Shown here: positions 1 to 64,000 of the stretch, piece by piece
Numbering within the stretch: position 1 is the stretch's first letter
Layout of the letters: each line of letters starts with the position of its first letter
Origin: an uncultured Gammaproteobacteria bacterium
Lineage (GTDB): Bacteria > Patescibacteriota > Patescibacteriia > Magasanikbacterales > GWA2-37-8
Direction of reading: 5' to 3'
NCBI GenBank assembly: GCA_964641245.1
Contig: CAZXML010000001.1
Coordinates: 45,065-109,064, forward strand
Length of the DNA stretch: 64,000 nucleotides
The notes under the pieces: model-generated
The model's input: only the letters and a program-made list of their open reading frames with translations
Told to the model about the DNA's origin: nothing
Databases searched by the model: none
Program-made: the position numbers and the translations under genes

Positions 1-80
1 TTTTATCAAGGCCAATATTTCCATGGAAAAACTGATGCAAAATGTCAGAAAAATAGCTAAGTGATAAGTATAGACTTGTT

Positions 81-467
81 ATGTCTGAAGAACCAAAAAA
101 ATCCGCTAAGACCATACTGATAGTTGAAGATGACGATGTGTTGTTGCGTACTCTGTACCTGGTTTTTCACAAAACCGGTTTTACGATTGCCACGGCCACC
201 GATGGCGACACCGCGTTAAAAATGGTTTTGCGCCTTAAACCGTCTTTGGTGCTGTTGGATTTACTTTTACCAAAAATGAACGGGTTTGATTTTTTAAAAA
301 ATATTAAGGCAGACCCGGCCTTAAAAACTATCCCCATAATTGTATTGTCCAATTTAGGCGAGGAAAATATCCAAAAAGCAAAAGATTTGGGAGCCGCGGA
401 TTATTTTATAAAATCCGACACCAGTTTGGAAAATTTAAAAGAAAAAGTTTTAAAAATTCTAGCATAA
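81..467 (+). CDS. Stand-alone response-regulator receiver (CheY-like) protein
   Basis: ILIVEDDDVLL...LLDLLLPKMNGFDFL...IIVLSN shows the receiver-domain phospho-acceptor Asp and the loop motifs. 128 aa with no output domain. Confidence 0.8.
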   Translation: MSEEPKKSAKTILIVEDDDVLLRTLYLVFHKTGFTIATATDGDTALKMVLRLKPSLVLLDLLLPKMNGFDFLKNIKADPALKTIPIIVLSNLGEENIQKAKDLGAADYFIKSDTSLENLKEKVLKILA

Positions 468-497
468 ATTTTTATGTTAAAGGGGAGGTGGCTTAAC

Positions 498-1298
498 ATG
501 ATTCTGGTTTTAACTAACAGAATCTATGTAAAAAAACAGTTAGTTTTGGGTGGGGAGGGTCTAAAGGTAGGAAAAGATGTATTATTACTGGTTTTGTACC
601 AGATCTTTTTGGCCCTGGTCTCATTACCGTTATATCTTAGCGTAAAACCGGCGGGGTTGGCTGTTTATGTTAAAGATACGGCCACCTATACCAAAATTTC
701 CGCGGATTACAGTCTGCGCCGTATTTTAACCCTCACCGGTGTCGGCGTTTTTTTAATTATCTGGGTGGTAAAACTAATATTAATAATATCTCTGCCTAGT
801 TTTTACGGACCATTGCGTCTTTATGAAGTGGTAAATTTTCGTCCGGCCGATATTTTAAACAGCGATTTAGTGGCCACGGAAACAGGTATGCAAACTGCGC
901 GTGTTCTGTCTACAATTCCAATTCCAACCTTAAAAACTGCCACCAAAGTAAGCGGCGGAGATTATATTTTTTCCGGTTCAGCCACTCCGTTATCTACGGT
1001 CGCCTTGCTTTTATCCGGCAATCAAACCGCGGTTTATTCGGCAGTGGCAGATAAAAGCGGTAAATGGGAAATCAGCCACGCGCAAAGCGGGTTCCGGCTG
1101 GCCGAGGGCAATCATTCCATAATAATTTTTGAATACGATCAAAAAAACAGCGCCCGAGGGCAAGCCGCGCCGGAACAATATTTTAAAGTTACCACCAACA
1201 TCTGGGATAAAATTACCGGCAGTGTAGATACCATCGCCAATTGGTCGGTGGTCATTATTTTAATATTAGGGGTATTCCTAACTCTTCTCACTCTTTAA
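498..1298 (+). CDS. Membrane-anchored Ig-like domain protein, a short paralog of the giant gene's termini
   Basis: SD-like AAGGGGAGGTGG lies 8 nt before the second ATG (498). The N-terminal TM region SLPLYLSVKP...RRILTLTGVGVF matches the giant protein N-terminus. The C-terminus SG.A.P...D.SG.W.ISHAQSG...G.HSI plus a final TM helix matches the giant protein C-terminus. Confidence 0.6.
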   Translation: MILVLTNRIYVKKQLVLGGEGLKVGKDVLLLVLYQIFLALVSLPLYLSVKPAGLAVYVKDTATYTKISADYSLRRILTLTGVGVFLIIWVVKLILIISLPSFYGPLRLYEVVNFRPADILNSDLVATETGMQTARVLSTIPIPTLKTATKVSGGDYIFSGSATPLSTVALLLSGNQTAVYSAVADKSGKWEISHAQSGFRLAEGNHSIIIFEYDQKNSARGQAAPEQYFKVTTNIWDKITGSVDTIANWSVVIILILGVFLTLLTL

Positions 1299-1320
1299 AC
1301 GTATAGGAGTTTTTTTTAAT

Positions 1321-1404
1321 TGTCATTCTGAGCAAAGCGAAGAATCTCTGTCCGGCTGGTCAAAACGGTACTGACAGAGATCCTTCACTGCGTTCAGGAT
1401 GACA
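1321..1404. repeat. Family-A miniature palindromic element (TGTCATTCTGAGCAAAGCGAAGAATCTCTGTC...GACAGAGATCCTTCACTGCGTTCAGGATGACA)
   Basis: Imperfect palindrome with near-identical copies at 19004, 20417, 21290, 41493 and 50664. Confidence 0.85.
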
Positions 1405-1433
1405 AATAATATAAATAATTAGCTACCATTTGT

Positions 1434-4400
1434 ATGAAAGCAAGCTGGCTAAATATATTTTTCCATTTTTCCGGAAAAATATTCAAATTAAAACAAGGCT
1501 TAATTGCTTCCACCCGCTGGTATGTGGCGGTGTATTATGCTTTATTGTTGTTTTTTGTGGAGTTGGCTTTGGCTATTATTTCTTTTCCGCTGTATTTTTT
1601 GGTTTCTCCAAAAGATATTCAAAAAGGGGGATTATATTCGTTGCCCGGTCCGCAAGCGTCTATAAACGAATATCTTTGGCGCAGAAGAATCGGCCTTACC
1701 ACCGGTGTTGGCGCCACATCCGTATTTTTGCTTAAAGTTGTTTTAGTCGGCGTGGTCTCTTTTTATTTTTTGGGAGCGCAAAAATTGCTGGCCGATTCGC
1801 AAGATTGGACTTTTGGGACGCCATCGGATTATACATATAATTCTTCCATCGTTGAAATTACCGGCGGGGTTGCGCGGTTAAAAGATCTTGGAAGTTTGGT
1901 TGCCAGTAGCACAATTAATTCCGGTTTTACCACTAATTCGGTTGGTTGGACAAACGCAGATTGGACCGATCCAGGCAATGTAACTGTGGGCCAAACTCGG
2001 CAGACATCTGGTGGAAACACCGGCGCTTATGTAGATGTTGATATCGCGATAACCGGTTCGGCTACCGCAAATAGATCCGGCGCCGGTTATTGGCAACAAA
2101 CATTTATTACCAATGTTGCTACTCCGGATACCGCCACGTTAAATTTAGATTGGAAATCAATTACTTACACTTCGCCAACTCCGCCCGCTACATATCGGCT
2201 GTATGCTTTTATTGAAACTACCAGCGGCGCCCCCACCGCAACCAATACCGCTATTTGGAATAGCGGAGAAATTACCGCCGCCACCAGCTGGGCAAGTATT
2301 TCGGCCGTGGATATTGTTAGTAAAATTCCTACGGCCGGCACTTATTATTTAAAAATTGCCGCTTATGCTACCAGCCCATTGGCAACCGGAGCGTATTCTT
2401 TTATTTCCGGCTTTGACAATGTAATTGTAAATTGGTCCAAAACAACTCACTCGTATTCCACCGCCAACCCCACCACCACGCCGGTCGCTTCGCTGTCCGC
2501 GCCAAAAATTATGAGCTGGAACGGATTCACCGAAAACGCTACACTCAACGGCGGTTCAATCAGCTACCAACTCACCGCAGACAATGGAACAAATTGGAAA
2601 TACTGGAACGGCTCTGCTTGGGCAACGTCCAGCGTCAGTAATTTCAACATTGCCAGCGTTATTAATTCCAACATCGCTACTTTCCCCACATCATCCAATC
2701 AAATTAAATGGAGGGCGTACATGACCAGTGACGGAACACAACAAGTATCGCTAAGCGGAGTTTCTATTACATACACCCAAAACGATCCGCCGCACATCAT
2801 AAGTCTGTCGCCGGCGCAAAATACCGGCAATGGCACTGTATATGTTGCTTATAGTTTACAAGACGCCAACAGCGACCCGGAATCATTGGTTGATTATGAG
2901 TATTCATTAACCGGCGCGTTTGCCGGCGAGCAAACCACCATGACCGCTTCTACTTCTGATGCGGCGCATAATGGAATCACAGGATTAAGTTCCTCGCCAA
3001 TCGGCACCGCGCATACATTTGTTTGGGATGCCCGCGCCCAGCTTGGAAACATCGTCACCACCACTGTTTATGTACGCTTACGCGCCAACGACGGTATTGC
3101 TAACGGCGCCTATACCACCAGTTCCGTATTCACAGTAGATTATGTTGCGCCAATCGTTTCCAATGTTTCCGCCGTACAAACACCGGGCACAACCACTGTC
3201 AGTATTTCCTACGATTTAACCGATTTCACAGCGTCCGGTTTAAATGTTGAATTGGGAATCTCCAACGACAGCGGCAGTACCTGGACAATCGCCACTACCT
3301 CTGCCACAGGCAATGTGGGGAGTGGTCAAACCACCGGAACAGGCAAAACCATTACCTGGAACGCGGGCGCGGATTATTCCGGACAAAGCCTTTCTACAAT
3401 GCGGGCGCGGGTAAAAGCGCGTGATAACTGGCAAAACCAGGGAACATTCACCAGTTCTTCAAATTTTTCTTTAGACACTTTGGCCCCGGCCACTCTTGCC
3501 ACCGCCAATTTGCAAGCCCAGCCAAATGCCGGAGACACCACCGTGCTTATCGGCGGAACATTCACCGAAGCCAACCCCAATACCAATGATTTTTACGTTG
3601 CCATTAACAACGGTGTATATAGTAGCGCTACGGCCGGCACAGGTAATACCGCCTCGCCGTCAAACCAAGCCACCGATGTCGGCGCCACTTTAGACGGCAA
3701 TGATTTTATTTCCAAAGTTAAAATTACTCATACCGATGATTTTGGCAACTCCGGAAATAATGAAAATACATCGCCTACCACTACCTATATATATGTAAAG
3801 CCGTACACACCGTCCGCGCCGACATTAAATAATCCGGTAACTACTCGTTTGGATTTAACGATTAACCCGCATGCAAGTGAAACCAGTGGTTTGGAATACG
3901 CCATCCAGGAAACAACCAGCGGTTTTTTTGTCCAGACCGACGGAACTTTGGCCGCCAGCGTTGTCTGGCAAATTTTAGGAACAAGCGCCGGACAGTGGGG
4001 GAATATCACCGCAGTTTCCGGCAAGGCCCGCGTTACCGGTTTATCATCTCCGGTGGCCAATTATGTTTTTAAAGTAAAATCACGCAACACCGGCGATACG
4101 GCGCACGCCACCTCATCCGAATCCGCTTACTCCGCCACCGCGCAAATTACCAACACCGCGCCTTCGGTTTCATTATCAAGTTATTCTCAAACCACAGACG
4201 GAACCCGTTATGTGCCGATAAATTATACCGGCACAGACGCGCAGGGCGATATCAACAGTTTAAATCAACGCCAATATTCCACCGATAACAGCGCCTGGAA
4301 CACCATGACCGAAAAATCCGGCGTGGGTAGTAGCGGCATAACCAACCTCACATTCCTATCTGGTGGCAGTAGTTACAATTTTGCCTGGGATTCAAATACA

Positions 4401-7400
4401 GATTTGCCGAGCGTAGAGGACACCACTGTTTATGTCCGTTTGCGGTCTACCGACACTTTGGCCAGCAGTTCTTTGGCCACCTCCAACGCTTTCGAAATAG
4501 ACAATGTCAATCCGGTTATTTCTACCACCACAGCCAGCCAAGACAGCGGAGCCAGAACCGTAACCATCACCTATAATTTAACCGACGCTAATGCCAGCAA
4601 TGTGCTTTTGGAAATTTCATCCAATAGCGGTTCTACCTGGGTTGTGGCCACATCTTCCGCTACCGGCGCAGTTGGTTCCGGAGTAACAGCCGGTGCCGGT
4701 AAAACTATTACCTGGAACGCGGGTACGGATTTCAATAGTCAATACAACACAACTATGATGGTCCGCGTTACACCGCGGGATACTTTTGGTAATCTTGGTT
4801 CCAGCGCGTCATCGGCCAATTTTACAGTAGACACAAAATCTCCAACCGTTACCAATGTTACCGCCGTTCAAGATTCCGGCGCCTCAACATTTGTTTTCCA
4901 CTACGACATTGTCGAAGACTCCGGAAATTCTCGGGTTGTGCTGGCAATTTCATCCAACAGCGGTAGTACTTGGGTTGTGCCAACGTCTTCGGTTAGCGGA
5001 GATTACGGCGCCAGCGTCACTCCCGGCACCGGCAAAACAATTACTTGGGATGGGGGAGCGGATTATAGTAGTCAGGAAAAATCTACCATGCAAATCCGTC
5101 TTACAGCCACAGATAGTTTCTCAAATAACAGCGTAAACACATCGGCGGATTTTAATTTGGATACATATGCTCCGCGTATTACCAATGTCAGCGCTTCACA
5201 AAATGCCGGCAATACCACCGTGGCTATTTCTTACGATTTAGCGGATGCAAATACCTCCACAATTTTATTGCAAATTTCTTCGGACAATGGTTCCAGCTGG
5301 ACAGTGCCAACCACCACCGCCACCGGAAATCTGGGCAGTAATATTTCCGCCGGCACCGGTAAATCAATTTCCTGGAACGCCGGAACAGATTTCTCCGCCC
5401 AGGATATTTCCAACATGAAAATACGTTTGCGCGGTACCGATACATTTAGCAATCAATCCGGCTACGTAACATCTTCCGCGTTTGCCTTAGACACAAAATC
5501 TCCGGTTGTGGCCACCACCGCCAATTTGCAAGCCCAGCCCAACGCCGGCGACACCACCGCTTTAATCGGCGGATCATTTACCGAAACCAATCCAAACACC
5601 AATAATTTTTATGTCGCGCTTGATGGCGGTTCGTATGGTTCGGCTACCGCCGGCACGGGCAACACCGCTTCTCCTTCAGACCAAAGCACAGCCACCGGCG
5701 TCACCTTAAAAGGCAATAATTATATTTCCAAAGTTAAAATTGTTCACACCGATGATTTTGGATTGGCAACTACAAACGAAAACACATCGCCAGCTACCAG
5801 TTTAAAATATGTTAAACCTTATACACCGTCGGCGCCTACCGCGGATAATCCGGCAGTTGGTGAAGTGGATGTTTTGGTAAATGCTAATCCTTCGGAAGTT
5901 ACCGGTTTGCAATACGCAATTTACGAAACTACGCAAAGTAAGTATGTTCAGGCCAACGGCACACTTGGGGTTACACCAATTTGGCAGACCATCGGCACAT
6001 CATTTGGCCAGTGGGGGAACACCACCGCGATATCCGGTAAAATCCGCGTAAACGGATTGGCGAACGCTTCTTATACATATCAATTCAAAACCAAATCACG
6101 CAACAGCTCAGACTTTTTCAACACGGCCAGCAGTGAAAGCGCATTGTCCGCCGGCGCCTCTTCCGCCAATCAAGCGCCGTCAATTTCTATCAATTCGGCT
6201 GCTCAAACCACCAACGGCACTCAATATATTACAGTAAATTATACAGGTACGGATTTGGAAAGCGAAACTGTTTCGCTGGTCAGATACCAATATTCTACAG
6301 ACAACAGCATTTGGAACACAATGACGGAAAAATCAGGTGTTGGTTCGCAGGGAACAAGCGGTTTGGCATTTAGCGCCGCCGGAGCCAGTCATAATTTTGC
6401 CTGGGATGTTGGCGCGGATTTAGCAAACACCGAAGACACAACCGTTTACGTTAGACTCCAAGCCAACGACGGCACCAGCAGTGGAAACACCGCCGTATCC
6501 AGCGCGTTTGTGGTAGACACCAAAAATCCGGCCATTAGCAGTGTCACCGCCAGCCAAAATTCCGGCGCCGGCACCGTGGCTATTTCATATACTTTAACAG
6601 ACGACAGCACCAGCACGATAGTTATGGAAATGTCGTCCAGCAGTGGTTCTACCTATAATGTTTCCGTCAGTTCTGCAACCGGCAATGTAGGCGCAGGAAT
6701 TTCATCCGGCTCCGGTAAATCTATTTCCTGGAATGCCGGCACAGACTTTTCCGGTCAGGAATTATCTACCATGAAAACACGTTTACGCGCCACGGATGCA
6801 TTTGGCAACGTGGGTTCGTTATCCGCGTCCGGTTTGTTTGACTTAGACACCAAAGTTCCGGCTGTTTCCAACGTTTCGGCTATTCAAAGCGCCGGTGGCG
6901 GGTCCGTATCAATTACCTATGATTTAAGCGACACAAATCAAAGCACTGTTGTCTTGGAAGTTTCTTCAAGCAGTGGTTCTACCTGGCTAGTGCCGGTTAG
7001 TTCGGTTACCGGAGCGGTTGGTTCCGGAGTTTCGGGCGGTACCGGAAAGACAATTACGTGGAATGCTAATGCGGATTTCTCGGGCCAAGAATTTGCCGGC
7101 ATGATTGCGCGGGTTAGGGCCACCGATATTTATAGCAATGCCGGAAGCAATGTTCAGTCCGGAGCATTTTCCTTAGACACGAAAGCCCCGGTTGTATTAA
7201 ATGTTGGCGCTTCACAAACAGCCGGCACTACTACTGTGGTAATTTCTTACGATTTATCAGATTTGGGAACAAGCACGGTAGATGTTGAAATATCTTCCAA
7301 TAACGGTTTGGGTTGGACAGTGGCCACGAGCACACTTACGGGTTCGGTTGGCTCAAATATTACGGCTGGATTCGGCAAAACAGTAGTTTGGAATGCTAAA

Positions 7401-10400
7401 GTGGATTATTCCGGCCAAGACAGCAATTCAATGCGCGTCCGCGTGCGGGGCAGAGACCGATTTAATAACATCGGCGACTTTACTCAATCCACAGATTTTA
7501 ATTTAGACACATTATCTCCGGCAACACTCACCACCGCCGATTTAATTTCCCAGCCTAATGCCGGCGATACCACGGCTTCAATCGGAGGGTCATTTACGGA
7601 AACTCACCCCAACACCAATGATTTCTATATTGCTATTAATGGCGGGGCTTATGGTTCGGCCACTGCCGGTACAGCCAACACTGCCGCTCCATCCAATCAG
7701 GCCACTGGCGTTGGTGCTACTTTAACCGGTAATGATTATATTTCCAAAGTAAAAATTGCCCACGCCGATGATTTTGGCCAGGCAACCACCAACGAAAATA
7801 CTTCTCCGGCCACCAGCCTAAAATATGTTAAGCCGTACACACCGTCCGCTCCCACAGTAAATAATCCGCAAAATACTTCCGTAACCGTTGCCGTTAACTC
7901 GCATGCCAGCGAAAGCGCTTCTGTGGAGTACGCTATTGCCGAAGTTTCCACCGGTAATTATATACAAACCAATGGCACACTCGGCGCCAGCGCGGTTTGG
8001 AAAACGCTTGGCACCGGCGCCGGGAAGTGGGGGAATGTATCCGGCGTAACCGGCACAATTAGTGTCAGCGGTCTTACTTCACCGGTAGCAAATTACAGTT
8101 TTAAAGTTAAATCGCGCAATCCTTCGGACTCTCTGCACGCCTCCGCCAGCGAAAGTAATTTTTCCACTATCGTAGGAATCAGCAACACCGCGCCCGGTAT
8201 TTCCGTTTCCAGCGTTAGTCAGCAAACCGGCAATTCTTACGCTTTAATTAATTACGTCGGCACCGATACTCAAAATGACACAAACAATCTAAACGCGTTT
8301 GAATTTTCTACGAACACCGTAAATTGGTTTACTATGACTCAAAAATCCGGCGTGGGTAGTAGTGGAGTCAGCTCATTAATATTCTCATCAACCGGCACGA
8401 ACTTTATTTTTGCTTGGGATATTGCCACAGATTTGCCCGGATATGAATCCAGCGCCGTACGCATCCGCTTAAAATCCAATGACGGTCTTACAGACAGTAA
8501 TTTAGCGCAATCTTCCGCCTTCGCCGTAGATGCCAAAGCGCCGGTAGTTTCCGGTATCAGCGCCAGTCAAGCGCCAAGCACCGGTATATTTACTTTTGAA
8601 TATACTCTGGCCGATAATTCCGCCGCCAGCAATACAATCTCACTACAAATTTCCGATGATAGCGGTTCTACCTGGACCGTGCCCACCACTTCAGCATCCG
8701 GCGATGTTGGTAGCGGTGTATCCGCCGGTTCAGCCCGTTCTATAACATGGAATCCGGCCACCAATTATCCAAACGCCGAAAGTAGTAATTTCAGAATCCG
8801 AATTCGCGGTACCGATATATATAGTAATGTCGGATCCTATGCAACGTCCTCATTATTCGCCGTAGACACCAAAGGCCCCGTAGTCAGTTCGGTTTCAGCG
8901 GTACAAAGCACCAGCACGGGTAAAGTAACTGTTTCATATTCATTCTCCGACATCACTTCCGCCGGTAACTCAACCGAATTCCAGGTTTCTTCCAACAACG
9001 GCTCAACCTGGGTTGTTGCCACCACCACCCGTAGCGGAGAAATCGGTTCCGGTCAAAGCACCGGTTCAAAAACATTTATCTGGGACGCGCCCACGGATTT
9101 TAACGGCCAGTCCAATTCGCAAATGATGGTTCGCGTCCGCGCCACTGATTATTTTGGCAACCTTGGTAGTTTTACCAATTCTTCCGCTTTCTCGCTTGAT
9201 ACCGCCGCTCCGGTTGTTTCCAGTTTAACCGGCGTGCAAATAACCAATTCCACCACCGTTCAATTTACTTATAATTTAGCAGACACCCAATCCAGCGCAT
9301 CCGTCATCGCTCAAGTTTCCTCCGACGGCGGCAGTACCTGGACTGTTCCGGTCACAACACTTGCCGGAAATATCGGTTCTGCGGTTAACACTGGCAGTGG
9401 GCTCTCTATTACTTGGCTAGTCGGTACGGATTATGGCGGACAGGAATCAAATACAATGCGGGTGAGATTGCGGGCCACGGATAGTTATGGAAACGTTAGC
9501 GCATTTTTTACATCAGCAGATTTTTCTATAAATACGCTAGCGCCGGAGTCTGTCGTTTCTGCGCCGACTGTGTCAGGTGGAGTTGCAATGCCAGTATCCG
9601 TAGTAGCGGCAGTTATTGACCTTATCCCGCCTGCCGCGCCACTTGTGTTTAGCCCAACTGCCGGTAGTGTAATCGGTGAGGCTGAGCCGACTATAATTGG
9701 CGGCTCTGAACCTGGAGCAGTTATCAACATTGTTTTGGAAGGAGAAAATAAGTTTATTGCCGAAGCGGACGCTAATGGCGCTTGGCGATTCATCTTGCCG
9801 TCGCAATTTGCTCTTCAAAACGGACAACATATCTTTACTTTAACGGCCGTTGATCAGGCCGGCAATGTTAGCGCCCCAACACAATTCACTCTTACAAAAT
9901 CTTCTTCAGCGCCGGTTAGCGCCGTTTCACCAGCTGGTGGTACTGCCGGCCTCCCCGGGCTTCTTTCAGGTGTTTTACCACCCACCCCATCCGTCGCATT
10001 AGTCCGCCAAAATATAGAAGCCACCGAAGTAGCATCCTTGCAGGTACCAAAAATTAGTACCACCACGCCCGGCGTAGTGGGCAGTGATTTTGTGTTCTCC
10101 GGCACGGCTCTGCCAAATCAGGAAGTACTGGTATATTTCCACAGTAGTCAGGCTCTTATCTACCGCACCCGTTCCGACAGCAACGGTTTCTGGCAGGTAG
10201 CCCACGCGCAAAGCACCGCCGAATTAACACCCGGTGATCATACAATCTTTGCCGTCTCCGTAGATCCGGTGAACAAAGTAAAAAGCCGGCCCAGCGCGGT
10301 TTCCAGTTTCACCATAAGAAAAAATTTCTGGGTAAGCGTATTCAACGTGTTAAATCTCCAGACCACATTAGTTACTTTAATGGTTCTTGGGTTCACCATG

Positions 10401-10445
10401 CTTTGGCTTTACCGTCTGCGAGTTAGGCAGGGTGTTGAGGTTTAG
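1434..10445 (+). CDS. Giant (3003 aa) repetitive cell-surface protein with N- and C-terminal TM anchors and Ig/FN3-like tandem domains
   Basis: 9-kb uninterrupted ORF. At least 10 copies of a ~100-aa domain (ISYDLTD...SGSTWT...TGNVGSG...GKTITWNAG.DYSGQ...RVRA.D). Three ~680-aa super-repeats start at about 3480, 5510 and 7500, each beginning LQAQPNAGDTT. C-terminal Ig-like domains are followed by a hydrophobic helix and the tail RLRVRQGVEV. Confidence 0.85.
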   Translation: MKASWLNIFFHFSGKIFKLKQGLIASTRWYVAVYYALLLFFVELALAIISFPLYFLVSPKDIQKGGLYSLPGPQASINEYLWRRRIGLTTGVGATSVFLLKVVLVGVVSFYFLGAQKLLADSQDWTFGTPSDYTYNSSIVEITGGVARLKDLGSLVASSTINSGFTTNSVGWTNADWTDPGNVTVGQTRQTSGGNTGAYVDVDIAITGSATANRSGAGYWQQTFITNVATPDTATLNLDWKSITYTSPTPPATYRLYAFIETTSGAPTATNTAIWNSGEITAATSWASISAVDIVSKIPTAGTYYLKIAAYATSPLATGAYSFISGFDNVIVNWSKTTHSYSTANPTTTPVASLSAPKIMSWNGFTENATLNGGSISYQLTADNGTNWKYWNGSAWATSSVSNFNIASVINSNIATFPTSSNQIKWRAYMTSDGTQQVSLSGVSITYTQNDPPHIISLSPAQNTGNGTVYVAYSLQDANSDPESLVDYEYSLTGAFAGEQTTMTASTSDAAHNGITGLSSSPIGTAHTFVWDARAQLGNIVTTTVYVRLRANDGIANGAYTTSSVFTVDYVAPIVSNVSAVQTPGTTTVSISYDLTDFTASGLNVELGISNDSGSTWTIATTSATGNVGSGQTTGTGKTITWNAGADYSGQSLSTMRARVKARDNWQNQGTFTSSSNFSLDTLAPATLATANLQAQPNAGDTTVLIGGTFTEANPNTNDFYVAINNGVYSSATAGTGNTASPSNQATDVGATLDGNDFISKVKITHTDDFGNSGNNENTSPTTTYIYVKPYTPSAPTLNNPVTTRLDLTINPHASETSGLEYAIQETTSGFFVQTDGTLAASVVWQILGTSAGQWGNITAVSGKARVTGLSSPVANYVFKVKSRNTGDTAHATSSESAYSATAQITNTAPSVSLSSYSQTTDGTRYVPINYTGTDAQGDINSLNQRQYSTDNSAWNTMTEKSGVGSSGITNLTFLSGGSSYNFAWDSNTDLPSVEDTTVYVRLRSTDTLASSSLATSNAFEIDNVNPVISTTTASQDSGARTVTITYNLTDANASNVLLEISSNSGSTWVVATSSATGAVGSGVTAGAGKTITWNAGTDFNSQYNTTMMVRVTPRDTFGNLGSSASSANFTVDTKSPTVTNVTAVQDSGASTFVFHYDIVEDSGNSRVVLAISSNSGSTWVVPTSSVSGDYGASVTPGTGKTITWDGGADYSSQEKSTMQIRLTATDSFSNNSVNTSADFNLDTYAPRITNVSASQNAGNTTVAISYDLADANTSTILLQISSDNGSSWTVPTTTATGNLGSNISAGTGKSISWNAGTDFSAQDISNMKIRLRGTDTFSNQSGYVTSSAFALDTKSPVVATTANLQAQPNAGDTTALIGGSFTETNPNTNNFYVALDGGSYGSATAGTGNTASPSDQSTATGVTLKGNNYISKVKIVHTDDFGLATTNENTSPATSLKYVKPYTPSAPTADNPAVGEVDVLVNANPSEVTGLQYAIYETTQSKYVQANGTLGVTPIWQTIGTSFGQWGNTTAISGKIRVNGLANASYTYQFKTKSRNSSDFFNTASSESALSAGASSANQAPSISINSAAQTTNGTQYITVNYTGTDLESETVSLVRYQYSTDNSIWNTMTEKSGVGSQGTSGLAFSAAGASHNFAWDVGADLANTEDTTVYVRLQANDGTSSGNTAVSSAFVVDTKNPAISSVTASQNSGAGTVAISYTLTDDSTSTIVMEMSSSSGSTYNVSVSSATGNVGAGISSGSGKSISWNAGTDFSGQELSTMKTRLRATDAFGNVGSLSASGLFDLDTKVPAVSNVSAIQSAGGGSVSITYDLSDTNQSTVVLEVSSSSGSTWLVPVSSVTGAVGSGVSGGTGKTITWNANADFSGQEFAGMIARVRATDIYSNAGSNVQSGAFSLDTKAPVVLNVGASQTAGTTTVVISYDLSDLGTSTVDVEISSNNGLGWTVATSTLTGSVGSNITAGFGKTVVWNAKVDYSGQDSNSMRVRVRGRDRFNNIGDFTQSTDFNLDTLSPATLTTADLISQPNAGDTTASIGGSFTETHPNTNDFYIAINGGAYGSATAGTANTAAPSNQATGVGATLTGNDYISKVKIAHADDFGQATTNENTSPATSLKYVKPYTPSAPTVNNPQNTSVTVAVNSHASESASVEYAIAEVSTGNYIQTNGTLGASAVWKTLGTGAGKWGNVSGVTGTISVSGLTSPVANYSFKVKSRNPSDSLHASASESNFSTIVGISNTAPGISVSSVSQQTGNSYALINYVGTDTQNDTNNLNAFEFSTNTVNWFTMTQKSGVGSSGVSSLIFSSTGTNFIFAWDIATDLPGYESSAVRIRLKSNDGLTDSNLAQSSAFAVDAKAPVVSGISASQAPSTGIFTFEYTLADNSAASNTISLQISDDSGSTWTVPTTSASGDVGSGVSAGSARSITWNPATNYPNAESSNFRIRIRGTDIYSNVGSYATSSLFAVDTKGPVVSSVSAVQSTSTGKVTVSYSFSDITSAGNSTEFQVSSNNGSTWVVATTTRSGEIGSGQSTGSKTFIWDAPTDFNGQSNSQMMVRVRATDYFGNLGSFTNSSAFSLDTAAPVVSSLTGVQITNSTTVQFTYNLADTQSSASVIAQVSSDGGSTWTVPVTTLAGNIGSAVNTGSGLSITWLVGTDYGGQESNTMRVRLRATDSYGNVSAFFTSADFSINTLAPESVVSAPTVSGGVAMPVSVVAAVIDLIPPAAPLVFSPTAGSVIGEAEPTIIGGSEPGAVINIVLEGENKFIAEADANGAWRFILPSQFALQNGQHIFTLTAVDQAGNVSAPTQFTLTKSSSAPVSAVSPAGGTAGLPGLLSGVLPPTPSVALVRQNIEATEVASLQVPKISTTTPGVVGSDFVFSGTALPNQEVLVYFHSSQALIYRTRSDSNGFWQVAHAQSTAELTPGDHTIFAVSVDPVNKVKSRPSAVSSFTIRKNFWVSVFNVLNLQTTLVTLMVLGFTMLWLYRLRVRQGVEV

Positions 10446-10465
10446 ATTGTGGTATAATAAAATCA

Positions 10466-13342
10466 TTGTTACTCCAACAACATGCTATGGAAGAAGCCAA
10501 AAAACTTTCATCAGACACGCTTATTGACCCAAAGCTGGTTTCATTAACGAAGTTTTTTTCGGAAGCAATAAGCATTCTAGTTGTTTTGGTTGGAGCCCTG
10601 AATTTGATTGGTTGGAAATTTAATCTGGCGGTTTTAAAGAGTGTTTCCGCCGGCTTTGTTACCATGAAACCAAATACGGCTATTGGCCTGATTTTTTTGG
10701 GCGCTTCCTTGTGGTTTTTGCAGGAAAAACGATTAAAACATTGGGCGCGATATTTTGGTTATGGAAGCGCGATCGTGGCTATACTCATTGGCGCGATGGT
10801 AATTTTCCAATATTTTTTGGGTTTTAATTTGGGTATTGACAATTTATTTTTCACAGAAACCGCGCCAGCCTTGTTTACCACTTTTCCCGGCCGCATGGCT
10901 TTAAACACCGCTTTTATTCTTGTTTTTCTCGGCGTTTCTTTGTTGTCTTTTAATATAAAAACCAAGCGCGATTTGTGTTTATGTTCGCTTACGGCCATAT
11001 TGAGCGGAGCGGCGGCCTTGTTTGTTATTCTCGGTTATTTGCATGATCTCTCGGATTTTTATTTTGCCGGGGTGTTTTATACACTCATGGCTTTGCATAC
11101 AGCTATCAGTTTTTTCCTCATTAGCTTGGGGATTTTACTTGCGCGTCCGGAAAGCAGATTAATCAAAATTTTTACGCGCAATGATTCAATTGGTATCACC
11201 GTCCGCCGCATACTGCCACTGGTTTTTATTGTATCTTTGGTCGTAGGGAAGCTGGAATGGTTTGGTCTTTATTTTAATTTATATAACAGAGATTTTGGAC
11301 ATGCGCTGGTTAGCATCGTTTCAATCACGATTTTAGTGTCGTTGGTGTGGTGGAACGCAGTCAAAATGACGCAGAAAGAAGAACAGCGCGCGCAAACCCA
11401 AGAATTGTTGATAAAGTCAACAGAAGAAGTAAGAAGGCTGGGTTTCTTGATAGAACACACAGCGGAAGCGGTCGCGTTAGTTGATTTTGAGGGGGGTAAT
11501 GTCTTGCGTTATGTTAATCATGCCTGGGAGAAATTATTTGGCTTTAGCAAGCAGGAGGCGGTGAATAAAAAAGAACCTCTGATTATTGAGGCGGCCAAAC
11601 GTGATCCGACTTTAAATAAAAAACTCAAAGACTGCATTGCTTCGCATACGCCGTTTCAGGCGGAGATGGAATGGAGAAGAAAAGACGGCGCTTTAATTCC
11701 GGTAGAAGTGTTTTCTTCGTCCAGCCGAGATGTTCTTACTGGCAAATATATTTGGCTTAACACTATTCATGATATCTCCGCGCGCAAAAAAGCCGAGAAA
11801 GAAAAAATAATTATAGATCAATCGTTGCGCCGGAGCGAGGAAAGTTTGAAAAATGCTCAGCGCATATCCCATCTTGGTAATTGGGAGTGGGATATTTCAA
11901 CTAATGACGTTTTTTGGTCTGATGAAGTATATCGTATTTATGGGTATAAACCGGGCGAGATTCAACCGAATTTTGATGTTGTTTTGCGCGCCATGTCTCC
12001 CGAAAGCATTGAGGCGTTTAAACAAGGCTTGGATGATGCTATTAAAGGAAAAAAACCGTTTGAAATGGATTATGAATTATTTCGGAAAGATGGGTCAAAG
12101 GCGGTACTGCATACTATTGGCGCGGTGATTTATGACCAAAATAAAGCGCCGTTGCATATGACAGGCACTGTTCTCGATATTACCGCGCATAAAAAAGCCG
12201 AGGAAGAAATTAAAAAAGAGCAATTAAAATCAGCGGCTTTAGCCGGTGAGCTGGAAAAGTTTAAGCTGGCCGTAGACGGCGCGAACGAGCATATTATAAT
12301 TACCGATGCGGAGGGTGGTGTTATTTACGCCAATAAAGCGGTAGAAACCATTACCGGTTTTTCGCCGGCCGAAGTATTGGGGAAAAAACCCGGAAAAATC
12401 TGGGGCGGGCACATGTCGATAGAGTTTTATAAAAAAATGTGGCATAGGATTAAAATCGAAAAGAAAGGCTTTATCGGCGAGGTAAACAATTATAAGAAAA
12501 ACAGCACTCCTTATGTCGCGTCATTAAATATAACGCCGATACTGGATAAAAATGGCGCGGTAGAATTTTTTGTCGGCATAGAACGGGATATTACTAAAGA
12601 AAAAAAGGTGGAAGAAATGAAGAATGATTTTATTTCTTTTGTTTCGCACCAATTGCGTACCCCGCTTACGGTTATGCGCTGGAACGCAGAAATGTTGCTG
12701 AGCGCGGATGCCGGGAAATTAAATCGCGAACAGAAACGATATATTGCGGAAATAGACCGTGGCGAACAAAGAATGGCTCTTTTAATAAACTCTCTGCTCA
12801 ATATTTCTCGTCTGGAATCTGGGCGATTAAAAATAAATCCCAAGCCGGTTGATTTGGAGGAATTTATCGGCAATATAGTAGCGGAAGATACTCCTTATGC
12901 CACCGCTAAAAATTGTACCATCATATTTACCAAGCCTAAAAAGAAATTGCCGCCGGTAAAGATAGACGAAATGCTAACCAAGGAGGTAATTTCCAACCTG
13001 CTAAATAACGCGATCCGGTATTCACAAACCAAAAAATGTGATATAAATGTATCGTTGGAGATAAGCGGGGAATTTTATCAGATAAATATAGTCGACCATG
13101 GTATTGGCATCCCCATAGACGTGCAGAATAAGATTTTTACTAAATTTTACCGCGCCGATAACGCCGTTAAGGTGGAAACCGAGGGAACCGGTCTGGGGCT
13201 TTACATGACAAAATTAATCGTAGAAACAGGCGGTGGAAAAATATGGTTCGAATCCACCGAAGGCAAAGGCAGCGCGTTTCATTTTACCATTTCTAAGGCC
13301 GGAATGCGGGAGGTGAAAGGAGAAAAAGAACTTTCTATTTAA
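10466..13342 (+). CDS. Sensor histidine kinase with a multi-TM N-terminus, three PAS domains, HisKA and HATPase_c
   Basis: H-box FISFVSHQLRTPLTVM, N-box NLLNNAIRYS, G-boxes DHGIGIP and GTGLGLYMTK. PAS-like segments are at about aa 330-700. Confidence 0.85.
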   Translation: MLLQQHAMEEAKKLSSDTLIDPKLVSLTKFFSEAISILVVLVGALNLIGWKFNLAVLKSVSAGFVTMKPNTAIGLIFLGASLWFLQEKRLKHWARYFGYGSAIVAILIGAMVIFQYFLGFNLGIDNLFFTETAPALFTTFPGRMALNTAFILVFLGVSLLSFNIKTKRDLCLCSLTAILSGAAALFVILGYLHDLSDFYFAGVFYTLMALHTAISFFLISLGILLARPESRLIKIFTRNDSIGITVRRILPLVFIVSLVVGKLEWFGLYFNLYNRDFGHALVSIVSITILVSLVWWNAVKMTQKEEQRAQTQELLIKSTEEVRRLGFLIEHTAEAVALVDFEGGNVLRYVNHAWEKLFGFSKQEAVNKKEPLIIEAAKRDPTLNKKLKDCIASHTPFQAEMEWRRKDGALIPVEVFSSSSRDVLTGKYIWLNTIHDISARKKAEKEKIIIDQSLRRSEESLKNAQRISHLGNWEWDISTNDVFWSDEVYRIYGYKPGEIQPNFDVVLRAMSPESIEAFKQGLDDAIKGKKPFEMDYELFRKDGSKAVLHTIGAVIYDQNKAPLHMTGTVLDITAHKKAEEEIKKEQLKSAALAGELEKFKLAVDGANEHIIITDAEGGVIYANKAVETITGFSPAEVLGKKPGKIWGGHMSIEFYKKMWHRIKIEKKGFIGEVNNYKKNSTPYVASLNITPILDKNGAVEFFVGIERDITKEKKVEEMKNDFISFVSHQLRTPLTVMRWNAEMLLSADAGKLNREQKRYIAEIDRGEQRMALLINSLLNISRLESGRLKINPKPVDLEEFIGNIVAEDTPYATAKNCTIIFTKPKKKLPPVKIDEMLTKEVISNLLNNAIRYSQTKKCDINVSLEISGEFYQINIVDHGIGIPIDVQNKIFTKFYRADNAVKVETEGTGLGLYMTKLIVETGGGKIWFESTEGKGSAFHFTISKAGMREVKGEKELSI

Positions 13343-13357
13343 TTTAATTCATTCATT

Positions 13358-13741
13358 TTGAATATGCCGAGCGCCAGAAACACAATTCTTATCGTGGAGG
13401 ACGATTTGGACCTGCTGGAGGTTTTAAGAAAAAAATTTATCATGGAGAAATTTGAGGTATTACAAGCCCCGGACGGAAAAATTGGTTTGGAGGAAGCGTT
13501 GCGCAGTCATCCGGATTTAATTTTGTTGGATATTATAATGCCGATTATGGATGGGATGACTATGTTGGCCAAATTGCGCCAGGATTCCTGGGGGAAAAAT
13601 GTATCGGTAATATTGCTGACAAACCTAAGTGATGAAAGCAAAGTGGCCGAGGGGCTGAAACACGGAGTATACGACTATCTGGTTAAGGCCGATTGGAATA
13701 TTGGTGATGTGGTAAAAAAAGTTAAAGCCAGACTTAAATAA
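13358..13741 (+). CDS. Stand-alone response-regulator receiver protein
   Basis: ILIVEDDLDLLEVL...ILLDIIMPIMDGM...ILLTNL. 127 aa, receiver only. Confidence 0.8.
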   Translation: MNMPSARNTILIVEDDLDLLEVLRKKFIMEKFEVLQAPDGKIGLEEALRSHPDLILLDIIMPIMDGMTMLAKLRQDSWGKNVSVILLTNLSDESKVAEGLKHGVYDYLVKADWNIGDVVKKVKARLK

Positions 13742-13742
13742 C

Positions 13743-14660
13743 ATGTCCATTATCGGTCACAAAAAAGTCATTTCTTTTTTTGATAAAGTGATAGCCAATA
13801 ACGCGCTAGCGCAGTCTTATTGTTTTGTGGGAAGTGATGGGACCGGAAAAAAAACAACCGCCAGATATCTGGCGGCGCAGGTGCTTAAGGTGTCGGACAA
13901 ACAACTGGATACGCATCCTGATTTTTATTTTATCTCCAGGCAAGTAGATGAAAAAACGGAAAAATTAAAAAAAGACATCAGCGCTTTGCAGGCCAGGCAA
14001 ATAAAAGAAAAATTGGGCCGTAAATCCTGGTTTGGCGGGTATCAGGTAATAATAATAGACGAAGCCGAATTGTTAAACGAAGAATCGGGGAATGCCTTGT
14101 TAAAAAATTTGGAAGAAGCCGGCGGGCAGAGAGTCTTTTTTTTATTAACATCGGACGACAGCGCATTACTACCCACCATCCGCTCCCGCTGTCAGATGTT
14201 TTATTTTTCTTTGGTTAATGAAAATGAAATCGAAGCCGGCCTTATAAAATTAGGTTACAGCCAAGCGTTATCCGCCGAATCAGCCAAAATATCCTGGGGC
14301 AGGCCCGGGCGCGCCATAATGCTGGCCGGTAGCGAAGAATCAAGAAAAAATTTTAACGCCGAAATAGAACGCTGGCAAAAAATAGAAAATGCCCCGTTTT
14401 ATCAAAAAATAAAAGCGGTTGAAGATTTATTCAATGAAAAGGTGGATAACCTTCGCACCAGTGAAAAAATATCCAACGCCTTAGAAACCTGGACCGTATT
14501 GTGGAGAGCCCGGATTTTGGATACAATGAATGCAGGAGGCGGAGGCGCTTCATTATCGCAAATGGCCTCGCTGATAGATAGTTTTAAAAAAGCGCAAATT
14601 TTATTATCCCAAAACATGAACCCGCGTTTGGTTGTTGAAGAGATATTATTAAAAATTTGA
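13743..14660 (+). CDS. holB: DNA polymerase III delta-prime subunit (clamp-loader AAA+)
   Basis: P-loop-like GSDGTGKKTTA, Walker B IIIDEAELL, and a sensor SRC motif (TIRSRCQ). Confidence 0.75.
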   Translation: MSIIGHKKVISFFDKVIANNALAQSYCFVGSDGTGKKTTARYLAAQVLKVSDKQLDTHPDFYFISRQVDEKTEKLKKDISALQARQIKEKLGRKSWFGGYQVIIIDEAELLNEESGNALLKNLEEAGGQRVFFLLTSDDSALLPTIRSRCQMFYFSLVNENEIEAGLIKLGYSQALSAESAKISWGRPGRAIMLAGSEESRKNFNAEIERWQKIENAPFYQKIKAVEDLFNEKVDNLRTSEKISNALETWTVLWRARILDTMNAGGGGASLSQMASLIDSFKKAQILLSQNMNPRLVVEEILLKI

Positions 14661-14663
14661 TAG

Positions 14664-14745
14664 GTATTAAGTATTATGTATCAAGTATTATGCGGTTGTT
14701 TGTCCGTACGATACTTAATACCTAATACTTAATACGTAATACTTA
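14664..14745. repeat. Family-F AT-rich palindrome (GTATTAAGTATTATG...TACTTAATAC)
   Basis: Long imperfect inverted repeat. A related copy lies at 32037-32123. Confidence 0.6.
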
Positions 14746-14749
14746 TTCT

Positions 14750-15829
14750 ATGTCCAAAAAAATCCATCTCCTGCTCGGCCTATTGTCCGCGCTGGTCCTC
14801 ACCGGCGCCGGCTGTATTCAGTTTACAAATTCCGCGCAGGGGCCAATGGGGGTTTTCCGGTCAGCTGATGCCGGTGAAACCTGGGCGTCAAAATCTGTTT
14901 TGCTTAGCGCGCAGGGAGTAAAAAGCCTGGCCGGAGCCAAAGTTTACAAAATTTTTACCGACCCCGGCGACCCCAAAGCCTTGTATATGGGCACACGCGG
15001 CCAAGGTTTGTATTATAGCTACGATAACGGCGATACCTGGCAGGGCACAGCGGTAATGGCCGGCAAGTACATTTACGCTTTAGCCGTAGACCCGCGCGAT
15101 AAGTGCGTTATTTATGTCAGCGATGGCCAGCATATTTATAAAACATCGGATTGCCAAAGAACTTGGGATTTATTATTCAGCGAAGAGCGAACCACGCAAA
15201 GATTTGTGGCTTTGGCCGTAGATAACAGCGATTCAAAAATAATTTATGGCGCGGAATTGGGCGGAGATATTTTCCGCAGTAAAGACGGCGGGCAAAGCTG
15301 GCGTATTATTAAACGCTTTGGTTTTGAAATGCGCCATTTAGCTGTAGATCCGTTAAGCGCGCACCGTTTGTTTGCCGCCGCGTACAACCAAGGTCTATTC
15401 CGTTCCGATGACGGCGGAGAAACCTGGGTTAGTGCCACCGACGGCTTTCAAAATTTCAACGACAGCTTTACTTTTAACCGTTTTGTCTTAAACCCATCTC
15501 AAAAAGACAGTATATTCTGGATTTCCAAATATGGCATCCTGCGTTCCGACAACGCCGGCGCTTCCTGGACAGATATCAAACTACTCACTCCGCCCGGCAG
15601 TGTAAATATTTATGGCTTTGCCATCAACCCAAAAAATCCGCTTGAAATGTATTACACCGGCACAATCCTAGGAGATAAAAATGAAAACGTCCGCAGTACT
15701 CTGTACAAATCCGTAGACGGCGGAGTAAACTGGGTCACAAGAAAACTCCCGTCTAACACCATACCGGTAGATATGCTTACCAGCCGAGAAAACGGCAAGA
15801 TGTTGTTTTTAGGATTCACGACGTTGTAA
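14750..15829 (+). CDS. BNR/Asp-box repeat beta-propeller lipoprotein
   Basis: Lipobox LTGAGC after a signal peptide. Seven S-x-D-x-G-x-T/S-W repeats (SADAGETW, YDNGDTW, SKDGGQSW, SDDGGETW, SDNAGASW, SVDGGVNW). Confidence 0.7.
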   Translation: MSKKIHLLLGLLSALVLTGAGCIQFTNSAQGPMGVFRSADAGETWASKSVLLSAQGVKSLAGAKVYKIFTDPGDPKALYMGTRGQGLYYSYDNGDTWQGTAVMAGKYIYALAVDPRDKCVIYVSDGQHIYKTSDCQRTWDLLFSEERTTQRFVALAVDNSDSKIIYGAELGGDIFRSKDGGQSWRIIKRFGFEMRHLAVDPLSAHRLFAAAYNQGLFRSDDGGETWVSATDGFQNFNDSFTFNRFVLNPSQKDSIFWISKYGILRSDNAGASWTDIKLLTPPGSVNIYGFAINPKNPLEMYYTGTILGDKNENVRSTLYKSVDGGVNWVTRKLPSNTIPVDMLTSRENGKMLFLGFTTL

Positions 15830-15856
15830 AAGTATTAAGTATTAATTTATTTCAAT

Positions 15857-15928
15857 TGTCATTCTGAGCATAGCGAAGAATCCCTCTCGTTTATGTGTAA
15901 GGGATCCTTCACTTCGTTCAGGATGACA
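15857..15928. repeat. Family-A miniature palindromic element (variant)
   Basis: TGTCATTCTGAGCATAGCGAAGAATCCCTC...GGGATCCTTCACTTCGTTCAGGATGACA. Confidence 0.8.
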
Positions 15929-15938
15929 GAAAAATCGT

Positions 15939-16487
15939 ATGAACATCACAGACTTTAAAAGCGACTTCGACTCCGCCATTTCATTCTTCAAAGAAGACAT
16001 TTCCGGATTAAGAACCGGCCGGGCGTCGGCGGCGATAGTTGAAGACATAATGGTAGAAGCCTACGGCACGCACCAAACCCTAAAATCTTTGGCCTCAATT
16101 AATATCCCCGATGCCAAAACCGTAAATATTGACCCTTGGGATAAGAGTGTTTTGTCGGCCGTAGAAAAAGCTATCCGTGATTCCGGTTTGGGTTTAAATC
16201 CGGTAAATACGGGCAGTCAGATTCGCTTAGCCATGCCGGAACTAACCAGCGAACGCCGGAATGAGTTAATAAAAATTTTACATCAAAAAGAAGAAGGCGC
16301 CCGGATTGCCCTTCGTAAAACCAGAGAGGAAGTAAAAGAAATGATAAAATCCGCCGAAGCAGACGGTGAAGTTACCGAAGATGAAAAATACCGTTTGCAG
16401 GAAGATCTGGAAAAATTGGTAAAAGAATACAACGATAAAGTTAAAGATATTGTGGTAAAGAAAGAAGGGGAGATAAATACGATATAG
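15939..16487 (+). CDS. frr: Ribosome recycling factor
   Basis: 182 aa. Its length and the conserved RRF pattern (RTGRASAAIVEDIMVEAYG...IPDAKT...LAMPELTSERR) fit RRF. Confidence 0.85.
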   Translation: MNITDFKSDFDSAISFFKEDISGLRTGRASAAIVEDIMVEAYGTHQTLKSLASINIPDAKTVNIDPWDKSVLSAVEKAIRDSGLGLNPVNTGSQIRLAMPELTSERRNELIKILHQKEEGARIALRKTREEVKEMIKSAEADGEVTEDEKYRLQEDLEKLVKEYNDKVKDIVVKKEGEINTI

Positions 16488-16491
16488 AAGT

Positions 16492-17352
16492 ATGCAGCAA
16501 GAACATTTGAAGCGTTTAGCTAAAACTTTAGATGATATCCGGCATCAAAATGGTGTTGAGTCTTGGTATGCGCGAGAGCTGTACCCGCTATTGGGCTATG
16601 TCCGTTGGGAGAACTTTGAAACCGCTATAAACAGAGCAAAAGACTCGTGTCTGAAGACCGGCGCAAATGTTGAAGATCATTTTCGTGAGGTCACGAAAAC
16701 GATAGAAATGCCTAAGGGGGCAAGCAAAGAAGTGGTAGATATCAAACTTACCCGATACGCCTGCTATTTGGTTACACTCAACGGAGATCCCAAAAAAGAA
16801 GCCATTGCGTTTGCCCAGGCGTATTTTGTCACCCAGACCAGAACTGTTGAATTATTACAACAACGAATGGCCGAGCTGGAAAGAATTGACGCCAGAGAAA
16901 AATTAAAAATTACTGAAAAGGAGTTTAGCGATATGGCGTTTAGCAGAGGTGTTGATAGTAAGGGTATTGGAGAAATACGCTCTAAGGGCGATAAAGCTCT
17001 TTTTGGCGGAAGAACAACCGACGAAATGAAGCAAAAATTAGGGGTTCAACTCAAGAAGCCTCTGGCGGATTATTTGCCGAATGTAACACTGAAAGCAAAA
17101 GATTTAGCCACCGCGATGACTATAGAAAAAACGAGGCAGAATAATCTTTCGGGAAAAAATCAGATACGGGATGAGCACGTTAATAATAATAGAAATGTCC
17201 GCGGCGCCTTAACAAAAACCGGTATTTTCCCGGAGAGTTTGCCGGTCGCGGAAGACATAAAGAAAATTGAAGCCAGACATCGGAAAGAAACAAAAGCCTT
17301 GCAAAAAAAACAGCGCGATGAGTTAGGCAGGGCAGCGAAAAAGTTGGCTTAA
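16492..17352 (+). CDS. DinD / Bro-N-like DNA-damage-inducible protein D family protein
   Basis: The N-terminal ~120 aa carry WYARELYPLLGY..WENF and LTRYACYLV.LNGDP motifs, recalled from DinD-type proteins. The C-terminus is charged and coiled. Confidence 0.45.
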   Translation: MQQEHLKRLAKTLDDIRHQNGVESWYARELYPLLGYVRWENFETAINRAKDSCLKTGANVEDHFREVTKTIEMPKGASKEVVDIKLTRYACYLVTLNGDPKKEAIAFAQAYFVTQTRTVELLQQRMAELERIDAREKLKITEKEFSDMAFSRGVDSKGIGEIRSKGDKALFGGRTTDEMKQKLGVQLKKPLADYLPNVTLKAKDLATAMTIEKTRQNNLSGKNQIRDEHVNNNRNVRGALTKTGIFPESLPVAEDIKKIEARHRKETKALQKKQRDELGRAAKKLA

Positions 17353-17389
17353 TCTAGTTGACGTAAATAGCAAAATTAAGATATAATTA

Positions 17390-17412
17390 AGGCCTGTAAA
17401 GGCCTTTTTTGT
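17390..17412 (+). terminator. Rho-independent terminator
   Basis: AGGCCTGTAAAGGCCT hairpin followed by a T6 run. Confidence 0.6.
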
Positions 17413-17424
17413 TTATTAATTTTT

Positions 17425-17433
17425 TGGTATAAT
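17425..17433 (+). promoter_or_regulatory. Extended -10 promoter element (TGGTATAAT) upstream of glyS
   Basis: Matches TGnTATAAT about 150 nt upstream of the glyS start. Confidence 0.35.
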
Positions 17434-17579
17434 TACTAATAAAAAAAGTCTGGCAGGTAGTTTGTCGTGGGGACTCTTTGCCGTGGGACAAGCCCGTGGC
17501 TGAAGGGAAAATTCCCAGTTGACTCGCTACCGTGCCAGAACGCAGTAGTATATCAGATTTTAAGTATATTGTCAATGTT

Positions 17580-18992
17580 ATGTCAGATAATAACGAAAAA
17601 ATGGACAAAATCATTTCTCTGGCCAAACGACGCGGTTTTGTGTTTCCGGGTTCGGAAATCTATGGCGGTTTGGCTAATAGTTGGGATTATGGGCCGTTGG
17701 GGCATCTGCTTAAGCAAAACATTAAAAACGCCTGGTGGAAGTTTTTTGTGCAGGAAAGAGGGGATATGGTGCCGTTAGATACGGCCATTATTATGAACCC
17801 AAAGGTTTGGGAGGCGTCCGGGCATTTGCAAAATTTTAGCGATGAACTGGTGGAATGCAAGAAATGCCATCACCGGTTTAGGGCCGACCATTTACTGGAA
17901 GCCGAAAGCGCCAAGCCGGGTTACGACAAAGAAGCCCCTAGAGTTCTGCCACCGCCCGCGGGCGGGGTGCCGCCTCATGGCGGCAAATTAAAATGCCCTG
18001 ATTGCGACGGCGGGCTTACTGAACCAAAACAATTCAATTTAATGTTTAAAACCTATTTGGGAGTAAACGAAGATACTTCCACCACGGCCTATTTGCGTCC
18101 GGAAACCGCGGCCGGTATGTTTGTTAATTTCAAAAATATTTTAAATGTTACCCGACGCCGTTTGCCTTTTGGTATTGCCCAAATCGGCAAAAATTTCCGC
18201 AACGAAATCACGCCGGGAAATTTTATTTTCCGCACCCGTGAATTCGAAATCGGGGAGTTTGAATATTTTATCAACCCAAAAGACTGGGAAAAAGTTTTTG
18301 AAATGTGGTTGAAAGAAATAAAACGCTGGTGGCAGGATGTTATGCAAATAGACATGGACAATCTGGTCTGGCACGAAATTCCGGAAGGCGAACGCGCTCA
18401 CTACAGCAAACGCACGGTAGATATAGAATACAAATATCCGTTTGGCGTTAAAGAACTGCACGGCATTGCCTACCGCACGGATTTTGATTTATCCCGCCAC
18501 GAAACCGTCAGCGGTCAGGATATGCATTACACCGATTTAGAAACAAACGAAAAATTCATTCCGCATGTAATAGAACCGACTTTTGGCATCGACCGTATGC
18601 TGTTGGTGTGTTTGCTGGAGGCGTATCACGAAGAAGCGGCTCCGACCACTGTTGAGGGAGAATCCGAAGCACGTATCGTCATGAAATTCCCGAAACACCT
18701 CGCTCCAATTCAGGTTGCCGTGTTGCCGTTATCCAAAAAAGAAGAATTATCCAATGTTGCCAAAGATTTAGCAGACAGTTTGCGCAAAGATTTTTCTGTG
18801 GAATATGACGAAACCCAAAGCATCGGCAAACGCTATCGCCGGCAAGATGAAATCGGTACACCGTATTGTATAACAGTAGATTTTGAATCGTTAGAGGACA
18901 AAAAAGTGACAGTGAGGGATAGGGATACGATGGAACAAGAAAGGGTTGAGATGGTGGGGTTAGGGGAGTACTTGAGAAATAAATTTATTTAG
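17580..18992 (+). CDS. glyQS: Glycyl-tRNA synthetase (class II, alpha2 type) carrying a 13-aa in-frame hairpin-element insertion
   Basis: LAKRRGFVFPGSEIYGGL...WDYGPLG, motif 2/3 region and the anticodon-binding C-terminus are present. The start is probably the ATG at 17580 or 17601. The insertion LPPPAGGVPPHGG maps to nt 17946-17984. Confidence 0.85.
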   Translation: MSDNNEKMDKIISLAKRRGFVFPGSEIYGGLANSWDYGPLGHLLKQNIKNAWWKFFVQERGDMVPLDTAIIMNPKVWEASGHLQNFSDELVECKKCHHRFRADHLLEAESAKPGYDKEAPRVLPPPAGGVPPHGGKLKCPDCDGGLTEPKQFNLMFKTYLGVNEDTSTTAYLRPETAAGMFVNFKNILNVTRRRLPFGIAQIGKNFRNEITPGNFIFRTREFEIGEFEYFINPKDWEKVFEMWLKEIKRWWQDVMQIDMDNLVWHEIPEGERAHYSKRTVDIEYKYPFGVKELHGIAYRTDFDLSRHETVSGQDMHYTDLETNEKFIPHVIEPTFGIDRMLLVCLLEAYHEEAAPTTVEGESEARIVMKFPKHLAPIQVAVLPLSKKEELSNVAKDLADSLRKDFSVEYDETQSIGKRYRRQDEIGTPYCITVDFESLEDKKVTVRDRDTMEQERVEMVGLGEYLRNKFI

Positions 18993-19003
18993 CGTTTTTT
19001 AAC

Positions 19004-19087
19004 TGTCATTCTGAGCAAAGCGAAGAATCTCTGTCTGGTTGGTAAAAACAATACTGACAGAGATCCTTCACTGCGTTCAGGATGACA
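19004..19087. repeat. Family-A miniature palindromic element
   Basis: Canonical copy. It overlaps the annotated ORF start, so the real peptidase start is downstream. Confidence 0.85.
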
Positions 19088-19099
19088 ATAATAAAGTGT

Positions 19100-20383
19100 A
19101 TGCACAAAATTTCAAAGTTAAAAAACGGCATCAATCTTATCAAAATTCCTTTAAAAGGAAGCAAAGCCCTCACCGTCATGGCCATGTTTCCGGTTGGTTC
19201 GCGTTATGAAGACAAAAAACTTTCCGGCGCTTCGCATTTTGTGGAACACATGATGTTTAAGGGCACCAAAAAACGCCCCACTCATTTAGAAATTTCCCGC
19301 GAACTGGATTCCTTGGGCGCCGAATACAACGCCTTCACTTCCAAAGATTATACCGGTTATTATGTAAAAACCGGAGAAGTTAATACCGAAAAAGCTTTTG
19401 ACTGGCTGGCCGATATTATTTTTAATTCCAAAATGGACGCGGAGGAAATCGCCAAAGAAAAAGGTGTGATTGTGGAAGAATTACGGATGTATGAAGACAA
19501 TCCGTTGATGGCTGTAGATACTTTGTTTGAAAAAGCCATGTTTGGCGATCATCCGCTGGGCTGGGATGTGGGCGGTACCCCGGAAACCGTAAACGGTTTA
19601 AGCCGGGCTGATTTGTGGAATTATTATCAAAATTATTATTTACCCAGCAACATGGTTTTAATCGTGGCCGGCAATCTTAATGAAAAAAAACTGGCAAAAT
19701 CATTAAAACTTTTTGCGGCAGACAGGGCAAAAGATAGAAAGCATGATTTAAAAGCAAATTTTACCAAGTTTGTCTGGCCAAAAACCATTTTACCTTTGGA
19801 AAACAGAGTGGTAGTCTCCGAAAAAAAACTGGACCAGGCGCAGGTAATTCTTGGCTTTCCCGGGCTACATTATAATGACCCCGACCGTTTTGCCGCTTCG
19901 GTGTTATTCAATATTTTAGGCGGAGGCATGAGTTCCAGATTATTTGTGGAAGTGCGCGAAAAACGCGGCTTGGCCTATATGGTCAATGCCGGCGCCGGTT
20001 CATTCCGCGATGTCGGAGTGGCTAGTATTCAAGCCGGTTTGGATCCTTCCCGGCTAGCCGACGCTCTTAAAGTTATAAAAGACGAATTAATAAAAATAAC
20101 AAAAGAACCGGTTTCAGCTAAAGAATTATTGGATTCAAAAAATAATATTGCCGGACGAACCGAACTGGCCATGGAAGATTCCAGCGCGCAAGCTCAATGG
20201 TTTGCCAAACAATTTTGGTTTGCCAACAAAATAGAATCATACGACGAAGTGGTAAAACAAATTAAGCGCGTGACGGTCGCGGATGTAAAAAAGCTGGCCA
20301 AAAAATTATTTGATTTAAATCAAATGCGCGTGGCCGTAATCGGCCCGATGAGCAGAGAAAAAGTTTTGGATTTACTAAAGTAA
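19100..20383 (+). CDS. M16 (pitrilysin/insulinase) family zinc peptidase
   Basis: Inverted zinc motif HFVEHMMFKGT (HxxEH). About 430 aa with a two-domain M16 architecture. Confidence 0.75.
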   Translation: MHKISKLKNGINLIKIPLKGSKALTVMAMFPVGSRYEDKKLSGASHFVEHMMFKGTKKRPTHLEISRELDSLGAEYNAFTSKDYTGYYVKTGEVNTEKAFDWLADIIFNSKMDAEEIAKEKGVIVEELRMYEDNPLMAVDTLFEKAMFGDHPLGWDVGGTPETVNGLSRADLWNYYQNYYLPSNMVLIVAGNLNEKKLAKSLKLFAADRAKDRKHDLKANFTKFVWPKTILPLENRVVVSEKKLDQAQVILGFPGLHYNDPDRFAASVLFNILGGGMSSRLFVEVREKRGLAYMVNAGAGSFRDVGVASIQAGLDPSRLADALKVIKDELIKITKEPVSAKELLDSKNNIAGRTELAMEDSSAQAQWFAKQFWFANKIESYDEVVKQIKRVTVADVKKLAKKLFDLNQMRVAVIGPMSREKVLDLLK

Positions 20384-20393
20384 CCTATATTTC

Positions 20394-20524
20394 TGTCATC
20401 CCCCCGACCCATTAATTGTCATTCTGAGCAAAGCGAAGAATCTCTGTCCGTTCGGCGATTGAGACAGAGATCCTTCACTGCGTTCAGGATGACAGTTGGC
20501 GCAAGACTCGCTCGGAATGACAAA
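20394..20524. repeat. Cluster of a TGTCATCC fragment, a family-A element and a partial GAATGACA terminus
   Basis: CTGTCATCCCCCCGACC, then the full A element 20417-20494, then CTCGGAATGACA. Confidence 0.75.
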
Positions 20525-20535
20525 CGCACAAACAT

Positions 20536-21288
20536 ATGAATAATAAAAAAATCTACCTATTCGCCAACTGGAAAATGTACCTGGATTACGATGAAAGTAA
20601 TATTTTAGCGAACGCTATTGCTGATAAGAAAAAAATTATTCCAAAATCCGTAAAAATGGCAATTTTCCCAAGCGCTTTGTCGCTTTATCCTGTGGGGCAG
20701 GTTTTGCATGATGCCGGCATTAGTGTTGGCGCGCAAAATACATATTGGTTAGACAAAGGTGGGTACACCGGTGAAGTGTCAGCCGTCATGTACAACGAAG
20801 CCGGATGTGAGTATGCTTTAACTGGTCATTCCGAACGCAGGCACTTGTTTCACGAAACCAACGATGAGGTGCGTAAAAAAGTAGAAGCAATTTTATCTGC
20901 GGGATTAACTCCGGTTATTTGCGTTGGCGAAACTGAAAAAGAACGAAAAGAAAATAAATCCGACGAGGCCATTGAAATTCAAATCAGAGCCGCCTTTCAC
21001 AATATTGTCTGGCCAAAGGAACGGGAATTAATTGTGGCCTATGAACCGGTTTGGGCTATTGGCACCGGAGAAAATTGCGATCCGATTGAAGCCGAACGGA
21101 TGCATGAACTGATCAAAAAACAAATTATCGCGTTAACCGGCATCACTCCCGTTATTTTATATGGAGGCAGTATCAATCCCAAAAATATTGCCGGATATTT
21201 AAAAAATCCGAACATAAACGGCGTATTGGTCGGTAGCGCGTCGGCTAATTATGAAAGCTGGATGGAAATTATATCTAATAGTTTTTAA
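20536..21288 (+). CDS. tpiA: Triosephosphate isomerase
   Basis: FANWKM, GHSERR, AYEPVWAIGTG and YGGS motifs. Confidence 0.9.
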   Translation: MNNKKIYLFANWKMYLDYDESNILANAIADKKKIIPKSVKMAIFPSALSLYPVGQVLHDAGISVGAQNTYWLDKGGYTGEVSAVMYNEAGCEYALTGHSERRHLFHETNDEVRKKVEAILSAGLTPVICVGETEKERKENKSDEAIEIQIRAAFHNIVWPKERELIVAYEPVWAIGTGENCDPIEAERMHELIKKQIIALTGITPVILYGGSINPKNIAGYLKNPNINGVLVGSASANYESWMEIISNSF

Positions 21289-21289
21289 T

Positions 21290-21435
21290 TGTCATTCTGA
21301 GCAAAGCGAAGAATCTCTGTCCGCATATTGTCATTCCCGCCCGAGAGCGGGAATCCAGACAATTCAACCGGACACTGGATTCCCAATCAAGTTGGGAATG
21401 ACAGACAGAGATCCTTCACTGCGTTCAGGATGACA
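21290..21435. repeat. Nested elements: a family-D palindrome (TGTCATTCCCGC...GGGAATGACA, 21339-21404) inserted inside a family-A element
   Basis: The A left half is at 21290-21328 and the A right half at 21405-21435. They are interrupted by a complete D-type element. Confidence 0.8.
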
Positions 21436-21471
21436 ATCTAATTCAAGTTTGTTCCGATTAAAAGTAGTAGT

Positions 21472-22377
21472 ATGCTAAACGCATTATTTATAATAATCAT
21501 CATTGCCGCCCTCGCCGTTATTTTGTTTTTGGTTATCCGCAAATTTCCTCATCTGGCAAATTTGGATATTCAAAATCTGGACGAAGAAAAAATTTACCGC
21601 AAGAAAAAAGAAATTATAAATAAGCGCATAGAAAAAAGTAGCGGCCTTTTAAAAGAAAAAATTATCAGAAGTCTTGTGCCGGTCAGCAAATTGTGGGGAA
21701 GGCTTCAGCTCCAATTTAGAATATATGTGGGAAAAATAGAAAGACTTCTTCATCATGAGCAGGTGCTTAAAACAAAACAAAAAAAGACTGTTGTCGGCAA
21801 CGAAGAGAGCGGACAAAAATTAACTTCCTTAATTCAGGAAGGCGAACAGCAGTTAAAAGCGGGCAATTACGATAAAGCCGAAGAAGTTTTTATCTCCGCC
21901 ATAAAAATTGACCCGAAATCTGCGGTCGCTTATAGAGGATTAGGCGATACCTATTTGGCCAAAAATTCTCTGGAGGAAGCCAGACAGACTTATAAATTTT
22001 TAATCAGAATGGAACCGGACGACGATAATGTGTTGGTCAAATTGGCGGAAATAGCGGAAAGCCATGGCGATCTGGAAGAGGCGATACATCATTACCAGCA
22101 GGCGGTTTTGGTCAATGATTCATTTTCCCCGCGTTTTTATCACTTGGCCGAACTGCTGGTAAAGGTGGGCCAACCGCAGGTGGCGGTAGAATCTATTCTG
22201 CAGGCCGTAGAACTGGAACCCCAAAATCCAAAGTACCTTGACTTATTGATAGAAATTGCTATAATATGCGGCAATAAAGAGTTGGCGCTTAAAGGTTACG
22301 GAGAATTACGCTTAGTCAACCCCGACAATCAAAAATTACCCAGTTTCAAAGATAGAATTTATCGAATAGGCGTATAA
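21472..22377 (+). CDS. TPR-repeat protein with an N-terminal TM helix
   Basis: N-terminal hydrophobic segment. Repeated A..Y...G/A..Y...G TPR-like helices (AYRGLGDTYLAK, ARQTYKFLIRMEPDD). Confidence 0.6.
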   Translation: MLNALFIIIIIAALAVILFLVIRKFPHLANLDIQNLDEEKIYRKKKEIINKRIEKSSGLLKEKIIRSLVPVSKLWGRLQLQFRIYVGKIERLLHHEQVLKTKQKKTVVGNEESGQKLTSLIQEGEQQLKAGNYDKAEEVFISAIKIDPKSAVAYRGLGDTYLAKNSLEEARQTYKFLIRMEPDDDNVLVKLAEIAESHGDLEEAIHHYQQAVLVNDSFSPRFYHLAELLVKVGQPQVAVESILQAVELEPQNPKYLDLLIEIAIICGNKELALKGYGELRLVNPDNQKLPSFKDRIYRIGV

Positions 22378-22389
22378 GAAAAACGAAAT

Positions 22390-22424
22390 GCCGTCTTAGC
22401 TCAGCTGGTAGAGCAACAGTTTTG
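22390..22424 (+). pseudogene. 5' fragment (~35 nt) of a tRNA-Thr, fused to a double-hairpin element
   Basis: GCCGTCTTAGCTCAGCTGGTAGAGCAACAGTTTTG equals the acceptor, D-arm and half the anticodon stem of the downstream tRNA. It is followed by CCACCGCCCGCGGGCGGGGTGCCGCC, which also occurs in glyS. Confidence 0.6.
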
Positions 22425-22492
22425 CCACCGCCCGCGGGCGGGGTGCCGCCACGGGGCGGCATAAACTTCCAATGATTAAATAACAATTAAAC

Positions 22493-22568
22493 GCCGCCTT
22501 AGCTCAGCTGGTAGAGCAACACTTTTGTAAAGTGAAGGTCCTGGGTTCGAATCCCTGAGGCGGCTCCA
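22493..22568 (+). tRNA. tRNA-Thr (anticodon UGU), with CCA encoded
   Basis: Hand-folded cloverleaf. Acceptor GCCGCCT/AGGCGGC, D-arm GCTC-AGCTGGTA-GAGC, anticodon loop TTTGTAA, T-loop TTCGAAT. There is one U-U mismatch in the T-stem. Confidence 0.7.
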
Positions 22569-22632
22569 GATTAGGGGTTGTTCTTTGAAAATAAATAAGG
22601 TATAATGTAAGTGGCTATACGCCATTTAGTTT

Positions 22633-23241
22633 ATGCCTAATAAAAAAATTACAAAAGAACAGGAAGCCTTAGTAAAGAGTTTGTATTCTAGCGGAAAAAT
22701 GGGGTTGGAAATTGCCACTAAGTTAGAAATTTCTCTTAAACAAGTTTACGGTTCTCTCCGCCGTCAACAAATACCACGCAAGAGCTTACGTGAGCAAAAT
22801 AAAGTTCTTTTTGAGAGAAAGCCATTGTCGTTTCGTTTTAAGGAAAAACTCACAACAAAGGAACGTGAACTCCTGATTGCGGCGATTATGCTGTATTATG
22901 GCGAGGGCGCAAAAACATCTGTTACGGTTGATTTTGCGAATTCAGATGGTCGGACAGTTAAATTATTTTTAAAGTTTTTAAGGAAAATTTGTCGTATAGA
23001 CGAGAAGCGATTGCGGTTTTATTTGTACTGTTTTTCAGATCAAGATTCTAATTCTTTGATTAGTTATTGGTCGTCTCAATTGAAAGCTGAACGAAATCAA
23101 TTCACAAAACCATACGTGCGTTCAACTTTCAACAGAGGCAGTAGAGCAATGCCTTACGGAGTAATTCATGTGCGATATAGTGATAAGAAATTATTAGACA
23201 AAATTCTATCACTATGTAATAGTTTGGTCGTGTCGTTATAA
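22633..23241 (+). CDS. Hypothetical HTH protein, possibly a degenerate LAGLIDADG-like homing endonuclease
   Basis: N-terminal HTH (GLEIATKLEISLKQVYGSL). LIAAIMLYYGEGAK loosely resembles a LAGLIDADG motif. It lies between a tRNA and the tmRNA candidate. Confidence 0.3.
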   Translation: MPNKKITKEQEALVKSLYSSGKMGLEIATKLEISLKQVYGSLRRQQIPRKSLREQNKVLFERKPLSFRFKEKLTTKERELLIAAIMLYYGEGAKTSVTVDFANSDGRTVKLFLKFLRKICRIDEKRLRFYLYCFSDQDSNSLISYWSSQLKAERNQFTKPYVRSTFNRGSRAMPYGVIHVRYSDKKLLDKILSLCNSLVVSL

Positions 23242-23244
23242 AAT

Positions 23245-23527
23245 GGGTGGATTCCTGAGCGGTCAAAAGGGGCAGACTGTAGTAAAATGCAGCTCTTGAG
23301 GGAAACTTCAGGATGAACTTTCTGGGATAACGGTGAAAGCTAAGGCAGGTGCTATGCCAATACCGTGGGAACCCCGATATTTGGTCGGGGGCGCCGTAGA
23401 GACTAGATACCAGAGTGCCTAAAGTCAATGTGACTAAGGCAAAGATATAGTCCACGCCAGAAGGAAACTTTTGGATTAGTGAAATCTGCTGGCTCCGCCT
23501 TCGTAGGTTCGAATCCTACTCCACCCA
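23245..23527 (+). ncRNA. ssrA: Probable tmRNA (ssrA); the tRNA-like domain is clear but the tag ORF is not resolved
   Basis: The 5' GGGTGGA pairs with the 3' TCCACCC. A perfect T-arm GTAGG-TTCGAAT-CCTAC and a discriminator A follow. About 283 nt, with no ORF. Confidence 0.5.
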
Positions 23528-23614
23528 CACGGCTTCACTGCGTTACGCCGTGTAAACCACAGCTTCTACTGTGTTACACTATGTAAACTCAGTCTTGCCT
23601 AGGTACATAAAATT

Positions 23615-23881
23615 ATGCAACACTTTGTATATATCTTGAAATGTTGCGATGAGAGTTTTTATACAGGTTTAAGCAACAATCTTAAAAGAAGATTGAAAGA
23701 GCATGAGGATGGTAAAAGCGTTAATACAAAAAATTTGAGACCAGTTAAGTTAGTATTTTATTGCTGTTTTAAAGATCAGCATTTAGCTGCAGAATTTGAG
23801 CAATACTTAAAATCACATTCAGGAATTGCGTTTAGGAATAAACACTTAGCTACTACTACAAAACGCACAGTGAAGACATAG
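23615..23881 (+). CDS. GIY-YIG nuclease domain protein (UPF0213 / YhbQ-like)
   Basis: FVYILKC.DESFYTGLSNNLKRRLKEHEDGK is the classic GIY-YIG core. 88 aa. Confidence 0.8.
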   Translation: MQHFVYILKCCDESFYTGLSNNLKRRLKEHEDGKSVNTKNLRPVKLVFYCCFKDQHLAAEFEQYLKSHSGIAFRNKHLATTTKRTVKT

Positions 23882-23936
23882 CTTGCACTGGATAGTGTGA
23901 GAAGTAGCTTGCACTGCGTAGCCGTAGCGAAGCAGT

Positions 23937-24009
23937 GCCGTTGTAGCTCAGTTGGTAGAGCATTTCCATGGTAAGGAAAAGGTCTCGGGTTCGAATCCCG
24001 ACAACGGCT
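23937..24009 (+). tRNA. tRNA-Thr (anticodon GGU)
   Basis: Acceptor GCCGTTG/CAACGGC, D-arm GCTC-AGTTGGTA-GAGC, anticodon stem TTTCC/GGAAA with loop ATGGTAA, T-arm TCGGG-TTCGAAT-CCCGA. Confidence 0.75.
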
Positions 24010-24093
24010 CAACGCGTGAATCATGAAGCACGAATCATGAATCATGAACGTTACAAACAATCCCTAATTCTTAATTCGTAATTCATACACAAT

Positions 24094-24276
24094 ATGTCGC
24101 AGGATAATTTGGTGAAAATGGAATGCAAGGAATGTAAACACACGAACTATTTTACCAGCAAGAACAAGAAGGTTTTAAAGAACCGCTTGGAGCTGGAAAA
24201 GTTCTGTAAGTTTTGCCGAAAGCACACCGGTCACAAAGAAACAAAATAGAAATGAAAAAGCCCTGCTCTGAATAGT
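24094..24276 (+). CDS. rpmG: 50S ribosomal protein L33
   Basis: Hand translation gives [49 protein letters not shown]..., the L33 zinc-ribbon signature. It is absent from the supplied ORF track. The rpmG-tRNA-Trp arrangement is common. Confidence 0.7.
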
Positions 24277-24299
24277 TTTCCGGGTGGGGTTTGTTCTTA

Positions 24300-24371
24300 G
24301 GCCTGTAGTTTCAATGGTAAAACAGCGGTCTCCAAAACCGCGGTTCTCGGTTCGAATCCGAGCGGGCCTGC
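24300..24371 (+). tRNA. tRNA-Trp (anticodon CCA)
   Basis: Acceptor AGGCCTG/CGGGCCT, D-arm GTTT-CAATGGTA-AAAC, anticodon stem GCGGT/ACCGC with loop CTCCAAA, T-arm CTCGG-TTCGAAT-CCGAG. Confidence 0.75.
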
Positions 24372-24387
24372 AAAATAAATTCACTTT

Positions 24388-24834
24388 ATGCCGGAAATAG
24401 ATTTCTATCAAATTTCCTTGAAAGTTATTTTAAGGAATAAAAAAGGCGAGGTTTTAATTTTGAAAACACCTGAATATGGAAGTTATTCTGGTTGTTATGA
24501 TTTGCCGGGAGGCCGTATAGATGCAAACGAATTTGATGTTCCGTATGAGCAAATAATGAAACGGGAAATTACAGAGGAAGTGGGGGATATACAATATAAA
24601 TTTAATCCTAAACCGGTTGCGATTGGCCGTCATCTGGTGCATGCCCATCAAAGCAGGCTTAAGCGCGAACTTCATATTCAGTATATATTTTTTGAAGCGG
24701 AATATTTGGGAGGGGATATTTGCGTTAGCCGCGAGCATACAGAATATAAATGGGTGGATATGTCTGCTGAAAAATTAGAAGATTTATTTAAGTCCGGAAT
24801 TTTGGAAGGAATGAAGATGTGTTTCTTGGGTTAA
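24388..24834 (+). CDS. NUDIX hydrolase
   Basis: Nudix box GGRIDANEFDVPYEQIMKREITEEVG (Gx5Ex7REUxEExGU). Confidence 0.8.
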   Translation: MPEIDFYQISLKVILRNKKGEVLILKTPEYGSYSGCYDLPGGRIDANEFDVPYEQIMKREITEEVGDIQYKFNPKPVAIGRHLVHAHQSRLKRELHIQYIFFEAEYLGGDICVSREHTEYKWVDMSAEKLEDLFKSGILEGMKMCFLG

Positions 24835-24983
24835 TTTGGTTTTTTAGCTAATTAAGCCCCAAGTGCGTACCATAACGCCCGGCAAGGCGTGCCCCTTGAC
24901 CAGAAAGGCGCTTTAACGTAATATAGACCATTACAAAAGTCAGGTAATGTGGTACTATATAAATACTTATAATTAATAAGCGT

Positions 24984-25292
24984 ATGTTTAATAAATTATT
25001 CCGTTCGGTCTTTCCAGCGCGTAATCCGGCTGATATAGCGCGAGAATATAAAATCCCATCACAAATCCGTTTTAAGTTCCAGACTAAAGATGGTTGGATT
25101 ATTGCAACCTCTGAAAATTTGCCTGGTTTTATTACTGAAGCACGCAATCCGCAAGAATTGTTAGAAATGATTAACGACGGCATTTTAACGTACTTTGATG
25201 TTCCGCGGCGCGTAGGCGATGTTGTCCATAATCAAATGACACTTGACGGCTATGGGACTGTCTCGTTGGATAAACACTTGCAACCAGCTTAA
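24984..25292 (+). CDS. hicB: HicB-like antitoxin (UPF0150)
   Basis: DGWIIATSENLPGFITEARNPQELLEMINDGILTYFDV matches the HicB N-domain pattern. It is adjacent to HicA. Confidence 0.6.
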   Translation: MFNKLFRSVFPARNPADIAREYKIPSQIRFKFQTKDGWIIATSENLPGFITEARNPQELLEMINDGILTYFDVPRRVGDVVHNQMTLDGYGTVSLDKHLQPA

Positions 25293-25297
25293 ACACT

Positions 25298-25537
25298 ATG
25301 GGCGAAAATACCTTCAATCGCCGACAGTGTGTGCGGGCATTAAATAAGCTAAATTTTGTTCTTGATAACAAACGTTCTGGCAAGCACGATAAATACAAGG
25401 CACCGTTTGCCAATGCCAATCCGCCGTTTATTATGGTGCCTCGTCATAATGACATTCACTGTCAGGACGATATTGTAAAGGAATTGGAAAGAATGGGCGG
25501 GAAGGAACTGGTCGAAAAATTTAAGCAGTATTTGTAA
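25298..25537 (+). CDS. hicA: HicA-like mRNA interferase toxin
   Basis: RSGKHDKY...PPFIMVPRHNDI matches the HicA (YcfA) G-S/K-H...VP.H pattern. 79 aa. Confidence 0.6.
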   Translation: MGENTFNRRQCVRALNKLNFVLDNKRSGKHDKYKAPFANANPPFIMVPRHNDIHCQDDIVKELERMGGKELVEKFKQYL

Positions 25538-25676
25538 AAGCCTTTGTAAAGAGGTTTTTATTGTTTAGTTAAATTTTAATATACAGTGAGTAGTGCTAGG
25601 GAGTAAAGTCGGTATATAAACATACCGATTTGTCTTCATAAAAATAGTTCTAACGTCCTGTACGATGCCCTGCTAA

Positions 25677-25700
25677 GACCGGTTAAAACTGGTCTTTTTT
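25677..25700 (+). terminator. Rho-independent terminator
   Basis: GACCGGTTAAAACTGGTC hairpin followed by a T6 run. Confidence 0.6.
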
Positions 25701-25792
25701 GTATGTGAGTTGTTGGTCGCGAGCAGTAGATAAAAATAAACGGTCACCGAAATCACTACTCTAAATTCGGTAGGTTTCGGTAACATTTATTT

Positions 25793-26185
25793 TTGTCTAC
25801 AACGAGGGAGTTTTTTGTTATTAGACGATATGGTATAATATGTTATATGTCTATCATCATCCTACAACGTTTGTTATTGGACGCGGTACTGGATATTTTT
25901 TATTTCCCTATTTGGTGGTACACCAAAGGCGCGGCGCATGCTTTGCGCTGGTGTTTTAATTTATTAAAAACAGGAAACAAAAATCTGGCTCCGGGTTTGT
26001 GGCTGGCAAATTTATTTGTGCCCATGTTTGGGCAATTTGACTGGCAGGGGCGGATTGTCAGTTTTTTAATGCGTTTGGCGCAAATTTTTGCCCGTACGGT
26101 AGCGCTGGCCGTTTGGGTTAGTTTGTGTTTTGTTTTATTTTTAGGCTGGCTGGCATTGCCGGCGCTTGTTGCGTATGCAATTTAA
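25793..26185 (+). CDS. Small polytopic membrane protein (the start is probably downstream)
   Basis: Hydrophobic helices. Its 3' end overlaps the clpC-like ORF in another frame. Confidence 0.4.
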   Translation: MSTTREFFVIRRYGIICYMSIIILQRLLLDAVLDIFYFPIWWYTKGAAHALRWCFNLLKTGNKNLAPGLWLANLFVPMFGQFDWQGRIVSFLMRLAQIFARTVALAVWVSLCFVLFLGWLALPALVAYAI

Positions 26186-28940
26186 AAAAGCTGAACCATT
26201 AAATTTAATTTCCTGCGACCGTTGCCACGCAACCGGTTATATTGGGTTTGGCAAATGCCCGGAATGCAAGGGAATGGAAATGGGAATCAGCAAAAGGGGT
26301 AAATGGCTTTATTGGGATTATCCGCTTACCCGTTATAATTTATCTTTGCAAAGCGGACGGCGGATTTTAAACCGTATTCGTTTAATTACGGCGCTGGTTT
26401 TTTGGTTAACTTGTTGGATTTGGGTTGGAGTCACTGCCTACAAGGCAGATTTAGGCATTGTTTTTCGTGATCCCATTCATTGGCGTAATTTTATTTTAAC
26501 TTTGGGAAACAGCACCACCATTTTATTTTGGATGGGCGTAATCAGTTTATTTTATTTTTGGTACAGGATTATCCGGCAAAAAGAATTGGTGGGCGCGGTG
26601 GAAACTTTTAATTATGATGAAAAAAATAAAAAAGATTTAGTTGTTGGTTCCTGGGTTGACGCAAAAAAATTACCAAAGCGAAAAAAACATAATATCGCCG
26701 ACGCTTTTACCGAAGAGGCTTTATCCGCGCTGGCCAAGGCGTATCGTTTTGCTGATAAGAATGGCGCCAAAGAAGCAACTCCCGAACATTTATTTTATAC
26801 CCTGCTATCATTCAACAGAATCAGTAATATTTTTATCAGACTAGGCATTCCGGCTTCGTCACTACAAAAAGAATTGGTACCGTTGTTGCCAACCCACCCC
26901 AACCCCGCCCGAGCGGGGAATCGAGAAATGCCAACAGTGTCCAAAGATTTTCAACAAATTATTTTTCAGGCTTACGAATCGGCCTATAGCGCGCACCAGG
27001 ATTACGTTAGCGTCACCGAACTACTTATCATCGCCCTGCAGGAAACTCCGGCCATCGCCAAGGTTTTATTTAATTTTAATATCAGCGAACGTGATTTGGC
27101 AAATGTTATAGAGTGGGCCAGAATGCGCGAAAAACTTCACCGTCAATACCTCAAATTCAAACGGGCGGCCAGTCATCATTCCAAATACGGCATGGACAAA
27201 GCTATGACCGCGCTGGCCACTCCTTATTTAAATAGTTTCAGTTCCGACATTACCATGCTGGCGCATTACGGCCAGTTAAATCAATGCGTGGCCCGCTCCA
27301 AAGAAATAGAAGAAATTTATCAGGTTATAGACAGTGGTGAACACAATGTATTGCTGGTGGGGGAACATGGCGTCGGTAAAAAAACAATTGTGGAAGGCAT
27401 TGCGCAAAGCATGATAGAAGACGACGTGCCGGCCAGACTAAAAGACAAACGTTTGGTGCGTTTAAGTGTGTCGGCGCTGCTCGCCGGTACCAGTCCGGCC
27501 GGAGCGGTAGAAAGATTGCGGAATATAATGAACGAAATGTCGCGGGCGCGCAATGTAATTTTATTTATTCATAATTTACACGAACTGGTTGGCGTGGCGG
27601 CCGGCGAGAGCGGGAGTTTAGATATCGCGGACACCCTCACGGAATTTTTAGACAGTGATAAATTTTTAACCATCGCCACCACCACCACCGAAGATTTTTC
27701 GGAACATATTTCCAACTCTTCAATTAAAAGCGTGTTTACAAAAATAGATATTGCCGAGATGACCGAAGATCAGGCCATACAGGTTTTGGAATCGCGGGCG
27801 GGCGCGCTGGAGTATAAACAAAATGTATTTTTTTCTTACGATGCCGTGGCCAAAGCCGTGGAATACGCCGTTAAATTTATTCACGAATCATTTTTGCCAG
27901 GAAACGCTTTGGAACTTCTTACCGAATCCGCCACTTATACTCACAATAAAAAAGGCGGTAATTCCATCGTCACCAAAGAAGAAGTGGCGGCGGTAGTGAC
28001 CGAAAAAACCAAAATTCCTTTGTCCGCTATTTCCAGTGATGAATCCAGCAAACTCTTACTTTTAGAAGAAGAAATGCATGAACGCGTGATTGGCCAGGAT
28101 GAGGGCGTAACCGCCGTCGCCAATGCTTTGCGCCGGGCCCGCGCCGAAATGCGTTCGTCCAAACGGCCCATCGCCAACTTTTTATTTTTGGGCCCCACCG
28201 GCGTAGGCAAAACCGAACTTGCCAAAACCATCGCCCAAGTGTACTTTGGAGGTGAAAACAAAATGATTCGCCTAGACATGAGCGAGTATCAGGACAAGAG
28301 CAGTATATATAGGTTGATTGGCATGCCCGGAGCCAAAGGAACCGGCATACTTACCGAGGCTGTCCGCCGGAGTCCGTTTTCTCTTTTATTGCTGGATGAA
28401 ATAGAAAAAGCCGACCATGATGTGCTGAATTTATTTCTGCAGGTTATGGATGAAGGCCGGCTTAGCGACAGCGCCGGACACGTATTTGATTTTACCAATG
28501 TAATTTTAATCGCCACATCCAATGCCGGTACGGCCTATGTGCAAGAACAAAATAAAAAAGGCGTGGCGCACGAAGTTTTGCTGGACAGTCTTTTGCACGG
28601 AGAATTGAAAGAATATTTCCGCCCGGAATTTTTAAATCGTTTTGACGGAATTATTTTGTTCAACGCCTTAACCCAGCCGGATATTAAAAAAATCGCCGGT
28701 TTAATGTTTGGCGCTATTGCCAAAAGCATGGAACAAAAAGGCGTGCAGTTGACGGCCACAGACGATGCCCTGGAATTTTTGGCCACCGCCGGTTTTGATC
28801 CGGAATTTGGCGCTCGGCCGATGCGCCGGGTTTTGCAGGAAAAAGTAGAAAATAAACTGGCAGAATTATTTTTACAGGGAAAATTAAAAAGAGGCAGTAT
28901 GGTGACGGTCGGGGCGGGAGGAGAGATAAATGTAAATTAA
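26166..28940 (+). CDS. ClpC/ClpA-like double AAA+ unfoldase with an N-terminal zinc ribbon and two TM helices
   Basis: CDRCHATGYIGFGKCPECKG zinc ribbon, then TM segments, then Clp_N. D1 Walker A LLVGEHGVGKKT. D2 Walker A FLGPTGVGKTELAK. Sensor-2 GARPMRRV. Confidence 0.8.
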   Translation: MLRMQFKKAEPLNLISCDRCHATGYIGFGKCPECKGMEMGISKRGKWLYWDYPLTRYNLSLQSGRRILNRIRLITALVFWLTCWIWVGVTAYKADLGIVFRDPIHWRNFILTLGNSTTILFWMGVISLFYFWYRIIRQKELVGAVETFNYDEKNKKDLVVGSWVDAKKLPKRKKHNIADAFTEEALSALAKAYRFADKNGAKEATPEHLFYTLLSFNRISNIFIRLGIPASSLQKELVPLLPTHPNPARAGNREMPTVSKDFQQIIFQAYESAYSAHQDYVSVTELLIIALQETPAIAKVLFNFNISERDLANVIEWARMREKLHRQYLKFKRAASHHSKYGMDKAMTALATPYLNSFSSDITMLAHYGQLNQCVARSKEIEEIYQVIDSGEHNVLLVGEHGVGKKTIVEGIAQSMIEDDVPARLKDKRLVRLSVSALLAGTSPAGAVERLRNIMNEMSRARNVILFIHNLHELVGVAAGESGSLDIADTLTEFLDSDKFLTIATTTTEDFSEHISNSSIKSVFTKIDIAEMTEDQAIQVLESRAGALEYKQNVFFSYDAVAKAVEYAVKFIHESFLPGNALELLTESATYTHNKKGGNSIVTKEEVAAVVTEKTKIPLSAISSDESSKLLLLEEEMHERVIGQDEGVTAVANALRRARAEMRSSKRPIANFLFLGPTGVGKTELAKTIAQVYFGGENKMIRLDMSEYQDKSSIYRLIGMPGAKGTGILTEAVRRSPFSLLLLDEIEKADHDVLNLFLQVMDEGRLSDSAGHVFDFTNVILIATSNAGTAYVQEQNKKGVAHEVLLDSLLHGELKEYFRPEFLNRFDGIILFNALTQPDIKKIAGLMFGAIAKSMEQKGVQLTATDDALEFLATAGFDPEFGARPMRRVLQEKVENKLAELFLQGKLKRGSMVTVGAGGEINVN

Positions 28941-28945
28941 AATTT

Positions 28946-29947
28946 GTGTTCTATTTTCTAATCACCTTTTTTTTATCAATAATTTTAACTTTGCTGGTTA
29001 AAAAGGCGGCGCAAAGCCTTCGGGTCACAGACCATCCTGACCAGCAAAGAAAACCGAATTGGAAACCCATCCCGCTATTAGGCGGAGTGGCTATTTTTTT
29101 GTCTTTTTGGGCCGTGGTTATATTTTTAATTTTTAATCCGATTTTTGGCATAGAAAGAATAGCCAATCAATTGCTAGCCGCGTTTTTTTCCGGAACAATA
29201 ATTCTTTTGATCGGGATTGCCGATGATTTTCGGCCACTATCAGCCAAGGTTCGTTTGCTGTTTGTGATGCTTGCCATTTCATTTATCGCGGTTTGGGCAA
29301 GCGGATCGCTGACCAGAATTACTAATCCATTGGGCGGATATTTTGCGCTGGGGAAAATAGCCAGCGGAATTTTGATATTTTTTTGGCTGATGGGCACAAC
29401 TTATACGGTAAAAATTTTAGACGGTTTGGATGGACTGGCCACGGGCGTGGTAGCGATTGGCGCGCTTATTATTTTTTTGCTCGCGTCCGTTACCAAATTT
29501 TATCAGCCTAATGTTGCTTTAGTGTCCGCTGTATTTCTAGCCGCTTGTCTTGGGTTTTTAGTTTTTAATTTTAATCCGGCAAAAATATTTTTAGGTGAAA
29601 GCGGCAGTATGTTTATCGGGTTTATGCTGGGCGTTCTGGCTATAATCGGCGGAGGGAAATTGGCCACCGCCTTGCTGGTAATGGCCATTCCGATTTTGGA
29701 TCTGGCGCGCGTGGCTTATGTTAGAATCAGAAGAAAACAATCTGTATTTAAAGGCGACCGCGAGCATCTTCATTTCCGCCTGCTGGATTCCGGCTTAAGC
29801 CACCGCCAATCCGTTCTCTTGCTCTACGGTTTATCATTTTTATTCGGCATCACCACTTTATTTTTACAAAGCCTGCAAAAATTGTACGCGCTTTTGGCGC
29901 TAGTGGTTTTGATGGCGGTTATTAGCCGTCTTCTGGGACGACGATGA
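28946..29947 (+). CDS. MraY/WecA-family polyprenyl-phosphate phospho-sugar transferase (GT4)
   Basis: Ten or more TM helices. Conserved IADDF and NFNPAKIFLGESGSMF motifs. Confidence 0.7.
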   Translation: MFYFLITFFLSIILTLLVKKAAQSLRVTDHPDQQRKPNWKPIPLLGGVAIFLSFWAVVIFLIFNPIFGIERIANQLLAAFFSGTIILLIGIADDFRPLSAKVRLLFVMLAISFIAVWASGSLTRITNPLGGYFALGKIASGILIFFWLMGTTYTVKILDGLDGLATGVVAIGALIIFLLASVTKFYQPNVALVSAVFLAACLGFLVFNFNPAKIFLGESGSMFIGFMLGVLAIIGGGKLATALLVMAIPILDLARVAYVRIRRKQSVFKGDREHLHFRLLDSGLSHRQSVLLLYGLSFLFGITTLFLQSLQKLYALLALVVLMAVISRLLGRR

Positions 29948-30066
29948 TGGTGAAAATGGTGAAGATGAACAAATTGTTCACGCGGAGCGATTAACCAACT
30001 ACAACAATAGATCATTTGCACCACCTTCATCAAGCGTAACGATTTACCAATTTAATCAATTTCAGT

Positions 30067-30537
30067 ATGCGCGACCCAAAACCCTTTAAAACCTGGCATT
30101 TAGTTTTTATAATCATAGTCATCCTTATTTCCATCGGTTATAAAATCTACGGTTCTTTGTGGACAAAGGCGACTATAAAAATCGGTGGGCAAGAAATCCG
30201 CGTTTTGGTGGCGGACACCTATAACCACCGTCTAAAAGGCTGGAGCGACCGGAAAGATATGGGCCAATACGGCGGTATGCTTTTTGTGTTTCCCGATAGC
30301 GCCCAGCACGCCATGGTAATGCGTGATATGCATTTTCCATTGGATATAATTTGGCTGGACGGAACTAAAATCATAGACATCGCCCCAAATATACCCCTGG
30401 AACCCGGACTGGCCGAATCGCAATTAACAATCTACCGATCCCGCGCCGCCTCTACCTTGGTTTTGGAAGTATCAGCCGGTTTTATGGAAAGAACCGGGTT
30501 GAAAATAGGGGATACGGTGGAAATAATACAGGATTAG
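30067..30537 (+). CDS. DUF192 (COG1430) domain protein
   Basis: N-terminal TM helix, then the conserved DUF192 core VFPDSAQHAMVMRDMHFPLDIIWLDG...LEVSAGF. Confidence 0.65.
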   Translation: MRDPKPFKTWHLVFIIIVILISIGYKIYGSLWTKATIKIGGQEIRVLVADTYNHRLKGWSDRKDMGQYGGMLFVFPDSAQHAMVMRDMHFPLDIIWLDGTKIIDIAPNIPLEPGLAESQLTIYRSRAASTLVLEVSAGFMERTGLKIGDTVEIIQD

Positions 30538-30661
30538 GCGCGGGGTTGACATATTTTGAGTTTTAATATATACTAAGCGCACTAACAAATTAGCAATAAA
30601 CAATTAGCAACTAACAATCGATTTGTTGTTTGTTAATTGTTATTTGTTAATTAATCAAATT

Positions 30662-30967
30662 ATGTACGCAGTAATCGCAACCGGCGGAAAACAGTATCTT
30701 GTTAAAACCGGCGATGTTATAAAAATAGAAAAATTGCCTTTAAACGAAGGCGAGAAAGTTGTTTTTGACAAAGTTTTACTTACCGCCAAAGATGACGGTT
30801 CCGATGTAAAAGTTGGCAAGCCTTATGTGGAAGGTGTAACCATAGAAGCGACTTTAGAAAAACAAGGCAAGACACGCACCTTGCGCGTAGAAAAATTCAA
30901 ACGCAAAGTCCGTTACCACAAAGTTCACGGGCAAAGACAGAGATTCAGCCAAGTGAAAATTAAGTAA
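30662..30967 (+). CDS. rplU: 50S ribosomal protein L21
   Basis: MYAVIATGGKQYLVKTGDVIKIEKL. The start is the internal ATG at 30662. Confidence 0.9.
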   Translation: MYAVIATGGKQYLVKTGDVIKIEKLPLNEGEKVVFDKVLLTAKDDGSDVKVGKPYVEGVTIEATLEKQGKTRTLRVEKFKRKVRYHKVHGQRQRFSQVKIK

Positions 30968-31003
30968 TATAAAAAAATCAGTCCGTAAGGGCTGATTTTT
31001 TAT
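30968..31003. terminator. Bidirectional rho-independent terminator between rplU (+) and recR (-)
   Basis: AAAAAATCAGTCCGTAAGGGCTGATTTTTTATTTT. Confidence 0.7.
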
Positions 31004-31599
31004 TTTGTTGTTCTGTTCTTAATCGCGCTTCCCAGAGTAATTTCATCCGCGTATTGAATGTCGCTTCCCATCGGCAAACCGCGCGCCAGACGGGTAATTT
31101 TTAAATTAGGGTTGAGCCGTTTTATTTCTTTTTCAAAATAAAGCATGGTGGTTTCTCCGGGCAGATCAGGGTTAAGCGCCAAGATAATTTCTCTAATTTC
31201 TTCATTTCTTATTTTCTCAAACAATTCTTTGATTTTTATTTTATCAATTTCATCATCTCCCGGTTCTATCACTCCGCGTAAAACATGATACAAACCGTTG
31301 TACATTCCCGTGCGTTCTATAACCGGAATATCCTGCGGTTCGCTTACCACGCACAGCACGGATTGGTCTCTGGTTTTGTTGCTGCAAATAGAGCAAGGGT
31401 TTTGGTCGGAAAAATCCCAGCATACCTCGCAGCTTTTCACATTATCAATCAATTCTTTTAAAGCCAGGGTAATTTCGCCAACTTCTTTTTTCCCGGATTT
31501 TAGCAAATAAAAAACAAACCGCTCGGCGGTGCGCTGACCGACCGTGGGCAGTTTTCTAAATGCGCCGATAAGATTTTGAATTGAACGAGAATAAGACAT
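31000..31599 (-). CDS. recR: Recombination protein RecR
   Basis: C4 zinc finger CEVCWDFSDQNPCSIC, Toprim domain, 199 aa. The ybaB-recR linkage is conserved. Confidence 0.9.
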   Translation of the reverse strand: MSYSRSIQNLIGAFRKLPTVGQRTAERFVFYLLKSGKKEVGEITLALKELIDNVKSCEVCWDFSDQNPCSICSNKTRDQSVLCVVSEPQDIPVIERTGMYNGLYHVLRGVIEPGDDEIDKIKIKELFEKIRNEEIREIILALNPDLPGETTMLYFEKEIKRLNPNLKITRLARGLPMGSDIQYADEITLGSAIKNRTTK

Positions 31600-31609
31600 A
31601 GCGTTGTTT

Positions 31610-31735
31610 TGTCATTGCGAGGAGTGAAGCGACGCGGTCCCGACCGCGGTCGAGGATCCTCGATTCACTATCGGGACAATCCCATTGTTGGCAGCACCAG
31701 TATTGTGGGATTGCTTCGCTTTGCTCGCAATGACA
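31610..31735. repeat. Family-B miniature palindromic element (TGTCATTGCGAGGAG...GGTCCCGACCGCGGTCGAGGATCCTCGATTCACTATCGGGACAATCCC...CTCGCAATGACA)
   Basis: A full copy in the recR-ybaB spacer. Related copies lie at 35429 (in frame within a CDS) and 36887 (inverted). Confidence 0.85.
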
Positions 31736-31736
31736 A

Positions 31737-32036
31737 TTACTTCTTAAGCATGCCGTCAAATCCGCCCATCTCCTGCATTTTGCCGGCCATTATTTTTTGC
31801 ATTTTTTTGGTGGCGTCGCCGTGCGCGTCTTTGATGGCGTTTTGCAGTTTTTCTTTTTTAGCCGGATTTAACATTTCGTCGTCTATGGCCACGCCGGTTA
31901 GCTGTAAATTTCCATCCATAGTTAAAGCCACGCCACTACTGTGGCTGGTGACGGACTCGCCCGCTAAAGCGCCCTGAAGTTTTTTACCCTGGTCGCGCAG
32001 GTCTTTGAATTGTTTTAATTTGCTAAACACTGACAT
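31737..32036 (-). CDS. ybaB: Nucleoid-associated protein YbaB/EbfC
   Basis: 99 aa. Motifs ...GGFDGMLKK and the DnaX-YbaB-RecR context. Confidence 0.85.
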   Translation of the reverse strand: MSVFSKLKQFKDLRDQGKKLQGALAGESVTSHSSGVALTMDGNLQLTGVAIDDEMLNPAKKEKLQNAIKDAHGDATKKMQKIMAGKMQEMGGFDGMLKK

Positions 32037-32123
32037 ATTGTATTAAGTATTATGTATTAAGTATTATGTATCCAGCGAACGATTTCGTGCTTAATACATA
32101 ATACTTGCTACTTAATACTAACA
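32037..32123. repeat. Family-F AT-rich palindrome (GTATTAAGTATTATGTAT...ATACATAATACTTGCTACTTAATAC)
   Basis: Long inverted repeat between ybaB and dnaB. It may be a bidirectional terminator or a mobile mini-element. Confidence 0.6.
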
Positions 32124-33575
32124 CTACATCGGCGGCATGGCCGAGCTGTTGCGTTGTGTAAACGCGGATTTTGGCTTTAGTGTTGGCGTGGCGGTGGGGT
32201 GGTCTATAAATTTGGTGGTTAGACTGCGGAAGGAAGCGCGCTGTTCGTCAAATATCATGCGCACCATGCCGGTGGGGCCGTTGCGGTGTTTGGCAATGTG
32301 AATTTCGGCGATATTTTTTTCATCCGGAGAAATATCTTCTGGGCGGTAATTGCGGTCGGCGGATTTTCGGTAGATAAATAATACCACATCGGCGTCTTGT
32401 TCAATAGAACCGGATTCACGCAAGTGAGAAAGTTTAGGAATAGCAGGAGTGCTGGATTCTACGGTACGCGATAATTGGGAAAGTGCCAGCACCGGAATAT
32501 TTAATTCACGCGCGATACTTTTTAAACCACGGGTAATTTCCGCCACTTCCTGCACGCGGTTTTCTATATTGCCACGGGATTCCATTAACTGCAAGTAGTC
32601 AATAACTATCAGTCCCAAACCATGTTCCATTTGCAACCGGCGCGCTTTGGTGCGAATCTGCATTATATTATTGTTGGACGCGTCATCTATAAAAATTGGC
32701 GCTTCGGAAAGCACACCCATGGCATGGCCGATGCGAGGAAAATCATCATCTTCCGGACGTTCGCTTAACCGGCCGGTTCTCATTCTCCATAAATCCACAT
32801 TGGCTTCCGAACAAAGCAAACGGTCTACCAACTGTTCCTTACTCATTTCCAAAGAAAATAATCCGACCGGTATTTTTCCTTTTACGCCCACATGACGCAC
32901 AATATCCAAAGCAAAAGAAGATTTTCCCACACTGGGGCGGGCTCCCAAAATTATTAAATCGGATTTTTGCAGTCCGGCCAGTAAATTATCCAAATCAGGA
33001 TAGCCCGTGGGAATGCCGCGCATCTGCCCTTTATTTTTGTGCAAGTCATCTATTCTGTCAAAAGCTTCATTTAATATTCCTCGAATCGGCGTAAAAGTTT
33101 GCCGCATGAAATTTTGCGACACGCCGAACAATTGCCGTTGCGCGTTATCCAAAAGAGAATCCAATTCCTCGGTTTCTTCATAGCCCATTTTAGAAATTTC
33201 GTGCGCGGCCGTAAGCAATCGGCGCCGGGTGGCTTTTTTATGAACAATGTTGGCGTAATTTACCACGTGAGAGGCGGTGGGAACGGCGTTGGTAAGCGAT
33301 ACTAAATAACTGTAACCGCCAGCTCTTTCCAGATGTCCTTTTTCCGTAAGCCGGTTGCTTAGTGTCAGTAAATCAATTGGTTCATTTTTTTGGTAAAGTT
33401 CCAAAATGGATTCAAAAATTTGCGCGTGAGCGTTTTTATAAAAATCTTCCGGCTGAACAATATCCGCAATTTTTAACATCGCATCTTTGTCCAACAAAAC
33501 CGAACCGAGTAATGACATCTCGGCTTCCATGCTTTGCGGTGGAATTTTTTCCAGTTGGGTTATGTCTTGTGTCAT
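32124..33575 (-). CDS. dnaB: Replicative DNA helicase DnaB
   Basis: Walker A GARPSVGKSSFALDI, Walker B IVIDYLQLM, and an N-terminal DnaB domain. Confidence 0.9.
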   Translation of the reverse strand: MTQDITQLEKIPPQSMEAEMSLLGSVLLDKDAMLKIADIVQPEDFYKNAHAQIFESILELYQKNEPIDLLTLSNRLTEKGHLERAGGYSYLVSLTNAVPTASHVVNYANIVHKKATRRRLLTAAHEISKMGYEETEELDSLLDNAQRQLFGVSQNFMRQTFTPIRGILNEAFDRIDDLHKNKGQMRGIPTGYPDLDNLLAGLQKSDLIILGARPSVGKSSFALDIVRHVGVKGKIPVGLFSLEMSKEQLVDRLLCSEANVDLWRMRTGRLSERPEDDDFPRIGHAMGVLSEAPIFIDDASNNNIMQIRTKARRLQMEHGLGLIVIDYLQLMESRGNIENRVQEVAEITRGLKSIARELNIPVLALSQLSRTVESSTPAIPKLSHLRESGSIEQDADVVLFIYRKSADRNYRPEDISPDEKNIAEIHIAKHRNGPTGMVRMIFDEQRASFRSLTTKFIDHPTATPTLKPKSAFTQRNSSAMPPM

Positions 33576-33582
33576 GTTAATG

Positions 33583-33648
33583 TGTCATGCTGAACTTGTT
33601 TCAGCATCTTTCGATACACCGTAGATCCTGAAATGAATTCAGGATGAC
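33583..33648. repeat. Family-C element (TGTCATGCTGAACTTGTTTCAGCATC...GATCCTGAAATGAATTCAGGATGAC)
   Basis: Two short hairpins. Copies lie at 45665 and 47766 (inverted), at 52063, and in the 52666-52860 and 55184-55320 clusters. Confidence 0.8.
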
Positions 33649-33756
33649 GGGTAGTTTGGTTCGTCTATTTTAGTCCAGCACGTTTCTTTTGGCAAGAAAA
33701 AATCAAGGCCCGTATGTTAGCAGAAGGGGGATGAAATGTGGGTAGAATTAATTTGA

Positions 33757-34077
33757 TTGTTTGGGGTTGACATTTGGGTTATTTTGATCTATTATGGGCG
33801 TGGTCAGACAACCAACCACGGAGGAATGCCAATGAGTGAACAGGCGTCGCAATACGAGAAGTCGTTGAGAAAGCGAACGTACTTGGTGGCCTTTCGTTCC
33901 GTAGCTGGTGATTTTTATCATATTCCGGATAACCTGCGTTATTTTCTCATCTTTCTTGAGAATCATAGCGCAACCATCCTATTCATCATTTCGGAGGACG
34001 GTCCTAATAAAGGCCAAATTACCCGTTTGATTGAACAAGCGCAGAAGGAAGCCGAACGTATTGGCGCTCGATTCTAG
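33757..34077 (+). CDS. Hypothetical protein
   Basis: ORF only. A possible internal start MPMSEQ lies near 33826. Confidence 0.3.
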   Translation: MFGVDIWVILIYYGRGQTTNHGGMPMSEQASQYEKSLRKRTYLVAFRSVAGDFYHIPDNLRYFLIFLENHSATILFIISEDGPNKGQITRLIEQAQKEAERIGARF

Positions 34078-34167
34078 CTTCTGATGATCAGCACCATGTT
34101 GGCCCCGTTACGCATCATGCGGATGGGGTCTTTTTCTTTTCAGATTATCTGATATAATTGCATTTAT

Positions 34168-36471
34168 ATGATTTCTCGCCTTTTACTGAAAAATATGGTT
34201 CCGGCCGGGGCTTTGTCTGCCTTGGCTTATTTGGTTTTTGAAAAATGGCATAATTGGTTTTTGGGAACCCTGGTTTTATTTTTATATTTTTTGTTTGTTT
34301 CGGCCAAAACACAAGGGGTGTTGGTAAATTATTTCGGATTTACAAAATCGTTGCGGATTAGACTGTTGGCATTTTTTTTAAGTCTGGCCACATTGGGCTG
34401 GTTTTTGGGAATTTTTATATTTTTTGATTATTTTAATGGTTTGGCGGTATTTTTATCTTTTTTTGTAAACGCACTGGCGTGGTCACTCGCCACTCAATCG
34501 CTCTCTCCCCTTTTAGGGGAGAGACAGAGAGAGGGGTATACGGCGGGCATTGACGCACAAACAGATACCCCACCCCTCGCCCCTCCCCTAATAGGGGAGG
34601 GAGACCTTGAACCGCCCCACGCCAAAATCAGTGTCTTAATTTATCTGGGCCTGGTAATTTACGGATTTTATCTTTTGATGCAATCCAAAACCGGTGGCGT
34701 CATTTCTTCGCCGTGGCAAACTATTAATCAGAGTTATGTGTGGATTTTTTTGTTGGCTACTTTTTTGCTGGGTGCGTTAATATTTTTCTCAAAGATTTCT
34801 CTAAAAACTCTACTGTTCCTTCTTATAGTACATGCATTTTTACTTCACAGTTATTTACCGCTCACTCACGAATTATTTTACGGCGCGGACGGTTGGAGAC
34901 ATATTGCGAATGAACAGAGATTGGTGGAAGGAAAATCATTCTTAGAAGCAAAGCTTTCTACTGACACAAAAAATCAGAAGTCTGAAGTCCAAAGTCTGAA
35001 GTCCAAAGCCGGGCTTTTGTCTTATGCCAATTATTGGGGAACAAATGCGGCGCTGTCAAAAATACTGCAAATAGATTTAATTTCTTTGACCAAATGGTTT
35101 TTGCCGATTTCCTGGTCAATAATTTTTACTATTTTGTTATTAGAGATTGGATTGGCGTTGGGCTGGTCCGGCCGGAATTCATTGCTCTTTGCTTGGGCCG
35201 GAATGTGGCCGTTTGCTTTGCAGGTTGGCGGTTCTTTTTCTTTGCCCGTGAACTGGGGCTTCCTAATTTTTGTTTTGTTGTTTTTGCTGTTGATTAAAAG
35301 AATAAAAGAGCCAAATGACGAACAGAAAAATATTTTGTTGGCACTTGGACTTGGTTCAGCGCTGGGGTATTTATTATTTTTTGTTTTGTATTGGATGAGT
35401 TTTTTCTTAATGTCGCTTGTCTCACATTTGTCATTGCGAGGAGAGCAGCGACGCGGTCCCGACCGCGGTCGAGGATCCTCGATTCACTATCGGGACAATC
35501 CCATTGTCAGCACTACAGTATTTTGGGATTGCTTCGCTCTGCTCGCAATGACAGTGGTTGCGACATTGATTTTACCGGTTTTAGAGTTAGCTGGGAAGTT
35601 TAGTGTGTGGGATAGCGGGGTAAATATTTTGTTGCAAGCAAAACAATTTGCCGGCAATTTTTTATCTTTATATTTGGCCGCCGGCCCGCGTCCGCACGAT
35701 ATTATTGGCGGGAATATTTTGTTTAATCAAATGCCCGCTTCAATTTTTACATCAAATATTCTTACGCAATGGCTATGGTGGTTGCCAATGGTAATTTTGT
35801 CCGCCATCATTTTTATTATCCTGGGAATTAAGCGAAACAGAAAAGACCCAATTTATAAATTTATCCTGACTATTTTTTCCGTCCTGCTCACCAGTTATTT
35901 TTTATCCTTCTATTTATTATCCGGCGAGCGCTTGTTTTCCCGTCGTCTGGACGCAACACTGGCGCTCTTGTTTTTGATTTTGCTTTTCTACGGAGTAAAA
36001 GATATTCTTGATAAAAAGTGTATGGCTGGTTTAGCGGTAGTTATTTTATCCCTCGCCATCACCGCTTCATATACTTTGGGTCCGGATACTTATACTGTCA
36101 GCGCCAATCAATATACTGCCATCAATTATGTCTGGTCCCAAGAACAAAATAGTAATACGCATTGTGTTTTAGGCAACACTTATCCACTGCTCGCGCTGGA
36201 AGCCGTTTCCGGTAAAGAAATCATCGGCGGCGGTTTCCCCATAGATGCCAGTTTTGCCCAACCGGAACGGGAAGAACTATTTAAACAAATGAATATAGCC
36301 ATCAACGACAATTTACTTTCTCAAACAGCGTCTTTGACCAAAGCCGACCATTGTTGGTTTGTGGGGGAGAAGGCGAATTTTGCACAGCAAGGAATTTTGG
36401 GCGGTAATAGCACAAAAATATTTGGTGATACGGCGGTGGTGAGATATAATACTGCGGTCAATCTAAAATAA
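34168..36471 (+). CDS. Large polytopic membrane protein (767 aa) carrying two in-frame repeat-element insertions
   Basis: More than 12 predicted TM helices. A family-G insertion at 34497-34612 encodes SLSPLLGERQREGY...PPLIGEGDLEP. A family-B insertion at 35429-35553 encodes SLRGEQRRGPDRGRGSSIHYRDNPIV. Confidence 0.55.
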   Translation: MISRLLLKNMVPAGALSALAYLVFEKWHNWFLGTLVLFLYFLFVSAKTQGVLVNYFGFTKSLRIRLLAFFLSLATLGWFLGIFIFFDYFNGLAVFLSFFVNALAWSLATQSLSPLLGERQREGYTAGIDAQTDTPPLAPPLIGEGDLEPPHAKISVLIYLGLVIYGFYLLMQSKTGGVISSPWQTINQSYVWIFLLATFLLGALIFFSKISLKTLLFLLIVHAFLLHSYLPLTHELFYGADGWRHIANEQRLVEGKSFLEAKLSTDTKNQKSEVQSLKSKAGLLSYANYWGTNAALSKILQIDLISLTKWFLPISWSIIFTILLLEIGLALGWSGRNSLLFAWAGMWPFALQVGGSFSLPVNWGFLIFVLLFLLLIKRIKEPNDEQKNILLALGLGSALGYLLFFVLYWMSFFLMSLVSHLSLRGEQRRGPDRGRGSSIHYRDNPIVSTTVFWDCFALLAMTVVATLILPVLELAGKFSVWDSGVNILLQAKQFAGNFLSLYLAAGPRPHDIIGGNILFNQMPASIFTSNILTQWLWWLPMVILSAIIFIILGIKRNRKDPIYKFILTIFSVLLTSYFLSFYLLSGERLFSRRLDATLALLFLILLFYGVKDILDKKCMAGLAVVILSLAITASYTLGPDTYTVSANQYTAINYVWSQEQNSNTHCVLGNTYPLLALEAVSGKEIIGGGFPIDASFAQPEREELFKQMNIAINDNLLSQTASLTKADHCWFVGEKANFAQQGILGGNSTKIFGDTAVVRYNTAVNLK

Positions 36472-36477
36472 ATAATT

Positions 36478-36882
36478 ATGCAAGAATGCCTCTTCTGTAA
36501 AATAATCAATAAAGAAATTTCCAACTATACCGTCTACGAAGACGCCAATGTTTTGGCGTTTTTGGATATTCATCCTTGTTCCAAGGGGCATACGGTGGTG
36601 GTGCCGAAAAAACATTTTGCGGATTTAACGAAAATGTCGGCAGGTGATTGGCAAGGCATGAGCGGGGGATTGGCGGGGGTTTTTTCTAAAGTACAAAAAA
36701 TTTTAAATCCGGATGGAATAAATTTGGGAATAAACAACGGCAAAGCCGCTGGGCAGGCCGTGGGGCATGTTCATTGGCATCTTATTCCGCGGTGGAATGG
36801 GGATGGGGGAGGGAGTATGCATTCGATAATTCGTAAAGGGGAGGGCGTGGATGTGAAGGGAGTAGCAGAATTATTTATCTAA
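36478..36882 (+). CDS. HIT-family hydrolase
   Basis: Histidine triad HVHWHLIPR. 134 aa. Confidence 0.85.
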   Translation: MQECLFCKIINKEISNYTVYEDANVLAFLDIHPCSKGHTVVVPKKHFADLTKMSAGDWQGMSGGLAGVFSKVQKILNPDGINLGINNGKAAGQAVGHVHWHLIPRWNGDGGGSMHSIIRKGEGVDVKGVAELFI

Positions 36883-36886
36883 TAAT

Positions 36887-37012
36887 TGTCATTGCGAGCG
36901 AAGCGAAGCAATCCCAAAATACTGTAGTGCTGACAATGGGATTGTCCCGATAGTGAATCGAGGATCCTCGACCGCGGTCGGGACCGCGTCGCTACGGCTC
37001 CTCGCAATGACA
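36887..37012. repeat. Family-B element (inverted relative to 31610)
   Basis: TGTCATTGCGAGCGAAGCGAAGCAATCCC...CGAGGATCCTCGACCGCGGTCGGGACC...CTCGCAATGACA. Confidence 0.85.
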
Positions 37013-37023
37013 TAAAGTGCGCT

Positions 37024-37572
37024 ATGGAAATAAAAAAACTCTCCTCCGAAATTGTTCACAAAAATCCGTTTTGGGAATATGTACGCGACAAGTTTGTTTT
37101 GCCGGACGGCAAGAAGGATGATTATTATTATGCCAGAACAAATGGCAATGTTATTTTAATCCCCGTTTTAGACGATGGCCGGCTGGTGTTGGTGAGGCAG
37201 TATCGATATTTGGAGGAAAAGTATAGTGTGGAATTTCCGGGCGGGGGAATTACCGCGGGAGAATCCGCGACAGACGCGGCCAACCGGGAATTTTTGGAAG
37301 AAACCGGATATAAAACCGATAATTTAATAAAAATCGGAACCTTTGAACCGTGCGTGGGCATGCTAAAAGATTTATCCCATGTTTTTATTGCCAACGAATT
37401 AACGGAATTACAACAGCCAAAATCCCATGATGTGGAACACACCGAAGTAATCTTGCGCCGGGTGGATGAATTTGAAAATATGATTAAACAAGGAGAGATT
37501 TGGGGTGGACAGGTTTTGGCCGCGTGGGCTTTGGTGCGGGATTTATTGCAAAAAATCGAGTCCGGCCAATAA
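37024..37572 (+). CDS. NUDIX hydrolase (ADP-ribose pyrophosphatase-like)
   Basis: Nudix box GGGITAGESATDAANREFLEETGY. Confidence 0.8.
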   Translation: MEIKKLSSEIVHKNPFWEYVRDKFVLPDGKKDDYYYARTNGNVILIPVLDDGRLVLVRQYRYLEEKYSVEFPGGGITAGESATDAANREFLEETGYKTDNLIKIGTFEPCVGMLKDLSHVFIANELTELQQPKSHDVEHTEVILRRVDEFENMIKQGEIWGGQVLAAWALVRDLLQKIESGQ

Positions 37573-37660
37573 TTGGTTCATTCGCGGAAATTGTGCTATA
37601 ATTTATATATCCGTATATCTACGGATATAAACTCATTCGCTCGGAAGCGATCAAGCAAGC

Positions 37661-39658
37661 TTGTCGTTTAGCTCTCTCATTTCGATTATGGAACCAAGCG
37701 AAAAAGAACCGGACATTATAGGCAACCCGGATGTCAACTATTTTGCCACCACCAATTTTCGCAATAAAAACCGGAAATTTGGCATAAAGCTGGACGATCG
37801 CCGCCGGCATTTATATGTTGTGGGCAAAACGGGTATGGGCAAAACCACCATGTTAGAAAACATGGTTCTTAATGATATCTACGCGGGGCACGGCGTGGGA
37901 GTGGTAGATCCGCACGGCGATTTTGCCGAAAAAATTATAGATTATATTCCGGCTAATCGCATTAACGACGTGGTTTATTTTAATCCGTCCGATATTGATT
38001 TTCCAATCGGTTTTAATATTTTAGAAAGCATAGATCCGCGCTACCGCCATTTGGTGGCATCCGGACTTATGGGCGTTTTCAAAAAAATCTGGCCGGATGT
38101 GTGGAGCGCGCGCATGGAATACATTTTAAACAACACTCTTTTGGCCTTGCTGGAATTTCCCAACACCACCCTGCTAGGCATCAACCGACTGCTGGCCGAC
38201 AACGCTTACCGCAAACGCGTCATTAAAAATTTAAAAGATCCTGTTATCCGTTCATTCTGGGAAACGGAATTTGCCGGTTATAACGACCGCTATAAACAGG
38301 AAGCGGTCGCTCCGGTACAAAATAAAATCGGTCAATTTTTGTCGGCTTCGGTTATCCGCAACATTGTGGCGCAGACAAAATCGCGCATCAACATCCGCGA
38401 AATCATGGACACCAAGAAAATTTTTATCATGAACTTATCCAAAGGCAGAATCGGCGAAGATAATTCCCGGTTGCTGGGTGGTATGCTTATCACCAAAATT
38501 CAATTGGCGGCCATGGAAAGAGTAGACACTCCGGAAAAAGACCGCAAAGATTTTTTTCTTTATGTAGATGAATTTCAAAATTTTGCCACGGAAAGTTTTT
38601 CCAACATTTTATCCGAAGCGCGCAAATACCGGTTAGACTTAACCATGGCGCACCAATATATGGAGCAGTTGGATGAAACCGTGCTGGCCGCGGTAATTGG
38701 TAACGTGGGTACGCTGGTAACATTCCGGGTGGGTTCTACGGATGCGGAAATTCTGGCCAAAGAATTCGCGCCTACTTTTATAGAAACCGATTTGGTTAAT
38801 TTAACAAAATTTCAAATTTATTTAAAATTAATGATAGACGGCGTTGCTTCACAGCCTTTTTCCGCCAACACTTTATCGCCGATAAATATTTCCACCCATA
38901 GCACAGAAAAAGTTATTAAAGTTTCCCGCGAACGCTACGCCACCAGCCGGGAAAATATAGAAGACAAAATTATGCGTTGGACCGGTATGGAAGCCGGCGG
39001 AACGGGGGATACCGATGTAGACGAGGACGATGAAAATTACGGCGAGGATGAAGAGGGTATGCCGGTTTTGTTAGATAAGATGGTTGCTCCACCAATGGTG
39101 CCGGTTGCTCCAAAAGCTCCGACTCCGTCTGCTGTAAAAAAACTCCCGATTCTGACTCCGAGTCAGAATCGAGGATCCTCGATTTTGCCCGAACGCAAAA
39201 TCGGGACAACCCCTCCGCCGGTCAAAAAATCAGAACCCGCTCCGGTTAAATCAGACATAAAAGACAGTCAGCCGATTTCATTGGTGGATACAAGTCAAAA
39301 GGGGATAAGTTTGTCGCAAGCAGTACAAACTAACAAACAACCTGTTAAAGTAGAGAAAAAACACGAACATAAACCGGTGCAGGTGAGTCAGACGGTTCCT
39401 AAACAAGCGACAAATGCCAACCCACCCCTACCCAGACGCCTCCCGACCGCGGTCGAGGATCCTCGATTCTCGAGAATCGGGACAAGCGGGGAATTGCCAA
39501 AACCGCCAGCGCCACCGGCGACACCGGCGTCGGTAATTCCGCCTAAACCTTTACCAATAAATCAAACAGAGAAAAAGATTTTCCCGGATAAAATTGTCCA
39601 CATAGACGATGACACGGATAATGGCCTGCCTGCCGGCAGGCAGGTTGACAAAAATTAA
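37661..39658 (+). CDS. TraD/VirD4/HerA-like P-loop NTPase with a Pro-rich low-complexity C-terminus that contains repeat-element insertions
   Basis: Walker A VVGKTGMGKTT, Walker B FFLYVDEFQNF, and an AHQYMEQL motif. The C-terminal 250 aa are P/K-rich with embedded CGAGGATCCTCG and CCTGCCTGCCGGCAGGCAGG hairpins. Confidence 0.5.
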   Translation: MSFSSLISIMEPSEKEPDIIGNPDVNYFATTNFRNKNRKFGIKLDDRRRHLYVVGKTGMGKTTMLENMVLNDIYAGHGVGVVDPHGDFAEKIIDYIPANRINDVVYFNPSDIDFPIGFNILESIDPRYRHLVASGLMGVFKKIWPDVWSARMEYILNNTLLALLEFPNTTLLGINRLLADNAYRKRVIKNLKDPVIRSFWETEFAGYNDRYKQEAVAPVQNKIGQFLSASVIRNIVAQTKSRINIREIMDTKKIFIMNLSKGRIGEDNSRLLGGMLITKIQLAAMERVDTPEKDRKDFFLYVDEFQNFATESFSNILSEARKYRLDLTMAHQYMEQLDETVLAAVIGNVGTLVTFRVGSTDAEILAKEFAPTFIETDLVNLTKFQIYLKLMIDGVASQPFSANTLSPINISTHSTEKVIKVSRERYATSRENIEDKIMRWTGMEAGGTGDTDVDEDDENYGEDEEGMPVLLDKMVAPPMVPVAPKAPTPSAVKKLPILTPSQNRGSSILPERKIGTTPPPVKKSEPAPVKSDIKDSQPISLVDTSQKGISLSQAVQTNKQPVKVEKKHEHKPVQVSQTVPKQATNANPPLPRRLPTAVEDPRFSRIGTSGELPKPPAPPATPASVIPPKPLPINQTEKKIFPDKIVHIDDDTDNGLPAGRQVDKN

Positions 39659-39781
39659 AAATTGCAGTATAATGATAACTATATAATTTGGGGTACAGAA
39701 GTACCAACGAAGTTCCCAAAGTAGGTCGACTTAATAAACTCTCAAAAACCATTTTGGGAACAAACAAGAAGTACAAATACT

Positions 39782-40090
39782 ATGGCATTCGACGGAACAA
39801 GACAAATGTACAATGTGGATCTTTCCTGCGGAAAATGCGGAACCCACATTTCACAATTACCTTTTGAACCAAAAGGTGATCGCCCGGTTTATTGTTTTGA
39901 CTGCAACAAGACCTACCGCCAAGACAGACCAGCAGGTGGCGACAGAGGTGTTCGCGCTCCAAGACAAATGTACAGCGTCAATGTAAATTGCGCTCAGTGC
40001 GGAACCCAGATTTCGGAATTACCATTCCAACCATCTGGCGACAAGCCGGTTTACTGCAGAGAATGTATGCAAGCTCGCAGAAATTCCTAA
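39782..40090 (+). CDS. Tandem zinc-ribbon small protein
   Basis: Two repeats of CGKCGT.IS.LPF.P.GD.PVYC..C. Confidence 0.5.
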   Translation: MAFDGTRQMYNVDLSCGKCGTHISQLPFEPKGDRPVYCFDCNKTYRQDRPAGGDRGVRAPRQMYSVNVNCAQCGTQISELPFQPSGDKPVYCRECMQARRNS

Positions 40091-40194
40091 TTTAAACTTA
40101 AAACAGAGCGCCCTTCCTAACCGGAGGGTGTTTTGTTATCATTGACAAAATCAATTTTTTTCTGTAAGATTGGGTTTATTAAAAAGGAGGATAT

Positions 40195-40479
40195 GTGTTC
40201 AAAAAAATTGAAATTCAGCTGACGGAACCTTTGTGTGGGTGTTCGGTCGCCAATCTTAAGTGGGGGATTCCCACGGATAGCGAAGGGAAACCTTGTTTAA
40301 TAATTACCTGTAGGACGTGTAAAATTTCGATGTTCATTCCTAGTGAAAAGTTTTTTGCGAATTTTAAGTTGGATATTCCTTATCCCGGAGTTAAGTCCGT
40401 GGAAAAGCCTAAGGAAAAACATACTGTTATCGATGGTGGTAAGGTAATCCCTTTGCACAAAGATGAGGAAGAAAAATAG
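40195..40479 (+). CDS. Hypothetical small Cys-containing protein
   Basis: ORF followed by the terminator GCCGTTTCGATTTCATCGGACGGC plus a T-run at ~40501-40535. Confidence 0.35.
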   Translation: MFKKIEIQLTEPLCGCSVANLKWGIPTDSEGKPCLIITCRTCKISMFIPSEKFFANFKLDIPYPGVKSVEKPKEKHTVIDGGKVIPLHKDEEEK

Positions 40480-40706
40480 TATTATAGTTCCTGCGTTGTT
40501 ATAGGCCGTTTCGATTTCATCGGACGGCTTTTTTTATTCCACTCATCTTGTTCCCTCCCGCTATTAGAGGAGGGATAATGGGTGGGGTTTTGTTTTAATT
40601 TGGCTTTTTCAATTACCAAACCCCCGCCTCTGCCCCCCCCCTTGTAGGGGGAGAAAGCCGGCCACAAGTGCTTGAAAAAATATCAAAAATAGAGTAGTTT
40701 ATCCCC

Positions 40707-41948
40707 ATGTCCAAAGCAAATAAAAAAATAAAGGTTTTGTGTACCATGAGTGGCGGGGTGGATTCCTCGGTTGCCTCGGCTCTTTTGGTTGCCCAAGGCT
40801 ATGATGTTACTGGCGCATTCATGGTCAATTACGACGAAATTGGCCCGCAAGGCGAATCCTGCTGGACTAGTGATTATCAAGACGCTCTGCGGGTGGCGGC
40901 CAAGCTGGGCATACCGCTGATGCGTTTGGATTTTGTAAAAGAATATAAAAAAACCGTTTTGGATTATATGTATGAGGAGTACCGGAAAGGCAGAACGCCG
41001 AACCCGGATGTTTTGTGTAATAAGTTTGTAAAGTTTGGCGTGTGGTTGGAAAAGGCGAAGGAGTTGGGGTTTGATAAGCTCGCAACAGGTCACTACGCGC
41101 GTCTCGCAAATTCCCCGCTTGGGCCTGCCTGCCGGCAGGCAGGCGGGGTAAGGGGTGGGTTGGCGTTAATGGAAGCGATGGATGCCAACAAAGACCAAAC
41201 CTATTTTTTACACCAATTAAATCAGGAACAATTAAAATTCGTTTTATTTCCTATCGGAGAATACACCAAGCCCCAAGTTAGAAAATTGGCCAAAAAATTC
41301 AATTTACCAAATGCCGACAAGGAAGAAAGCATGGGAATTTGTTTTGTGGGCGAAGTGCCAATGAAAGAATTTTTATTGAAAAAAATTAAGGCGAAAAAAG
41401 GGAAAATTATTTTAAGTACTGGTGAACAAATTGGCGTGCACGATGGTCTGCCTTTTTATACTATCGGACAGCGCCAAGGCCTTCGGACGTCTTGTCATTC
41501 TGAACGGAGTGAAGAATCTCTGTCTCAATCGTCAAACGGACAGAGATCCTTCGCTGGCACTCAGGATGACAATACGCGACCGCTTTACGTTCTTGCTAAA
41601 AATTTTGAGAAAAACGAATTGGTAGTCGGCTACGAAGACGATCCGTTATTATATAAAAAAACCGCCGAAGTGTCGGAGGTAAATTGGGTAAGCGGGCAAC
41701 CACCGAAATTTCCCTTAAATTGCGAAGTCCGTTTGCGTCATCGACAATCACTGCAAAAGTGCCTCGTTGATTCCCCGCTTGTCCCGATTCTCGAGAATCG
41801 TGGATCCCGACTCACTGTCGGGAGGCGGTCTACGGGTAGGGGTGGGTTGGCCATTAAATTTTCCAAACCTCAACGCGCGGTAACCCCCGGCCAATTTGCT
41901 GTCTTCTATAAAAAAGGTGAATGTCTTGGCGGTGGAATAATAAACTAA
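40707..41948 (+). CDS. mnmA: tRNA-specific 2-thiouridylase MnmA carrying three in-frame palindromic-element insertions
   Basis: PP-loop CTMSGGVDSSVA and the conserved MnmA core. It is 413 aa against about 360 typical. Extra segments are encoded at 41107-41165, 41493-41571 (family A) and 41770-41855. Confidence 0.85.
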   Translation: MSKANKKIKVLCTMSGGVDSSVASALLVAQGYDVTGAFMVNYDEIGPQGESCWTSDYQDALRVAAKLGIPLMRLDFVKEYKKTVLDYMYEEYRKGRTPNPDVLCNKFVKFGVWLEKAKELGFDKLATGHYARLANSPLGPACRQAGGVRGGLALMEAMDANKDQTYFLHQLNQEQLKFVLFPIGEYTKPQVRKLAKKFNLPNADKEESMGICFVGEVPMKEFLLKKIKAKKGKIILSTGEQIGVHDGLPFYTIGQRQGLRTSCHSERSEESLSQSSNGQRSFAGTQDDNTRPLYVLAKNFEKNELVVGYEDDPLLYKKTAEVSEVNWVSGQPPKFPLNCEVRLRHRQSLQKCLVDSPLVPILENRGSRLTVGRRSTGRGGLAIKFSKPQRAVTPGQFAVFYKKGECLGGGIIN

Positions 41949-41959
41949 AAAAGAAAAAG

Positions 41960-42290
41960 ACCTACCAGACCGCCCCTTTTTTGTTTTTTTATGGGGCTGG
42001 CTCTGATAAGTCTCATTCCGATTGTCCTGTGCTTTCGGATGCTCTCTTCCCGTAGGTGGGAGCATTGGGTTAACCAACCCCGATGGCGGTCGCTGACCAT
42101 GGTTCTTCGGCCTAGTGGCCTATCATGTTCTGCGCCATCGCGCTCGGCACGGTCTGTAGTACCCTCCTTCCTCGGTGTGGGTGTTGCTGGGGTTGATTTT
42201 TGAGCGGTGTGAGCAACCCAGGTCCCGCTGGGTTTCACGTTTTATATACTACTTTGCCTCTTGAGTTTTGTCAAGAGTAGTGATAAGATT
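41960..42290. ncRNA. ORF-free, GC-rich structured region; candidate non-coding RNA of unknown class
   Basis: About 300 nt with markedly higher GC than the flanks, containing many short complementary segments. Only short, low-complexity ORFs are present. Confidence 0.25.
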
Positions 42291-42297
42291 TATCAAT

Positions 42298-44229
42298 ATG
42301 ATTAACTCTCACGAATTACGTCAAAAATATCTGGAATTTTTCAAATCAAAAGGGCATGCCATTATTCCTTCGGCTTCTTTGATTCCGGAAAATGATCCCA
42401 CTGTGTTATTTACCACAGCCGGCATGCACCCGCTTGTTCCATATTTGCTTGGAGAAAAACATCCGGGTGGCAAACGGGTTACCAGCGCGCAAAAATGTGT
42501 GCGTACAGGCGACATAGACGAAGTGGGCGACAACCGTCATCTTACTTTTTTTGAAATGATGGGCAATTGGTCTTTTGGCGACTACTTCAAGAAGGAAGCG
42601 ATAGAATGGAGCTGGGAATTTTTAACATCTACAGTTTATTTAGGATTAGACCCGCGCCAATTGGCCGTGTCTGCTTTTGAAGGTGAAGAGGGGATTCCGC
42701 GCGACAACGAAGCCGCGGAAATTTGGCAATCTTTGGGAATGAGTGAAGAAAGAATTGCGTTTTTACCGAGAAAAAATAATTGGTGGGGTCCGGCGGGTCA
42801 AACCGGTCCGTGCGGTCCGGATACGGAAATGTTTTTTTGGCGCCCCAGTCATTCGACAGGGCAAGCGGCGGGTGAATTTCCTCCGGCCGGCAGTAATCCC
42901 AAAACAGACGAAGACAATTGGTTGGAAATTTGGAACGATGTTTTCATGCAGTACAATAAAAATACCGCCGGCGCCTACGAACCGTTAAAACAAACCAATG
43001 TAGATACGGGTATGGGTTTGGAACGGACGCTGGTGGTTCTAAATGGTTATGCGGATGTTTTTCAGATAGACACGCTTTGGCCGGTTATCCAAAAAATTCA
43101 AAACATTTCCGGGCGCGAGTATATAGAAAGCGCGGACGTCACCCGTTCCATGAGAATAATTGCCGACCATTTGCGTACGGCCACTATGATTATGGCCGAC
43201 GATACCAAAATCGCGCCCAGTAATGTGGATCAGGGTTATATTGTCCGTCGGTTAATCCGCCGCGCCGTGCGTCACGGCCGGCTGTTAGGCATGCACGCCA
43301 ATTTTTGCAGTATTATTTCTCAAGAAGTAATAAATATTTTGGCCGATGTTTATCCGGAGCTGGAAAAAAATAAAGAATTTGTGTTAACCGAAATGGCGCG
43401 GGAAGAAAGCGGTTTTAAAAATACCATTGAACAAGGTTTAAAAGAATTTGAAAAATTATTGCGCGGATTTCAAATGGCATTCGAAAAAATGCCGATTTTG
43501 CCTCGGCAAAATCGAGCATCCTCGATTTCAACGCCAGTTGAAATCGGGACAGGCCAAATGGTAAAACAAATTTCCGGCAAACAAGCATTCAAGTTATTTG
43601 AGACTTTTGGTTTTCCTTTGGAAATAACCCAGGAGCTGGCCAACGAAAATAATTTAATGGTAGATGTGAACGGTTTTGAGGAAGCGTTTAAAGCGCATCA
43701 GGATTTATCGCGCGTTGGCGCCGAACAAAAATTCAAAGGCGGGCTGGCCGATACCGGCGAGATGTCCACCAAATATCATACTGCCACCCATTTGCTCCAT
43801 GCCGTACTGCGCAAAGTGCTCGGGACGCATGTAGAACAGCGGGGCAGTAACATTACCGCCGAACGTTTGCGTTTTGATTTTTCTCATCCGGAAAAAATGT
43901 CGGAGGAACAAAAAAAACAAGTGGAAGATTTAATAAATTACGCCATCGGCCATGACTACCATGTATCTTTCGCCGAAATGTCTGTAGATGAAGCTAAAGC
44001 CAAGGACGCGATGGGTTTATTTGGCGATAAATACGGCGCCCAAGTTAAAGTTTATTCCATCGGCGATCCCAATTCCGCTCCGGACGCTCACGCCAATTCC
44101 CTAACATTCAGCCGCGAAATTTGCGGCGGTCCTCATGTAGAACACACCGGCACTCTCGGTAAATTTAAAATTATAAAAGAAGAAGCCGTGAGTTCGGGAA
44201 TTCGCCGTATCAAAGCTATTTTGGAATAA
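42298..44229 (+). CDS. alaS: Alanyl-tRNA synthetase, compact form lacking the C-Ala domain, with one in-frame element insertion
   Basis: Catalytic motifs FTTAGMHP, QKCVRTGDID and FFEMMGNWSFGDYFK. Editing domain HTATHLLH...CGGPHV. Insertion at ~43495-43560. Confidence 0.85.
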   Translation: MINSHELRQKYLEFFKSKGHAIIPSASLIPENDPTVLFTTAGMHPLVPYLLGEKHPGGKRVTSAQKCVRTGDIDEVGDNRHLTFFEMMGNWSFGDYFKKEAIEWSWEFLTSTVYLGLDPRQLAVSAFEGEEGIPRDNEAAEIWQSLGMSEERIAFLPRKNNWWGPAGQTGPCGPDTEMFFWRPSHSTGQAAGEFPPAGSNPKTDEDNWLEIWNDVFMQYNKNTAGAYEPLKQTNVDTGMGLERTLVVLNGYADVFQIDTLWPVIQKIQNISGREYIESADVTRSMRIIADHLRTATMIMADDTKIAPSNVDQGYIVRRLIRRAVRHGRLLGMHANFCSIISQEVINILADVYPELEKNKEFVLTEMAREESGFKNTIEQGLKEFEKLLRGFQMAFEKMPILPRQNRASSISTPVEIGTGQMVKQISGKQAFKLFETFGFPLEITQELANENNLMVDVNGFEEAFKAHQDLSRVGAEQKFKGGLADTGEMSTKYHTATHLLHAVLRKVLGTHVEQRGSNITAERLRFDFSHPEKMSEEQKKQVEDLINYAIGHDYHVSFAEMSVDEAKAKDAMGLFGDKYGAQVKVYSIGDPNSAPDAHANSLTFSREICGGPHVEHTGTLGKFKIIKEEAVSSGIRRIKAILE

Positions 44230-44232
44230 ATT

Positions 44233-44661
44233 ATGCTCAAAAAAATTATTTTATATCTTTGGTCAATGCGCCATCAGTTCGCGCGTTATTTTATTATTGG
44301 GTTAGGCGGGGTCGTTTTAGACATCGGCAGCCTTTACTTGTTAAAAGAATATTTACATTTGCGTCCGGTAATTGCGGTTATTGTCAACGGTATATTTTTG
44401 CTTAATTACGTTTTTTTTCTAAACAAGTATTGGACTTTTAAATCGCAAGGCGTTACGCACAAGCAGGTAATCCGGTTTTTTATTTTATCGGGAATAAACT
44501 ACGGTATTTCTATCGGCTGGATGTATATTTTCAATCATATATTCGGCTTTAATTACCTTTTGGTCAGACTTTCCAACATCGCCCTTTCGGTAGCCTGGAA
44601 TTTCCTTCTATATAAGTACTGGGTGTACAAACAGGAAGAGCCGGTAATTTTCGCCAGTTAG
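44233..44661 (+). CDS. GtrA-family membrane protein
   Basis: 142 aa with four TM helices. GtrA-like RYFIIGLGGVVLDIGSLYLL...KYWTFK. Confidence 0.65.
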   Translation: MLKKIILYLWSMRHQFARYFIIGLGGVVLDIGSLYLLKEYLHLRPVIAVIVNGIFLLNYVFFLNKYWTFKSQGVTHKQVIRFFILSGINYGISIGWMYIFNHIFGFNYLLVRLSNIALSVAWNFLLYKYWVYKQEEPVIFAS

Positions 44662-44734
44662 AGCCAAGACACATACCCCTTGACTTAATTACTGTTTTGT
44701 ATTATCATATACCTCGTTACTAATATCCACGTAA

Positions 44735-44953
44735 ATGGCTAATAACAAAGACATCATCGAAGTAAAAGGTACTATAGAGGAGCTACTCCCGGCTACGACT
44801 TTTAAAGTAAAGCTGGAAAGCGGCCAGATGATCATTGCCCATTTATCCGGAAAAATCAGAATGAATAAAATCAGAATGAGCATTGGCGACAGCGTAAAAA
44901 TAGAAATGACGCCATACGACTTGACAAAAGGAAGAATAACGTATAGATTCTAG
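44735..44953 (+). CDS. infA: Translation initiation factor IF-1
   Basis: 72 aa S1-like. [54 protein letters not shown]. Confidence 0.9.
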
Positions 44954-45105
44954 TAGTCGGCAAGGGAGTGGACAACTTACTATATATACATATCAATCAT
45001 TGCGGTGTAGCTGGATCGTAGTTATACAACGTCTAAATGTCCGTATAACTTAACCATCTGGTGCTGATATCGCGGCAGTGATTGGTATTTTTTAAAACTA
45101 AAATT

Positions 45106-45219
45106 ATGAAAGTACGCGCATCTGTAAGAAAAATTTGTATCAAATGTAAAATCGTCCGCCGCAAGGGACGCGTTTGTGTTATCTGCGTTACACCAAAACA
45201 CAAGCAACGACAAGGTTAA
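45106..45219 (+). CDS. rpmJ: 50S ribosomal protein L36
   Basis: Hand translation [37 protein letters not shown]. It is below the ORF-track length cutoff. Confidence 0.85.
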
Positions 45220-45265
45220 TTTCTTAATTTCTAAATCATTTTTCTAATCATTAATTTCTCCGTGT

Positions 45266-45649
45266 ATGCGTGTATCCGGTATAAACATTCCTAAGGAAAA
45301 AAGAATCGTCATTGCTTTAAGTTATATTTACGGCATCGGCCCTACTTTTGCTAAAAAGATTTTGGCTCAAGCCAAAATCAGCGAAGACACCAGAACAAAA
45401 GATCTTACTCCGGAACAGGAAGACAAATTACGCATGATTATTGAAAAAGAATATAAGACAGAAGGTGATTTGCGCCGTGAAGTTATGGCCAACATCAAAC
45501 GTCTTAAAGATATCAAAGCCTACAGAGGCATCCGCCACATGAAACACTTGCCGGTCAGAGGTCAGCGCACCAAAACCAACTCACGCACTGTCCGCGGTAA
45601 TGTCCGCAAAACTATGGGTAGCGGCCGGGTCAAGGAAGGTTTAAAGTAA
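45266..45649 (+). CDS. rpsM: 30S ribosomal protein S13
   Basis: [25 protein letters not shown]. Confidence 0.9.
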
Positions 45650-45664
45650 AAAGATAATCGTTAA

Positions 45665-45734
45665 TGTCATGCTGAACTTGTTTCAGCATCCAGTCGGATA
45701 AATTAATAGATCCTGAATCAAGTTCAGGATGACA
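45665..45734. repeat. Family-C element
   Basis: GTCATGCTGAACTTGTTTCAGCATC...GATCCTGAATCAAGTTCAGGATGACA, between rpsM and rpsK. Confidence 0.8.
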
Positions 45735-45746
45735 AATAATATAAAT

Positions 45747-46205
45747 ATGTCAGATGTTCAATCAGTACAACCAGCCGAAGTAAAAGTGGCCACAGAAGCC
45801 GTCAAAACTACTTCCGAAAAGCCGGTCGCAAAGGGAAAGAAAAAGAAAGTAGTCAGACAAGTTGTTCATGGCAATGCTTTTATTCAGGCTTCCTACAACA
45901 ACACCATCATCAGCATCACCGATCCTAACGGAGATGTTTTGGGCTGGTCATCGGCCGGTAAAGTAGGGTTTAAGGGTCCAAAAAAGGCCACTCCTTACGC
46001 CGCCAGCATGGTGGTAAAAGACATTGTGGATAAGTTGGTTGCTTACGGACTTAAAGATATCCATGTTTTTGTAAAAGGAATCGGCGGAGGCCGTGAAGGC
46101 GCCATCCGCGGTTTGCACTTAAACGGTTTGAATGTTTTATCCATCAGCGACGTCACCCCAATCCCGCACAACGGTTGCCGCGCTCCAAGAAAACGCAGAA
46201 TTTAA
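45747..46205 (+). CDS. rpsK: 30S ribosomal protein S11
   Basis: HGNAFIQASYNNTIISITDPNGDVLGWSSAG...PYAA. The start is probably the internal ATG. Confidence 0.85.
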   Translation: MSDVQSVQPAEVKVATEAVKTTSEKPVAKGKKKKVVRQVVHGNAFIQASYNNTIISITDPNGDVLGWSSAGKVGFKGPKKATPYAASMVVKDIVDKLVAYGLKDIHVFVKGIGGGREGAIRGLHLNGLNVLSISDVTPIPHNGCRAPRKRRI

Positions 46206-46257
46206 ACGCAAATTATCATTTATCATTTATCATTTATCAATTATCAAGTATTGAAAT

Positions 46258-46866
46258 ATGGCAAGAGATTTAAGACCAAAACATAAATTGTGCAGAAAAT
46301 ACGGAGAGAAGCTTTGTGATTCTCCTAAATGTCCGCTTACCAAACGCCCATATCCGGCCGGCGTTCATGGTCCAAGCAAAAAACACCACAAGCAATCTGT
46401 TTATGGTAAACAATTGTTCGAAAAACAAAAAGCCAAACAATTGTATGGTCTTTTGGAAAAACAATTTTCAAACTATGTAGCCGAAGCTTCAAAAAGCACC
46501 GGCGACACCGGAAAGTTTCTGGTAAATTATTTGGAATCAAGACTGGACAATGTTATTTACCGCACCGGTTTGGCTTCTTCCCGTCGCGCCGGCCGACAAT
46601 TGGTTTGTCATGGCCACGTATTGGTAAACGGCAAGAAAGTAGATATCCCTTCTTACAGAGTTCGTATTGGTGAAGAAGTTGGTTTATCCGAAAAAAGCAA
46701 AACCAGTCCGCTTTTTGCCAAAGTTACCGAAACTTTAAGCAAAGTAGACGCGCCAGGTTGGTTGGCTATCAATCCAAAAAATGCGTCCGCCAAAGTGCTT
46801 AACGCTCCTACGGTAGATACTCCGGGTTACGACGCTAAATCAATCATTGAGTTCTACTCACGTTAA
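46258..46866 (+). CDS. rpsD: 30S ribosomal protein S4
   Basis: N-terminal Cys cluster and an S4 domain (LDNVIYRTGLASSRRAGRQLV.HGHVLVNGKKV). Confidence 0.9.
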   Translation: MARDLRPKHKLCRKYGEKLCDSPKCPLTKRPYPAGVHGPSKKHHKQSVYGKQLFEKQKAKQLYGLLEKQFSNYVAEASKSTGDTGKFLVNYLESRLDNVIYRTGLASSRRAGRQLVCHGHVLVNGKKVDIPSYRVRIGEEVGLSEKSKTSPLFAKVTETLSKVDAPGWLAINPKNASAKVLNAPTVDTPGYDAKSIIEFYSR

Positions 46867-46983
46867 TTTGATAGTTAAAACATATAATCTCATTCGCTCG
46901 AAAATATTTAGCAAGCTAAACATTTTACTCACTCATTTCGATTATAAGGAGGGGACACCCCCATTTACTCACAGTTTAAATCT

Positions 46984-47757
46984 ATGGAAAATCTATTGCT
47001 GCCGTCAAAAATAGAGTTCGTGCCAGGAGACGCCCCAAACAAAGGGCAATTAATTGTGTCACCGTGCTTTTTTGGCTACGGCACAACTTTGGGCAACACT
47101 TTAAGACGCGTTTTGCTTTCTTCTCTTCCCGGAGCCGCGGTTGAAGCCTTAAAAATAAAAGGCGTTTCCCACGAATTCAGTTCCGCCGAAGGTTTAAAAG
47201 ACGATGTGGTAGATATAATTTTAAGCTTAAAACAATTAGCTGTCAGAGTTTTTATAGATGAACCGGTTACCTTACACATCAGCAAGAAAGGCCCGGGCGA
47301 AGTCACCGCCGCCGACATCGAACCAAATGCCAGTGTGCAAATTATGAATCCGGATTTGGTTTTGGCTACCCTTACCTCCAACAAAACTTTTGAAATGGAT
47401 TTGGTTGTTGGTCGCGGACGCGGTTTTAAACCGGTAGAAGAAAAAGACAAAAAGCACTATGATTTGGGTACTATCGTTATCGATTCCATTTACACCCCAA
47501 TCAAAGATGTCGGCTATAATGTTGAATACACCCGCGTGGGCGATATCACCAACTACGAAAAGTTAATTTTAAATATCGAAACTAACGGCACTATCACTCC
47601 AAGTGAAGCCGTTAAACAAACCACCCAGATTATAATGGATCACTTTGCTATTATCGCCGCCGCCGCTGCCGAAATAATCGAAGAAATGCCGGTACCGGTT
47701 ACAGCCGAAGAAGAACCAAAAGCCAAGAAAGCTAAAAAAGCTAAAAAGAAAGCGTAA
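46984..47757 (+). CDS. rpoA: RNA polymerase alpha subunit consisting of the N-terminal domain only, with a Lys-rich tail
   Basis: Alpha-NTD motifs GYGTTLGNTLRRVLLSSLPGAAV and ...RGRGF. It ends after ~235 aa with EEPKAKKAKKAKKKA. No alpha-CTD follows. Confidence 0.8.
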   Translation: MENLLLPSKIEFVPGDAPNKGQLIVSPCFFGYGTTLGNTLRRVLLSSLPGAAVEALKIKGVSHEFSSAEGLKDDVVDIILSLKQLAVRVFIDEPVTLHISKKGPGEVTAADIEPNASVQIMNPDLVLATLTSNKTFEMDLVVGRGRGFKPVEEKDKKHYDLGTIVIDSIYTPIKDVGYNVEYTRVGDITNYEKLILNIETNGTITPSEAVKQTTQIIMDHFAIIAAAAAEIIEEMPVPVTAEEEPKAKKAKKAKKKA

Positions 47758-47765
47758 TTAACACC

Positions 47766-47833
47766 TGTCATCCTGAACTAGTTTCAGGATCTACGGAATC
47801 CCCGAAAGATGCTGAAACAAGTTCAGCATGACA
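47766..47833. repeat. Family-C element (inverted)
   Basis: TGTCATCCTGAACTAGTTTCAGGATC...GATGCTGAAACAAGTTCAGCATGACA. Confidence 0.8.
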
Positions 47834-47849
47834 CAATACTAAATATCAT

Positions 47850-48200
47850 ATGCGTCACCAAAAGAACAAGGTTACCTTAGATAGAAAGACAGCCGCGCGC
47901 CGATCTCTTTTGGCAAACCTGGCTGAGAGTTTGATTATATACGAAAAAATAAAAACCACTAAAGCCAAGGCCAAAGCTTTGCGCCCTTACGTGGAACGCC
48001 TAATCACCAAAGCCAAACTGCAAACTTTAGCCGCCCGCAGAGATATCATGAAGTCATTATACACTCAAAATGCGGTTAAAAAGTTAATGGAGAACTTGGC
48101 CCCAAGATTTAAAGAAAGACCAGGTGGCTTTACCCGTATCATCATGATTCGAAACAGAAAAGGCGACGGCGCTGAAGAGGTTCTTATCGAGTTAGTATAA
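47850..48200 (+). CDS. rplQ: 50S ribosomal protein L17
   Basis: MRHQKNKVTLDRKTAARRSLLANLAESLI. Confidence 0.9.
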   Translation: MRHQKNKVTLDRKTAARRSLLANLAESLIIYEKIKTTKAKAKALRPYVERLITKAKLQTLAARRDIMKSLYTQNAVKKLMENLAPRFKERPGGFTRIIMIRNRKGDGAEEVLIELV

Positions 48201-48204
48201 TTTA

Positions 48205-48594
48205 ATGAATATGACAACAACAGCGATTAAAAGAAAAAAAATATCTTTAGACGCCTCCGGCCAGATTGTCGGCCGTTTAGCTACCAAAATTGCTATGATT
48301 TTGATGGGCAAAAACAAACCGGATTTCCAGCGCCACATAGACACCGGAGATAAAGTGGAAGTTTCTAACATTAAAGAAATCCGTTTTACCGGAAAAAAGG
48401 CTATCAGCAAAGAATATAGACACCACAGTTTACACCCGGGTGGTTTAAAAATTAAAACAGCCCAGACTTTGATAAAAGAAGATCCGGAAGAAATTCTTAA
48501 GCACGCTGTTTCCAGAATGTTGCCAAAAAACAAAATGCGCACCGCCAGATTATTGCGTATTAAATTTATAAATCAAATAACAAAAAACAATTAG
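48205..48594 (+). CDS. rplM: 50S ribosomal protein L13
   Basis: LDASGQIVGRLATKIAMILMGKNKPDF. Confidence 0.85.
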   Translation: MNMTTTAIKRKKISLDASGQIVGRLATKIAMILMGKNKPDFQRHIDTGDKVEVSNIKEIRFTGKKAISKEYRHHSLHPGGLKIKTAQTLIKEDPEEILKHAVSRMLPKNKMRTARLLRIKFINQITKNN

Positions 48595-48653
48595 CAATAA
48601 ACAAACGGTTTGTTGCTTGTTAATTGCTAGTTGCTAATTGTTAATTAAATACT

Positions 48654-49073
48654 ATGCCAAAGATTGCAAAGACAAAAGAAACAGCAGGGGATTCGCTTCG
48701 TTCGGTTGGACGACGTAAAACCGCATCGGCCCGTGTTCGCTTAACACCGGGTACCGGCAAAATCACCATCAACGGAAAAGATTTTAAAACCTATCTTCCT
48801 TATTTTGAATGGCAAAATATCGTGATGGCCCCGCTGGTAGCCGTCGGTAAAGAAAAAACTTTCGATGTTTCCGTAAAAATCGTCGGTGGCGGCCAAAAAG
48901 GCCAAGCAACCGCCGTCCAATTGGGCATTGCCCGCGCTTTGGTAAAATGGAACGAAGATTTAAAGAAATCACTAAAAACTCAAGGTTATTTAACCCGCGA
49001 CGCCCGCGTCAAAGAACGCAAGAAACCCGGTCTCAAACGCGCCCGCCGAGCACCACAGTGGTCCAAACGTTAA
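48654..49073 (+). CDS. rpsI: 30S ribosomal protein S9
   Basis: GRRKTASARVRL..G.G.I.ING...GGGQKGQATAVQLGIARAL...LTRDARVKERKK. Confidence 0.9.
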   Translation: MPKIAKTKETAGDSLRSVGRRKTASARVRLTPGTGKITINGKDFKTYLPYFEWQNIVMAPLVAVGKEKTFDVSVKIVGGGQKGQATAVQLGIARALVKWNEDLKKSLKTQGYLTRDARVKERKKPGLKRARRAPQWSKR

Positions 49074-49079
49074 TCGATT

Positions 49080-49112
49080 ATTTAAAAAGCCTTCGCACTT
49101 GCAGAGGCTTTT
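49080..49112 (+). terminator. Rho-independent terminator
   Basis: AAAAAGCCTTCGCACTTGCAGAGGCTTTTTT. Confidence 0.65.
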
Positions 49113-49205
49113 TTAGTTGACGGGCAATTGTCATTCCCGCTTGCGGCGGGAATGACAGTAAAATCGTTTGTTTTTTTGGTGTCACTAGGGTAAAATATAC
49201 CCATT

Positions 49206-50651
49206 ATGTCCTACACCGTCGCCCAAAACACCTCTTTTCTCACCATCGCCTCTGTTCTGCAAAAGGTAATTTCTTTTTTTTACTTTATTTTTGTCGCCCG
49301 AATAATTCAGGTAGAAAATACCGGCGTGTATTTTTTTGCCATTGCTTTTACAACTATTTTTATTGTGGTGGCCGATTTTGGTATGGGCTCGGTTTTAACC
49401 AGAGAAGCGTCCCGTTTTCCGGACAGATCCGAAAGTTATTTCAACACCGTTTTTTGGACAAAAGTAATTTTTGGCGCCGGCACTTATTTATTGGTGGTTT
49501 TGTTCGCCAATATTTTAAAATATCCGGAAACCACCAAACTGCTTATCTATGTTTCCGGTATTACCATGTTCCTGGACAATCTTACCGGCGCGTTCAACAG
49601 TATTTTTCGGGCCAAGAAAAATCTAATCTATGAATCTCTGGGTATTATCATCTCCCAATTCACTACCTTGCTTATCGGCACTTTTGCGTTGCTTAATCAC
49701 TGGCCGCTTGTCTGGCTTATCCTGGCCTACACTATTCCCAGTTTTTTAAACTTAATTTACATTAGAATTTTTTTAAAAAAAGTTTACAACATCGGCGTTC
49801 ATTTTGTCTGGCAAAGCCAGGTGTTTAAAATTTTTCTGGCCACAGCCCTGCCGTTTGCTTTGGCGGGTATTATCGGCCGGTTGTTTTCTTTCAGCGATTC
49901 TCTGCTTATGTCTAAACTGCTTTCCGCTAAAGAGCTGGGGTGGTGGAGCGTGTCGTACAAAATCACTTTTGCTTTCCAGTTTATTCCCGTGGCCTTATCC
50001 GCCAGTGTTTACCCCGTTTTCAGCAGTTTATTTTTAACCAACAAAATGGCCATTGGTCCGTTGTTCGAAAAATCATGGCGTTATTTATTTGCCATTATTT
50101 TCCCCATCGCCTTTGGGCTCATTGCCATTGCCGATCCGGTGGTACGCAAAGTTTTTGGCCAGGAATTTTCGCCCTCCATCACACCCCTGCGATTTTTGCT
50201 GATTAGTTTAATTTTTGGATTTTTGTCATTTATAACCGGCGCTTTGCTCAATGCCATCAACAAACAAAAAACACAAACCGCACTAATGGCTGTAGTTTTA
50301 GTTATAAATGTTATTTTAAATATAATTTTATTGCCGAAGCTGGGAATTACCGGCGCAGCCATTTCGGCGCTGGCCAGCAATGCCGTTCTTTGTCTGGCCG
50401 GCCTCTATTTTGCCCGCCGCCAAGTGGCCATAGATTCCACAAAACTTCTAAAATACATCAACCAAACCCTCTGGCCATCCCTAGCCATGGCCGCCGTCGT
50501 CTACTACCTTTCCAATAAAATTCATTACCTCCCCACAATTTTAATCGGTGGCGCAATTTATCTGATTTTGATTTGTTTTACCGGCGTTGTTACCAGAAAC
50601 CATGTTTCGATAATTATTGATAAATTAAAGCCGAAACGTCGAATTGCGTAG
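49206..50651 (+). CDS. Polysaccharide flippase (Wzx/MOP superfamily)
   Basis: 481 aa with ~14 TM helices. The loop pattern is flippase-like. Confidence 0.6.
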   Translation: MSYTVAQNTSFLTIASVLQKVISFFYFIFVARIIQVENTGVYFFAIAFTTIFIVVADFGMGSVLTREASRFPDRSESYFNTVFWTKVIFGAGTYLLVVLFANILKYPETTKLLIYVSGITMFLDNLTGAFNSIFRAKKNLIYESLGIIISQFTTLLIGTFALLNHWPLVWLILAYTIPSFLNLIYIRIFLKKVYNIGVHFVWQSQVFKIFLATALPFALAGIIGRLFSFSDSLLMSKLLSAKELGWWSVSYKITFAFQFIPVALSASVYPVFSSLFLTNKMAIGPLFEKSWRYLFAIIFPIAFGLIAIADPVVRKVFGQEFSPSITPLRFLLISLIFGFLSFITGALLNAINKQKTQTALMAVVLVINVILNIILLPKLGITGAAISALASNAVLCLAGLYFARRQVAIDSTKLLKYINQTLWPSLAMAAVVYYLSNKIHYLPTILIGGAIYLILICFTGVVTRNHVSIIIDKLKPKRRIA

Positions 50652-50663
50652 CGTCGTCAATTT

Positions 50664-50744
50664 TGTCATTCTGAGCAAAGCGAAGAATCTCTGTCCGTAC
50701 AATCACAACTAGACAGAGATCCTTCACTACGTTCAGGATGACAA
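50664..50744. repeat. Family-A element
   Basis: TGTCATTCTGAGCAAAGCGAAGAATCTCTGTCCG...GACAGAGATCCTTCACTACGTTCAGGATGACA. Confidence 0.85.
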
Positions 50745-50783
50745 ATCCGTATAATCCGTTAAAAATCCGTGTAATCTATAATT

Positions 50784-51908
50784 ATGAAAACCCTCATCAT
50801 CACCCTGGAATACCCGCCGCAAATCGGGGGAGTGGCATCCTACACTTACAACCTCGCCAAAAACATGTCTGGCGACGATGTTGTCGTCTACGCCCCAAAA
50901 ATGGAAGGGGACTTGGCTTTTGATAAAAAAAATAAATGGAAGGTTATGCGCGCCAATCCGTTTTATTGGTTTGCCTGGCCGAAGTGGGTAAGAATGCTGG
51001 TACACGTTTGGGACTTGGCAAAAAAAGAAAAAATCCAAATGATTTACGCTCATCATGCCTTGCCGGTGGGCTACGTGGCCTATTTATTAAAAAAATTCCA
51101 AAAAATTCCTTACGTTGTTTTTTTCCACGGCACGGATTTGGATTTAGGGATAAAAAATAAAAAAAATAAATTAAAAAAGATTTGCGCGGAGGCGGAAAAA
51201 ATAGTGGTCAACAGCGAATATCTAAAAAATAAATTTCAATCCGCTTTTGAAGATTTAAAAAAAGAAATCACCGTGGTCTATCCCTGCCCGGACGAAATTT
51301 TTTCTCGGCGCGTTCCGGAACCGGAATTAAAAAAATTAAAATCACAGCTGGCGTTGGAGGGTAAAAAAGTTATCATTACCGTCGCCCGCATCGCCGAAGG
51401 CAAAGGCTACCCGCACATCATCCGCCTGCTCCCAAAAATTCTGGAAAAAGTTCCAAACCTAGTCTGGCTTATTGTCGGAGACGGCCCTAAAAAAGACGAA
51501 GTCATAATATCCATCCAAAAAAACTTCCTGCAAAACGTCACCCGTTTCATCGGCAAAATACCCTACACCGAACTCCCCAAATACTACCAATTGGCCGATT
51601 TATTGGTGCTTTTAACGCACCCGGACGAATCTACAGCCGAAGAAGCCTGGGGCACCGCTTTCGTTGAAGCCGCCGCCTCCGGACTCCCCGTAGTGGCCGG
51701 TAGAGCCGGCGGTGTAGAAGAAGCCGTCCAAAACATGGTTTCCGGCCTGGTGGTAGACGTCTACCAAGACCAAAGCATCATCTCCGCCATCACCGAATTA
51801 TTACGCAACCCGGATTATTCCAAACAAATGGGCCAAGCCGGCAAAGAACGTGTTATACGTGAGTTTAATTGGTCAGAACAATTGAAGAAATTAGAAATTA
51901 GAAATTAG
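50784..51908 (+). CDS. Glycosyltransferase family 4 (GT-B, group 1)
   Basis: C-terminal EAWGTAFVEAAASGLPVVAGRAGGVEE (the E-x7-E region). Confidence 0.75.
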   Translation: MKTLIITLEYPPQIGGVASYTYNLAKNMSGDDVVVYAPKMEGDLAFDKKNKWKVMRANPFYWFAWPKWVRMLVHVWDLAKKEKIQMIYAHHALPVGYVAYLLKKFQKIPYVVFFHGTDLDLGIKNKKNKLKKICAEAEKIVVNSEYLKNKFQSAFEDLKKEITVVYPCPDEIFSRRVPEPELKKLKSQLALEGKKVIITVARIAEGKGYPHIIRLLPKILEKVPNLVWLIVGDGPKKDEVIISIQKNFLQNVTRFIGKIPYTELPKYYQLADLLVLLTHPDESTAEEAWGTAFVEAAASGLPVVAGRAGGVEEAVQNMVSGLVVDVYQDQSIISAITELLRNPDYSKQMGQAGKERVIREFNWSEQLKKLEIRN

Positions 51909-51913
51909 AAATT

Positions 51914-52663
51914 ATGGAATTGATAAGTGTCATCATCCCCGTCTACAACCACGCCCACACCCTAAAAAGATCCCTAGATTCTATTTTTAACCAAACCTAC
52001 CGCCCTTTAGAGGTAATCGTAGTCAACGACGGCAGCACCGACAATTTCTCCGAAGTCATGTCAAGCTGTCATCCTGAACTTGTTTCAGGATCTATCACTG
52101 TAAAAACAATCTCCCAACCCAACTCCGGCGCCCCCACCGCCCGCAACAACGGCTTCGCCCTCTCCAAAGGCGACTACGTCATCTTCTGGGACGCCGACAC
52201 CCTCGCCAACCCCCAAATGCTCCAAAAAATGTTCTCTTATTTACAAAAACACCCCGACGCTTCTTATTCCTACTCCCAATTCAAATTCGGCTGGAAAACC
52301 ATAAAAAGCCACCCCTTCGACGCTCAAAAACTAAAGCAATTAAATTACATCGACGTCACCTCCCTCATCCGCCGCCAATCTCTCAATTGTCATCCTGAAC
52401 GCAGTGAAGGATCCCTCTCTGTCTGCCCCTTCGACCCATCCCTAAAACGTTTCCAAGACTGGGACCTCTGGCTCACTCTCTTATCCCGTGGAAAAACCGG
52501 CGTCTTCATCCCCGAAGTCCTCTACGAAAAAGTAGTCGGCTCCCGCGAAGGCATCAGCACCTGGCTCCCCAGTTTTATGTATCTTCTACCCTGGAAAACC
52601 AAAGAAGTAAAAAAATACGAATCCGCCCGTTCAATCATTATAAAAAAACACAATCTATTGTAG
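51914..52663 (+). CDS. Glycosyltransferase family 2, with two in-frame partial palindromic-element insertions
   Basis: ISVIIPVYNHAHTLKRSL...LEVIVVNDGSTD, and a D.D region. The insertions encode SSCHPELVSGSITV (52063-52100) and NCHPERSEGSLSVCP (~52378-52425). Confidence 0.7.
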   Translation: MELISVIIPVYNHAHTLKRSLDSIFNQTYRPLEVIVVNDGSTDNFSEVMSSCHPELVSGSITVKTISQPNSGAPTARNNGFALSKGDYVIFWDADTLANPQMLQKMFSYLQKHPDASYSYSQFKFGWKTIKSHPFDAQKLKQLNYIDVTSLIRRQSLNCHPERSEGSLSVCPFDPSLKRFQDWDLWLTLLSRGKTGVFIPEVLYEKVVGSREGISTWLPSFMYLLPWKTKEVKKYESARSIIIKKHNLL

Positions 52664-52665
52664 TA

Positions 52666-52860
52666 TTTTGTCATCCTGAACTTGTTTCAGGATCTTTGTC
52701 CGTCAGTTGTCATCCTGTCCGTCATTTGTCATCCTGACAAAGGCCGTAGCCGCCGAAGGATCTATACCTATTAAAGAAAATCGTAAATTCGCGGCTTGTC
52801 ATCTAGTTTTTTAATTGTCATCCTGAACTTGTTTCAGGATCTATCATTTGTAAAACACCT
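52666..52860. repeat. Cluster of family-C / TGTCATCCTG hairpin elements
   Basis: At least four TGTCATCCTG termini. It matches 55184-55320. Confidence 0.75.
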
Positions 52861-52885
52861 CAGGAGAGCGTAAACTACCACCAAC

Positions 52886-53200
52886 ATGCCCACCAAAACC
52901 ATCCTCAACCGCCTCCAAAAAACCTGCGCGTGTTGCGGTAAAGCAATTCATGTCATCGTCTATTCTCCCGCAGCGAGCGGGATCCTCGACTCGTGGAGTC
53001 GGGAAAAAAAAGATTATCGCGGCGGCCATTTCTTTGGAAAACTCCCGCTATATACCAAAAAAGAGGAAGCGCGCGCCCACAGTTTTGGTTTTACAAAAGA
53101 ACTTTTTGGAAAAACAGAGGTAAGAGTCATGAAAAAAGACCCTAAGCCGTATGGGTATGTGGAGTATTGGGAGTGTCCGAAGTGTTATTGGCAAGGATAA
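52886..53200 (+). CDS. Small Cys-rich (zinc-ribbon-like) protein
   Basis: CACCGK...CPKCYW. It contains a CCCGCAGCGAGCGGGATCCTCGACTCGTGGAGTCGGG hairpin in frame. Confidence 0.45.
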   Translation: MPTKTILNRLQKTCACCGKAIHVIVYSPAASGILDSWSREKKDYRGGHFFGKLPLYTKKEEARAHSFGFTKELFGKTEVRVMKKDPKPYGYVEYWECPKCYWQG

Positions 53201-53404
53201 AACGAAGCCGTTCACTGGGCGGTTTTCGGCTTGAGTTTTGGGTGGGGAGGGGTGTTCGCTCAATGGTTCTCTCCCCATTTATTTGCAAGTCGAGTGAGAG
53301 AAAAGGACACAAAGTGTACTTTTCCGAGCGAGCGAAGCAAATATGTGGCAAAGCCCATATGGGAGAGATAAAGAGAGGGGTATTTTTCCCTTAAAATTTT
53401 TTTT

Positions 53405-53782
53405 ATGAAGCTAACCAAGATACAAATACAGGAAATTTGGGGTGATGACGGACCGTATTCTCAAGTGCAAATGATAGTGGAGACACGCATATTAGACGAC
53501 TCGGTAAGTCGAATTTTTATAAATGTTGAGGCTCAAATAAATCCCTTAACTTATAAAACCATAAAGCAGAATATAAATAAGTTTGAGGACGACGAGAAGA
53601 TACAACAGCTTTTTGATCATGCGCAATATCGAGGTAATAGTTATGGTTATGTAGCCAGTTCATTTTCAGAGGAGTTTACGGGTCCGGACGTTTTAGAACG
53701 AGCTCAATTTGCGGTCGAGTATACAAAGGAAAGTATAATTAAAATGCATAAATTTGTAATGGATTTGTTTGATATCGGGTAA
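53405..53782 (+). CDS. Hypothetical protein
   Basis: ORF only. Confidence 0.3.
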   Translation: MKLTKIQIQEIWGDDGPYSQVQMIVETRILDDSVSRIFINVEAQINPLTYKTIKQNINKFEDDEKIQQLFDHAQYRGNSYGYVASSFSEEFTGPDVLERAQFAVEYTKESIIKMHKFVMDLFDIG

Positions 53783-53990
53783 ACCTATGAGAAAAAAATC
53801 AAAAATAAAGCAACTACAATTATCGTCGGTAAAAAAAAGCAAAAAAATGGCTTGCAGGCACGACTATAAAAATGCAATTAAAGTTGGCAATATAGATTAT
53901 CAATGTCCGTTGTGCGGCAAGCTTTTAGATCCGCTCGAATGGTTCCTTATGAACAGCTTTAATTTTATTGATGTTGAAATTGAAAAATAA
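53769..53990 (+). CDS. Small Lys-rich zinc-ribbon protein
   Basis: CRHDY...CPLCGK. Confidence 0.3.
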   Translation: MISGKPMRKKSKIKQLQLSSVKKSKKMACRHDYKNAIKVGNIDYQCPLCGKLLDPLEWFLMNSFNFIDVEIEK

Positions 53991-53991
53991 T

Positions 53992-54222
53992 ATGAATGAC
54001 CTTATAAACATTAAAGTAATTCAGAAAGATTTTAACGGTGAGAAAAAGCGGTTCGTTAATGCCAGAGAATTGTATAAATGGCTGGGCGTGGGTAGAGATT
54101 TTTCCAATTGGATAAAAGACAGAATTGAAAAGTATGATTTTGTAGAAGACCTTGATTATTTTATAGCCATCGCCAAATTTGGCGATGGACTAAAACCCCA
54201 TAACACAGGCAAAATCGTATGA
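53992..54222 (+). CDS. AntA/AntB-type phage antirepressor N-terminal domain protein
   Basis: FVNARELYKWLGVGRDFSNWIKDRIEKYDFVEDLDYF matches the AntA-domain pattern. Confidence 0.5.
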   Translation: MNDLINIKVIQKDFNGEKKRFVNARELYKWLGVGRDFSNWIKDRIEKYDFVEDLDYFIAIAKFGDGLKPHNTGKIV

Positions 54223-54362
54223 TAGTAAAACGTAAAAAAGAATATTATGTCCTCTCCGAAAAAACCCGCAAAAATCTAGGCGGGCCGTATAAAACTCGGG
54301 CCGAGGCTGTTAAACGGTTGGGGCAGGTTGAGTTTTTTAAGCATAGGAAATAAGTTATATTT

Positions 54363-55013
54363 ATGTGGTATTTGTACTTAGACGAAAGTGGTGATTTGGG
54401 TTTTGATTTTGTAAATAAAAAACCATCGAAATTTTTTACGGTTGCCATTTTGGCATTGAGCACCCGCGACGCTAATCGCCAGATGATTAAAGCGGTTAAA
54501 ATTACGTTGCGTCGCAAGCTCAACAGCGCCAAGCGTCAAAAAAGAATCGCTCAGGAACTTAAAGGTACTGGTACAACGATAGAAGTAAAAAAGTATTTTT
54601 TCGGAAAGGCAAAAAAAATTAAATTTGGCATCTACTCTATAACGTTGAATAAGAAAAAAGTTTTTGAAAGATTAGCTAAAGATAAGCCGCGTATCTATAA
54701 CTATATCGCTCGTAAAGTTTTAGACCAAATTCCTTTTGAAAAGAATAATGGTGATAGGGTAGAGTTAATATTAGATAAATCAATGGCTAAACCGGAGATC
54801 GCTGAGTTTAATTCCTACATTCGTCGACAGTTGGAGGGCCGTTTATCACCCACCATTCCTTTGGATATTTATCACTGGCTTTCGCATGAGAATTACGGCT
54901 TGCAGGCTGTGGATTTGTTTTCTTGGGGGATATTTCAAAAATATGAACGACAAAACACCGAATGGTATGGTGTATTTGATGAAAAAGTAAGATTTGATGA
55001 ACAATTTTTATAA
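54363..55013 (+). CDS. DUF3800 family protein
   Basis: The N-terminal YLYLDESGD motif is the hallmark of DUF3800. Confidence 0.55.
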   Translation: MWYLYLDESGDLGFDFVNKKPSKFFTVAILALSTRDANRQMIKAVKITLRRKLNSAKRQKRIAQELKGTGTTIEVKKYFFGKAKKIKFGIYSITLNKKKVFERLAKDKPRIYNYIARKVLDQIPFEKNNGDRVELILDKSMAKPEIAEFNSYIRRQLEGRLSPTIPLDIYHWLSHENYGLQAVDLFSWGIFQKYERQNTEWYGVFDEKVRFDEQFL

Positions 55014-55183
55014 AACAAAAAAGCCCCTTGCGGGGAGGTAGCCTTATAGATTTGTGATGCCTAGATTATAGCCAACCGATGGATGGGAACATCTAGAACA
55101 ATCTACAAAGGACTTATACCTGACTCTAGAATACAGCTTTTTAACCTAAATGTCAATAGTTATCCACAGGTCATTTTATGCCT

Positions 55184-55340
55184 GTCATTCCCGCTTGTCA
55201 CTTGTCATCTCGCGTCTTTAACTGTCATCCTGAGCGAAGCGTAGGATCTATACCTATAAAAGAAAATCGTAAATTCGTATCTTGTCATCCTGAACTTGTT
55301 TCAGGATCTATTAGTTGTAAAACACCCCCAAAAAGCGTAA
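55184..55340. repeat. Cluster of family-D (TGTCATTCCCGC), short TGTCATC and family-C hairpin elements
   Basis: It matches the 52666-52860 cluster. Confidence 0.75.
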
Positions 55341-55352
55341 AATACAACCAAT

Positions 55353-55505
55353 ATGCCCACCAAAACAATCCTCAAACGCCTACAAAAAACCTGCGCGTGC
55401 TGCGGAAAAGCAATTCATGTTATTGTCTATTCTCCCGCAGCGAGCGGGATCCTCGACTCGTGGAGTCGGGACAAAAAAGATTATCGCGGCGGTTTTTTTA
55501 TTTAA
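55353..55505 (+). pseudogene. Truncated duplicate of the 52886-53200 Zn-ribbon gene
   Basis: MPTKTILKRLQKTCACCGKAIHVIVYSPAASGILDSWSRDKKDYRGG then a stop. It is ~90% identical to the first 50 codons of the upstream copy. Confidence 0.6.
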
Positions 55506-55582
55506 GTTTTAGGTGGCTCTCTCCCTATTTAGGGGAGAGATACAGAGTGGGGTATTTTTACCTTTATGTGTTTAGTTATTTT

Positions 55583-56248
55583 ATGACCAAAATTAAAGAT
55601 ATTCCTAAAATAGACAGACCCAGGGAAAAATTAATAAAGTACGGTCCGGAGAAATTATCTAACTCAGAATTGTTGGCAATTTTATTAGGTACGGGAGTAA
55701 AAGGTGTGAATGTAGTGGAATTATCAAATAAAATTCTAAAGAAATTTAGCAGCGTAGGTTTGGCCACCGCAAATTTTGATGAATTAAAAAATACTTTTGG
55801 CCTGGGTCCCGCCAAAGCCTGCGAAATCTCTGCTTGTTTTGAATTAGGACGTAGATTGCTAAAAGACAAGAAGTTCGCTTTGCTTTTGTCCCCTCAAGAG
55901 GTGTGGCAGGAGTTAAGGGATCTCCGGGATTTAAAGAAGGAGCATTTTGTTATTTTTTATCTTGATACCAGAAATCAGGAAATTAAACGGGACATCATTT
56001 CGTTCGGTACTCTTAATGCAAATTTAGTCCACCCACGCGAAGTATTTGAACCGGCCATTATCCACTGCGCCGCCCAAATTATCGTCGCCCACAACCACCC
56101 TTCCGGCAATCCTGAACCATCCGAAGAGGATATAGAAATCACCAAGCGTTTGGTGGAAGCGGGGAAGATATTGGGAATAGAGGTGTTAGATCATGTAATA
56201 GTAACTAAATCAGGCTTTAGTAGTCTTAAAGAGTTGGGCTTAATGTAA
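55583..56248 (+). CDS. radC: RadC-like JAB/MPN domain protein (UPF0758)
   Basis: HhH N-terminus and the JAMM motif HNHPSG...E. 221 aa from the internal ATG. The upstream ORF extension is a translation of the repeat cluster. Confidence 0.8.
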   Translation: MTKIKDIPKIDRPREKLIKYGPEKLSNSELLAILLGTGVKGVNVVELSNKILKKFSSVGLATANFDELKNTFGLGPAKACEISACFELGRRLLKDKKFALLLSPQEVWQELRDLRDLKKEHFVIFYLDTRNQEIKRDIISFGTLNANLVHPREVFEPAIIHCAAQIIVAHNHPSGNPEPSEEDIEITKRLVEAGKILGIEVLDHVIVTKSGFSSLKELGLM

Positions 56249-56385
56249 ATTTGACAAATCATTGTATGTACGTTATTATGTACATATCCGTATTCCCCGC
56301 TTGGGCGGGGTAGGGGTGGGTTGGCCACTTCATTGTCATCCCGACCGCAGTGGAGGGATCCCTTAACCATTTTAATTAATATAAT

Positions 56386-56739
56386 ATGAACACCAAAACC
56401 ACCCTCTCCATCTCCGAAGCCAGAAAAAAAATATTTGACATCGCCGAAGCAGTGCAACGCCCGGGGAATTATTATACCATTACAGAAAATGGAAAGCCAA
56501 AAGCGGTGCTGATGAGTGCGGAGGAATTTGAGTCGTGGGTAGAAACAATGGAAATTTTGAGTGACCCAAAAGCAATGAAACGGATTGAACAGGCGGAAAA
56601 GGAGCTAAGGCGCGGTGATTATGTAAGTTGGACTGATTTTAAAAAAGGATGGGGGCATACGCAAAAGACCGGTGTTATGGCATTGGCAGATAAAGGCAAA
56701 AAAAAGTATCGTGTTGGCGGTGGAAAAAAGAAGCGTTAA
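56386..56739 (+). CDS. Phd/YefM-family antitoxin
   Basis: LSISEARKKIFDIAEAV....YTITENGKPKAVLMSAEEFESW.ET.EIL. Confidence 0.7.
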   Translation: MNTKTTLSISEARKKIFDIAEAVQRPGNYYTITENGKPKAVLMSAEEFESWVETMEILSDPKAMKRIEQAEKELRRGDYVSWTDFKKGWGHTQKTGVMALADKGKKKYRVGGGKKKR

Positions 56740-56740
56740 T

Positions 56741-57004
56741 ATGCCCACAGAATTCTTTGTTAAAACACCTCCGTCAGTCCAAAAATCAATGCGTAAAATA
56801 CCTTTTCCGTGGATAGAAAGAATTAGAATGGCGATAGATAGTATTTCGATAGATCCATTCCAGGGTGAAAAAATGCTTGGACGATATAAACATGCGCGGA
56901 AAGTGCGTGTTTGGCCATATAGAATTATTTATGTTGTGGATAAGGTAAATAGAGTCGTTTCTCTGCTAGAAGTCGATCATCGGGGGAGTATGTCGTATGA
57001 TTAA
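56741..57004 (+). CDS. RelE/ParE-family toxin
   Basis: It starts 2 nt after the antitoxin stop. C-terminal YRIIYVVDKVNRVVSLLEVDHR. Confidence 0.7.
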   Translation: MPTEFFVKTPPSVQKSMRKIPFPWIERIRMAIDSISIDPFQGEKMLGRYKHARKVRVWPYRIIYVVDKVNRVVSLLEVDHRGSMSYD

Positions 57005-57183
57005 AAAGTTACAGTCTCCGCGTCTGGCCGTACAGGATAATTTATCGGGTATATAAAGACCTTGTTTTGTTGGTTATTATCCGTATTGGGCATCGGCAAG
57101 GAGTGTATTAATTTTCTTGACTTTATAGCTGAAATGGCGCAAAATTAAAGGGAATTATTTATGTATTTAACCGTGTATTTTAT

Positions 57184-58206
57184 ATGGACAAGAAAGAACT
57201 TATAGCACAAATTGAACAAACCAGAGGGTCGAAAGTTATAACCTATTTAACAAGCGATAGACAGGGGCCGGTTAATGCCCGCATTGCCATGGATATCATA
57301 CCAATTTTTAGCCGACAGCTTCGTTTAATGGGGAAGGTAAGCAAAATCGACCTTTTTCTTTATAGCTCTGGCGGCGACACCATGGTGCCTTGGCGTTTAG
57401 TTTCTATGATTCGCGAATACTGCGATACATTTTCGGTTCTTATTCCGTACAAGGCCCACAGCTCTGCAACCATGATATCATTGGGTGCGGACGAGATAGT
57501 CATGAGCGATTTATCGGAAATTTCTCCGATTGACCCATCCACGGCCAACGTTTTTAATCCAACCGATCCGCAAAATCCGCAGATGAAAATTCCAATCTCC
57601 GTGGAAGACGTGATGGCATATTTTGACTTAGCTAAAAATAAATTTGGAATAAAAAGCGATGAGCAGTTGACTGATATCTTTACCGAATTTATTGGCGCTA
57701 ACCCTCAGATTCATCCGCTCGCGTTGGGCAATGTAAATCGTACGCACAATTTAATCCGTATGTTGGCCAGACGTTTGTTGAAAAGCCATAAGTCGCCAAT
57801 GAAAGAAGATGAAATAGAAAAAGTGGTAGATTATTTTACCGAGAAATTATATTCACATCAATATTTTGTTGGCCGCAAAGAAGCCAGAGAGGACTTGAAT
57901 GTTAAGACTGTTGTTGATGCCGAAAAAAACCTGGCAAACTTAATGACCACACTTTATGATGTATACAAGAGTGAGATGGAGCTGGACAAAATGTGGGTGC
58001 CGGAAAATGAACTTGGACCAGTCATGCAAAGTAGAAAGGAGTATAAGATTGCCTGCATAGACAGTGCCGCGACAGATAATCATTTCAAACTTGCAATAGA
58101 ATTTAAACGACAACAAGTTAATATTGTACAACAAACACCTCAAGGTCCGATCCAAATTCCGCAGGAACAGGTAGGATTTAAGATTGTGGAGCAGGGGTGG
58201 AAATAA
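57184..58206 (+). CDS. SDH_sah / ClpP-fold serine peptidase (S49-like)
   Basis: IDLFLYSSGGD...PYKAHSSATMISLGADEIVMSDLSEISPIDPS matches the ClpP/SDH nucleophile-Ser region. Confidence 0.55.
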   Translation: MDKKELIAQIEQTRGSKVITYLTSDRQGPVNARIAMDIIPIFSRQLRLMGKVSKIDLFLYSSGGDTMVPWRLVSMIREYCDTFSVLIPYKAHSSATMISLGADEIVMSDLSEISPIDPSTANVFNPTDPQNPQMKIPISVEDVMAYFDLAKNKFGIKSDEQLTDIFTEFIGANPQIHPLALGNVNRTHNLIRMLARRLLKSHKSPMKEDEIEKVVDYFTEKLYSHQYFVGRKEAREDLNVKTVVDAEKNLANLMTTLYDVYKSEMELDKMWVPENELGPVMQSRKEYKIACIDSAATDNHFKLAIEFKRQQVNIVQQTPQGPIQIPQEQVGFKIVEQGWK

Positions 58207-58222
58207 AAATAATATACATCAT

Positions 58223-58918
58223 ATGACTAAATTAAAACCTTATTTTTCATTGCTAATCATTATCTTCTTATTCACTTCAATCTCGGTTCTTTTATACTTT
58301 TTAAACTCAAAATTGATAAAAGAATCAGATTTTTATGTTGCTCTAGTCACATTCTTTGTGGGTAGTTTTGTGATTTATTTGTATATTGCCCAAAAAGCTG
58401 GGTTTAAGAGGGATGCTGCAAATATACTTCTAATGGAAGTTAGATATGCTGAGAATACAATTGATCGGATGAAGGAAGGGCAACTGTTGTTAAATAATGA
58501 GAATAAATTGCTCCCGGTTAATAATTGGTCAAAGTATAATTATTTATTTATAAATGATTTAGATCGTGACGAACTTGATCTGATAAATAATTTCTATAAT
58601 AAATGTCTGCTAATTGATGAATCGCTAAATCAGTTAAGTATTTCTAAACAACTGGAACAAAAATCAGGACATATTCATAGTGCTTTAGTTAAGCTTGCAT
58701 TAGATTTAAGTCAGCAGAACCCAACTGCCGATCCGGCTGTTTTAATACAGAATTTTAATCAAACAAAAATTCTATTTATTAAAATGATATCATCTGATGG
58801 ATATGCTTTCTTGCCAGATAAACCAAAGCAGGAGTTGCTCAATGCTTTGACTAACATAGAAAAAATTACAACCAGTAGCCCAGGTACGAAATTAAAGCAA
58901 ATTGCAAACATTCGTTAA
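58223..58918 (+). CDS. Hypothetical two-TM membrane protein, translationally coupled to the upstream peptidase
   Basis: Its ORF overlaps the end of the peptidase gene. Two N-terminal TM helices, and the mod gene starts 4 nt downstream. Confidence 0.4.
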   Translation: MTKLKPYFSLLIIIFLFTSISVLLYFLNSKLIKESDFYVALVTFFVGSFVIYLYIAQKAGFKRDAANILLMEVRYAENTIDRMKEGQLLLNNENKLLPVNNWSKYNYLFINDLDRDELDLINNFYNKCLLIDESLNQLSISKQLEQKSGHIHSALVKLALDLSQQNPTADPAVLIQNFNQTKILFIKMISSDGYAFLPDKPKQELLNALTNIEKITTSSPGTKLKQIANIR

Positions 58919-58921
58919 AGT

Positions 58922-60499
58922 ATGCCCACACTCAACTGGATCGGAAAAGATAAAATTACTAATCATGACAAGGATGTGCCGTTCCGGCTGTTGAAGAAAA
59001 ATAACAAACTTTCGCTTGGGCAAAGTGATAATTTGGTTGTGGAAGGTGATAATTTGGAGGCATTAAAGGCATTAATGCCTTTTTATTATAATAAAGTAAA
59101 ATGTATCTATATTGACCCACCATATAACACCGGCAATGAGGGGTGGGTTTATAACGACAGGGTAAATTCAACAAGAATTCAGGAGTGGCTGGGTAAGGCC
59201 GTCGGACCGGAAGGGGAGGATCTTACGCGCCACGACAAGTGGTTGTGCATGATGTATCCACGGCTAAAGCTGTTAAAAGATTTATTACGGGATGACGGAG
59301 TTATTTTTATTTCCATTGATGACAATGAACATTGTAGCTTGCGAATGATTGTGGATGAAATTTTTGGTATAGAAAATTTTGTTGAATCTTTTATCTGGAA
59401 ATCTAGACTTGGAAAAGGTGCTACTTCTCAGACTACAGCCAAATTGCATGAATATGTTGTGGCTTATGCAAAAAATATCCAACAACTGGAATTTAAAACC
59501 GACAAAAGAATTAGTGTTGGTGAGGCCAAAGAAAGACTGCGACAGTGGGGGCAAGGTGATCGAAGAGAGGATCGTCCCACGATGTATTATTCTGTGTATT
59601 CAAAAAAATTTGGTAAGGTATACCCGATAAGACCAGATGGAAGTGGTGGACGATGGCGCATAAGTAAAAATAAAATGGAGGAGTTAATTTCTGGCGGGTC
59701 TGTTATTTTTGAAAAACAGAAGGATGGTCGCATCGAAGCTTATAGAATTATACCGTCTGGTTCAGAAACAAATACCGCCTATTCATCTATTCTTAATTCT
59801 GACATTGTAAAAACGACCGCACACGGTAGTACGGAATTGAAGGAGGTTTTTGGTAAGCAAATTTTTGCTTACCCTAAACCCGCCAGCCTAATCAAAGAAT
59901 TAGTTTCGCTTTGTGCTGAAAAAGACAAAGAGGCGATAATTCTCGACTCATTTGCTGGTTCCGGCACAACTGGCCATGCGGTTTTGGAATTAAATAAAGA
60001 GGACGGTGGGAATCGTAAGTTTATTTTGGTAGAAATGGAAGAAAAAATTGCCAAAGAAATTACTTCGGAAAGAATGAGGCGGGTGATCGGCGGGTATTCC
60101 TATAAAACTAATAGCGATAAGTCAGTGAAAGTTGCTGGTTTAGGTGGCGGATTTGAATATGTTGAACTGGGTTCCACGTTATTTTCTAACGCCGGAGCGA
60201 TTAGTGACAGCGTAAAATATTTTGACTTGGCCAGCTATGTATTTTTTACTGAAACGCTTACCAATTTAGAAAAGAGGAAAGTTAAAGAGCCATATTTGGG
60301 TAATTTTGCTGATTCTGATTACTATCTACTGTTCACCGGCAAGGACAAAAATATTTTGGATCGTAAGTTTTTAAAACAAATCCAAAATAAAACTAGCCGC
60401 AACGTAATTTATGCAGATAAATGTTTATTAGATGAAGATATGTTGGAAAAGTACCAAATTATTTTCAAACAAATTCCGTATCAGATTAAGGTATATTAA
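58922..60499 (+). CDS. mod: Type III R-M Mod-like beta-class N6-adenine / N4-cytosine DNA methyltransferase
   Basis: Motif IV IYIDPPYN precedes motif I LDSFAGSGTTGHAV. Confidence 0.8.
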   Translation: MPTLNWIGKDKITNHDKDVPFRLLKKNNKLSLGQSDNLVVEGDNLEALKALMPFYYNKVKCIYIDPPYNTGNEGWVYNDRVNSTRIQEWLGKAVGPEGEDLTRHDKWLCMMYPRLKLLKDLLRDDGVIFISIDDNEHCSLRMIVDEIFGIENFVESFIWKSRLGKGATSQTTAKLHEYVVAYAKNIQQLEFKTDKRISVGEAKERLRQWGQGDRREDRPTMYYSVYSKKFGKVYPIRPDGSGGRWRISKNKMEELISGGSVIFEKQKDGRIEAYRIIPSGSETNTAYSSILNSDIVKTTAHGSTELKEVFGKQIFAYPKPASLIKELVSLCAEKDKEAIILDSFAGSGTTGHAVLELNKEDGGNRKFILVEMEEKIAKEITSERMRRVIGGYSYKTNSDKSVKVAGLGGGFEYVELGSTLFSNAGAISDSVKYFDLASYVFFTETLTNLEKRKVKEPYLGNFADSDYYLLFTGKDKNILDRKFLKQIQNKTSRNVIYADKCLLDEDMLEKYQIIFKQIPYQIKVY

Positions 60500-60843
60500 T
60501 CAAGAATTTTAGGGTTAAATGTGGCGCTGTGTTCCAAGACATTGGCAATGGCGCGGATAGTGTCTTGAGCTGTGAGGGAGGTTTCGCTCAAAGAAACGAT
60601 ATAGGTGCCGCGCGACGGCGATGAAAAAACACCAGTATTTACCAGTGCGCTATGCACATCAGCGTAAGATACAAACGGGCTCATTTCCGAATTAATCCAC
60701 ATAACAGGTTTGGCAGTCCAGAATTCGGCGTCTTGGCCCAGGCAGGTTGATGTCACCAGCATCACTAACCCACTACCAGTCGATATGTTTTGTAAGTTGG
60801 AATTATAAGCTAAACCCGATGTCAGATAAATATCTTCTTTCAT
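60496..60843 (-). CDS. Hypothetical protein encoded antisense between mod and res
   Basis: 115-aa ORF in a locally GC-richer segment, convergent with mod and divergent from res. Confidence 0.35.
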   Translation of the reverse strand: MKEDIYLTSGLAYNSNLQNISTGSGLVMLVTSTCLGQDAEFWTAKPVMWINSEMSPFVSYADVHSALVNTGVFSSPSRGTYIVSLSETSLTAQDTIRAIANVLEHSATFNPKILD

Positions 60844-60897
60844 AAAAATAAATTAAGAATAAGGCGTTATTGTAACATTCATTTTAAATACAAGCAA

Positions 60898-63183
60898 ATG
60901 CAGCTTAAAAAATACCAACAAAAAGTATTAGATGCTCTGGAAAAGTATGTTCTGGAGATTAAAAAATACGACACCGCCAAGGCGGCGGGTGTGGCTTTTA
61001 TGGTCCAAGCGGATAAGCAGTATAATTGGGTGCCGGAGTTGGGGAGTAGCCCATTCGTTTGTGTAAAGGTACCTACCGGTGGAGGTAAAACAATTATCGC
61101 TTCTTCGGCTTTAGGTGTTTTGTTTAAACAGTTTGTGCCGGAGAGAAATGATCACGGATTAGTAATGTGGTTTGTGCCTTCGGACGCAATTAAAAAACAA
61201 ACCTTAGATAATTTACGTAATCGTAAGCATCCTTACCGTTCGATTTTGGATGATCGTTTTGATACCGCAGTTAAAGTTTTTGATTTATCAGAAGCCAAGA
61301 CAATGAAGAAGGATGATTTACGGGATAATGCCTGCATAGTTGTTACGACTCTAAGCGCCTTTAGGCGCACTGACAGAGAGTGGCTTAAGGTTTTTCAAGA
61401 CAACGGAAGTCTGATGACTCATTTTGAGAATGAAGAAATTGACAAGTTGGATTTTTTACAGAAAAACAAACAAGGTGGTGTGGTTTTTTCTTTGGCCAAT
61501 GTTATAAAATTATATAATCCTTTGGTGATTGTTGATGAAGGGCATAATGTCCAAACGAATTTGTCTTTTGACATGTTGAAGGAATTGAATCCGGCGTTTA
61601 TTTTGGAGTTTACTGCCACGCCAAAAGGGCAAAGCAATGTTTTGATAAATATTTCAGCTCAGGAATTGAAAGAAGAGAAAATGATTAAAATGCCAATTTA
61701 TTTGGCGAATCAAACACCTTGGCAAGATACTGTTTATGCCGGTATTGAGAAAATTAAGGAATTGGAAAAGATCACACAAAAATTAAAAGGTGAATACATA
61801 CGACCAATTATGCTTATTCAGGCGGAGCAAGAATTGGTTAATGAAAAGAAAATTTATGTAGATAAAATTGTTAAATTTTTATTGGAGGAAGCAAAAATTC
61901 CCGCTGAACAAATCGCCATTCAAACCAGTAAAACTAAGCAGTTGCCTACAGCCGAAGAATTAGCCGATAAAAAATGTCCGATAAGATATATTATTACAGT
62001 TAATGCTTTGCGTGAGGGTTGGGACTGTCCTTTCGCCTATGTTTTGGTGTCGGTATCCAATATGGGCGCCAGACTTTCGGTGGAGCAAACCATCGGTCGT
62101 CTAATGCGTTTACCGGGAGCCAAAGAAAAAGCGGACCCGGCTTTAAATTCGGCCTATGTTTTTGCTTGTACTAGGAATTTTAGTGAAACATCAGAAATGG
62201 TAATTAAGGCGTTGCAAGAAAACGGATATGAGGATGTCGTTGGTGTTGCAAACGGTGTTAATATTGTGCGGAATGTTTTTGCACGGAAAATTAAAGATAA
62301 AAATATTATTTTGCCATTATTGAATATTAAAGAAGGTGAAAAATATCGTAAGATGGATTATGTTGGAGATTTAATTGGCGATGACTCAATATTGGTTTCC
62401 GCTTCTTTTTCTGGTGGTGTTAAGCTGGAAAGTGATAGTAAAATGATAAAAATTGATATTGGTCATGAGGGTGAACTGGTGCGCGATTCTGTTGGAAAAT
62501 TGGGGCTTATTTACCATCATCAGGATTTATCGCGCGCAGAATTAGAAAGTTGGTTTATTACCAAAATTCAACGCGGCTTTATTTCCATAAAAGAAATGAG
62601 TGGATATGTCTCTAAAGCCATTGGAGTTTTATTAAGTAAGTATAGTTTAAGCGCTCTTAGTACAAATCGTTATCAGGTCAAAGAAGAAATTGATCGACAG
62701 ATTGATTTAGCGGTTGATAAACATACAAAGAAAAAATTTATTGAATTAAAAAAGTTGTTAAAATCTGAAGGCGAAGGCCTTGTGTTGGGAGCTGAAATTA
62801 GTTTACTACAATACACTAAAGATAACTTTATTAAGCACCTATACGAACGAGCTGGAGCAATGAATCGGGAAGAATTAGATTTAGCGTTTAAAATTGATAA
62901 TTCGGATAATGTTTTATGGTGGTTCCGCAATCCGGACGTTGGCGGGTTTTATATTCAAGGTTGGCTGAAGCATAAATTTTATCCGGATTTTGTTGTTAAA
63001 ACTAAAAAAGGCAATTATTTCGTTTTGGAATATAAAGGTGAACATTTAGAAGGATCGGAAGATTCGGAATATAAAATGGAGATAGGAAAAATATGGCAGG
63101 AGTTAGCAGATAAAAATTATCACTTTGAATGGGTGGACAAGAAAAATATGGTGGAGGTAGTTGATAAAATTAGCAAATTATGA
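60898..63183 (+). CDS. res: Type III restriction enzyme Res subunit (SF2 helicase plus a PD-(D/E)xK nuclease)
   Basis: Motif I KVPTGGGKT, motif II VIVDEGHN, motif III FTATP, ALREGWDCP, motif VI QTIGRLMR, and a C-terminal PD...EYK. Confidence 0.8.
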   Translation: MQLKKYQQKVLDALEKYVLEIKKYDTAKAAGVAFMVQADKQYNWVPELGSSPFVCVKVPTGGGKTIIASSALGVLFKQFVPERNDHGLVMWFVPSDAIKKQTLDNLRNRKHPYRSILDDRFDTAVKVFDLSEAKTMKKDDLRDNACIVVTTLSAFRRTDREWLKVFQDNGSLMTHFENEEIDKLDFLQKNKQGGVVFSLANVIKLYNPLVIVDEGHNVQTNLSFDMLKELNPAFILEFTATPKGQSNVLINISAQELKEEKMIKMPIYLANQTPWQDTVYAGIEKIKELEKITQKLKGEYIRPIMLIQAEQELVNEKKIYVDKIVKFLLEEAKIPAEQIAIQTSKTKQLPTAEELADKKCPIRYIITVNALREGWDCPFAYVLVSVSNMGARLSVEQTIGRLMRLPGAKEKADPALNSAYVFACTRNFSETSEMVIKALQENGYEDVVGVANGVNIVRNVFARKIKDKNIILPLLNIKEGEKYRKMDYVGDLIGDDSILVSASFSGGVKLESDSKMIKIDIGHEGELVRDSVGKLGLIYHHQDLSRAELESWFITKIQRGFISIKEMSGYVSKAIGVLLSKYSLSALSTNRYQVKEEIDRQIDLAVDKHTKKKFIELKKLLKSEGEGLVLGAEISLLQYTKDNFIKHLYERAGAMNREELDLAFKIDNSDNVLWWFRNPDVGGFYIQGWLKHKFYPDFVVKTKKGNYFVLEYKGEHLEGSEDSEYKMEIGKIWQELADKNYHFEWVDKKNMVEVVDKISKL

Positions 63184-63815
63184 ACCCTGAAACCAAAGCT
63201 AGAATCATAGTTAATTTAAAAAGATGGGTTTTTAATCACGATTTTAATTTCATCAAAGCACTAGTTGCGTTAGCTGTTTTAGTTTTTTTATGTTTAGCTC
63301 TTATTAATCAATTCGGTCCCGTAACAAAGACTAATGATGATTTTTCTATTGTTTTAAGCATGGTAAGCATGCTAGTTTTAGGCGGAACATTTTTTGCTAT
63401 TTTTTGGAATACATTAGAAACTAAAAGTTTAAAAGAGCTTCAGATGAAACAGATAAATCTTAGTTTAAAACCAATACTTATTATATTCAAGAAGCACCAC
63501 CCTAATCATGGGGATGTAGATACGATAAAAAATATTGGACTTGGAGTTGCGAATAATATTAAATTTGAAGAATTGCAAGATAGCGGTGGTTTCAAACATC
63601 AATTTAATACAAAAAAATTATTAGCACCTCAAGAAGAATATAGAGTCGAGATGAGTGTTTTGGGTAGTATGTTACCGCCAATTTTTTCTTTTATAAATTT
63701 ATTTAGAAATGAAAAGATTGTATTAAAGGTTGACTTTGAAGACATTGATGGCATGCCATATCGTACGAATTTAGAGATCGACAAAGGGGAAATTAGGATT
63801 ATTAATCAAGTTTAG
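63180..63815 (+). CDS. Hypothetical membrane protein overlapping the res stop (ATGA)
   Basis: ORF with N-terminal TM helices, translationally coupled to res. Confidence 0.35.
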   Translation: MNPETKARIIVNLKRWVFNHDFNFIKALVALAVLVFLCLALINQFGPVTKTNDDFSIVLSMVSMLVLGGTFFAIFWNTLETKSLKELQMKQINLSLKPILIIFKKHHPNHGDVDTIKNIGLGVANNIKFEELQDSGGFKHQFNTKKLLAPQEEYRVEMSVLGSMLPPIFSFINLFRNEKIVLKVDFEDIDGMPYRTNLEIDKGEIRIINQV

Positions 63816-64000
63816 TGTTTTAATCCATGTCCCAATACTACAACCCCCAACGCACATCGCGAATGTACATACCGGGCGCATCAGAACCATTCAAACTCTC
63901 TCGCTCCAAGATAGATCTTTTTTTAAACTGCCCTCGCTGTTGTGTAGATCTGTAGTTTTAAGCGGTTTTTCCTTCAAAAAGTTATCCACATTGCAAGATT

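Follow-up and report, generated by a model that had tools for sequence, protein, structure and literature searches.

A CTD-less RNA polymerase alpha subunit with a conserved basic tail in a Magasanikbacteria-type genome

Does the rpoA gene of this locus really encode an RNA polymerase (RNAP) alpha subunit that stops after its N-terminal domain, and if so, what stands in the place of the missing part? In the canonical alpha (329 aa in E. coli, 314 aa in B. subtilis), an N-terminal domain (NTD) is followed by a flexible linker and a C-terminal domain (alpha-CTD). The NTD scaffolds beta and beta-prime; by itself it allows alpha to dimerise, the core to assemble and basal sigma-dependent transcription to proceed. 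The alpha-CTD is required for UP-element recognition and class I-type activation; UP elements and a large fraction of the known activators contact it, and to our knowledge it is usually treated as universal in bacteria. An earlier note had claimed that the alpha encoded in the window (the whole stretch of DNA that was analysed, 64,000 nucleotides) ends after the assembly domain and that this fits a CPR-type organism.

The rpoA gene, its product and its operon

The features of the locus are as follows.

45266..46866, + strand: rpsM, rpsK and rpsD, upstream genes of the alpha operon (S11 and S4 by Pfam; S13 by the annotation of the JGI contig)
46984..47757, + strand: rpoA, CTD-less RNA polymerase alpha (Pfam, NCBIfam, solved chains)
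46984..47661, + strand: alpha N-terminal (assembly/dimerisation) domain, aa 1-226 (PF01193, PF01000)
47662..47718, + strand: spacer, aa 227-245 (AAAAAEIIEEMPVPVTAEEEP), hydrophobic then acidic (116-homologue comparison, AF2)
47719..47754, + strand: basic terminus, aa 246-257 (KAKKAKKAKKKA), 8 K in 12 residues (homologues, codons, AF2)
47766..47833, + strand: 68-nt hairpin between rpoA and rplQ (MFE -35.6 kcal/mol, z -9.1)
47850..48200, + strand: rplQ (L17; PF01196, E 1.4e-34)

The rpoA ORF (46984..47757, +) starts with ATG and encodes a protein of 257 aa, whose C-terminal end is ...EEEPKAKKAKKAKKKA* and whose last residues read ...VTAEEEPKAKKAKKAKKKA. The start MENLLLPSK is common to the homologues; the NCBI gene call for this gene begins at an internal TTG. 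Two Pfam domains match above the gathering score, namely PF01193 (dimerisation domain, Rpb3/Rpb11-type; aa 27-221, E 2e-22) and PF01000 (RpoA insert; aa 57-171, E 7e-30), and PF03118, the helix-hairpin-helix alpha-CTD, gives no match at E<=1. The rpoA model TIGR02027 scores 256.0 bits against a cutoff of 227.8, with a match that spans only model positions 2-233 of 298. All 8 PRK05182-type NCBIfam equivalogs score the protein under their cutoffs (NF003519: 267.1 against 277), since nothing in it aligns with the CTD portion of these models. For annotation this means that a CTD-less RpoA drops under most NCBIfam equivalog cutoffs, and at least one close homologue (P0009) is deposited as 'Uncharacterized protein'. 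The best solved chain is 6wvj_A (314 aa, E 3e-62), which we take to be from B. subtilis RNAP; only its residues 8-247 align, and its CTD remains without counterpart. Both halves of the original claim, that alpha ends after the assembly domain and that the alpha-CTD is missing, are thus borne out.

The NTD itself is about 50% identical to solved bacterial alpha NTDs, contains 53 columns that are invariant in a 59-sequence RpoA alignment and is folded in an AF2 model based on that alignment, with a final helix at aa 206-234. These invariant columns and the level of identity suggest that an RpoA dimer would combine with beta and beta-prime into an active core. After the NTD, about 30 residues, disordered in the model, occupy the place of the linker and of the roughly 70-85-aa helix-hairpin-helix CTD. 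An archaeal subunit D or eukaryotic Rpb3 identity was considered and rejected: the archaeal subunit D equivalog NF001988 gives 27.5 bits against a cutoff of 153 and NF011548 gives 24.9 against 194. By its profile scores, the protein is clearly bacterial.

An apparent loss of the CTD could be produced by a sequencing or assembly artefact, or by a pseudogene, and this explanation is refuted, with practically no probability left to it. The start of rplQ (47850) lies 92 nt past the rpoA stop, directly after the gene as the earlier note had it, and this gap cannot contain a CTD because the domain needs 70 aa or more. Translation of 47640-47900 reveals CTD-like sequence in none of the 3 frames. The identical 257-aa RpoA is found, with the same gene order, on a 26.5-kb JGI metagenome contig, and also in the Logan assembly of an SRA run; its presence in independent assemblies excludes an assembly-specific frameshift. 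The same architecture is moreover shared by 80/80 species-level genomes and by the 120/120 nearest database proteins. The gene is therefore an intact, expressed-looking rpoA in its usual operon, and its product is a complete alpha NTD without CTD.

The gene order in the window is rpsM-rpsK-rpsD-rpoA-rplQ-rplM-rpsI. Alpha-operon order is also present in the 78 of 80 related loci where L17 was located, with rplQ 1-133 nt 3' of the rpoA stop. An rpmJ-like ORF (45082-45219) precedes rpsM, and rplM-rpsI is joined to the end of the operon. Upstream of the alpha operon lie alaS and a GtrA-family membrane protein gene (42268-45266), not the secY-adk-map-infA genes with which the spc operon usually ends.

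The hairpin between rpoA and rplQ has no T-run after it and is thus not a canonical terminator. Its arm motif, TGTCATSCTGAACTTGTTTCAGSAT, belongs to a dispersed palindromic repeat and occurs 9 times in the window, with 0 occurrences expected (sites 33583, 45665/45710, 47766/47809, 52067, 52669, 52816 and 55283). Long hairpins (-30 to -36 kcal/mol) are formed at 33583-33650, at 45665-45734 between rpsM and rpsK, and at 47766-47833 between rpoA and rplQ; each remaining site has a single short hairpin. None of the 80 related loci contains the core motif, and Rfam returned only sub-threshold chance matches on the operon region, this hairpin included. A conserved regulatory RNA was ruled out, given the motif's presence in 0/80 related loci and its dispersal here, and we regard the hairpin as a genome-specific REP/MITE-like insertion that stands apart from the rpoA story. 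A short repeat unit also lies in-frame within a family-2 glycosyltransferase ORF (51914-52663), where it reads ...SSCHPELVSGSI..., a related unit further on reads ...NCHPERSEGSLS..., and similar units occur in the N-terminal extension of a RadC-like ORF (55178-56248), upstream of its Pfam domains. Either such repeats are tolerated in coding sequence, or these ORF starts or frames are not as they seem.

Distribution of the CTD-less form and search for a separate CTD

The best 120 homologues in a database of 5.8 billion proteins (64-100% identity, 253-297 aa) carry the NTD Pfam domains only. Among species-representative genomes with a relative of this protein (52-88% identity), rpoA is CTD-less in 80 out of 80. 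Most of these genomes bear the label Candidatus Magasanikbacteria, Magasanikiibacteriota or Patescibacteria, and the closest named relatives are Candidatus Magasanikbacteria, which agrees with the earlier assignment to a CPR-type organism.

An exhaustive search of 1.84 billion 50%-identity representatives extended this comparison to more distant proteins. Among the best 150 representatives, which were inspected (39-60% identity to the query), the CTD is present in 78 and absent in 72. About 40 truncated, frameshift-looking or duplicated entries were set aside; the clean CTD-less clusters number 36, of which 21 end in a basic, 4 in an AT-hook-like and 6 in an acidic terminus, 4 are tail-less and 1 has another terminus. 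The CTD classification agrees with Pfam in 10/10 proteins: PF03118 lies above threshold in 4/4 predicted to bear the CTD and gives no match at E<=1 in 6/6 predicted to lack it.

The few named CTD-less clusters are called 'Patescibacteria group' or 'Parcubacteria group'. Most representatives are nameless, and CTD-bearing and CTD-less forms both occur under 'Patescibacteria group'; P0141 and P0145, among the nearest CTD-bearing representatives, are named 'Patescibacteria group bacterium', so that the PF03118 model does detect a CTD in Patescibacteria RpoA. Since a bona fide PF03118 is retained in the RpoA of some Patescibacteria, loss of the CTD is not a general property of the CPR but is lineage-specific. 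A neighbour-joining tree of the NTDs, which carries no support values, places the query inside a purely CTD-less clade of 18 clusters and scatters the other CTD-less groups among CTD-bearing ones, which hints at more than one loss. Taken together, the CTD-less alpha is almost certainly a genuine lineage trait. The CTD-less state is fixed throughout the Magasanikbacteria-type clade as sampled here and also occurs in further Patescibacteria/Parcubacteria lineages. A fixed CTD-less alpha in a large, environmentally abundant clade means that the recognition and activation layer provided by the CTD is dispensable outside endosymbionts.

Several side observations were made on these proteins and their records. 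Among the relatives at 52-58% identity, loci L068, L070, L073 and L075-L079 encode a shorter alpha of 228-236 aa that ends immediately past the last NTD helix (rpoA at about 3001-3690 in these loci), and the alphas of L069, L071 and L074 have purely acidic tails. Magasanikbacteria-type rpoA genes (52-86% identity) are found in many MAG records titled 'uncultured Gammaproteobacteria bacterium' (for example L003, L005 and L007-L013), and other such records are titled 'Candidatus Udaeobacter sp.' or 'uncultured Francisellaceae bacterium' (L004 and L077); the record-level taxonomy of these MAGs is probably wrong. Four database proteins (P0121, P0125, P0129 and P0135) contain two NTD matches. One of them, P0121 (569 aa), is duplicated exactly in tandem, which is probably an artefact of assembly. 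In P0125 (526 aa, NTD-NTD-CTD) and P0135 (664 aa, NTD-CTD-like-NTD-CTD) the halves have diverged, and by this divergence the two could be genuine covalently fused alpha dimers.

A CTD might also be supplied in trans, by an alpha-CTD-like (HhH) protein encoded elsewhere in the genome. The sequence examined here is 64 kb of that genome, and split genes are known from reduced genomes, which both speak for this explanation. Two CTD HMMs were used in the search, one based on three CTD sequences (from E. coli, B. subtilis and Thermus), the other built from the 78 CTD-bearing proteins among the 150 representatives. With the three-sequence model no stand-alone CTD was found in the 64-kb window, and the 78-sequence model reached a best E of about 1 over its six frames. 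Likewise, six-frame scanning of 486,624 bases (487 kb) around rpoA of the 80 related loci gave nothing at E<=1. A phmmer match (E 0.025) at 10982-11134, antisense to a histidine-kinase gene, was judged to be chance. Beyond these scans, a CTD without its tether would forfeit the recruitment logic that defines its function. With 64 kb of this genome and the rpoA surroundings of 80 relatives scanned, we hold provision in trans to be very unlikely.

The C-terminal tail and its possible role

The earlier note had treated the Lys-rich tail as incidental. This view has to be revised, because nothing else in the C-terminal region is conserved as strongly as the tail. The stretch that follows the NTD was compared in 116 homologues; it measures 34-76 aa (median 48), and its sequence is variable. 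The spacer, with a median net charge of -6.5 in these homologues, varies in length and sequence and shows no consensus in the 59-sequence alignment. By contrast with this freely varying spacer, 7-8 of the last 12 residues are K or R in 112 of the 116 homologues, and K251 and K255 are nearly invariant in the 59-sequence alignment. With 8 K/R in its last 12 residues, RpoA ranks first among 57 putative genes of the window, followed by an antitoxin-like protein and ribosomal proteins S9 and S11; a basic C-terminus is thus not a general habit of the proteome, as far as these 57 genes represent it.

Codon usage leads in the same direction. At tail positions where Lys is retained (68 loci), AAA and AAG were counted 302 and 187 times, and the two codons interchange freely between species while the residue is kept. 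AAG makes up 38% of the Lys codons in the tail as opposed to 19% in 13 sampled window genes. This pattern indicates that conservation acts at the protein level, and selection for basic charge in the tail is likely. Acidic spacer and basic terminus together behave, across the aligned sequences, as a conserved module. AF2 gives pLDDT values below 50 from residue 237 onwards (33-35 over residues 237-257), so the tail is predicted to be disordered, with no small domain hidden in it.

Four 50%-identity clusters of CTD-less alphas (P0127, P0133, P0170 and P0217) end in KKRGRPKK, the canonical AT-hook core; two of the four bear a Patescibacteria or Parcubacteria name. The 13-residue Pfam model AT_hook (PF02178) matches exactly the C-terminal end of P0170 and P0133, with scores of 12.5 and 13.1 bits that lie under the 17.4 cutoff. 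The window's own tail, KAKKAKKAKKKA, has no GRP core and no Pfam AT-hook match at E<=10.

What would an RNAP with such an alpha do? It would be expected to assemble and to carry out sigma-directed basal transcription, with no reading of UP elements through a CTD and no recruitment by class I-type activators or CTD-binding factors. From the domain content we infer, as a matter of logic, the absence of alpha-CTD-dependent activation. Promoters and regulators in these organisms are accordingly predicted to act through sigma-directed contacts, through alpha-NTD contacts or through repression only. In B. subtilis, a CTD-truncated alpha still enters an RNAP that binds DNA and elongates, and specific regulons are reduced (PMC4495994; PMC8321222).

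The window offers a small sample of the regulatory genes that accompany this polymerase. Its other features of interest are listed below.

81-467 and 13358-13741: receiver-only response regulators of 128 and 127 aa, flanking the histidine kinase
1434-10445, + strand: 3003-aa ORF, no Pfam above threshold, a sub-threshold Reelin subrepeat match alone
10466-13342: multi-PAS histidine kinase
37661-39658: TrwB/VirD4-like type IV coupling protein
56386-56739: Phd/YefM antitoxin with a strongly basic C-terminus
58922-63183: N6/N4 DNA methylase, then ResIII/DEAD helicase

Neither of the two receiver proteins has a DNA-binding output domain; if they are partners of the kinase, two-component signalling here ends in no classical transcription activator. 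No member of the classical activator families was found among the roughly 50 window genes scanned, and this lack, in a 64-kb sample, fits a small regulatory repertoire. As to the other genes, the 3003-aa ORF may be a giant surface protein of the kind typical of CPR genomes, and the methylase and helicase form a probable type III restriction-modification system.

For the tail itself, our proposal is that a minimal module has taken the place of the CTD, consisting of an acidic, flexible spacer and a Lys-rich terminus that would be held by selection. In RNAP structures, the C-terminus of the NTD, from which the CTD linker departs, projects toward upstream promoter DNA. The two basic tails of each RNAP would then most likely touch upstream, A/T-rich DNA in a non-specific manner, by electrostatic or minor-groove contacts. 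Such an interaction would be a crude, activator-independent version of the contact between CTD and UP element, and so a partial stand-in for the CTD. The conserved basic character, the position of the tether and the AT-hook variants of sister lineages together suggest a role of the tail in upstream DNA contact; judged from these sequence features, a contact of this kind is possible but tentative. Against it, the window's own tail has no RGRP AT-hook core, CTD-less relatives at 52-58% identity are tail-less (228-236 aa) or purely acidic, and RNA, ribosomes or acidic proteins are equally plausible partners of a Lys-rich tail. Because those distant relatives do without it, the basic tail is accessory and not required for a working CTD-less RNAP.

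Two other accounts of the tail have to be set beside this proposal. In one, the Lys-rich stretch is a neutral, low-complexity remnant of linker erosion, and the RNAP works without any upstream contact by alpha. The tail-less and acidic-tailed CTD-less relatives (L068-L071 and L073-L079), the high variability of the spacer and the predicted disorder of the terminus are all in its favour. Against it stand the 7-8 K/R kept in 112/116 homologues next to a freely varying spacer, the synonymous exchange of Lys codons with Lys retained, the most basic C-terminus among 57 window genes, and the recurrence of basic or AT-hook termini in separate CTD-less groups, and we find this account rather doubtful. 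In the other, the basic tail serves a role different from promoter DNA binding: contact with nascent RNA or the ribosome (transcription-translation coupling), general nucleoid tethering, or a regulatory switch in which the tail folds onto the acidic spacer or binds some other acidic partner. An acidic spacer followed by a basic terminus is indeed also typical of auto-inhibitory or RNA-binding tails, and RNA-binding ribosomal proteins are among the other strongly basic C-termini of the window. Yet the RGRP core, a DNA minor-groove motif, appears at the same position in four separate clusters, and the tail is attached where, in the known structures, the CTD linker normally exits toward upstream DNA, so that a role of this other type appears unlikely.

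On balance we lean towards the combined explanation, in which a CTD-less alpha is a lineage trait and the tail acts as a minimal upstream DNA contact. A wider reading, which we consider improbable as a whole, is that in several Patescibacteria lineages the folded CTD was replaced, possibly more than once, by a disordered DNA-binding peptide on a flexible acidic tether; this peptide would be Lys-rich in Magasanikbacteria, and some Parcubacteria-type lineages would have a true AT-hook. If it were true, RNAP would keep a generic, activator-independent grip on A/T-rich upstream DNA and lose all CTD-mediated regulation, and we would be dealing with a naturally occurring minimal UP-element reader inside a core RNAP subunit. 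Basic and AT-hook tails bear on the question of how little is needed for upstream DNA contact.

Comparison with known systems

Loss of the CTD alone is already known, as a remark. One sentence of PMC8321222 states that it is 'also present in Parcubacteria'. The work cited there for Parcubacteria (Nelson and Stegen 2015, PMC4508563) contains none of 'RNA polymerase', 'polymerase' or 'rpoA' in its main text, so the statement appears to be an observation of the PMC8321222 authors themselves. The RpoA described here falls under this Parcubacteria/Patescibacteria mention. Our literature search on Patescibacteria/CPR and the alpha-CTD found no paper examining CTD loss, and a 2025 preprint still calls the alpha-CTD ubiquitous in bacteria. 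What appears to be new is the fixation of the loss, alongside an intact NTD, in the entire Magasanikbacteria-type clade, together with the acidic spacer and the basic or AT-hook terminus.

With canonical RpoA, the window protein shares an orthologous NTD (about 50% identity, TIGR02027 above cutoff), and its gene shares the position between rpsD and rplQ. It differs in having no PF03118 and, instead, a 31-aa disordered spacer and Lys-rich terminus. Archaeal RpoD and eukaryotic Rpb3/AC40 are homologues of the alpha NTD that are naturally without a CTD. Like them, the window protein has the PF01193 and PF01000 folds and no HhH CTD; unlike archaeal RpoD, it is bacterial (NF001988, 27.5 bits against a cutoff of 153).

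Closer in circumstance are the extremely reduced insect endosymbionts Hodgkinia and Tremblaya, in which a CTD-less alpha has been described (PMC8321222). In these as in the window, reduced-genome bacteria keep alpha as an NTD only. However, the Hodgkinia and Tremblaya cases are described as erosion that includes partial loss of the NTD, whereas the NTD is fully conserved here, and more than 100 species-level lineages of the window type possess a conserved basic C-terminal module that sets them apart from the endosymbionts. The chloroplast rpoA of Euglena species also has no CTD, according to Sheveleva et al. 2002 (cited in PMC8321222). There too, a bacterial-type RNAP runs on an NTD-only alpha, but in an organelle with nucleus-encoded factors.

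For the tail, the nearest likenesses lie outside alpha. Lys/Ala-rich tails are known from mycobacterial HupB and from histone H1-like proteins. Wbl proteins bound to sigma-A carry a C-terminal AT-hook and offer an earlier example of RNAP with a tethered basic peptide at promoters (PMC6954389). As in Wbl and HupB, the tail of the window protein is a short, basic, disordered C-terminal peptide on a promoter-positioned protein, and the sister CTD-less alphas with an RGRP core resemble the Wbl AT-hook itself. Unlike the Wbl peptide, that of the window has no RGRP core and a DNA-binding role that is putative, and it is part of a core RNAP subunit, present in two copies per enzyme.

Follow-up and report, generated by a model that had tools for sequence, protein, structure and literature searches.

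The window, a 64,000-nt stretch of DNA from a Candidatus Magasanikbacteria (CPR) genome, carries at 52.7-55.6 kb the left edge of a hypervariable accessory/defence hotspot. This edge contains two copies of a Zn-ribbon gene cassette, with several small genes, a DUF3800 gene and a structured RNA gene between them. Its features are the following (loci and contigs compared with the window are denoted by L numbers).

52664-52860, plus strand: cluster of REP-like hairpin elements (TGTCATCCTGA...), 3' of GT2 and 5' of the left Zn copy, with the repeat proper beginning at 52727
52848-52876, plus strand: left Zn promoter-like site (TTGTAA, 17 nt, TAAACT), read from the sequence
52886-53200, plus strand: intact left Zn-ribbon gene, 104 aa (CxxC ... 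YRGGHFFG ... CPxC)
53201-53404, plus strand: 3' part of the left cassette, with an AAGCCG/CGGCTT stem, a CTCTCCCC/GGGGAGAG hairpin and the terminator GAGGGGTATTTTTCCCTT plus T run
53405-53782, plus strand: o125, hypothetical protein with 145 homologues, its family being distributed widely among CPR bacteria
53787-53990, plus strand: o67, small Cys-containing protein, 67 aa, normally paired with a full-length AntA gene
53992-54222, plus strand: AntA', N-terminal quarter of a 313-aa AntA antirepressor-like gene
54219-54353, plus strand: o44, small ORF, 44 aa, adjoining DUF3800 in L023 too
54363-55013, plus strand: DUF3800 gene, 216 aa (Pfam PF12686, E = 1.8e-13; phrog_9243)
55016-55156, minus strand: DUF3800-V sRNA gene, convergent with DUF3800 (Rfam RF02964)
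55183-55310, plus strand: hairpin-element cluster before the right Zn copy, collinear with the one preceding Zn in L003, and with the repeat beginning at 55223
55315-55343, plus strand: right promoter-like site (TTGTAA, 17 nt, TAAAAT), from the promoter scan
55353-55505, plus strand: Zn' pseudogene, 50 codons (50 aa), sharing the first 140 nt of the Zn ORF and lacking the C-terminal CPxC
55502-55573, plus strand: 3' end of the right cassette with terminator hairpins (z = -3.1), directly upstream of RadC (55583-56248)

Two copies of a Zn-ribbon cassette

The first-pass annotation had reported two segments of ~290 bp and ~88% identity, and these are real. A repeat search within the window gave a 211-nt direct repeat core of 91.5% identity (52815-53025 versus 55282-55492) and a second block of 90% identity (52754-52803 versus 55240-55289), and a gap-tolerant alignment widened the repeat to 52727-53025 versus 55223-55492, with 11- and 19-nt indels in its hairpin part. 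Chance does not account for the similarity: when one copy was compared by blastn with the other as present on contig L001, the E-value was 1e-87. The segments do contain hairpin elements and the 5' part of the Zn ORF (its first 140 nt), as had been described, but their homology does not end at 53040 and 55495. It resumes downstream, 53231-53401 corresponding to 55502-55573, in the blocks 53231-53279 versus 55502-55529 and 53358-53392 versus 55530-55564 (89%). Thus, the right copy is a whole cassette with a 194-nt internal deletion, and the repeats are two copies of an entire promoter-gene-terminator cassette (675 nt on the left and 350 nt on the right), comprising hairpin cluster, sigma-70 promoter, ORF and terminator. 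The deleted part corresponds to 53026-53219 of the left copy and lies between two GGCGG pentamers; because of this deletion Zn', correctly recognized earlier as a pseudogene, lacks the second zinc knuckle.

The intact left gene contains an in-frame 13-codon hairpin-element insert (52964-53004), which is disordered in the AF2 model of the protein (mean pLDDT 80). The Zn protein has no match in Pfam, PHROG or PADLOC, and its model has no fold match in the PDB (best Foldseek E-value 0.49); exact-sequence look-ups of the Zn and RadC proteins of the window likewise returned no match. The left-type promoter-like site is conserved in L095, L008 and L003, and the promoter scan found the homologous site on the right. 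The 3' part of the left cassette (z = -3.2) is 91% identical to the element following Zn in L008, its CTCTCCCC/GGGGAGAG hairpin being interrupted by a 78-nt insert (53280-53357) with no second occurrence within the window, and the arrangement of the right 3' end before RadC matches L008 at 4671-4726. The same hairpin cluster is found after GT2 in L008 and before the Zn gene in L095 and L003; together with Zn it forms a unit present in at least five contexts, namely, after GT2, DUF3800, AntA, RhuM and ParE. A conserved Zn-o125 pair was considered and rejected, the 125-aa gene that follows Zn in L011-L014 not being homologous to o125 (BLASTP E = 0.015).

Elements of the TGTCATCCTGA type have 29 dispersed matches in the window, against 0.44 expected, make up the left third of each repeat and carry different loop sequences in the two copies. 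The repeats might accordingly be regarded as merely independent insertions of dispersed hairpin elements, a possibility that the first-pass annotation had itself raised and that is refuted here. Indeed, the best-conserved parts of the repeat are the promoter with 140 nt of coding sequence and then the terminator region, which are not dispersed and each occur exactly twice in the window. An assembly artefact, that is, a chimeric join of two strain variants, might also be suspected in a metagenome-assembled genome of an uncultured CPR bacterium, the more so as there is a break at ~61.98 kb, within the hotspot, in the JGI assembly of this population. This explanation is scarcely more plausible. 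The independently recorded metagenome contig L001, which matches the window at 99.97% identity along 10,979 nt, spans both copies with 8 kb on each side and has the identical two-copy structure, so the two copies are not an assembly collapse. Moreover, with 18 differences in 211 positions and several indels between them, the copies cannot be a single collapsed or expanded repeat.

Interior modules and the DUF3800-V RNA

Between the repeats, the DUF3800 gene stands as first annotated, whereas the remaining content is corrected to a 125-aa ORF, a 67-aa Cys-containing ORF, an N-terminal AntA fragment and a 44-aa ORF. These genes form four independent modules: o125; o67 with the truncated AntA; o44; and DUF3800 with its convergent DUF3800-V sRNA. 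In relatives the modules are found separately and in varying order, each having closest relatives and surroundings of its own: o125 and o67-AntA in L016 and L003, o44-DUF3800 in L023, and DUF3800-...-Zn-RadC in L008 and L101. Homology to relatives starts 0-8 nt from the start codon for o125, o67, o44, DUF3800 and a PDDEXK fragment of the hotspot. For o125 it begins in L016 at 53404, one base before the ATG, and for o67, which is 96% identical at the amino acid level to the 67-aa gene of L002-L004, at 53786. AntA' matches only positions 1-38 of 68 of the Pfam AntA model; its homology to L003 AntA stops at 54231, and it is joined to o44 between ATCGT and ATGAT. The 3' tail of o44 recurs as remnants at module junctions in relatives. 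No family match was obtained for o125 in Pfam or PHROG, and PADLOC has no model for Zn, o125, o67, o44, DUF3800a, the SDH protease or o244.

The direct orientation of the repeats, which lie 2.47 kb apart, the lower GC content of the interior (0.31-0.39 versus 0.43-0.50) and the presence of an AntA-type gene and of a PHROG-listed DUF3800 family had suggested a remnant of a phage, satellite or other mobile element with att-like direct-repeat ends. We consider this very improbable and do not retain it. Pfam scans of the interior and flanking ORFs, as well as Pfam lists for L001 and L176, which cover ~44-73 kb of this genome, reveal neither a transposase nor an integrase or resolvase; each repeat is a complete gene cassette, the longest run of identity between them being 47 nt; and AntA is a truncated fragment. 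Furthermore, the interior modules occur apart from one another in relatives, where DUF3800-Zn-RadC is present with no left repeat; this or other module orders stand in place of an empty site. There are no close relatives of DUF3800a, Zn or o125 among 2.9 million viral contigs, and low GC persists to the right of the repeat (e.g. 0.29 at 58.2-58.8 kb).

The DUF3800 protein has intact N-terminal DES and C-terminal QxxD motifs and is represented by 186 related loci in metagenomes. Overlooked in the first-pass annotation, a DUF3800-V RNA lies next to its gene: the RF02964 model matches positions 55128-55031 of the minus strand with 53.6 bits (gathering score 37.4) over model positions 1-96 of 96, and full-model matches above the gathering score are also present in L008, L101 and L112. 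DUF3800-associated RNA motifs, DUF3800-V among them, were described by Weinberg et al. 2017 (PMC5737381). The sRNA has a -35 box TTGACA at 55156-55151 and a -10 box TATTCT at 55133-55128, a site also found by the promoter scan, and both boxes are conserved across 58 loci whereas the spacer is not. We infer a +1 at about 55121, so that the transcript would start at its first stem. The structured domain reaches 55031, and the terminator CCCCGCAAGGGG with its T run extends to ~55016, right against the DUF3800 stop codon; on the plus strand, no terminator precedes the sRNA region. For 59 distinct sequences, RNAalifold predicted 25 base pairs, 18 of them with compensatory double-sided changes. From the conserved boxes and the terminator, DUF3800-V is probably expressed as RNA.

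The linkage of the two genes is nearly obligate, 81 of 82 nhmmer RNA matches lying at most 80 nt away from the 3' end of a DUF3800a homologue. Together, the DUF3800 ORF and the RNA constitute a two-part module of ~0.8 kb with sharp borders, present in about 80 unrelated contexts; one RNA copy lies beside a NYN-domain gene. DUF3800 is a predicted RNase H-like nuclease, and its partner is a predicted structured RNA of ~105 nt with its own promoter and terminator; the pair may act as a small nuclease/RNA defence or addiction module. The locus offers a clean anatomy for an enigmatic RNA motif, namely, a conserved sigma-70 promoter, transcription putatively beginning with the first stem, a terminator in contact with the stop codon and sharp borders. 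Given this anatomy and the near-obligate linkage, the 0.8-kb pair is a tractable unit for testing DUF3800 proteins and RNAs. Their role has been a question since 2017 (PMC5737381), and one that now touches the CRISPR-associated DUF3800 proteins (PMC10910872, PMC13594972).

The hotspot and the origin of the second cassette

A tblastn map of 94 loci revealed the conserved backbone S9-PST-GT4-GT2-(MazG)-...-o208-RF1-GIY, in which the hotspot is bounded by the envelope genes PST-GT4-GT2, often followed by MazG, and by the o208, RF-1-domain and GIY-YIG genes. GT2 on the left and o208/RF-1/GIY-YIG on the right are found in L002, L015, L017-L027 and L035, and in this genome via the continuation contig L176, where o208 and RF-1 lie further right. 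In relatives, the distance from GT2 to o208 lies between 514 nt (L035) and 10.6 kb (L002); in the window it is greater than 11.3 kb. Its content here includes a Phd/ParE toxin-antitoxin (TA) pair, an SDH protease, type III R-M Mod/Res and SocA-PemK, and in relatives HsdM/RhuM and GmrSD; the predicted functions of such neighbouring genes suggest the label 'defence/accessory'. The hotspot holds three gene fragments and two independent repeats of the type 'fragment plus intact copy', the second of which consists of a PDDEXK 5' fragment and an intact copy flanking the SocA-PemK module.

The segments 54361-55183 and 55518-57007 match L008 at 2754-3576 (86%) and 4671-6194 (85%), respectively; in L008 a Zn gene directly precedes RadC, and in L101 Zn directly follows DUF3800. 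The right copy and DUF3800 are thus in the ancestral order, DUF3800-Zn-RadC. The left copy occupies the GT2-proximal slot, where relatives usually have MazG, which is absent here, and Zn is found beside GT2 in none of 80 species-level GT2-anchored loci. The right copy is 84% identical to L008, equal to its flanks, and the left copy is more divergent (78%). Exchange between divergent lineages is supported by DUF3800, which is 95% identical at the amino acid level in L023 although GT2 of L023 is only 62% identical.

We regard it as probable that the locus is a mosaic, with a decaying resident right Zn copy, an extra left copy gained by recombination between haplotypes, and an interior of independent modules. 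Most likely, two hotspot haplotypes of related strains, carrying the Zn cassette in different slots, would have recombined homologously, with the left crossover in GT2 or its hairpin cluster and the right one in a module common to both, o44/DUF3800 for example. Both Zn copies would then be present in the recombinant, and the redundant one would decay; the right copy was recently inactivated by one 194-nt microhomology deletion. The interior modules meet exactly at start codons, in the manner of phage-type mosaicism. Among the loci compared, none has the GT2-proximal copy alone, as the postulated donor haplotype would, and the precise 'before' state of this lineage was likewise not found, L008, the closest relative with informative context, being ~15% divergent. 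A DUF3800a-anchored metagenome scan returned no strain above 84% amino acid identity and thus yielded no near-isogenic 'before' state.

The left and right copies are mutual closest relatives (91.5% versus at most 89.1% to any other copy). Since they are sister sequences, intragenomic ectopic duplication followed by long co-residence is a rival explanation, which we judge possible and distinctly less probable. Under it, the resident RadC-proximal cassette would have been pasted beside GT2 by non-allelic recombination or gene conversion, with the hairpin cluster as left homology and the terminator element as right homology, replacing MazG, and the original would have decayed later. MazG is indeed missing exactly at the position of the left copy, and the target carries cassette-end repeats (the hairpin cluster after GT2 in L008 and a GGGAGAGA...GAGAGGGGT element). 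However, this junction element was not found before o125 in relatives. The coding differences between the copies, 6 synonymous and 2 conservative non-synonymous, imply that both were under purifying selection until a single recent lesion, so that at 8.5% divergence two redundant copies would have been kept functional for long. In addition, the left copy has the derived state at 11 of the 18 differing positions, pointing to evolution in a different background. The tree could be obscured by gene conversion between the two copies. The GGGAGAGA...GAGAGGGGT element was also considered as a general junction site and discarded: in the window/L001 and in L008, the contexts inspected, it occurs only with Zn cassettes; further exact matches lie in L041 and L046. 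Of the two earlier proposals, duplication-mediated capture came nearer the truth, in that the Zn cassette does exist twice; the duplication did not, however, bring in the genes that lie between its copies.

More speculatively, DUF3800 and DUF3800-V could be a minimal nuclease-plus-RNA system (an addiction/defence module or an RNA-dependent RNase H-like effector) distributed as a gene-precise, recombinase-free 0.8-kb cassette among CPR, with the scars of the hotspot recording a dedicated, so far undescribed cassette-exchange process. By scars are meant the junctions placed exactly at start codons, the o44-tail remnants that recur and the pattern, seen more than once, of a 5' gene fragment accompanied by an intact copy; this combined proposal, which we think unlikely, would replace plain homologous or illegitimate recombination followed by selection. 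Under the mosaic account that we favour, recombination within an accessory-gene hotspot has left a scar at this locus. Annotation as a prophage or att-bounded island is to be avoided, and as a mobile-element candidate the locus is ordinary. CPR genomes are usually regarded as streamlined, and the well-delimited variable hotspot (GT2/MazG to o208) documented here in Candidatus Magasanikbacteria is therefore a convenient place to study defence-gene exchange in CPR.

Comparison with known systems

Chromosomal hotspots of horizontal gene transfer and defence islands between conserved core genes are a concept derived from E. coli and other pan-genomes. The Magasanikbacteria locus resembles them in having the same core flanks across genomes, an interval variable in size and content and rich in R-M, TA and MGE-derived genes, and leftover gene fragments. 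It differs in belonging to an ultra-small CPR genome, in that no integrase, tRNA or transposase marks the site, and in that its genes all run in the direction of the ribosomal-protein and envelope operons upstream. In lambdoid phages and mycobacteriophages, modular mosaicism is known in which the junctions fall at gene boundaries. The junctions 0-8 nt from start codons and the reassortment of modules in different orders are similar, whereas the chromosomal location and the lack of structural phage genes in any relative examined are not.

With attL/attR-bounded prophages or satellites the locus shares direct repeats around a lower-GC segment with an antirepressor-like gene. Unlike such insertions, it has no recombinase, its repeats are gene cassettes in place of short cores, no matching empty site exists in the relatives, and its interior is found as a unit neither there nor on viral contigs. 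REP elements and Rickettsia palindromic elements (RPEs) are short dispersed palindromes; those of the window are likewise clustered intergenically and inserted in frame in GT2 and the Zn gene, but belong to a different sequence family, and here they may serve as recombination substrates. As regards integrons, no IntI-type tyrosine or other recombinase is found in ~30 kb around the site. Integron cassettes are promoterless and each end in an attC site; here, promoters of their own are present in the Zn cassette and the sRNA gene. GTTGAGT, contained in the recurring o44-tail motif, does match GTTRRRY, a form of the attC core site; this was set aside as the primary reading because the motif is an in-frame coding remnant (8-24 codons) and not an imperfect palindrome.

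A cis-encoded sRNA convergent with DUF3800, with a terminator abutting the stop codon, is reminiscent of type I and type III toxin-antitoxin systems, a likeness of gene arrangement. As for RF02964 (PMC5737381), the RNA of the window is a member of the family with no difference in kind: it shares the full-length covariance-model match above threshold, the compensatory changes in its structure, the association with an adjacent DUF3800 gene and the Rho-independent terminator. What is new for DUF3800-V is the conservation of its -35 and -10 boxes, the convergent orientation that brings its terminator against the stop codon, the sharp borders of the module and the NYN-domain neighbour.

Anatomy of the duplicated Zn-ribbon cassette

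A direct repeat, detected by repeat search as 52815-53025 versus 55282-55492 (211 nt, 91%) and 52754-52803 versus 55240-55289 (90%), is joined by gap-tolerant alignment into 52727-53025 versus 55223-55492. The first-pass annotation had recognized this real pair but ended its homology at 53040 and 55495, whereas it resumes at 53231-53279 (matching 55502-55529) and 53358-53392 (matching 55530-55564, 89%). Positions 53026-53219 are absent from the right copy, near RadC, two GGCGG pentamers being joined at the deletion, and the left copy, near GT2, has 78 additional nt (53280-53357) inside the loop of a terminator hairpin. Given this extended homology and the anatomy of the deletion and insert, each repeat is, judged by its sequence, a whole small gene cassette of hairpin cluster, promoter, Zn-ribbon ORF and terminator.

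Components of the Zn-ribbon cassettes
Cassette 5' part: hairpin-element cluster of the TGTCATCCTGA type (29 matches in the window versus 0.44 expected)
Left promoter: TTGTAA-17-TAAACT, sigma-70-like, predicted
Right promoter: TTGTAA-17-TAAAAT, sigma-70-like, predicted
52886-53200: left Zn-ribbon ORF, 104 aa, intact
55353-55505: right Zn-ribbon ORF (Zn'), 50 aa
Cassette 3' end: double-hairpin terminator, predicted

The second copy had been described as cut to 50 codons, which is confirmed: Zn' is without the C-terminal CPxC, nearly invariant among 20 homologues of the Zn protein. The AF2 model of this protein (pLDDT 80) has no match among PDB folds. Both copies are present on L001, a contig from a JGI groundwater metagenome (99.97% identity over 10,979 nt), which speaks against an artefact of assembly. 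For this same population, the JGI assembly is broken inside the Res gene (61942-61979), where L001 ends and contig L176 starts; strain heterogeneity in the hotspot may be the cause.

Palindromic hairpin elements also lie in frame within GT2 (52067-52108 and 52388-52429, encoding CHPELVSGS and CHPERSEGSL) and within Zn (52964-53004 on the left, 55431-55471 on the right, encoding PAASGILDSWSRE). These inserts, reminiscent of Rickettsia palindromic elements, are absent from the orthologues in L017, L021, L026 and L041 and from 91-aa Zn homologues; the same GT2 loop holds different elements in other lineages, and AF2 models the Zn insert as disordered.

The variable interval and the origin of the duplicate

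In a tblastn map of 94 loci (L-numbers, relatives from metagenomes and genomes), the backbone S9-PST-GT4-GT2-(MazG-like)-variable segment-o208-RF-1 domain-GIY-YIG is kept. GT2 and o208 lie 514 nt apart in L035, 1.7-6.8 kb apart in a further eleven species-level genomes and 10.6 kb apart in L002; in the window the interval exceeds 11.3 kb. On L176, which continues this genome (99.95% over 61942-64000), o208 and RF-1 lie about 3-5 kb past the window end. Gene calls were assigned with Pfam and PHROG. A DUF3800 and an AntA gene had been placed between the copies; the former stands, and the latter proves to be a fragment (AntA') rather than a whole gene.

Genes between and right of the copies (ORFs named by length in aa)
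53405-53782: o125, no family in Pfam or PHROG
53787-53990: o67, only a weak PHROG match (family of unknown function)
53992-54222: AntA', Pfam model positions 1-38 of 68
54219-54353: o44, no family in Pfam or PHROG
54363-55013: DUF3800 (Pfam E = 1.8e-13)
55583-56248: RadC, right of the right copy
Right of the copies: Phd/ParE, toxin-antitoxin (TA) pair
Within 57184-58918: SDH-type ClpP-like serine protease, 340 aa (phrog_11747, E = 6e-38)
58922-60499 and 60898-63183: Mod and Res, type III R-M pair

A 244-aa ORF with no family match overlaps and follows the SDH-type protease in a very AT-rich stretch (GC 0.28-0.32), and the two could form a two-gene accessory module. Mod and Res (58922-63183) are separated by an ORF of 115 aa that is encoded on the opposite strand.

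Gene orders in relatives
L008: GT2-MazG-DUF3800-o228-Zn-RadC-Phd-ParE-HsdM-RhuM
L002-L004: GT2-MazG-o67-AntA(313 aa)-Zn-o253-RadC-Mod-helicase-DUF3800-PDDEXK-BroN-o208
L016: GT2-MazG-o67-AntA-o228-o116-o125-(o44 remnant)-pyrimidine-dimer glycosylase
L023: GT2-MazG-o44-DUF3800
L017: GT2-MazG-RadC-Phd-ParE
L009-L014: RadC-Phd-ParE-Zn
L095: RhuM-Zn
L101: DUF3800-Zn

At the DNA level, 54361-55183 and 55518-57007 match L008 2754-3576 (86%) and 4671-6194 (85%), 53786-54231 matches o67 and the AntA 5' end of L003 (85-94%), 53404-53775 matches o125 of L016 (80%) and 54214-54420 matches o44-DUF3800 of L023 (86%). Because of this synteny and these matches, the ancestral order is kept by DUF3800 and by the right Zn copy, truncated as it is, and the interior between the copies is a mosaic: its four modules have histories of their own. 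The left-copy slot, beside GT2, is unmatched in all 80 GT2-anchored genomes, its usual occupant being MazG; only the intact copy, therefore, sits in an unusual slot.

The copies share 91.5% identity over their common 211 nt. The right copy is 89.1% identical to L095 and 84.1% to L008, a value that its syntenic flanks share, versus 86.3% and 78.3% for the left copy; at 11 of the 18 left/right differences the left copy has the derived state, and at 5 the right copy does. Eight fall in the 140 coding nt and 10 in the 71 upstream nt. Since the coding changes comprise six synonymous and two conservative substitutions, both copies evolved under purifying selection, the right one then being disabled by a single recent deletion. 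The cluster preceding Zn in L095 is the same, with the same loop sequence CAAAGGCCGTAGCCGCCGA, and L008 has a related cluster 3' of GT2 without Zn; the hairpin cluster travels together with the Zn gene. One possible but rather doubtful origin, the main alternative, is ectopic duplication within the genome, for which the hairpin cluster and terminator element would have served as homology. Within the hotspot, exchange between divergent lineages is evident, because DUF3800 of L023 is 95% identical in amino acids whereas its GT2 is merely 62% identical. The simplest route, to which we give about an even chance, is recombination between two hotspot haplotypes carrying the Zn cassette in different slots: crossovers in common sequence, one on each side, would yield a recombinant with two Zn copies, and the redundant one would then decay.

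A fragment paired with an intact gene recurs at 63827-63941, a 41-codon 5' fragment of a PDDEXK gene that matches, at 88.7% identity, the beginning of an intact copy lying 1.5 kb further downstream (L176 3299-3413). This second scar supports the general picture of hotspot recombination. Its homology once more starts exactly at the ATG, and in between lies an HTH/SocA_Panacea-PemK TA module that has a promoter (TTGCAA-17-TATAAT) to itself (scar and module, window 63827-63941 and L176 1886-4051). About 11 kb thus hold three gene fragments (the PDDEXK 5' fragment, AntA' and Zn').

The DUF3800 gene and its RNA

A metagenome scan anchored on DUF3800a, the window's DUF3800 protein, gave 186 related loci, 80 being retained. 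In every case the blastn match covers the window from about 54362 as far as 55117-55170, so that it takes in the ORF together with 105-155 nt of its 3' flank, and the contexts are otherwise unrelated. This flank holds, on its minus strand (55128-55031), an RNA with the defining features of DUF3800-V (Rfam RF02964; 53.6 bits versus a gathering score of 37.4), a motif also present in L008, L101 and L112. RNAalifold on 59 distinct sequences gave 25 pairs, and compensatory changes occur in 18. Across 58 loci, column conservation has a sharp left border at the DUF3800 ATG and is lost past about 55170; a minus-strand terminator (CCCCGNAAGGGG plus T run) abuts the DUF3800 stop codon, and the minus-strand promoter boxes (-10, 55133-55128; -35 TTGACA, 55156-55151) are conserved around an unconserved 17-nt spacer. 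A promoter scan picks the same site, and we infer that the RNA would start at about 55121, the first paired base. All but one of 82 nhmmer RNA matches abut a DUF3800a gene; the exception is a second full-score DUF3800-V RNA in L112 (3321-3410, minus strand, 53 bits), downstream of an NYN-domain gene (ORF 2525-3169, Pfam E = 5e-17).

Eleven DUF3800-associated RNA motifs have been described, with no hypothesis on their function (PMC5737381). Models of DUF3800 are RNase H/H2-like, and links have been drawn to type VII retrons as well as to loci of Cas12a2/a3 and Cas13 (PMC7736814, PMC10910872, PMC13594972, 2026 bioRxiv preprint). We infer that the pair might be a small defence or addiction module made up of a nuclease and an RNA, in which antisense control of read-through mRNA or a direct RNA-protein partnership would each fit the anatomy. 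This anatomy is clean and testable.

Elsewhere in the window, an Rfam group I intron match lies exactly at threshold (23270-23474, plus strand, 50.5 bits versus 50) between an ORF and tRNA-Thr, and the left end carries one ORF of 3003 aa and, after it, one of 958 aa (1434-10445).

Module junctions and the nature of the region

The region had been read as a phage or satellite remnant with att-like ends, or as a duplication-mediated capture. It lacks the features that define an att-flanked integrative element, the roughly 30 kb surrounding the site contain no recombinase, and the site-specific att model, which is not supported, is very improbable. An integron is likewise unsupported, given the same absence of a recombinase. 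The region has the defining features of a chromosomal accessory/defence hotspot; the repeat is genuine but its explanation ordinary, and the region should not be annotated as a prophage. Its value lies in this annotation correction, in documenting a CPR gene-exchange hotspot and in the anatomy of the DUF3800/DUF3800-V pair.

The 3' tail of o44 (...GGCAGGTTGAGTTTTTTAAGCAT...), the 14-mer that recurs most often across the variable regions, repeats after successive unrelated genes, with in-frame remnants of 24, 17 and 8 codons (L016 10700-10745, 11133-11205 and 11548-11580; L015 3028 and 4414; L018 2738; L023 8540; window 54322-54345). It may be a ribosome-binding region for the next gene or the mark of repeated recombination at one spot.

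Every module junction (53404, 53786, 54214, 54361) lies 0-8 nt from a start codon, and the AntA-o44 fusion point falls between ATCGT and ATGAT. Junctions at gene boundaries are the pattern of phage mosaicism, and the modules of the window show this same placement near start codons.

Follow-up and report, generated by a model that had tools for sequence, protein, structure and literature searches.

A Clp-fold serine protease gene and a membrane protein gene precede a Type III restriction-modification system in a Patescibacteria genome: a possible two-layer defence operon

The Type III restriction-modification (R-M) genes of an uncultured bacterium of the Patescibacteriota (CPR) are preceded, in the same direction, by genes for a Clp-fold serine protease and a small membrane protein, which raises the question of whether the protease and the membrane protein take part in defence or only adjoin the R-M system. 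The locus occupies positions 57184-63815 of the window, the whole analysed stretch of 64,000 nucleotides (GenBank assembly GCA_964641245.1, contig CAZXML010000001.1). The analysis suggests that the protease, its membrane partner and the R-M system form a partnership that may provide a second layer of phage defence. A description of protease or membrane accessory genes with Type III systems, or of any association between this protease and R-M, was not found in the literature.

A reading made from the letters alone (the sequence-only reading) had placed six tightly linked genes in this region, and all six open reading frames (ORFs) were recovered at the same positions. The first encodes an SDH-family Clp-fold serine protease (57184-58206, plus strand) and the second, B, a helical protein with two transmembrane (TM) helices (58223-58918, plus strand). 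These are followed by mod, encoding a Type III N6-adenine DNA methyltransferase (58922-60499, plus strand), by a 115-residue antisense ORF without a family match above threshold (60496-60843, minus strand), by res, encoding an SF2 helicase with a PD-(D/E)xK nuclease (60898-63183, plus strand), and by a last gene for a 211-residue protein with two TM helices and no family (63180-63815, plus strand). The tight spacing of B and mod holds, with 3 nt between the B stop and the mod ATG, as does the overlap of the res stop with the start of the last gene (ATGA). The reported overlap of the protease ORF with B is true only if B starts at TTG 58184; an alignment of homologues (n = 32) places the start at ATG 58223 and leaves a spacer of 16 nt. 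The intergenic distances in the window are 16, 3 and -4 nt, and those at other loci are mostly below 30 nt. Because genes in the compact CPR genomes mostly point the same way, such short gaps and a common strand are weak evidence for an operon. A scan for promoters and terminators was uninformative: shuffled sequence contained more promoter-like sites than the real one. The block is AT-rich, as the sequence-only reading had proposed (GC of 0.367 in 57184-63815 vs. 0.438 in 1-52663), with extremes in B (0.305) and the last gene (0.300), whereas the protease gene (0.413) is near the host value.

By their motifs, mod and res are both intact and have the features of Type III R-M genes. Mod matches the PADLOC model MTase_III over its full length (E 2.6e-161, residues 1-524 on profile positions 1-541 of 542) and PF01555 (E 6e-33), and its translation contains IDPPYNTG (DPPY) and FAGSGTT (the AdoMet-binding FxGxG motif). 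Res matches REase_III (E 6.6e-89) and PF04851 (E 6e-15) and contains PTGGGKT, VDEGHN and a C-terminal YPDF...LEYKG of the PD-(D/E)xK type. Type III enzymes cleave DNA in an ATP-dependent manner that needs Mod bound at inversely oriented, unmethylated sites. The two genes lie on one strand, mod first and res second, separated by a gap of 398 nt that holds the minus-strand ORF and no plus-strand ORF; elsewhere mod and res abut or other plus-strand genes intervene. The protein of the antisense ORF is conserved only in one further locus (L012; 39% identity, 128 residues, E 9e-18) and in identical contigs. For the last gene, which belongs to a rare family, neither a Pfam match nor a homologue in any fetched locus was obtained, and of 1.84 billion cluster representatives only 44 reached E<=1e-3. 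Both it and the antisense ORF are local, lineage-restricted additions. B and the last gene were compared as possible paralogues and rejected, with an hhalign probability of 20% confined to the TM region.

The protease matches PF01972 (SDH_protease; E 1.7e-12, 47.4 bits against a gathering threshold of 31.3) through its N-terminal residues 2-126 only, which align to profile positions 36-165 of 286; the C-terminal half comprises 210 residues. With the NCBIfam equivalog NF047768 it scores 58.1 bits, below the cutoff of 250 bits, and it is therefore a divergent subfamily rather than an equivalog. It has the ClpP/crotonase fold with a conserved serine as putative nucleophile (S93), and this serine, a GGD loop and other residues are invariant. 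No solved relative was found by sequence; the closest solved relative is 1510-N (PDB 2deo), and the structure model of the protease is only moderately confident (pLDDT 68.5). The protein is cytoplasmic, without a TM segment or signal peptide. More than 2242 homologues were found, and the family comprises more than 2000 sequence clusters. Most of these come from CPR bacteria, and relatives occur in E. coli prophages. On viral contigs, relatives are only 35-44% identical and stand in heterogeneous contexts. The protease is the constant first gene of the neighbourhood and is under very strong purifying selection: its identity across CPR classes is 62-95%, matching the conservation of a core protein. 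Recent horizontal spread as the cause was rejected, for four-fold degenerate sites are 30-50% identical, that is, saturated. Its distribution is sporadic across CPR classes and lies in variable islands, unlike that of a core gene. That the protease might be a housekeeping signal-peptide peptidase of the SppA type, a caveat of the sequence-only reading, was not borne out: a TM segment is absent from all 120 homologues, no S49 match was obtained and the occurrence is sporadic and island-bound. A prophage head-maturation protease was likewise rejected, as only weak matches (E 6e-5 to 6e-3) were obtained and the CPR loci have no phage structural genes in their surroundings. PADLOC v2.0 models gave no match for the protease, B or the antisense ORF and none that is meaningful for the last gene.

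What follows the protease is far more variable. On the same strand and with tiny gaps come between one and four genes, which stem from a set of small, mutually unrelated families and usually include one for a small membrane protein. B is one of about eight alternative, unrelated families found directly after the protease. Its two TM helices are N-terminal and are followed by a helical-bundle domain predicted to be cytoplasmic; the AlphaFold model is entirely helical (pLDDT 91.7) and has no fold match in the PDB (best E 0.33), and no match was found in Pfam, PADLOC, NCBIfam or PHROG. Only 32 homologues of B are detectable. In 21 fetched loci a B homologue is encoded no further than three genes behind the protease, in 15 of these directly behind it, and a single case (L047) has B without the protease. 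A small TM protein is encoded within the next two genes in 52 of 76 loci downstream vs. 23 of 78 upstream (p=2e-6), a moderate enrichment given that TM segments in 26.5% of small ORFs of these loci lead to a two-gene expectation of ~46%. The downstream cargo is very mixed, with HEPN, NYN and TIGR04255-like genes among it. Eight of ten family proteins scanned with PADLOC gave no match, one was HEPN-like and one was a marginal match to PD-T4-6 (E 0.009). The partner genes have no SPFH match, and inspection showed no C-terminal motif resembling a cleavage site that is shared across the families. In some loci the protease is followed directly by housekeeping genes (DnaK, MurJ or FtsK), and since some run from protease to DnaK with no partner between, the membrane partner is not obligatory.

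To assess the linkage to R-M, 116 loci centred on the protease were used, which after dereplication gave 54 flanks downstream and 52 upstream of it. A Type III Res was present within 4.5 kb in 12 of 54 downstream flanks and in none of 52 upstream flanks (p=2.5e-4); a DNA methyltransferase of any kind was present in 24 of 54 vs. 7 of 52 (p=5.6e-4). These Fisher tests treat the loci as independent although they are phylogenetically related. The reverse comparison, on contigs drawn from Res homologues and chosen by length alone, showed a same-strand protease 1-5 kb upstream in four of four informative relatives (55-65% identity). The protease/membrane-protein/Type III R-M synteny, for which the sequence-only reading had suggested a search in other genomes, recurs with fixed polarity, in many partner combinations, and is also retrieved from Res. 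An R-M system stands behind the protease and its partners in about half of the loci, most often a Type III Mod-Res pair; Eco57I-like and AlwI systems and C5 and N6/N4 methyltransferases occur as well. At least four Res lineages take part in the synteny, and proteases that are 70-80% identical are followed by no fewer than 12 different partner sets and by Res lineages of 23-65% identity. The histories of protease and Res are weakly correlated (Mantel r 0.43, p 0.005), compared with 0.85 (Spearman) for Mod and Res. The six-gene block does not stand as a conserved unit, given the interchangeability of B, the presence of the antisense ORF in only one other lineage and the isolation of the last gene. 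The sequence-only reading had also allowed that the protease and TM genes might occur independently of R-M, with the linkage peculiar to this genome. The linkage is not peculiar to it; however, about half of the loci have the protease and its small partners without any R-M, some of them beside housekeeping genes, and in E. coli prophages the protease occurs alone.

The RadC, Phd/ParE-RelE and DUF3800 neighbours named by the sequence-only reading agree with the Pfam labels of an identical JGI contig (L042). RadC (JAB-domain; PF04002, 55583-56248), which is outside the six-gene block, is followed by the Phd antitoxin (56386-56739), the ParE/RelE toxin (56741-57004) and a C-terminal relE remnant (~57001-57108, translation LRVWPYRIIYRVYKDLVLLVIIRIGHRQGVY up to a stop), all on the plus strand. 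In 14 fetched loci the protease has a RadC homologue on its upstream side, directly adjoining it in eight, and in no locus on its downstream side; RadC is upstream in L137 and L139 too, and in L139 the Phd-ParE-RadC-protease order recurs in permuted form. Neighbours across the protease loci include RadC, Phd/ParE, AbiEii, GmrSD, HEPN and NYN. The relE remnant just 5' of the protease suggests recombinational exchange of cassettes. A site-specific insertion hotspot or integron-like array was rejected as an account of the region, where no flanking or inter-cassette repeats were found in 57-64 kb, no integrase and no nearby tRNA; no integrase or flanking repeats marking such a hotspot were seen in the protease- or Res-anchored loci inspected.

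We tentatively read the region as a modular two-layer defence operon, with a probability somewhat short of even. The protease and its membrane partner would form a self-contained unit, in which the cytoplasmic protease would cleave, or be restrained by, the cytoplasmic domain of the partner, and a membrane-damaging abortive response would thereby be switched on. This abortive-infection mechanism is inferred; it has a parallel in 1510-N, the closest solved relative, which cleaves the membrane protein encoded by its neighbouring gene. The unit would be mechanistically independent of R-M, because it is also found without R-M, and its co-transcription upstream of R-M may have been selected repeatedly, so that phages escaping restriction face a second barrier. 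The polarity, the reverse comparison, the independent arrangements, the other R-M types, the TM partners, the spacing and the invariant residues count for two-layer defence, as do the prophage location of the E. coli homologue, the defence-type neighbours and the precedent of PrrC and PARIS. Against it count the core-like conservation of the protease, unlike defence genes, which usually evolve fast, and the lack of any known defence model matching the protease, B or the eight partner families. The loci without a partner, the moderate size of the TM enrichment, the weak evidential value of short gaps in CPR genomes, the phylogenetic relatedness of the loci, the modest confidence of the protease model and the lack of a common cleavage-like motif count against it as well. 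A bolder version, which we consider unlikely, makes the protease the hub of a new and widespread defence family that gates interchangeable membrane effectors, is mechanistically wired to R-M and senses failed restriction or the Type III complex, so acting as a protease-based guardian of R-M.

Several of the same observations could be explained without a joint function. The protease could be a CPR gene of accessory or semi-housekeeping nature that has no functional relation to its neighbours and borders an insertion hotspot, with R-M and small genes piling up downstream. The core-like conservation, the host-like GC of the protease next to the more foreign-looking B and last gene (0.30), the very mixed cargo, the loci that run straight into DnaK, MurJ or FtsK and the relE remnant fit such a neighbourhood. 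It is harder to reconcile with the sporadic distribution, the relatives among prophage morons, the strict asymmetry in which Res is never upstream, the very small or overlapping gaps to the next gene, the enrichment of TM proteins right after the protease and the lack of integrases or flanking repeats; we regard it as unlikely, though by no means negligible.

Two further explanations tie the protease to the R-M enzyme itself. The protease module might keep direct watch on the Type III enzyme, for instance through contact with Mod or Res; inhibition of the enzyme by a phage anti-restriction protein would then free the protease, which would activate the membrane effector in the manner of PrrC at EcoprrI. 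The position directly 5' of mod, the protease upstream in all informative relatives of this Res clade and the weak but significant shared history with Res would be expected of such a guardian, a concept established for PrrC and PARIS (PMC12707154). However, R-M is lacking near about half of the proteases, the E. coli homologues are solitary, and like proteases precede Res proteins only 23% identical as well as Type II, IIG and IIS systems, so that a specific protein-protein interface with R-M is hard to reconcile with the loci; this explanation appears distinctly unlikely. Alternatively, by analogy with ClpXP acting on HsdR in Type I restriction alleviation, the protease might degrade Res or another subunit and so delay or relieve restriction in a new, unmethylated host. 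Proteolytic control of restriction is established for Types IA and IB (PMC12707154, PMC4231737), the protease comes first in the transcription order, and the operon appears horizontally mobile because of its low GC and multiple Res lineages. Such control of establishment would leave the variable membrane partners, the loci without R-M and the solitary prophage homologues unexplained, and no gene for an unfoldase or ATPase partner was noted among the Pfam-labelled neighbours of the loci inspected; it seems quite improbable.

CPR/Patescibacteria have tiny genomes and are reported to carry few CRISPR systems, their defence being largely R-M. A conserved protease directionally linked to R-M would point to an unrecognised layer of CPR immunity or, alternatively, to unrecognised control of R-M. 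Two-layer defence of the proposed type would extend the few accessory modules known to be coupled to R-M, which so far include PrrC and PARIS, by a type built from a protease and a membrane effector. Because a 35% identical homologue exists in lambdoid prophages of E. coli, the hypothesis is directly testable in a tractable host.

Comparisons with known systems showed both likenesses and clear differences. SppA (S49) differs in its membrane anchor, its Peptidase_S49 domain and its status as a core gene. The 1510-N protease (STOPP, NfeD-type) of Pyrococcus horikoshii shares the Clp fold and a gene that adjoins a membrane-protein gene, and it cleaves the membrane protein encoded by the neighbouring gene (the title of PDB 2deo names a membrane protease specific for a stomatin homolog). 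However, 1510-N is membrane-anchored with an NfeD domain, whereas the window protease has no TM segment and a different C-terminal half; the partner of 1510-N is a stomatin (SPFH), which the partners of the window protease family are not. The E. coli homologue (WP_044064371.1; SDH family Clp fold serine proteinase, NF047768) aligns with the window protease over its full length, shares GGD, HSS, PIDPS, HPLxLG and the C-terminal GW, and is likewise an accessory gene in a mobile context. It is a lone moron on the opposite strand between the Q antiterminator and the holin gene of lambdoid prophages (47 of 5426 genomes), matches no PADLOC model and lacks the membrane partner and adjoining R-M that the window protease has. 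The R-M genes resemble those of the EcoP1I/EcoP15I type in their motifs, in mod lying 5' of res on one strand and in full-length matches to the PADLOC models; here, in contrast, the protease and membrane protein genes precede mod in the same direction and an opposite-strand ORF separates mod from res. PrrC and PARIS are a precedent for abortive accessory genes carried by R-M loci (reviewed in PMC12707154). PrrC, in the EcoprrI Type IC locus, and PARIS share with the window a potentially suicidal accessory module tied to an R-M locus as a second line of defence (PMC12707154). The components differ: PrrC is an ABC-ATPase anticodon nuclease and PARIS an ATPase with a Toprim nuclease, whereas here a serine protease is combined with membrane proteins, and PADLOC showed no homology of the protease, B or the last gene to PrrC or to AriA/AriB of PARIS. 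The architecture differs as well, since PrrC and PARIS are embedded among the R-M genes, whereas the protease module precedes them and also occurs without R-M.

The six open reading frames between 57184 and 63815 were borne out at the coordinates first proposed for them. They encode an SDH-family Clp-fold serine protease (57184-58206), a two-TM protein called B (gene 2, 58223-58918), Mod (58922-60499), an antisense ORF on the minus strand (60496-60843), Res (60898-63183) and the last gene (63180-63815), all on the plus strand except for the antisense ORF. The sequence-only reading had the protease gene overlapping gene 2, but alignment with the 32 detectable homologues of B places the start of gene 2 at the ATG at 58223, leaving a 16-nt spacer. 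The overlap of the last gene's start with the res stop (ATGA) was confirmed, as was the AT-richness of the block (GC of 0.367 vs. 0.438 for positions 1-52663), with genes 2 and 6 at 0.30 and the protease gene at 0.41. The proposed upstream neighbours, DUF3800, RadC, Phd and ParE/RelE, were recovered through an identical JGI contig (L042). Mod (PADLOC E 2.6e-161; DPPY and FAGSGTT in the translation) and Res (PADLOC E 6.6e-89; GGGKT, DEGH and PD...EYK in the translation) are both complete and are ordinary members of Type III restriction-modification (R-M) systems. The window stops 185 nt past the last gene; 3' of this gene a short ORF (63827-63955, MSQYYNPQRTSRMYIPGASEPFKLSRSKIDLFLNCPRCCVDL) reaches a stop after 42 codons and is possibly a truncated gene.

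Within the SDH/Clp-fold clan, the protease is divergent. It exceeds the threshold for PF01972 (SDH_protease), although over residues 1-126 only, scores 58 bits against the NCBIfam model Clp_like_SDH, far under the equivalog cutoff of 250, and matches phrog_11747 (E 6e-38), a PHROG without known function; comparison with viral models showed matches to giant-virus "serine dehydrogenase proteinases". It is not SppA, the housekeeping signal-peptide peptidase that the sequence-only reading had named as the refuting alternative. More than 2242 homologues were found at E<=1e-5, the best 120 of which are 74-95% identical. By a simple hydropathy rule, 0/120 homologues have a TM segment. The protease occurs at 62-80% identity in 36 species-representative genomes, nearly all of them Patescibacteria of many classes, with a few MAGs otherwise labelled. 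Conservation spans all 340 residues of the alignment, and the invariant residues include GGD63-65, K90, H92, S93, D117, H177, H202 and H225. The four-fold degenerate third positions of the gene are just 30-50% identical between loci; the conservation of the protein is therefore due to purifying selection rather than recent transfer. CPR-type proteases (64-72% identity) are also found on contigs labelled as Fimivivens, Gammaproteobacteria or Bdellovibrionales MAGs (L038, L015, L026, L029 and L032). In alignment, the L038 protease resembles those of the Moraniibacteriota loci L036 and L037, suggesting that CPR contigs were mis-binned rather than that the gene moved between phyla.

A full-length homologue (WP_044064371.1, 35% identity, same motifs), bearing the annotation "SDH family Clp fold serine proteinase", was found in 47 of 5426 complete E. 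coli genomes. Solitary and encoded on the opposite strand, it is flanked by the antiterminator Q gene and the lambda-family holin in lambdoid prophages (L144:7989-8984 and L145:4001-4996), and has no PADLOC match. In lambdoid phages, the Q-holin interval is a site of accessory "moron" genes.

B has no family match in Pfam, PADLOC, NCBIfam or PHROGs. Its confidently predicted structure (pLDDT 91.7) consists of two N-terminal TM helices and a helical bundle, which a cluster of lysines and arginines after the conserved TM helix would place in the cytoplasm; the predicted cytoplasmic domain covers roughly residues 60-231, and the model has no fold match in the PDB. B was seen once without the protease, in L047, amid housekeeping genes. 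The minus-strand ORF, which encodes 115 aa and is the sole content of the 398-nt gap between mod and res, has a protein-level counterpart in L012 alone (39% identity, E 9e-18). In most other loci mod and res abut or are separated by different plus-strand genes. The last gene has no Pfam match and no homologue in any fetched locus, and its family is small, with 44 representatives among 1.84 billion. A relationship between the last gene and B was considered and rejected; the two are unrelated.

The protease gene lies in a recurrent, directional neighbourhood, in which optional RadC and toxin-antitoxin genes precede the protease, and swappable small genes and R-M genes follow it. The sequence-only reading had raised the occurrence of a protease-TM-mod-res order in other genomes. 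The neighbourhood of protease and R-M genes does recur with a fixed direction, but the intervening genes swap and some loci are free of R-M. These results derive from 36 genome loci and 80 metagenome loci anchored on the protease, in which ORFs were called and clustered by crude methods (single linkage for the clustering); TM calls follow the hydropathy rule. The next gene 3' of the protease has the same orientation, mostly overlapping or spaced by less than 30 nt, and is drawn from some eight unrelated families (that of B, DUF6941 and six that lack any Pfam model). These interchangeable genes are enriched in membrane proteins, a small TM protein being found among the next two genes in 52 of 76 dereplicated loci vs. 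23 of 78 for the two upstream genes (p=2e-6). A Type III Res lies within 4.5 kb downstream in 12/54 and upstream in 0/52 dereplicated loci (Fisher p=2.5e-4, uncorrected for the phylogenetic relatedness of the loci), and a DNA methyltransferase of any class within the same distance downstream in 24/54 vs. upstream in 7/52 (p=5.6e-4, kinship ignored). R-M is present in roughly half of the cases and is predominantly of Type III; further types downstream include Eco57I-like enzymes, AlwI with its methylase, and C5 and N6/N4 methylases. In 14 loci RadC lies upstream of the protease; in none does it lie downstream. In several of the R-M-free loci, the protease is soon followed by housekeeping genes (DnaK, MurJ, RNase Y, FtsK). 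In the Type III-linked loci L055 (1955-2950), L072 and L087, the protease-Mod interval holds a 245-aa protein starting MSKQYKNPPITEVVCEFRFE, a 154-aa protein and an HEPN-like protein, a relative of which in L019 matches PADLOC HEPN_IX (E 1.8e-5); this accessory set differs from that of the window.

The same arrangement was seen with Res as the anchor. Among homologues at 55-65% identity, on contigs picked by size alone, the protease is upstream of Res in all four informative contexts; a fifth contig (L141) begins too near mod and was left out of the count. The order is AbiEii, serpin, RadC, protease, DUF6941, 151 aa, Mod, 138 aa and Res in L137; Phd, ParE, RadC, protease, 194 aa, DUF6941, 143 aa, Mod and Res in L139; protease, 70 aa, 54 aa, a Fic/RhuM gene and Res in L142; and Bro-N, protease, four small genes, Mod, two genes and Res in L143. 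At least 10 further Res matches are on contigs equal in size to those of protease matches. The serpin (serine-protease inhibitor) gene of L137 (983-2266; JAPLXL010000005.1, Nealsonbacteria), two genes 5' of the protease, is a single case. In L142 (5979-9292), a close Res relative (57% identity) stands without Mod, and the place of mod is taken by a 326-aa RhuM/Fic-domain gene with the protease still upstream, representing either a system in decay or another use of Res.

Co-evolution is strong between Mod and Res (Spearman 0.85) and weak between the protease and Res (Spearman 0.25; Mantel r 0.43, p 0.005). Res proteins with 23% to 65% identity to that of the window follow proteases sharing 70-80% identity, and at least 12 distinct gene sets intervene between the two. 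Thus, the association has been made or reshuffled many times, a pattern that favours selection acting on the arrangement and speaks against a specific protein-protein interface with a single R-M enzyme.

Two kinds of repeat and a gene remnant were noted upstream of the block. A 211-nt direct repeat (52815-53025 and 55282-55492, 91% identical) flanks ~2.5 kb of DNA in which four small genes lie, an AntA-like gene and DUF3800 among them, and resembles a scar left by insertion or duplication; both copies contain the 5' part of a Cys-rich small ORF (MPTKTIL.RLQKTCACCGK...), which the first copy has in complete form and the second in truncated form. Six copies of a ~26-nt palindromic element, TGTCATCCTGAACTTGTTTCAGGATC, lie within 52067-55324, some of them within ORFs, where they read 'CHPELVSGS'; the sites include a glycosyltransferase gene (51914-52663) and the region upstream of RadC. 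Right after the relE/parE stop, a second ParE/RelE C-terminus in another frame (57001-57108, LRVWPYRIIYRVYKDLVLLVIIRIGHRQGVY and a stop) is similar to the end of the intact gene, suggesting recombinational exchange just 5' of the protease gene.

We infer that the protease and its membrane partner may form an autonomous unit in which proteolysis would control a membrane effector, because the pair is analogous to 1510-N/stomatin, the protease and the conserved domain of B are both predicted to be cytoplasmic, and the family behaves as an accessory gene. Co-transcribed with R-M, such a unit could act as a second barrier. Direct guardianship of R-M in the sense of PrrC (PMC12707154) is possible but hard to square with the loci free of R-M and with the variety of R-M partners. 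In a rival reading, the protease would control restriction by proteolysis, as ClpXP does with the Type I HsdR (PMC4231737, PMC12707154), although this leaves the membrane partners unexplained. A serious rival is that the protease is an unrelated gene at an insertion hotspot, because its conservation is core-like and the cargo heterogeneous.

No gene outside R-M matched a catalogued defence system, and full-text literature searches turned up nothing linking PF01972, DUF6941 or SDH-type proteases to R-M or phage defence. The locus is therefore regarded as belonging to a known kind, R-M loci that carry an accessory module, whereas the module itself is undescribed.
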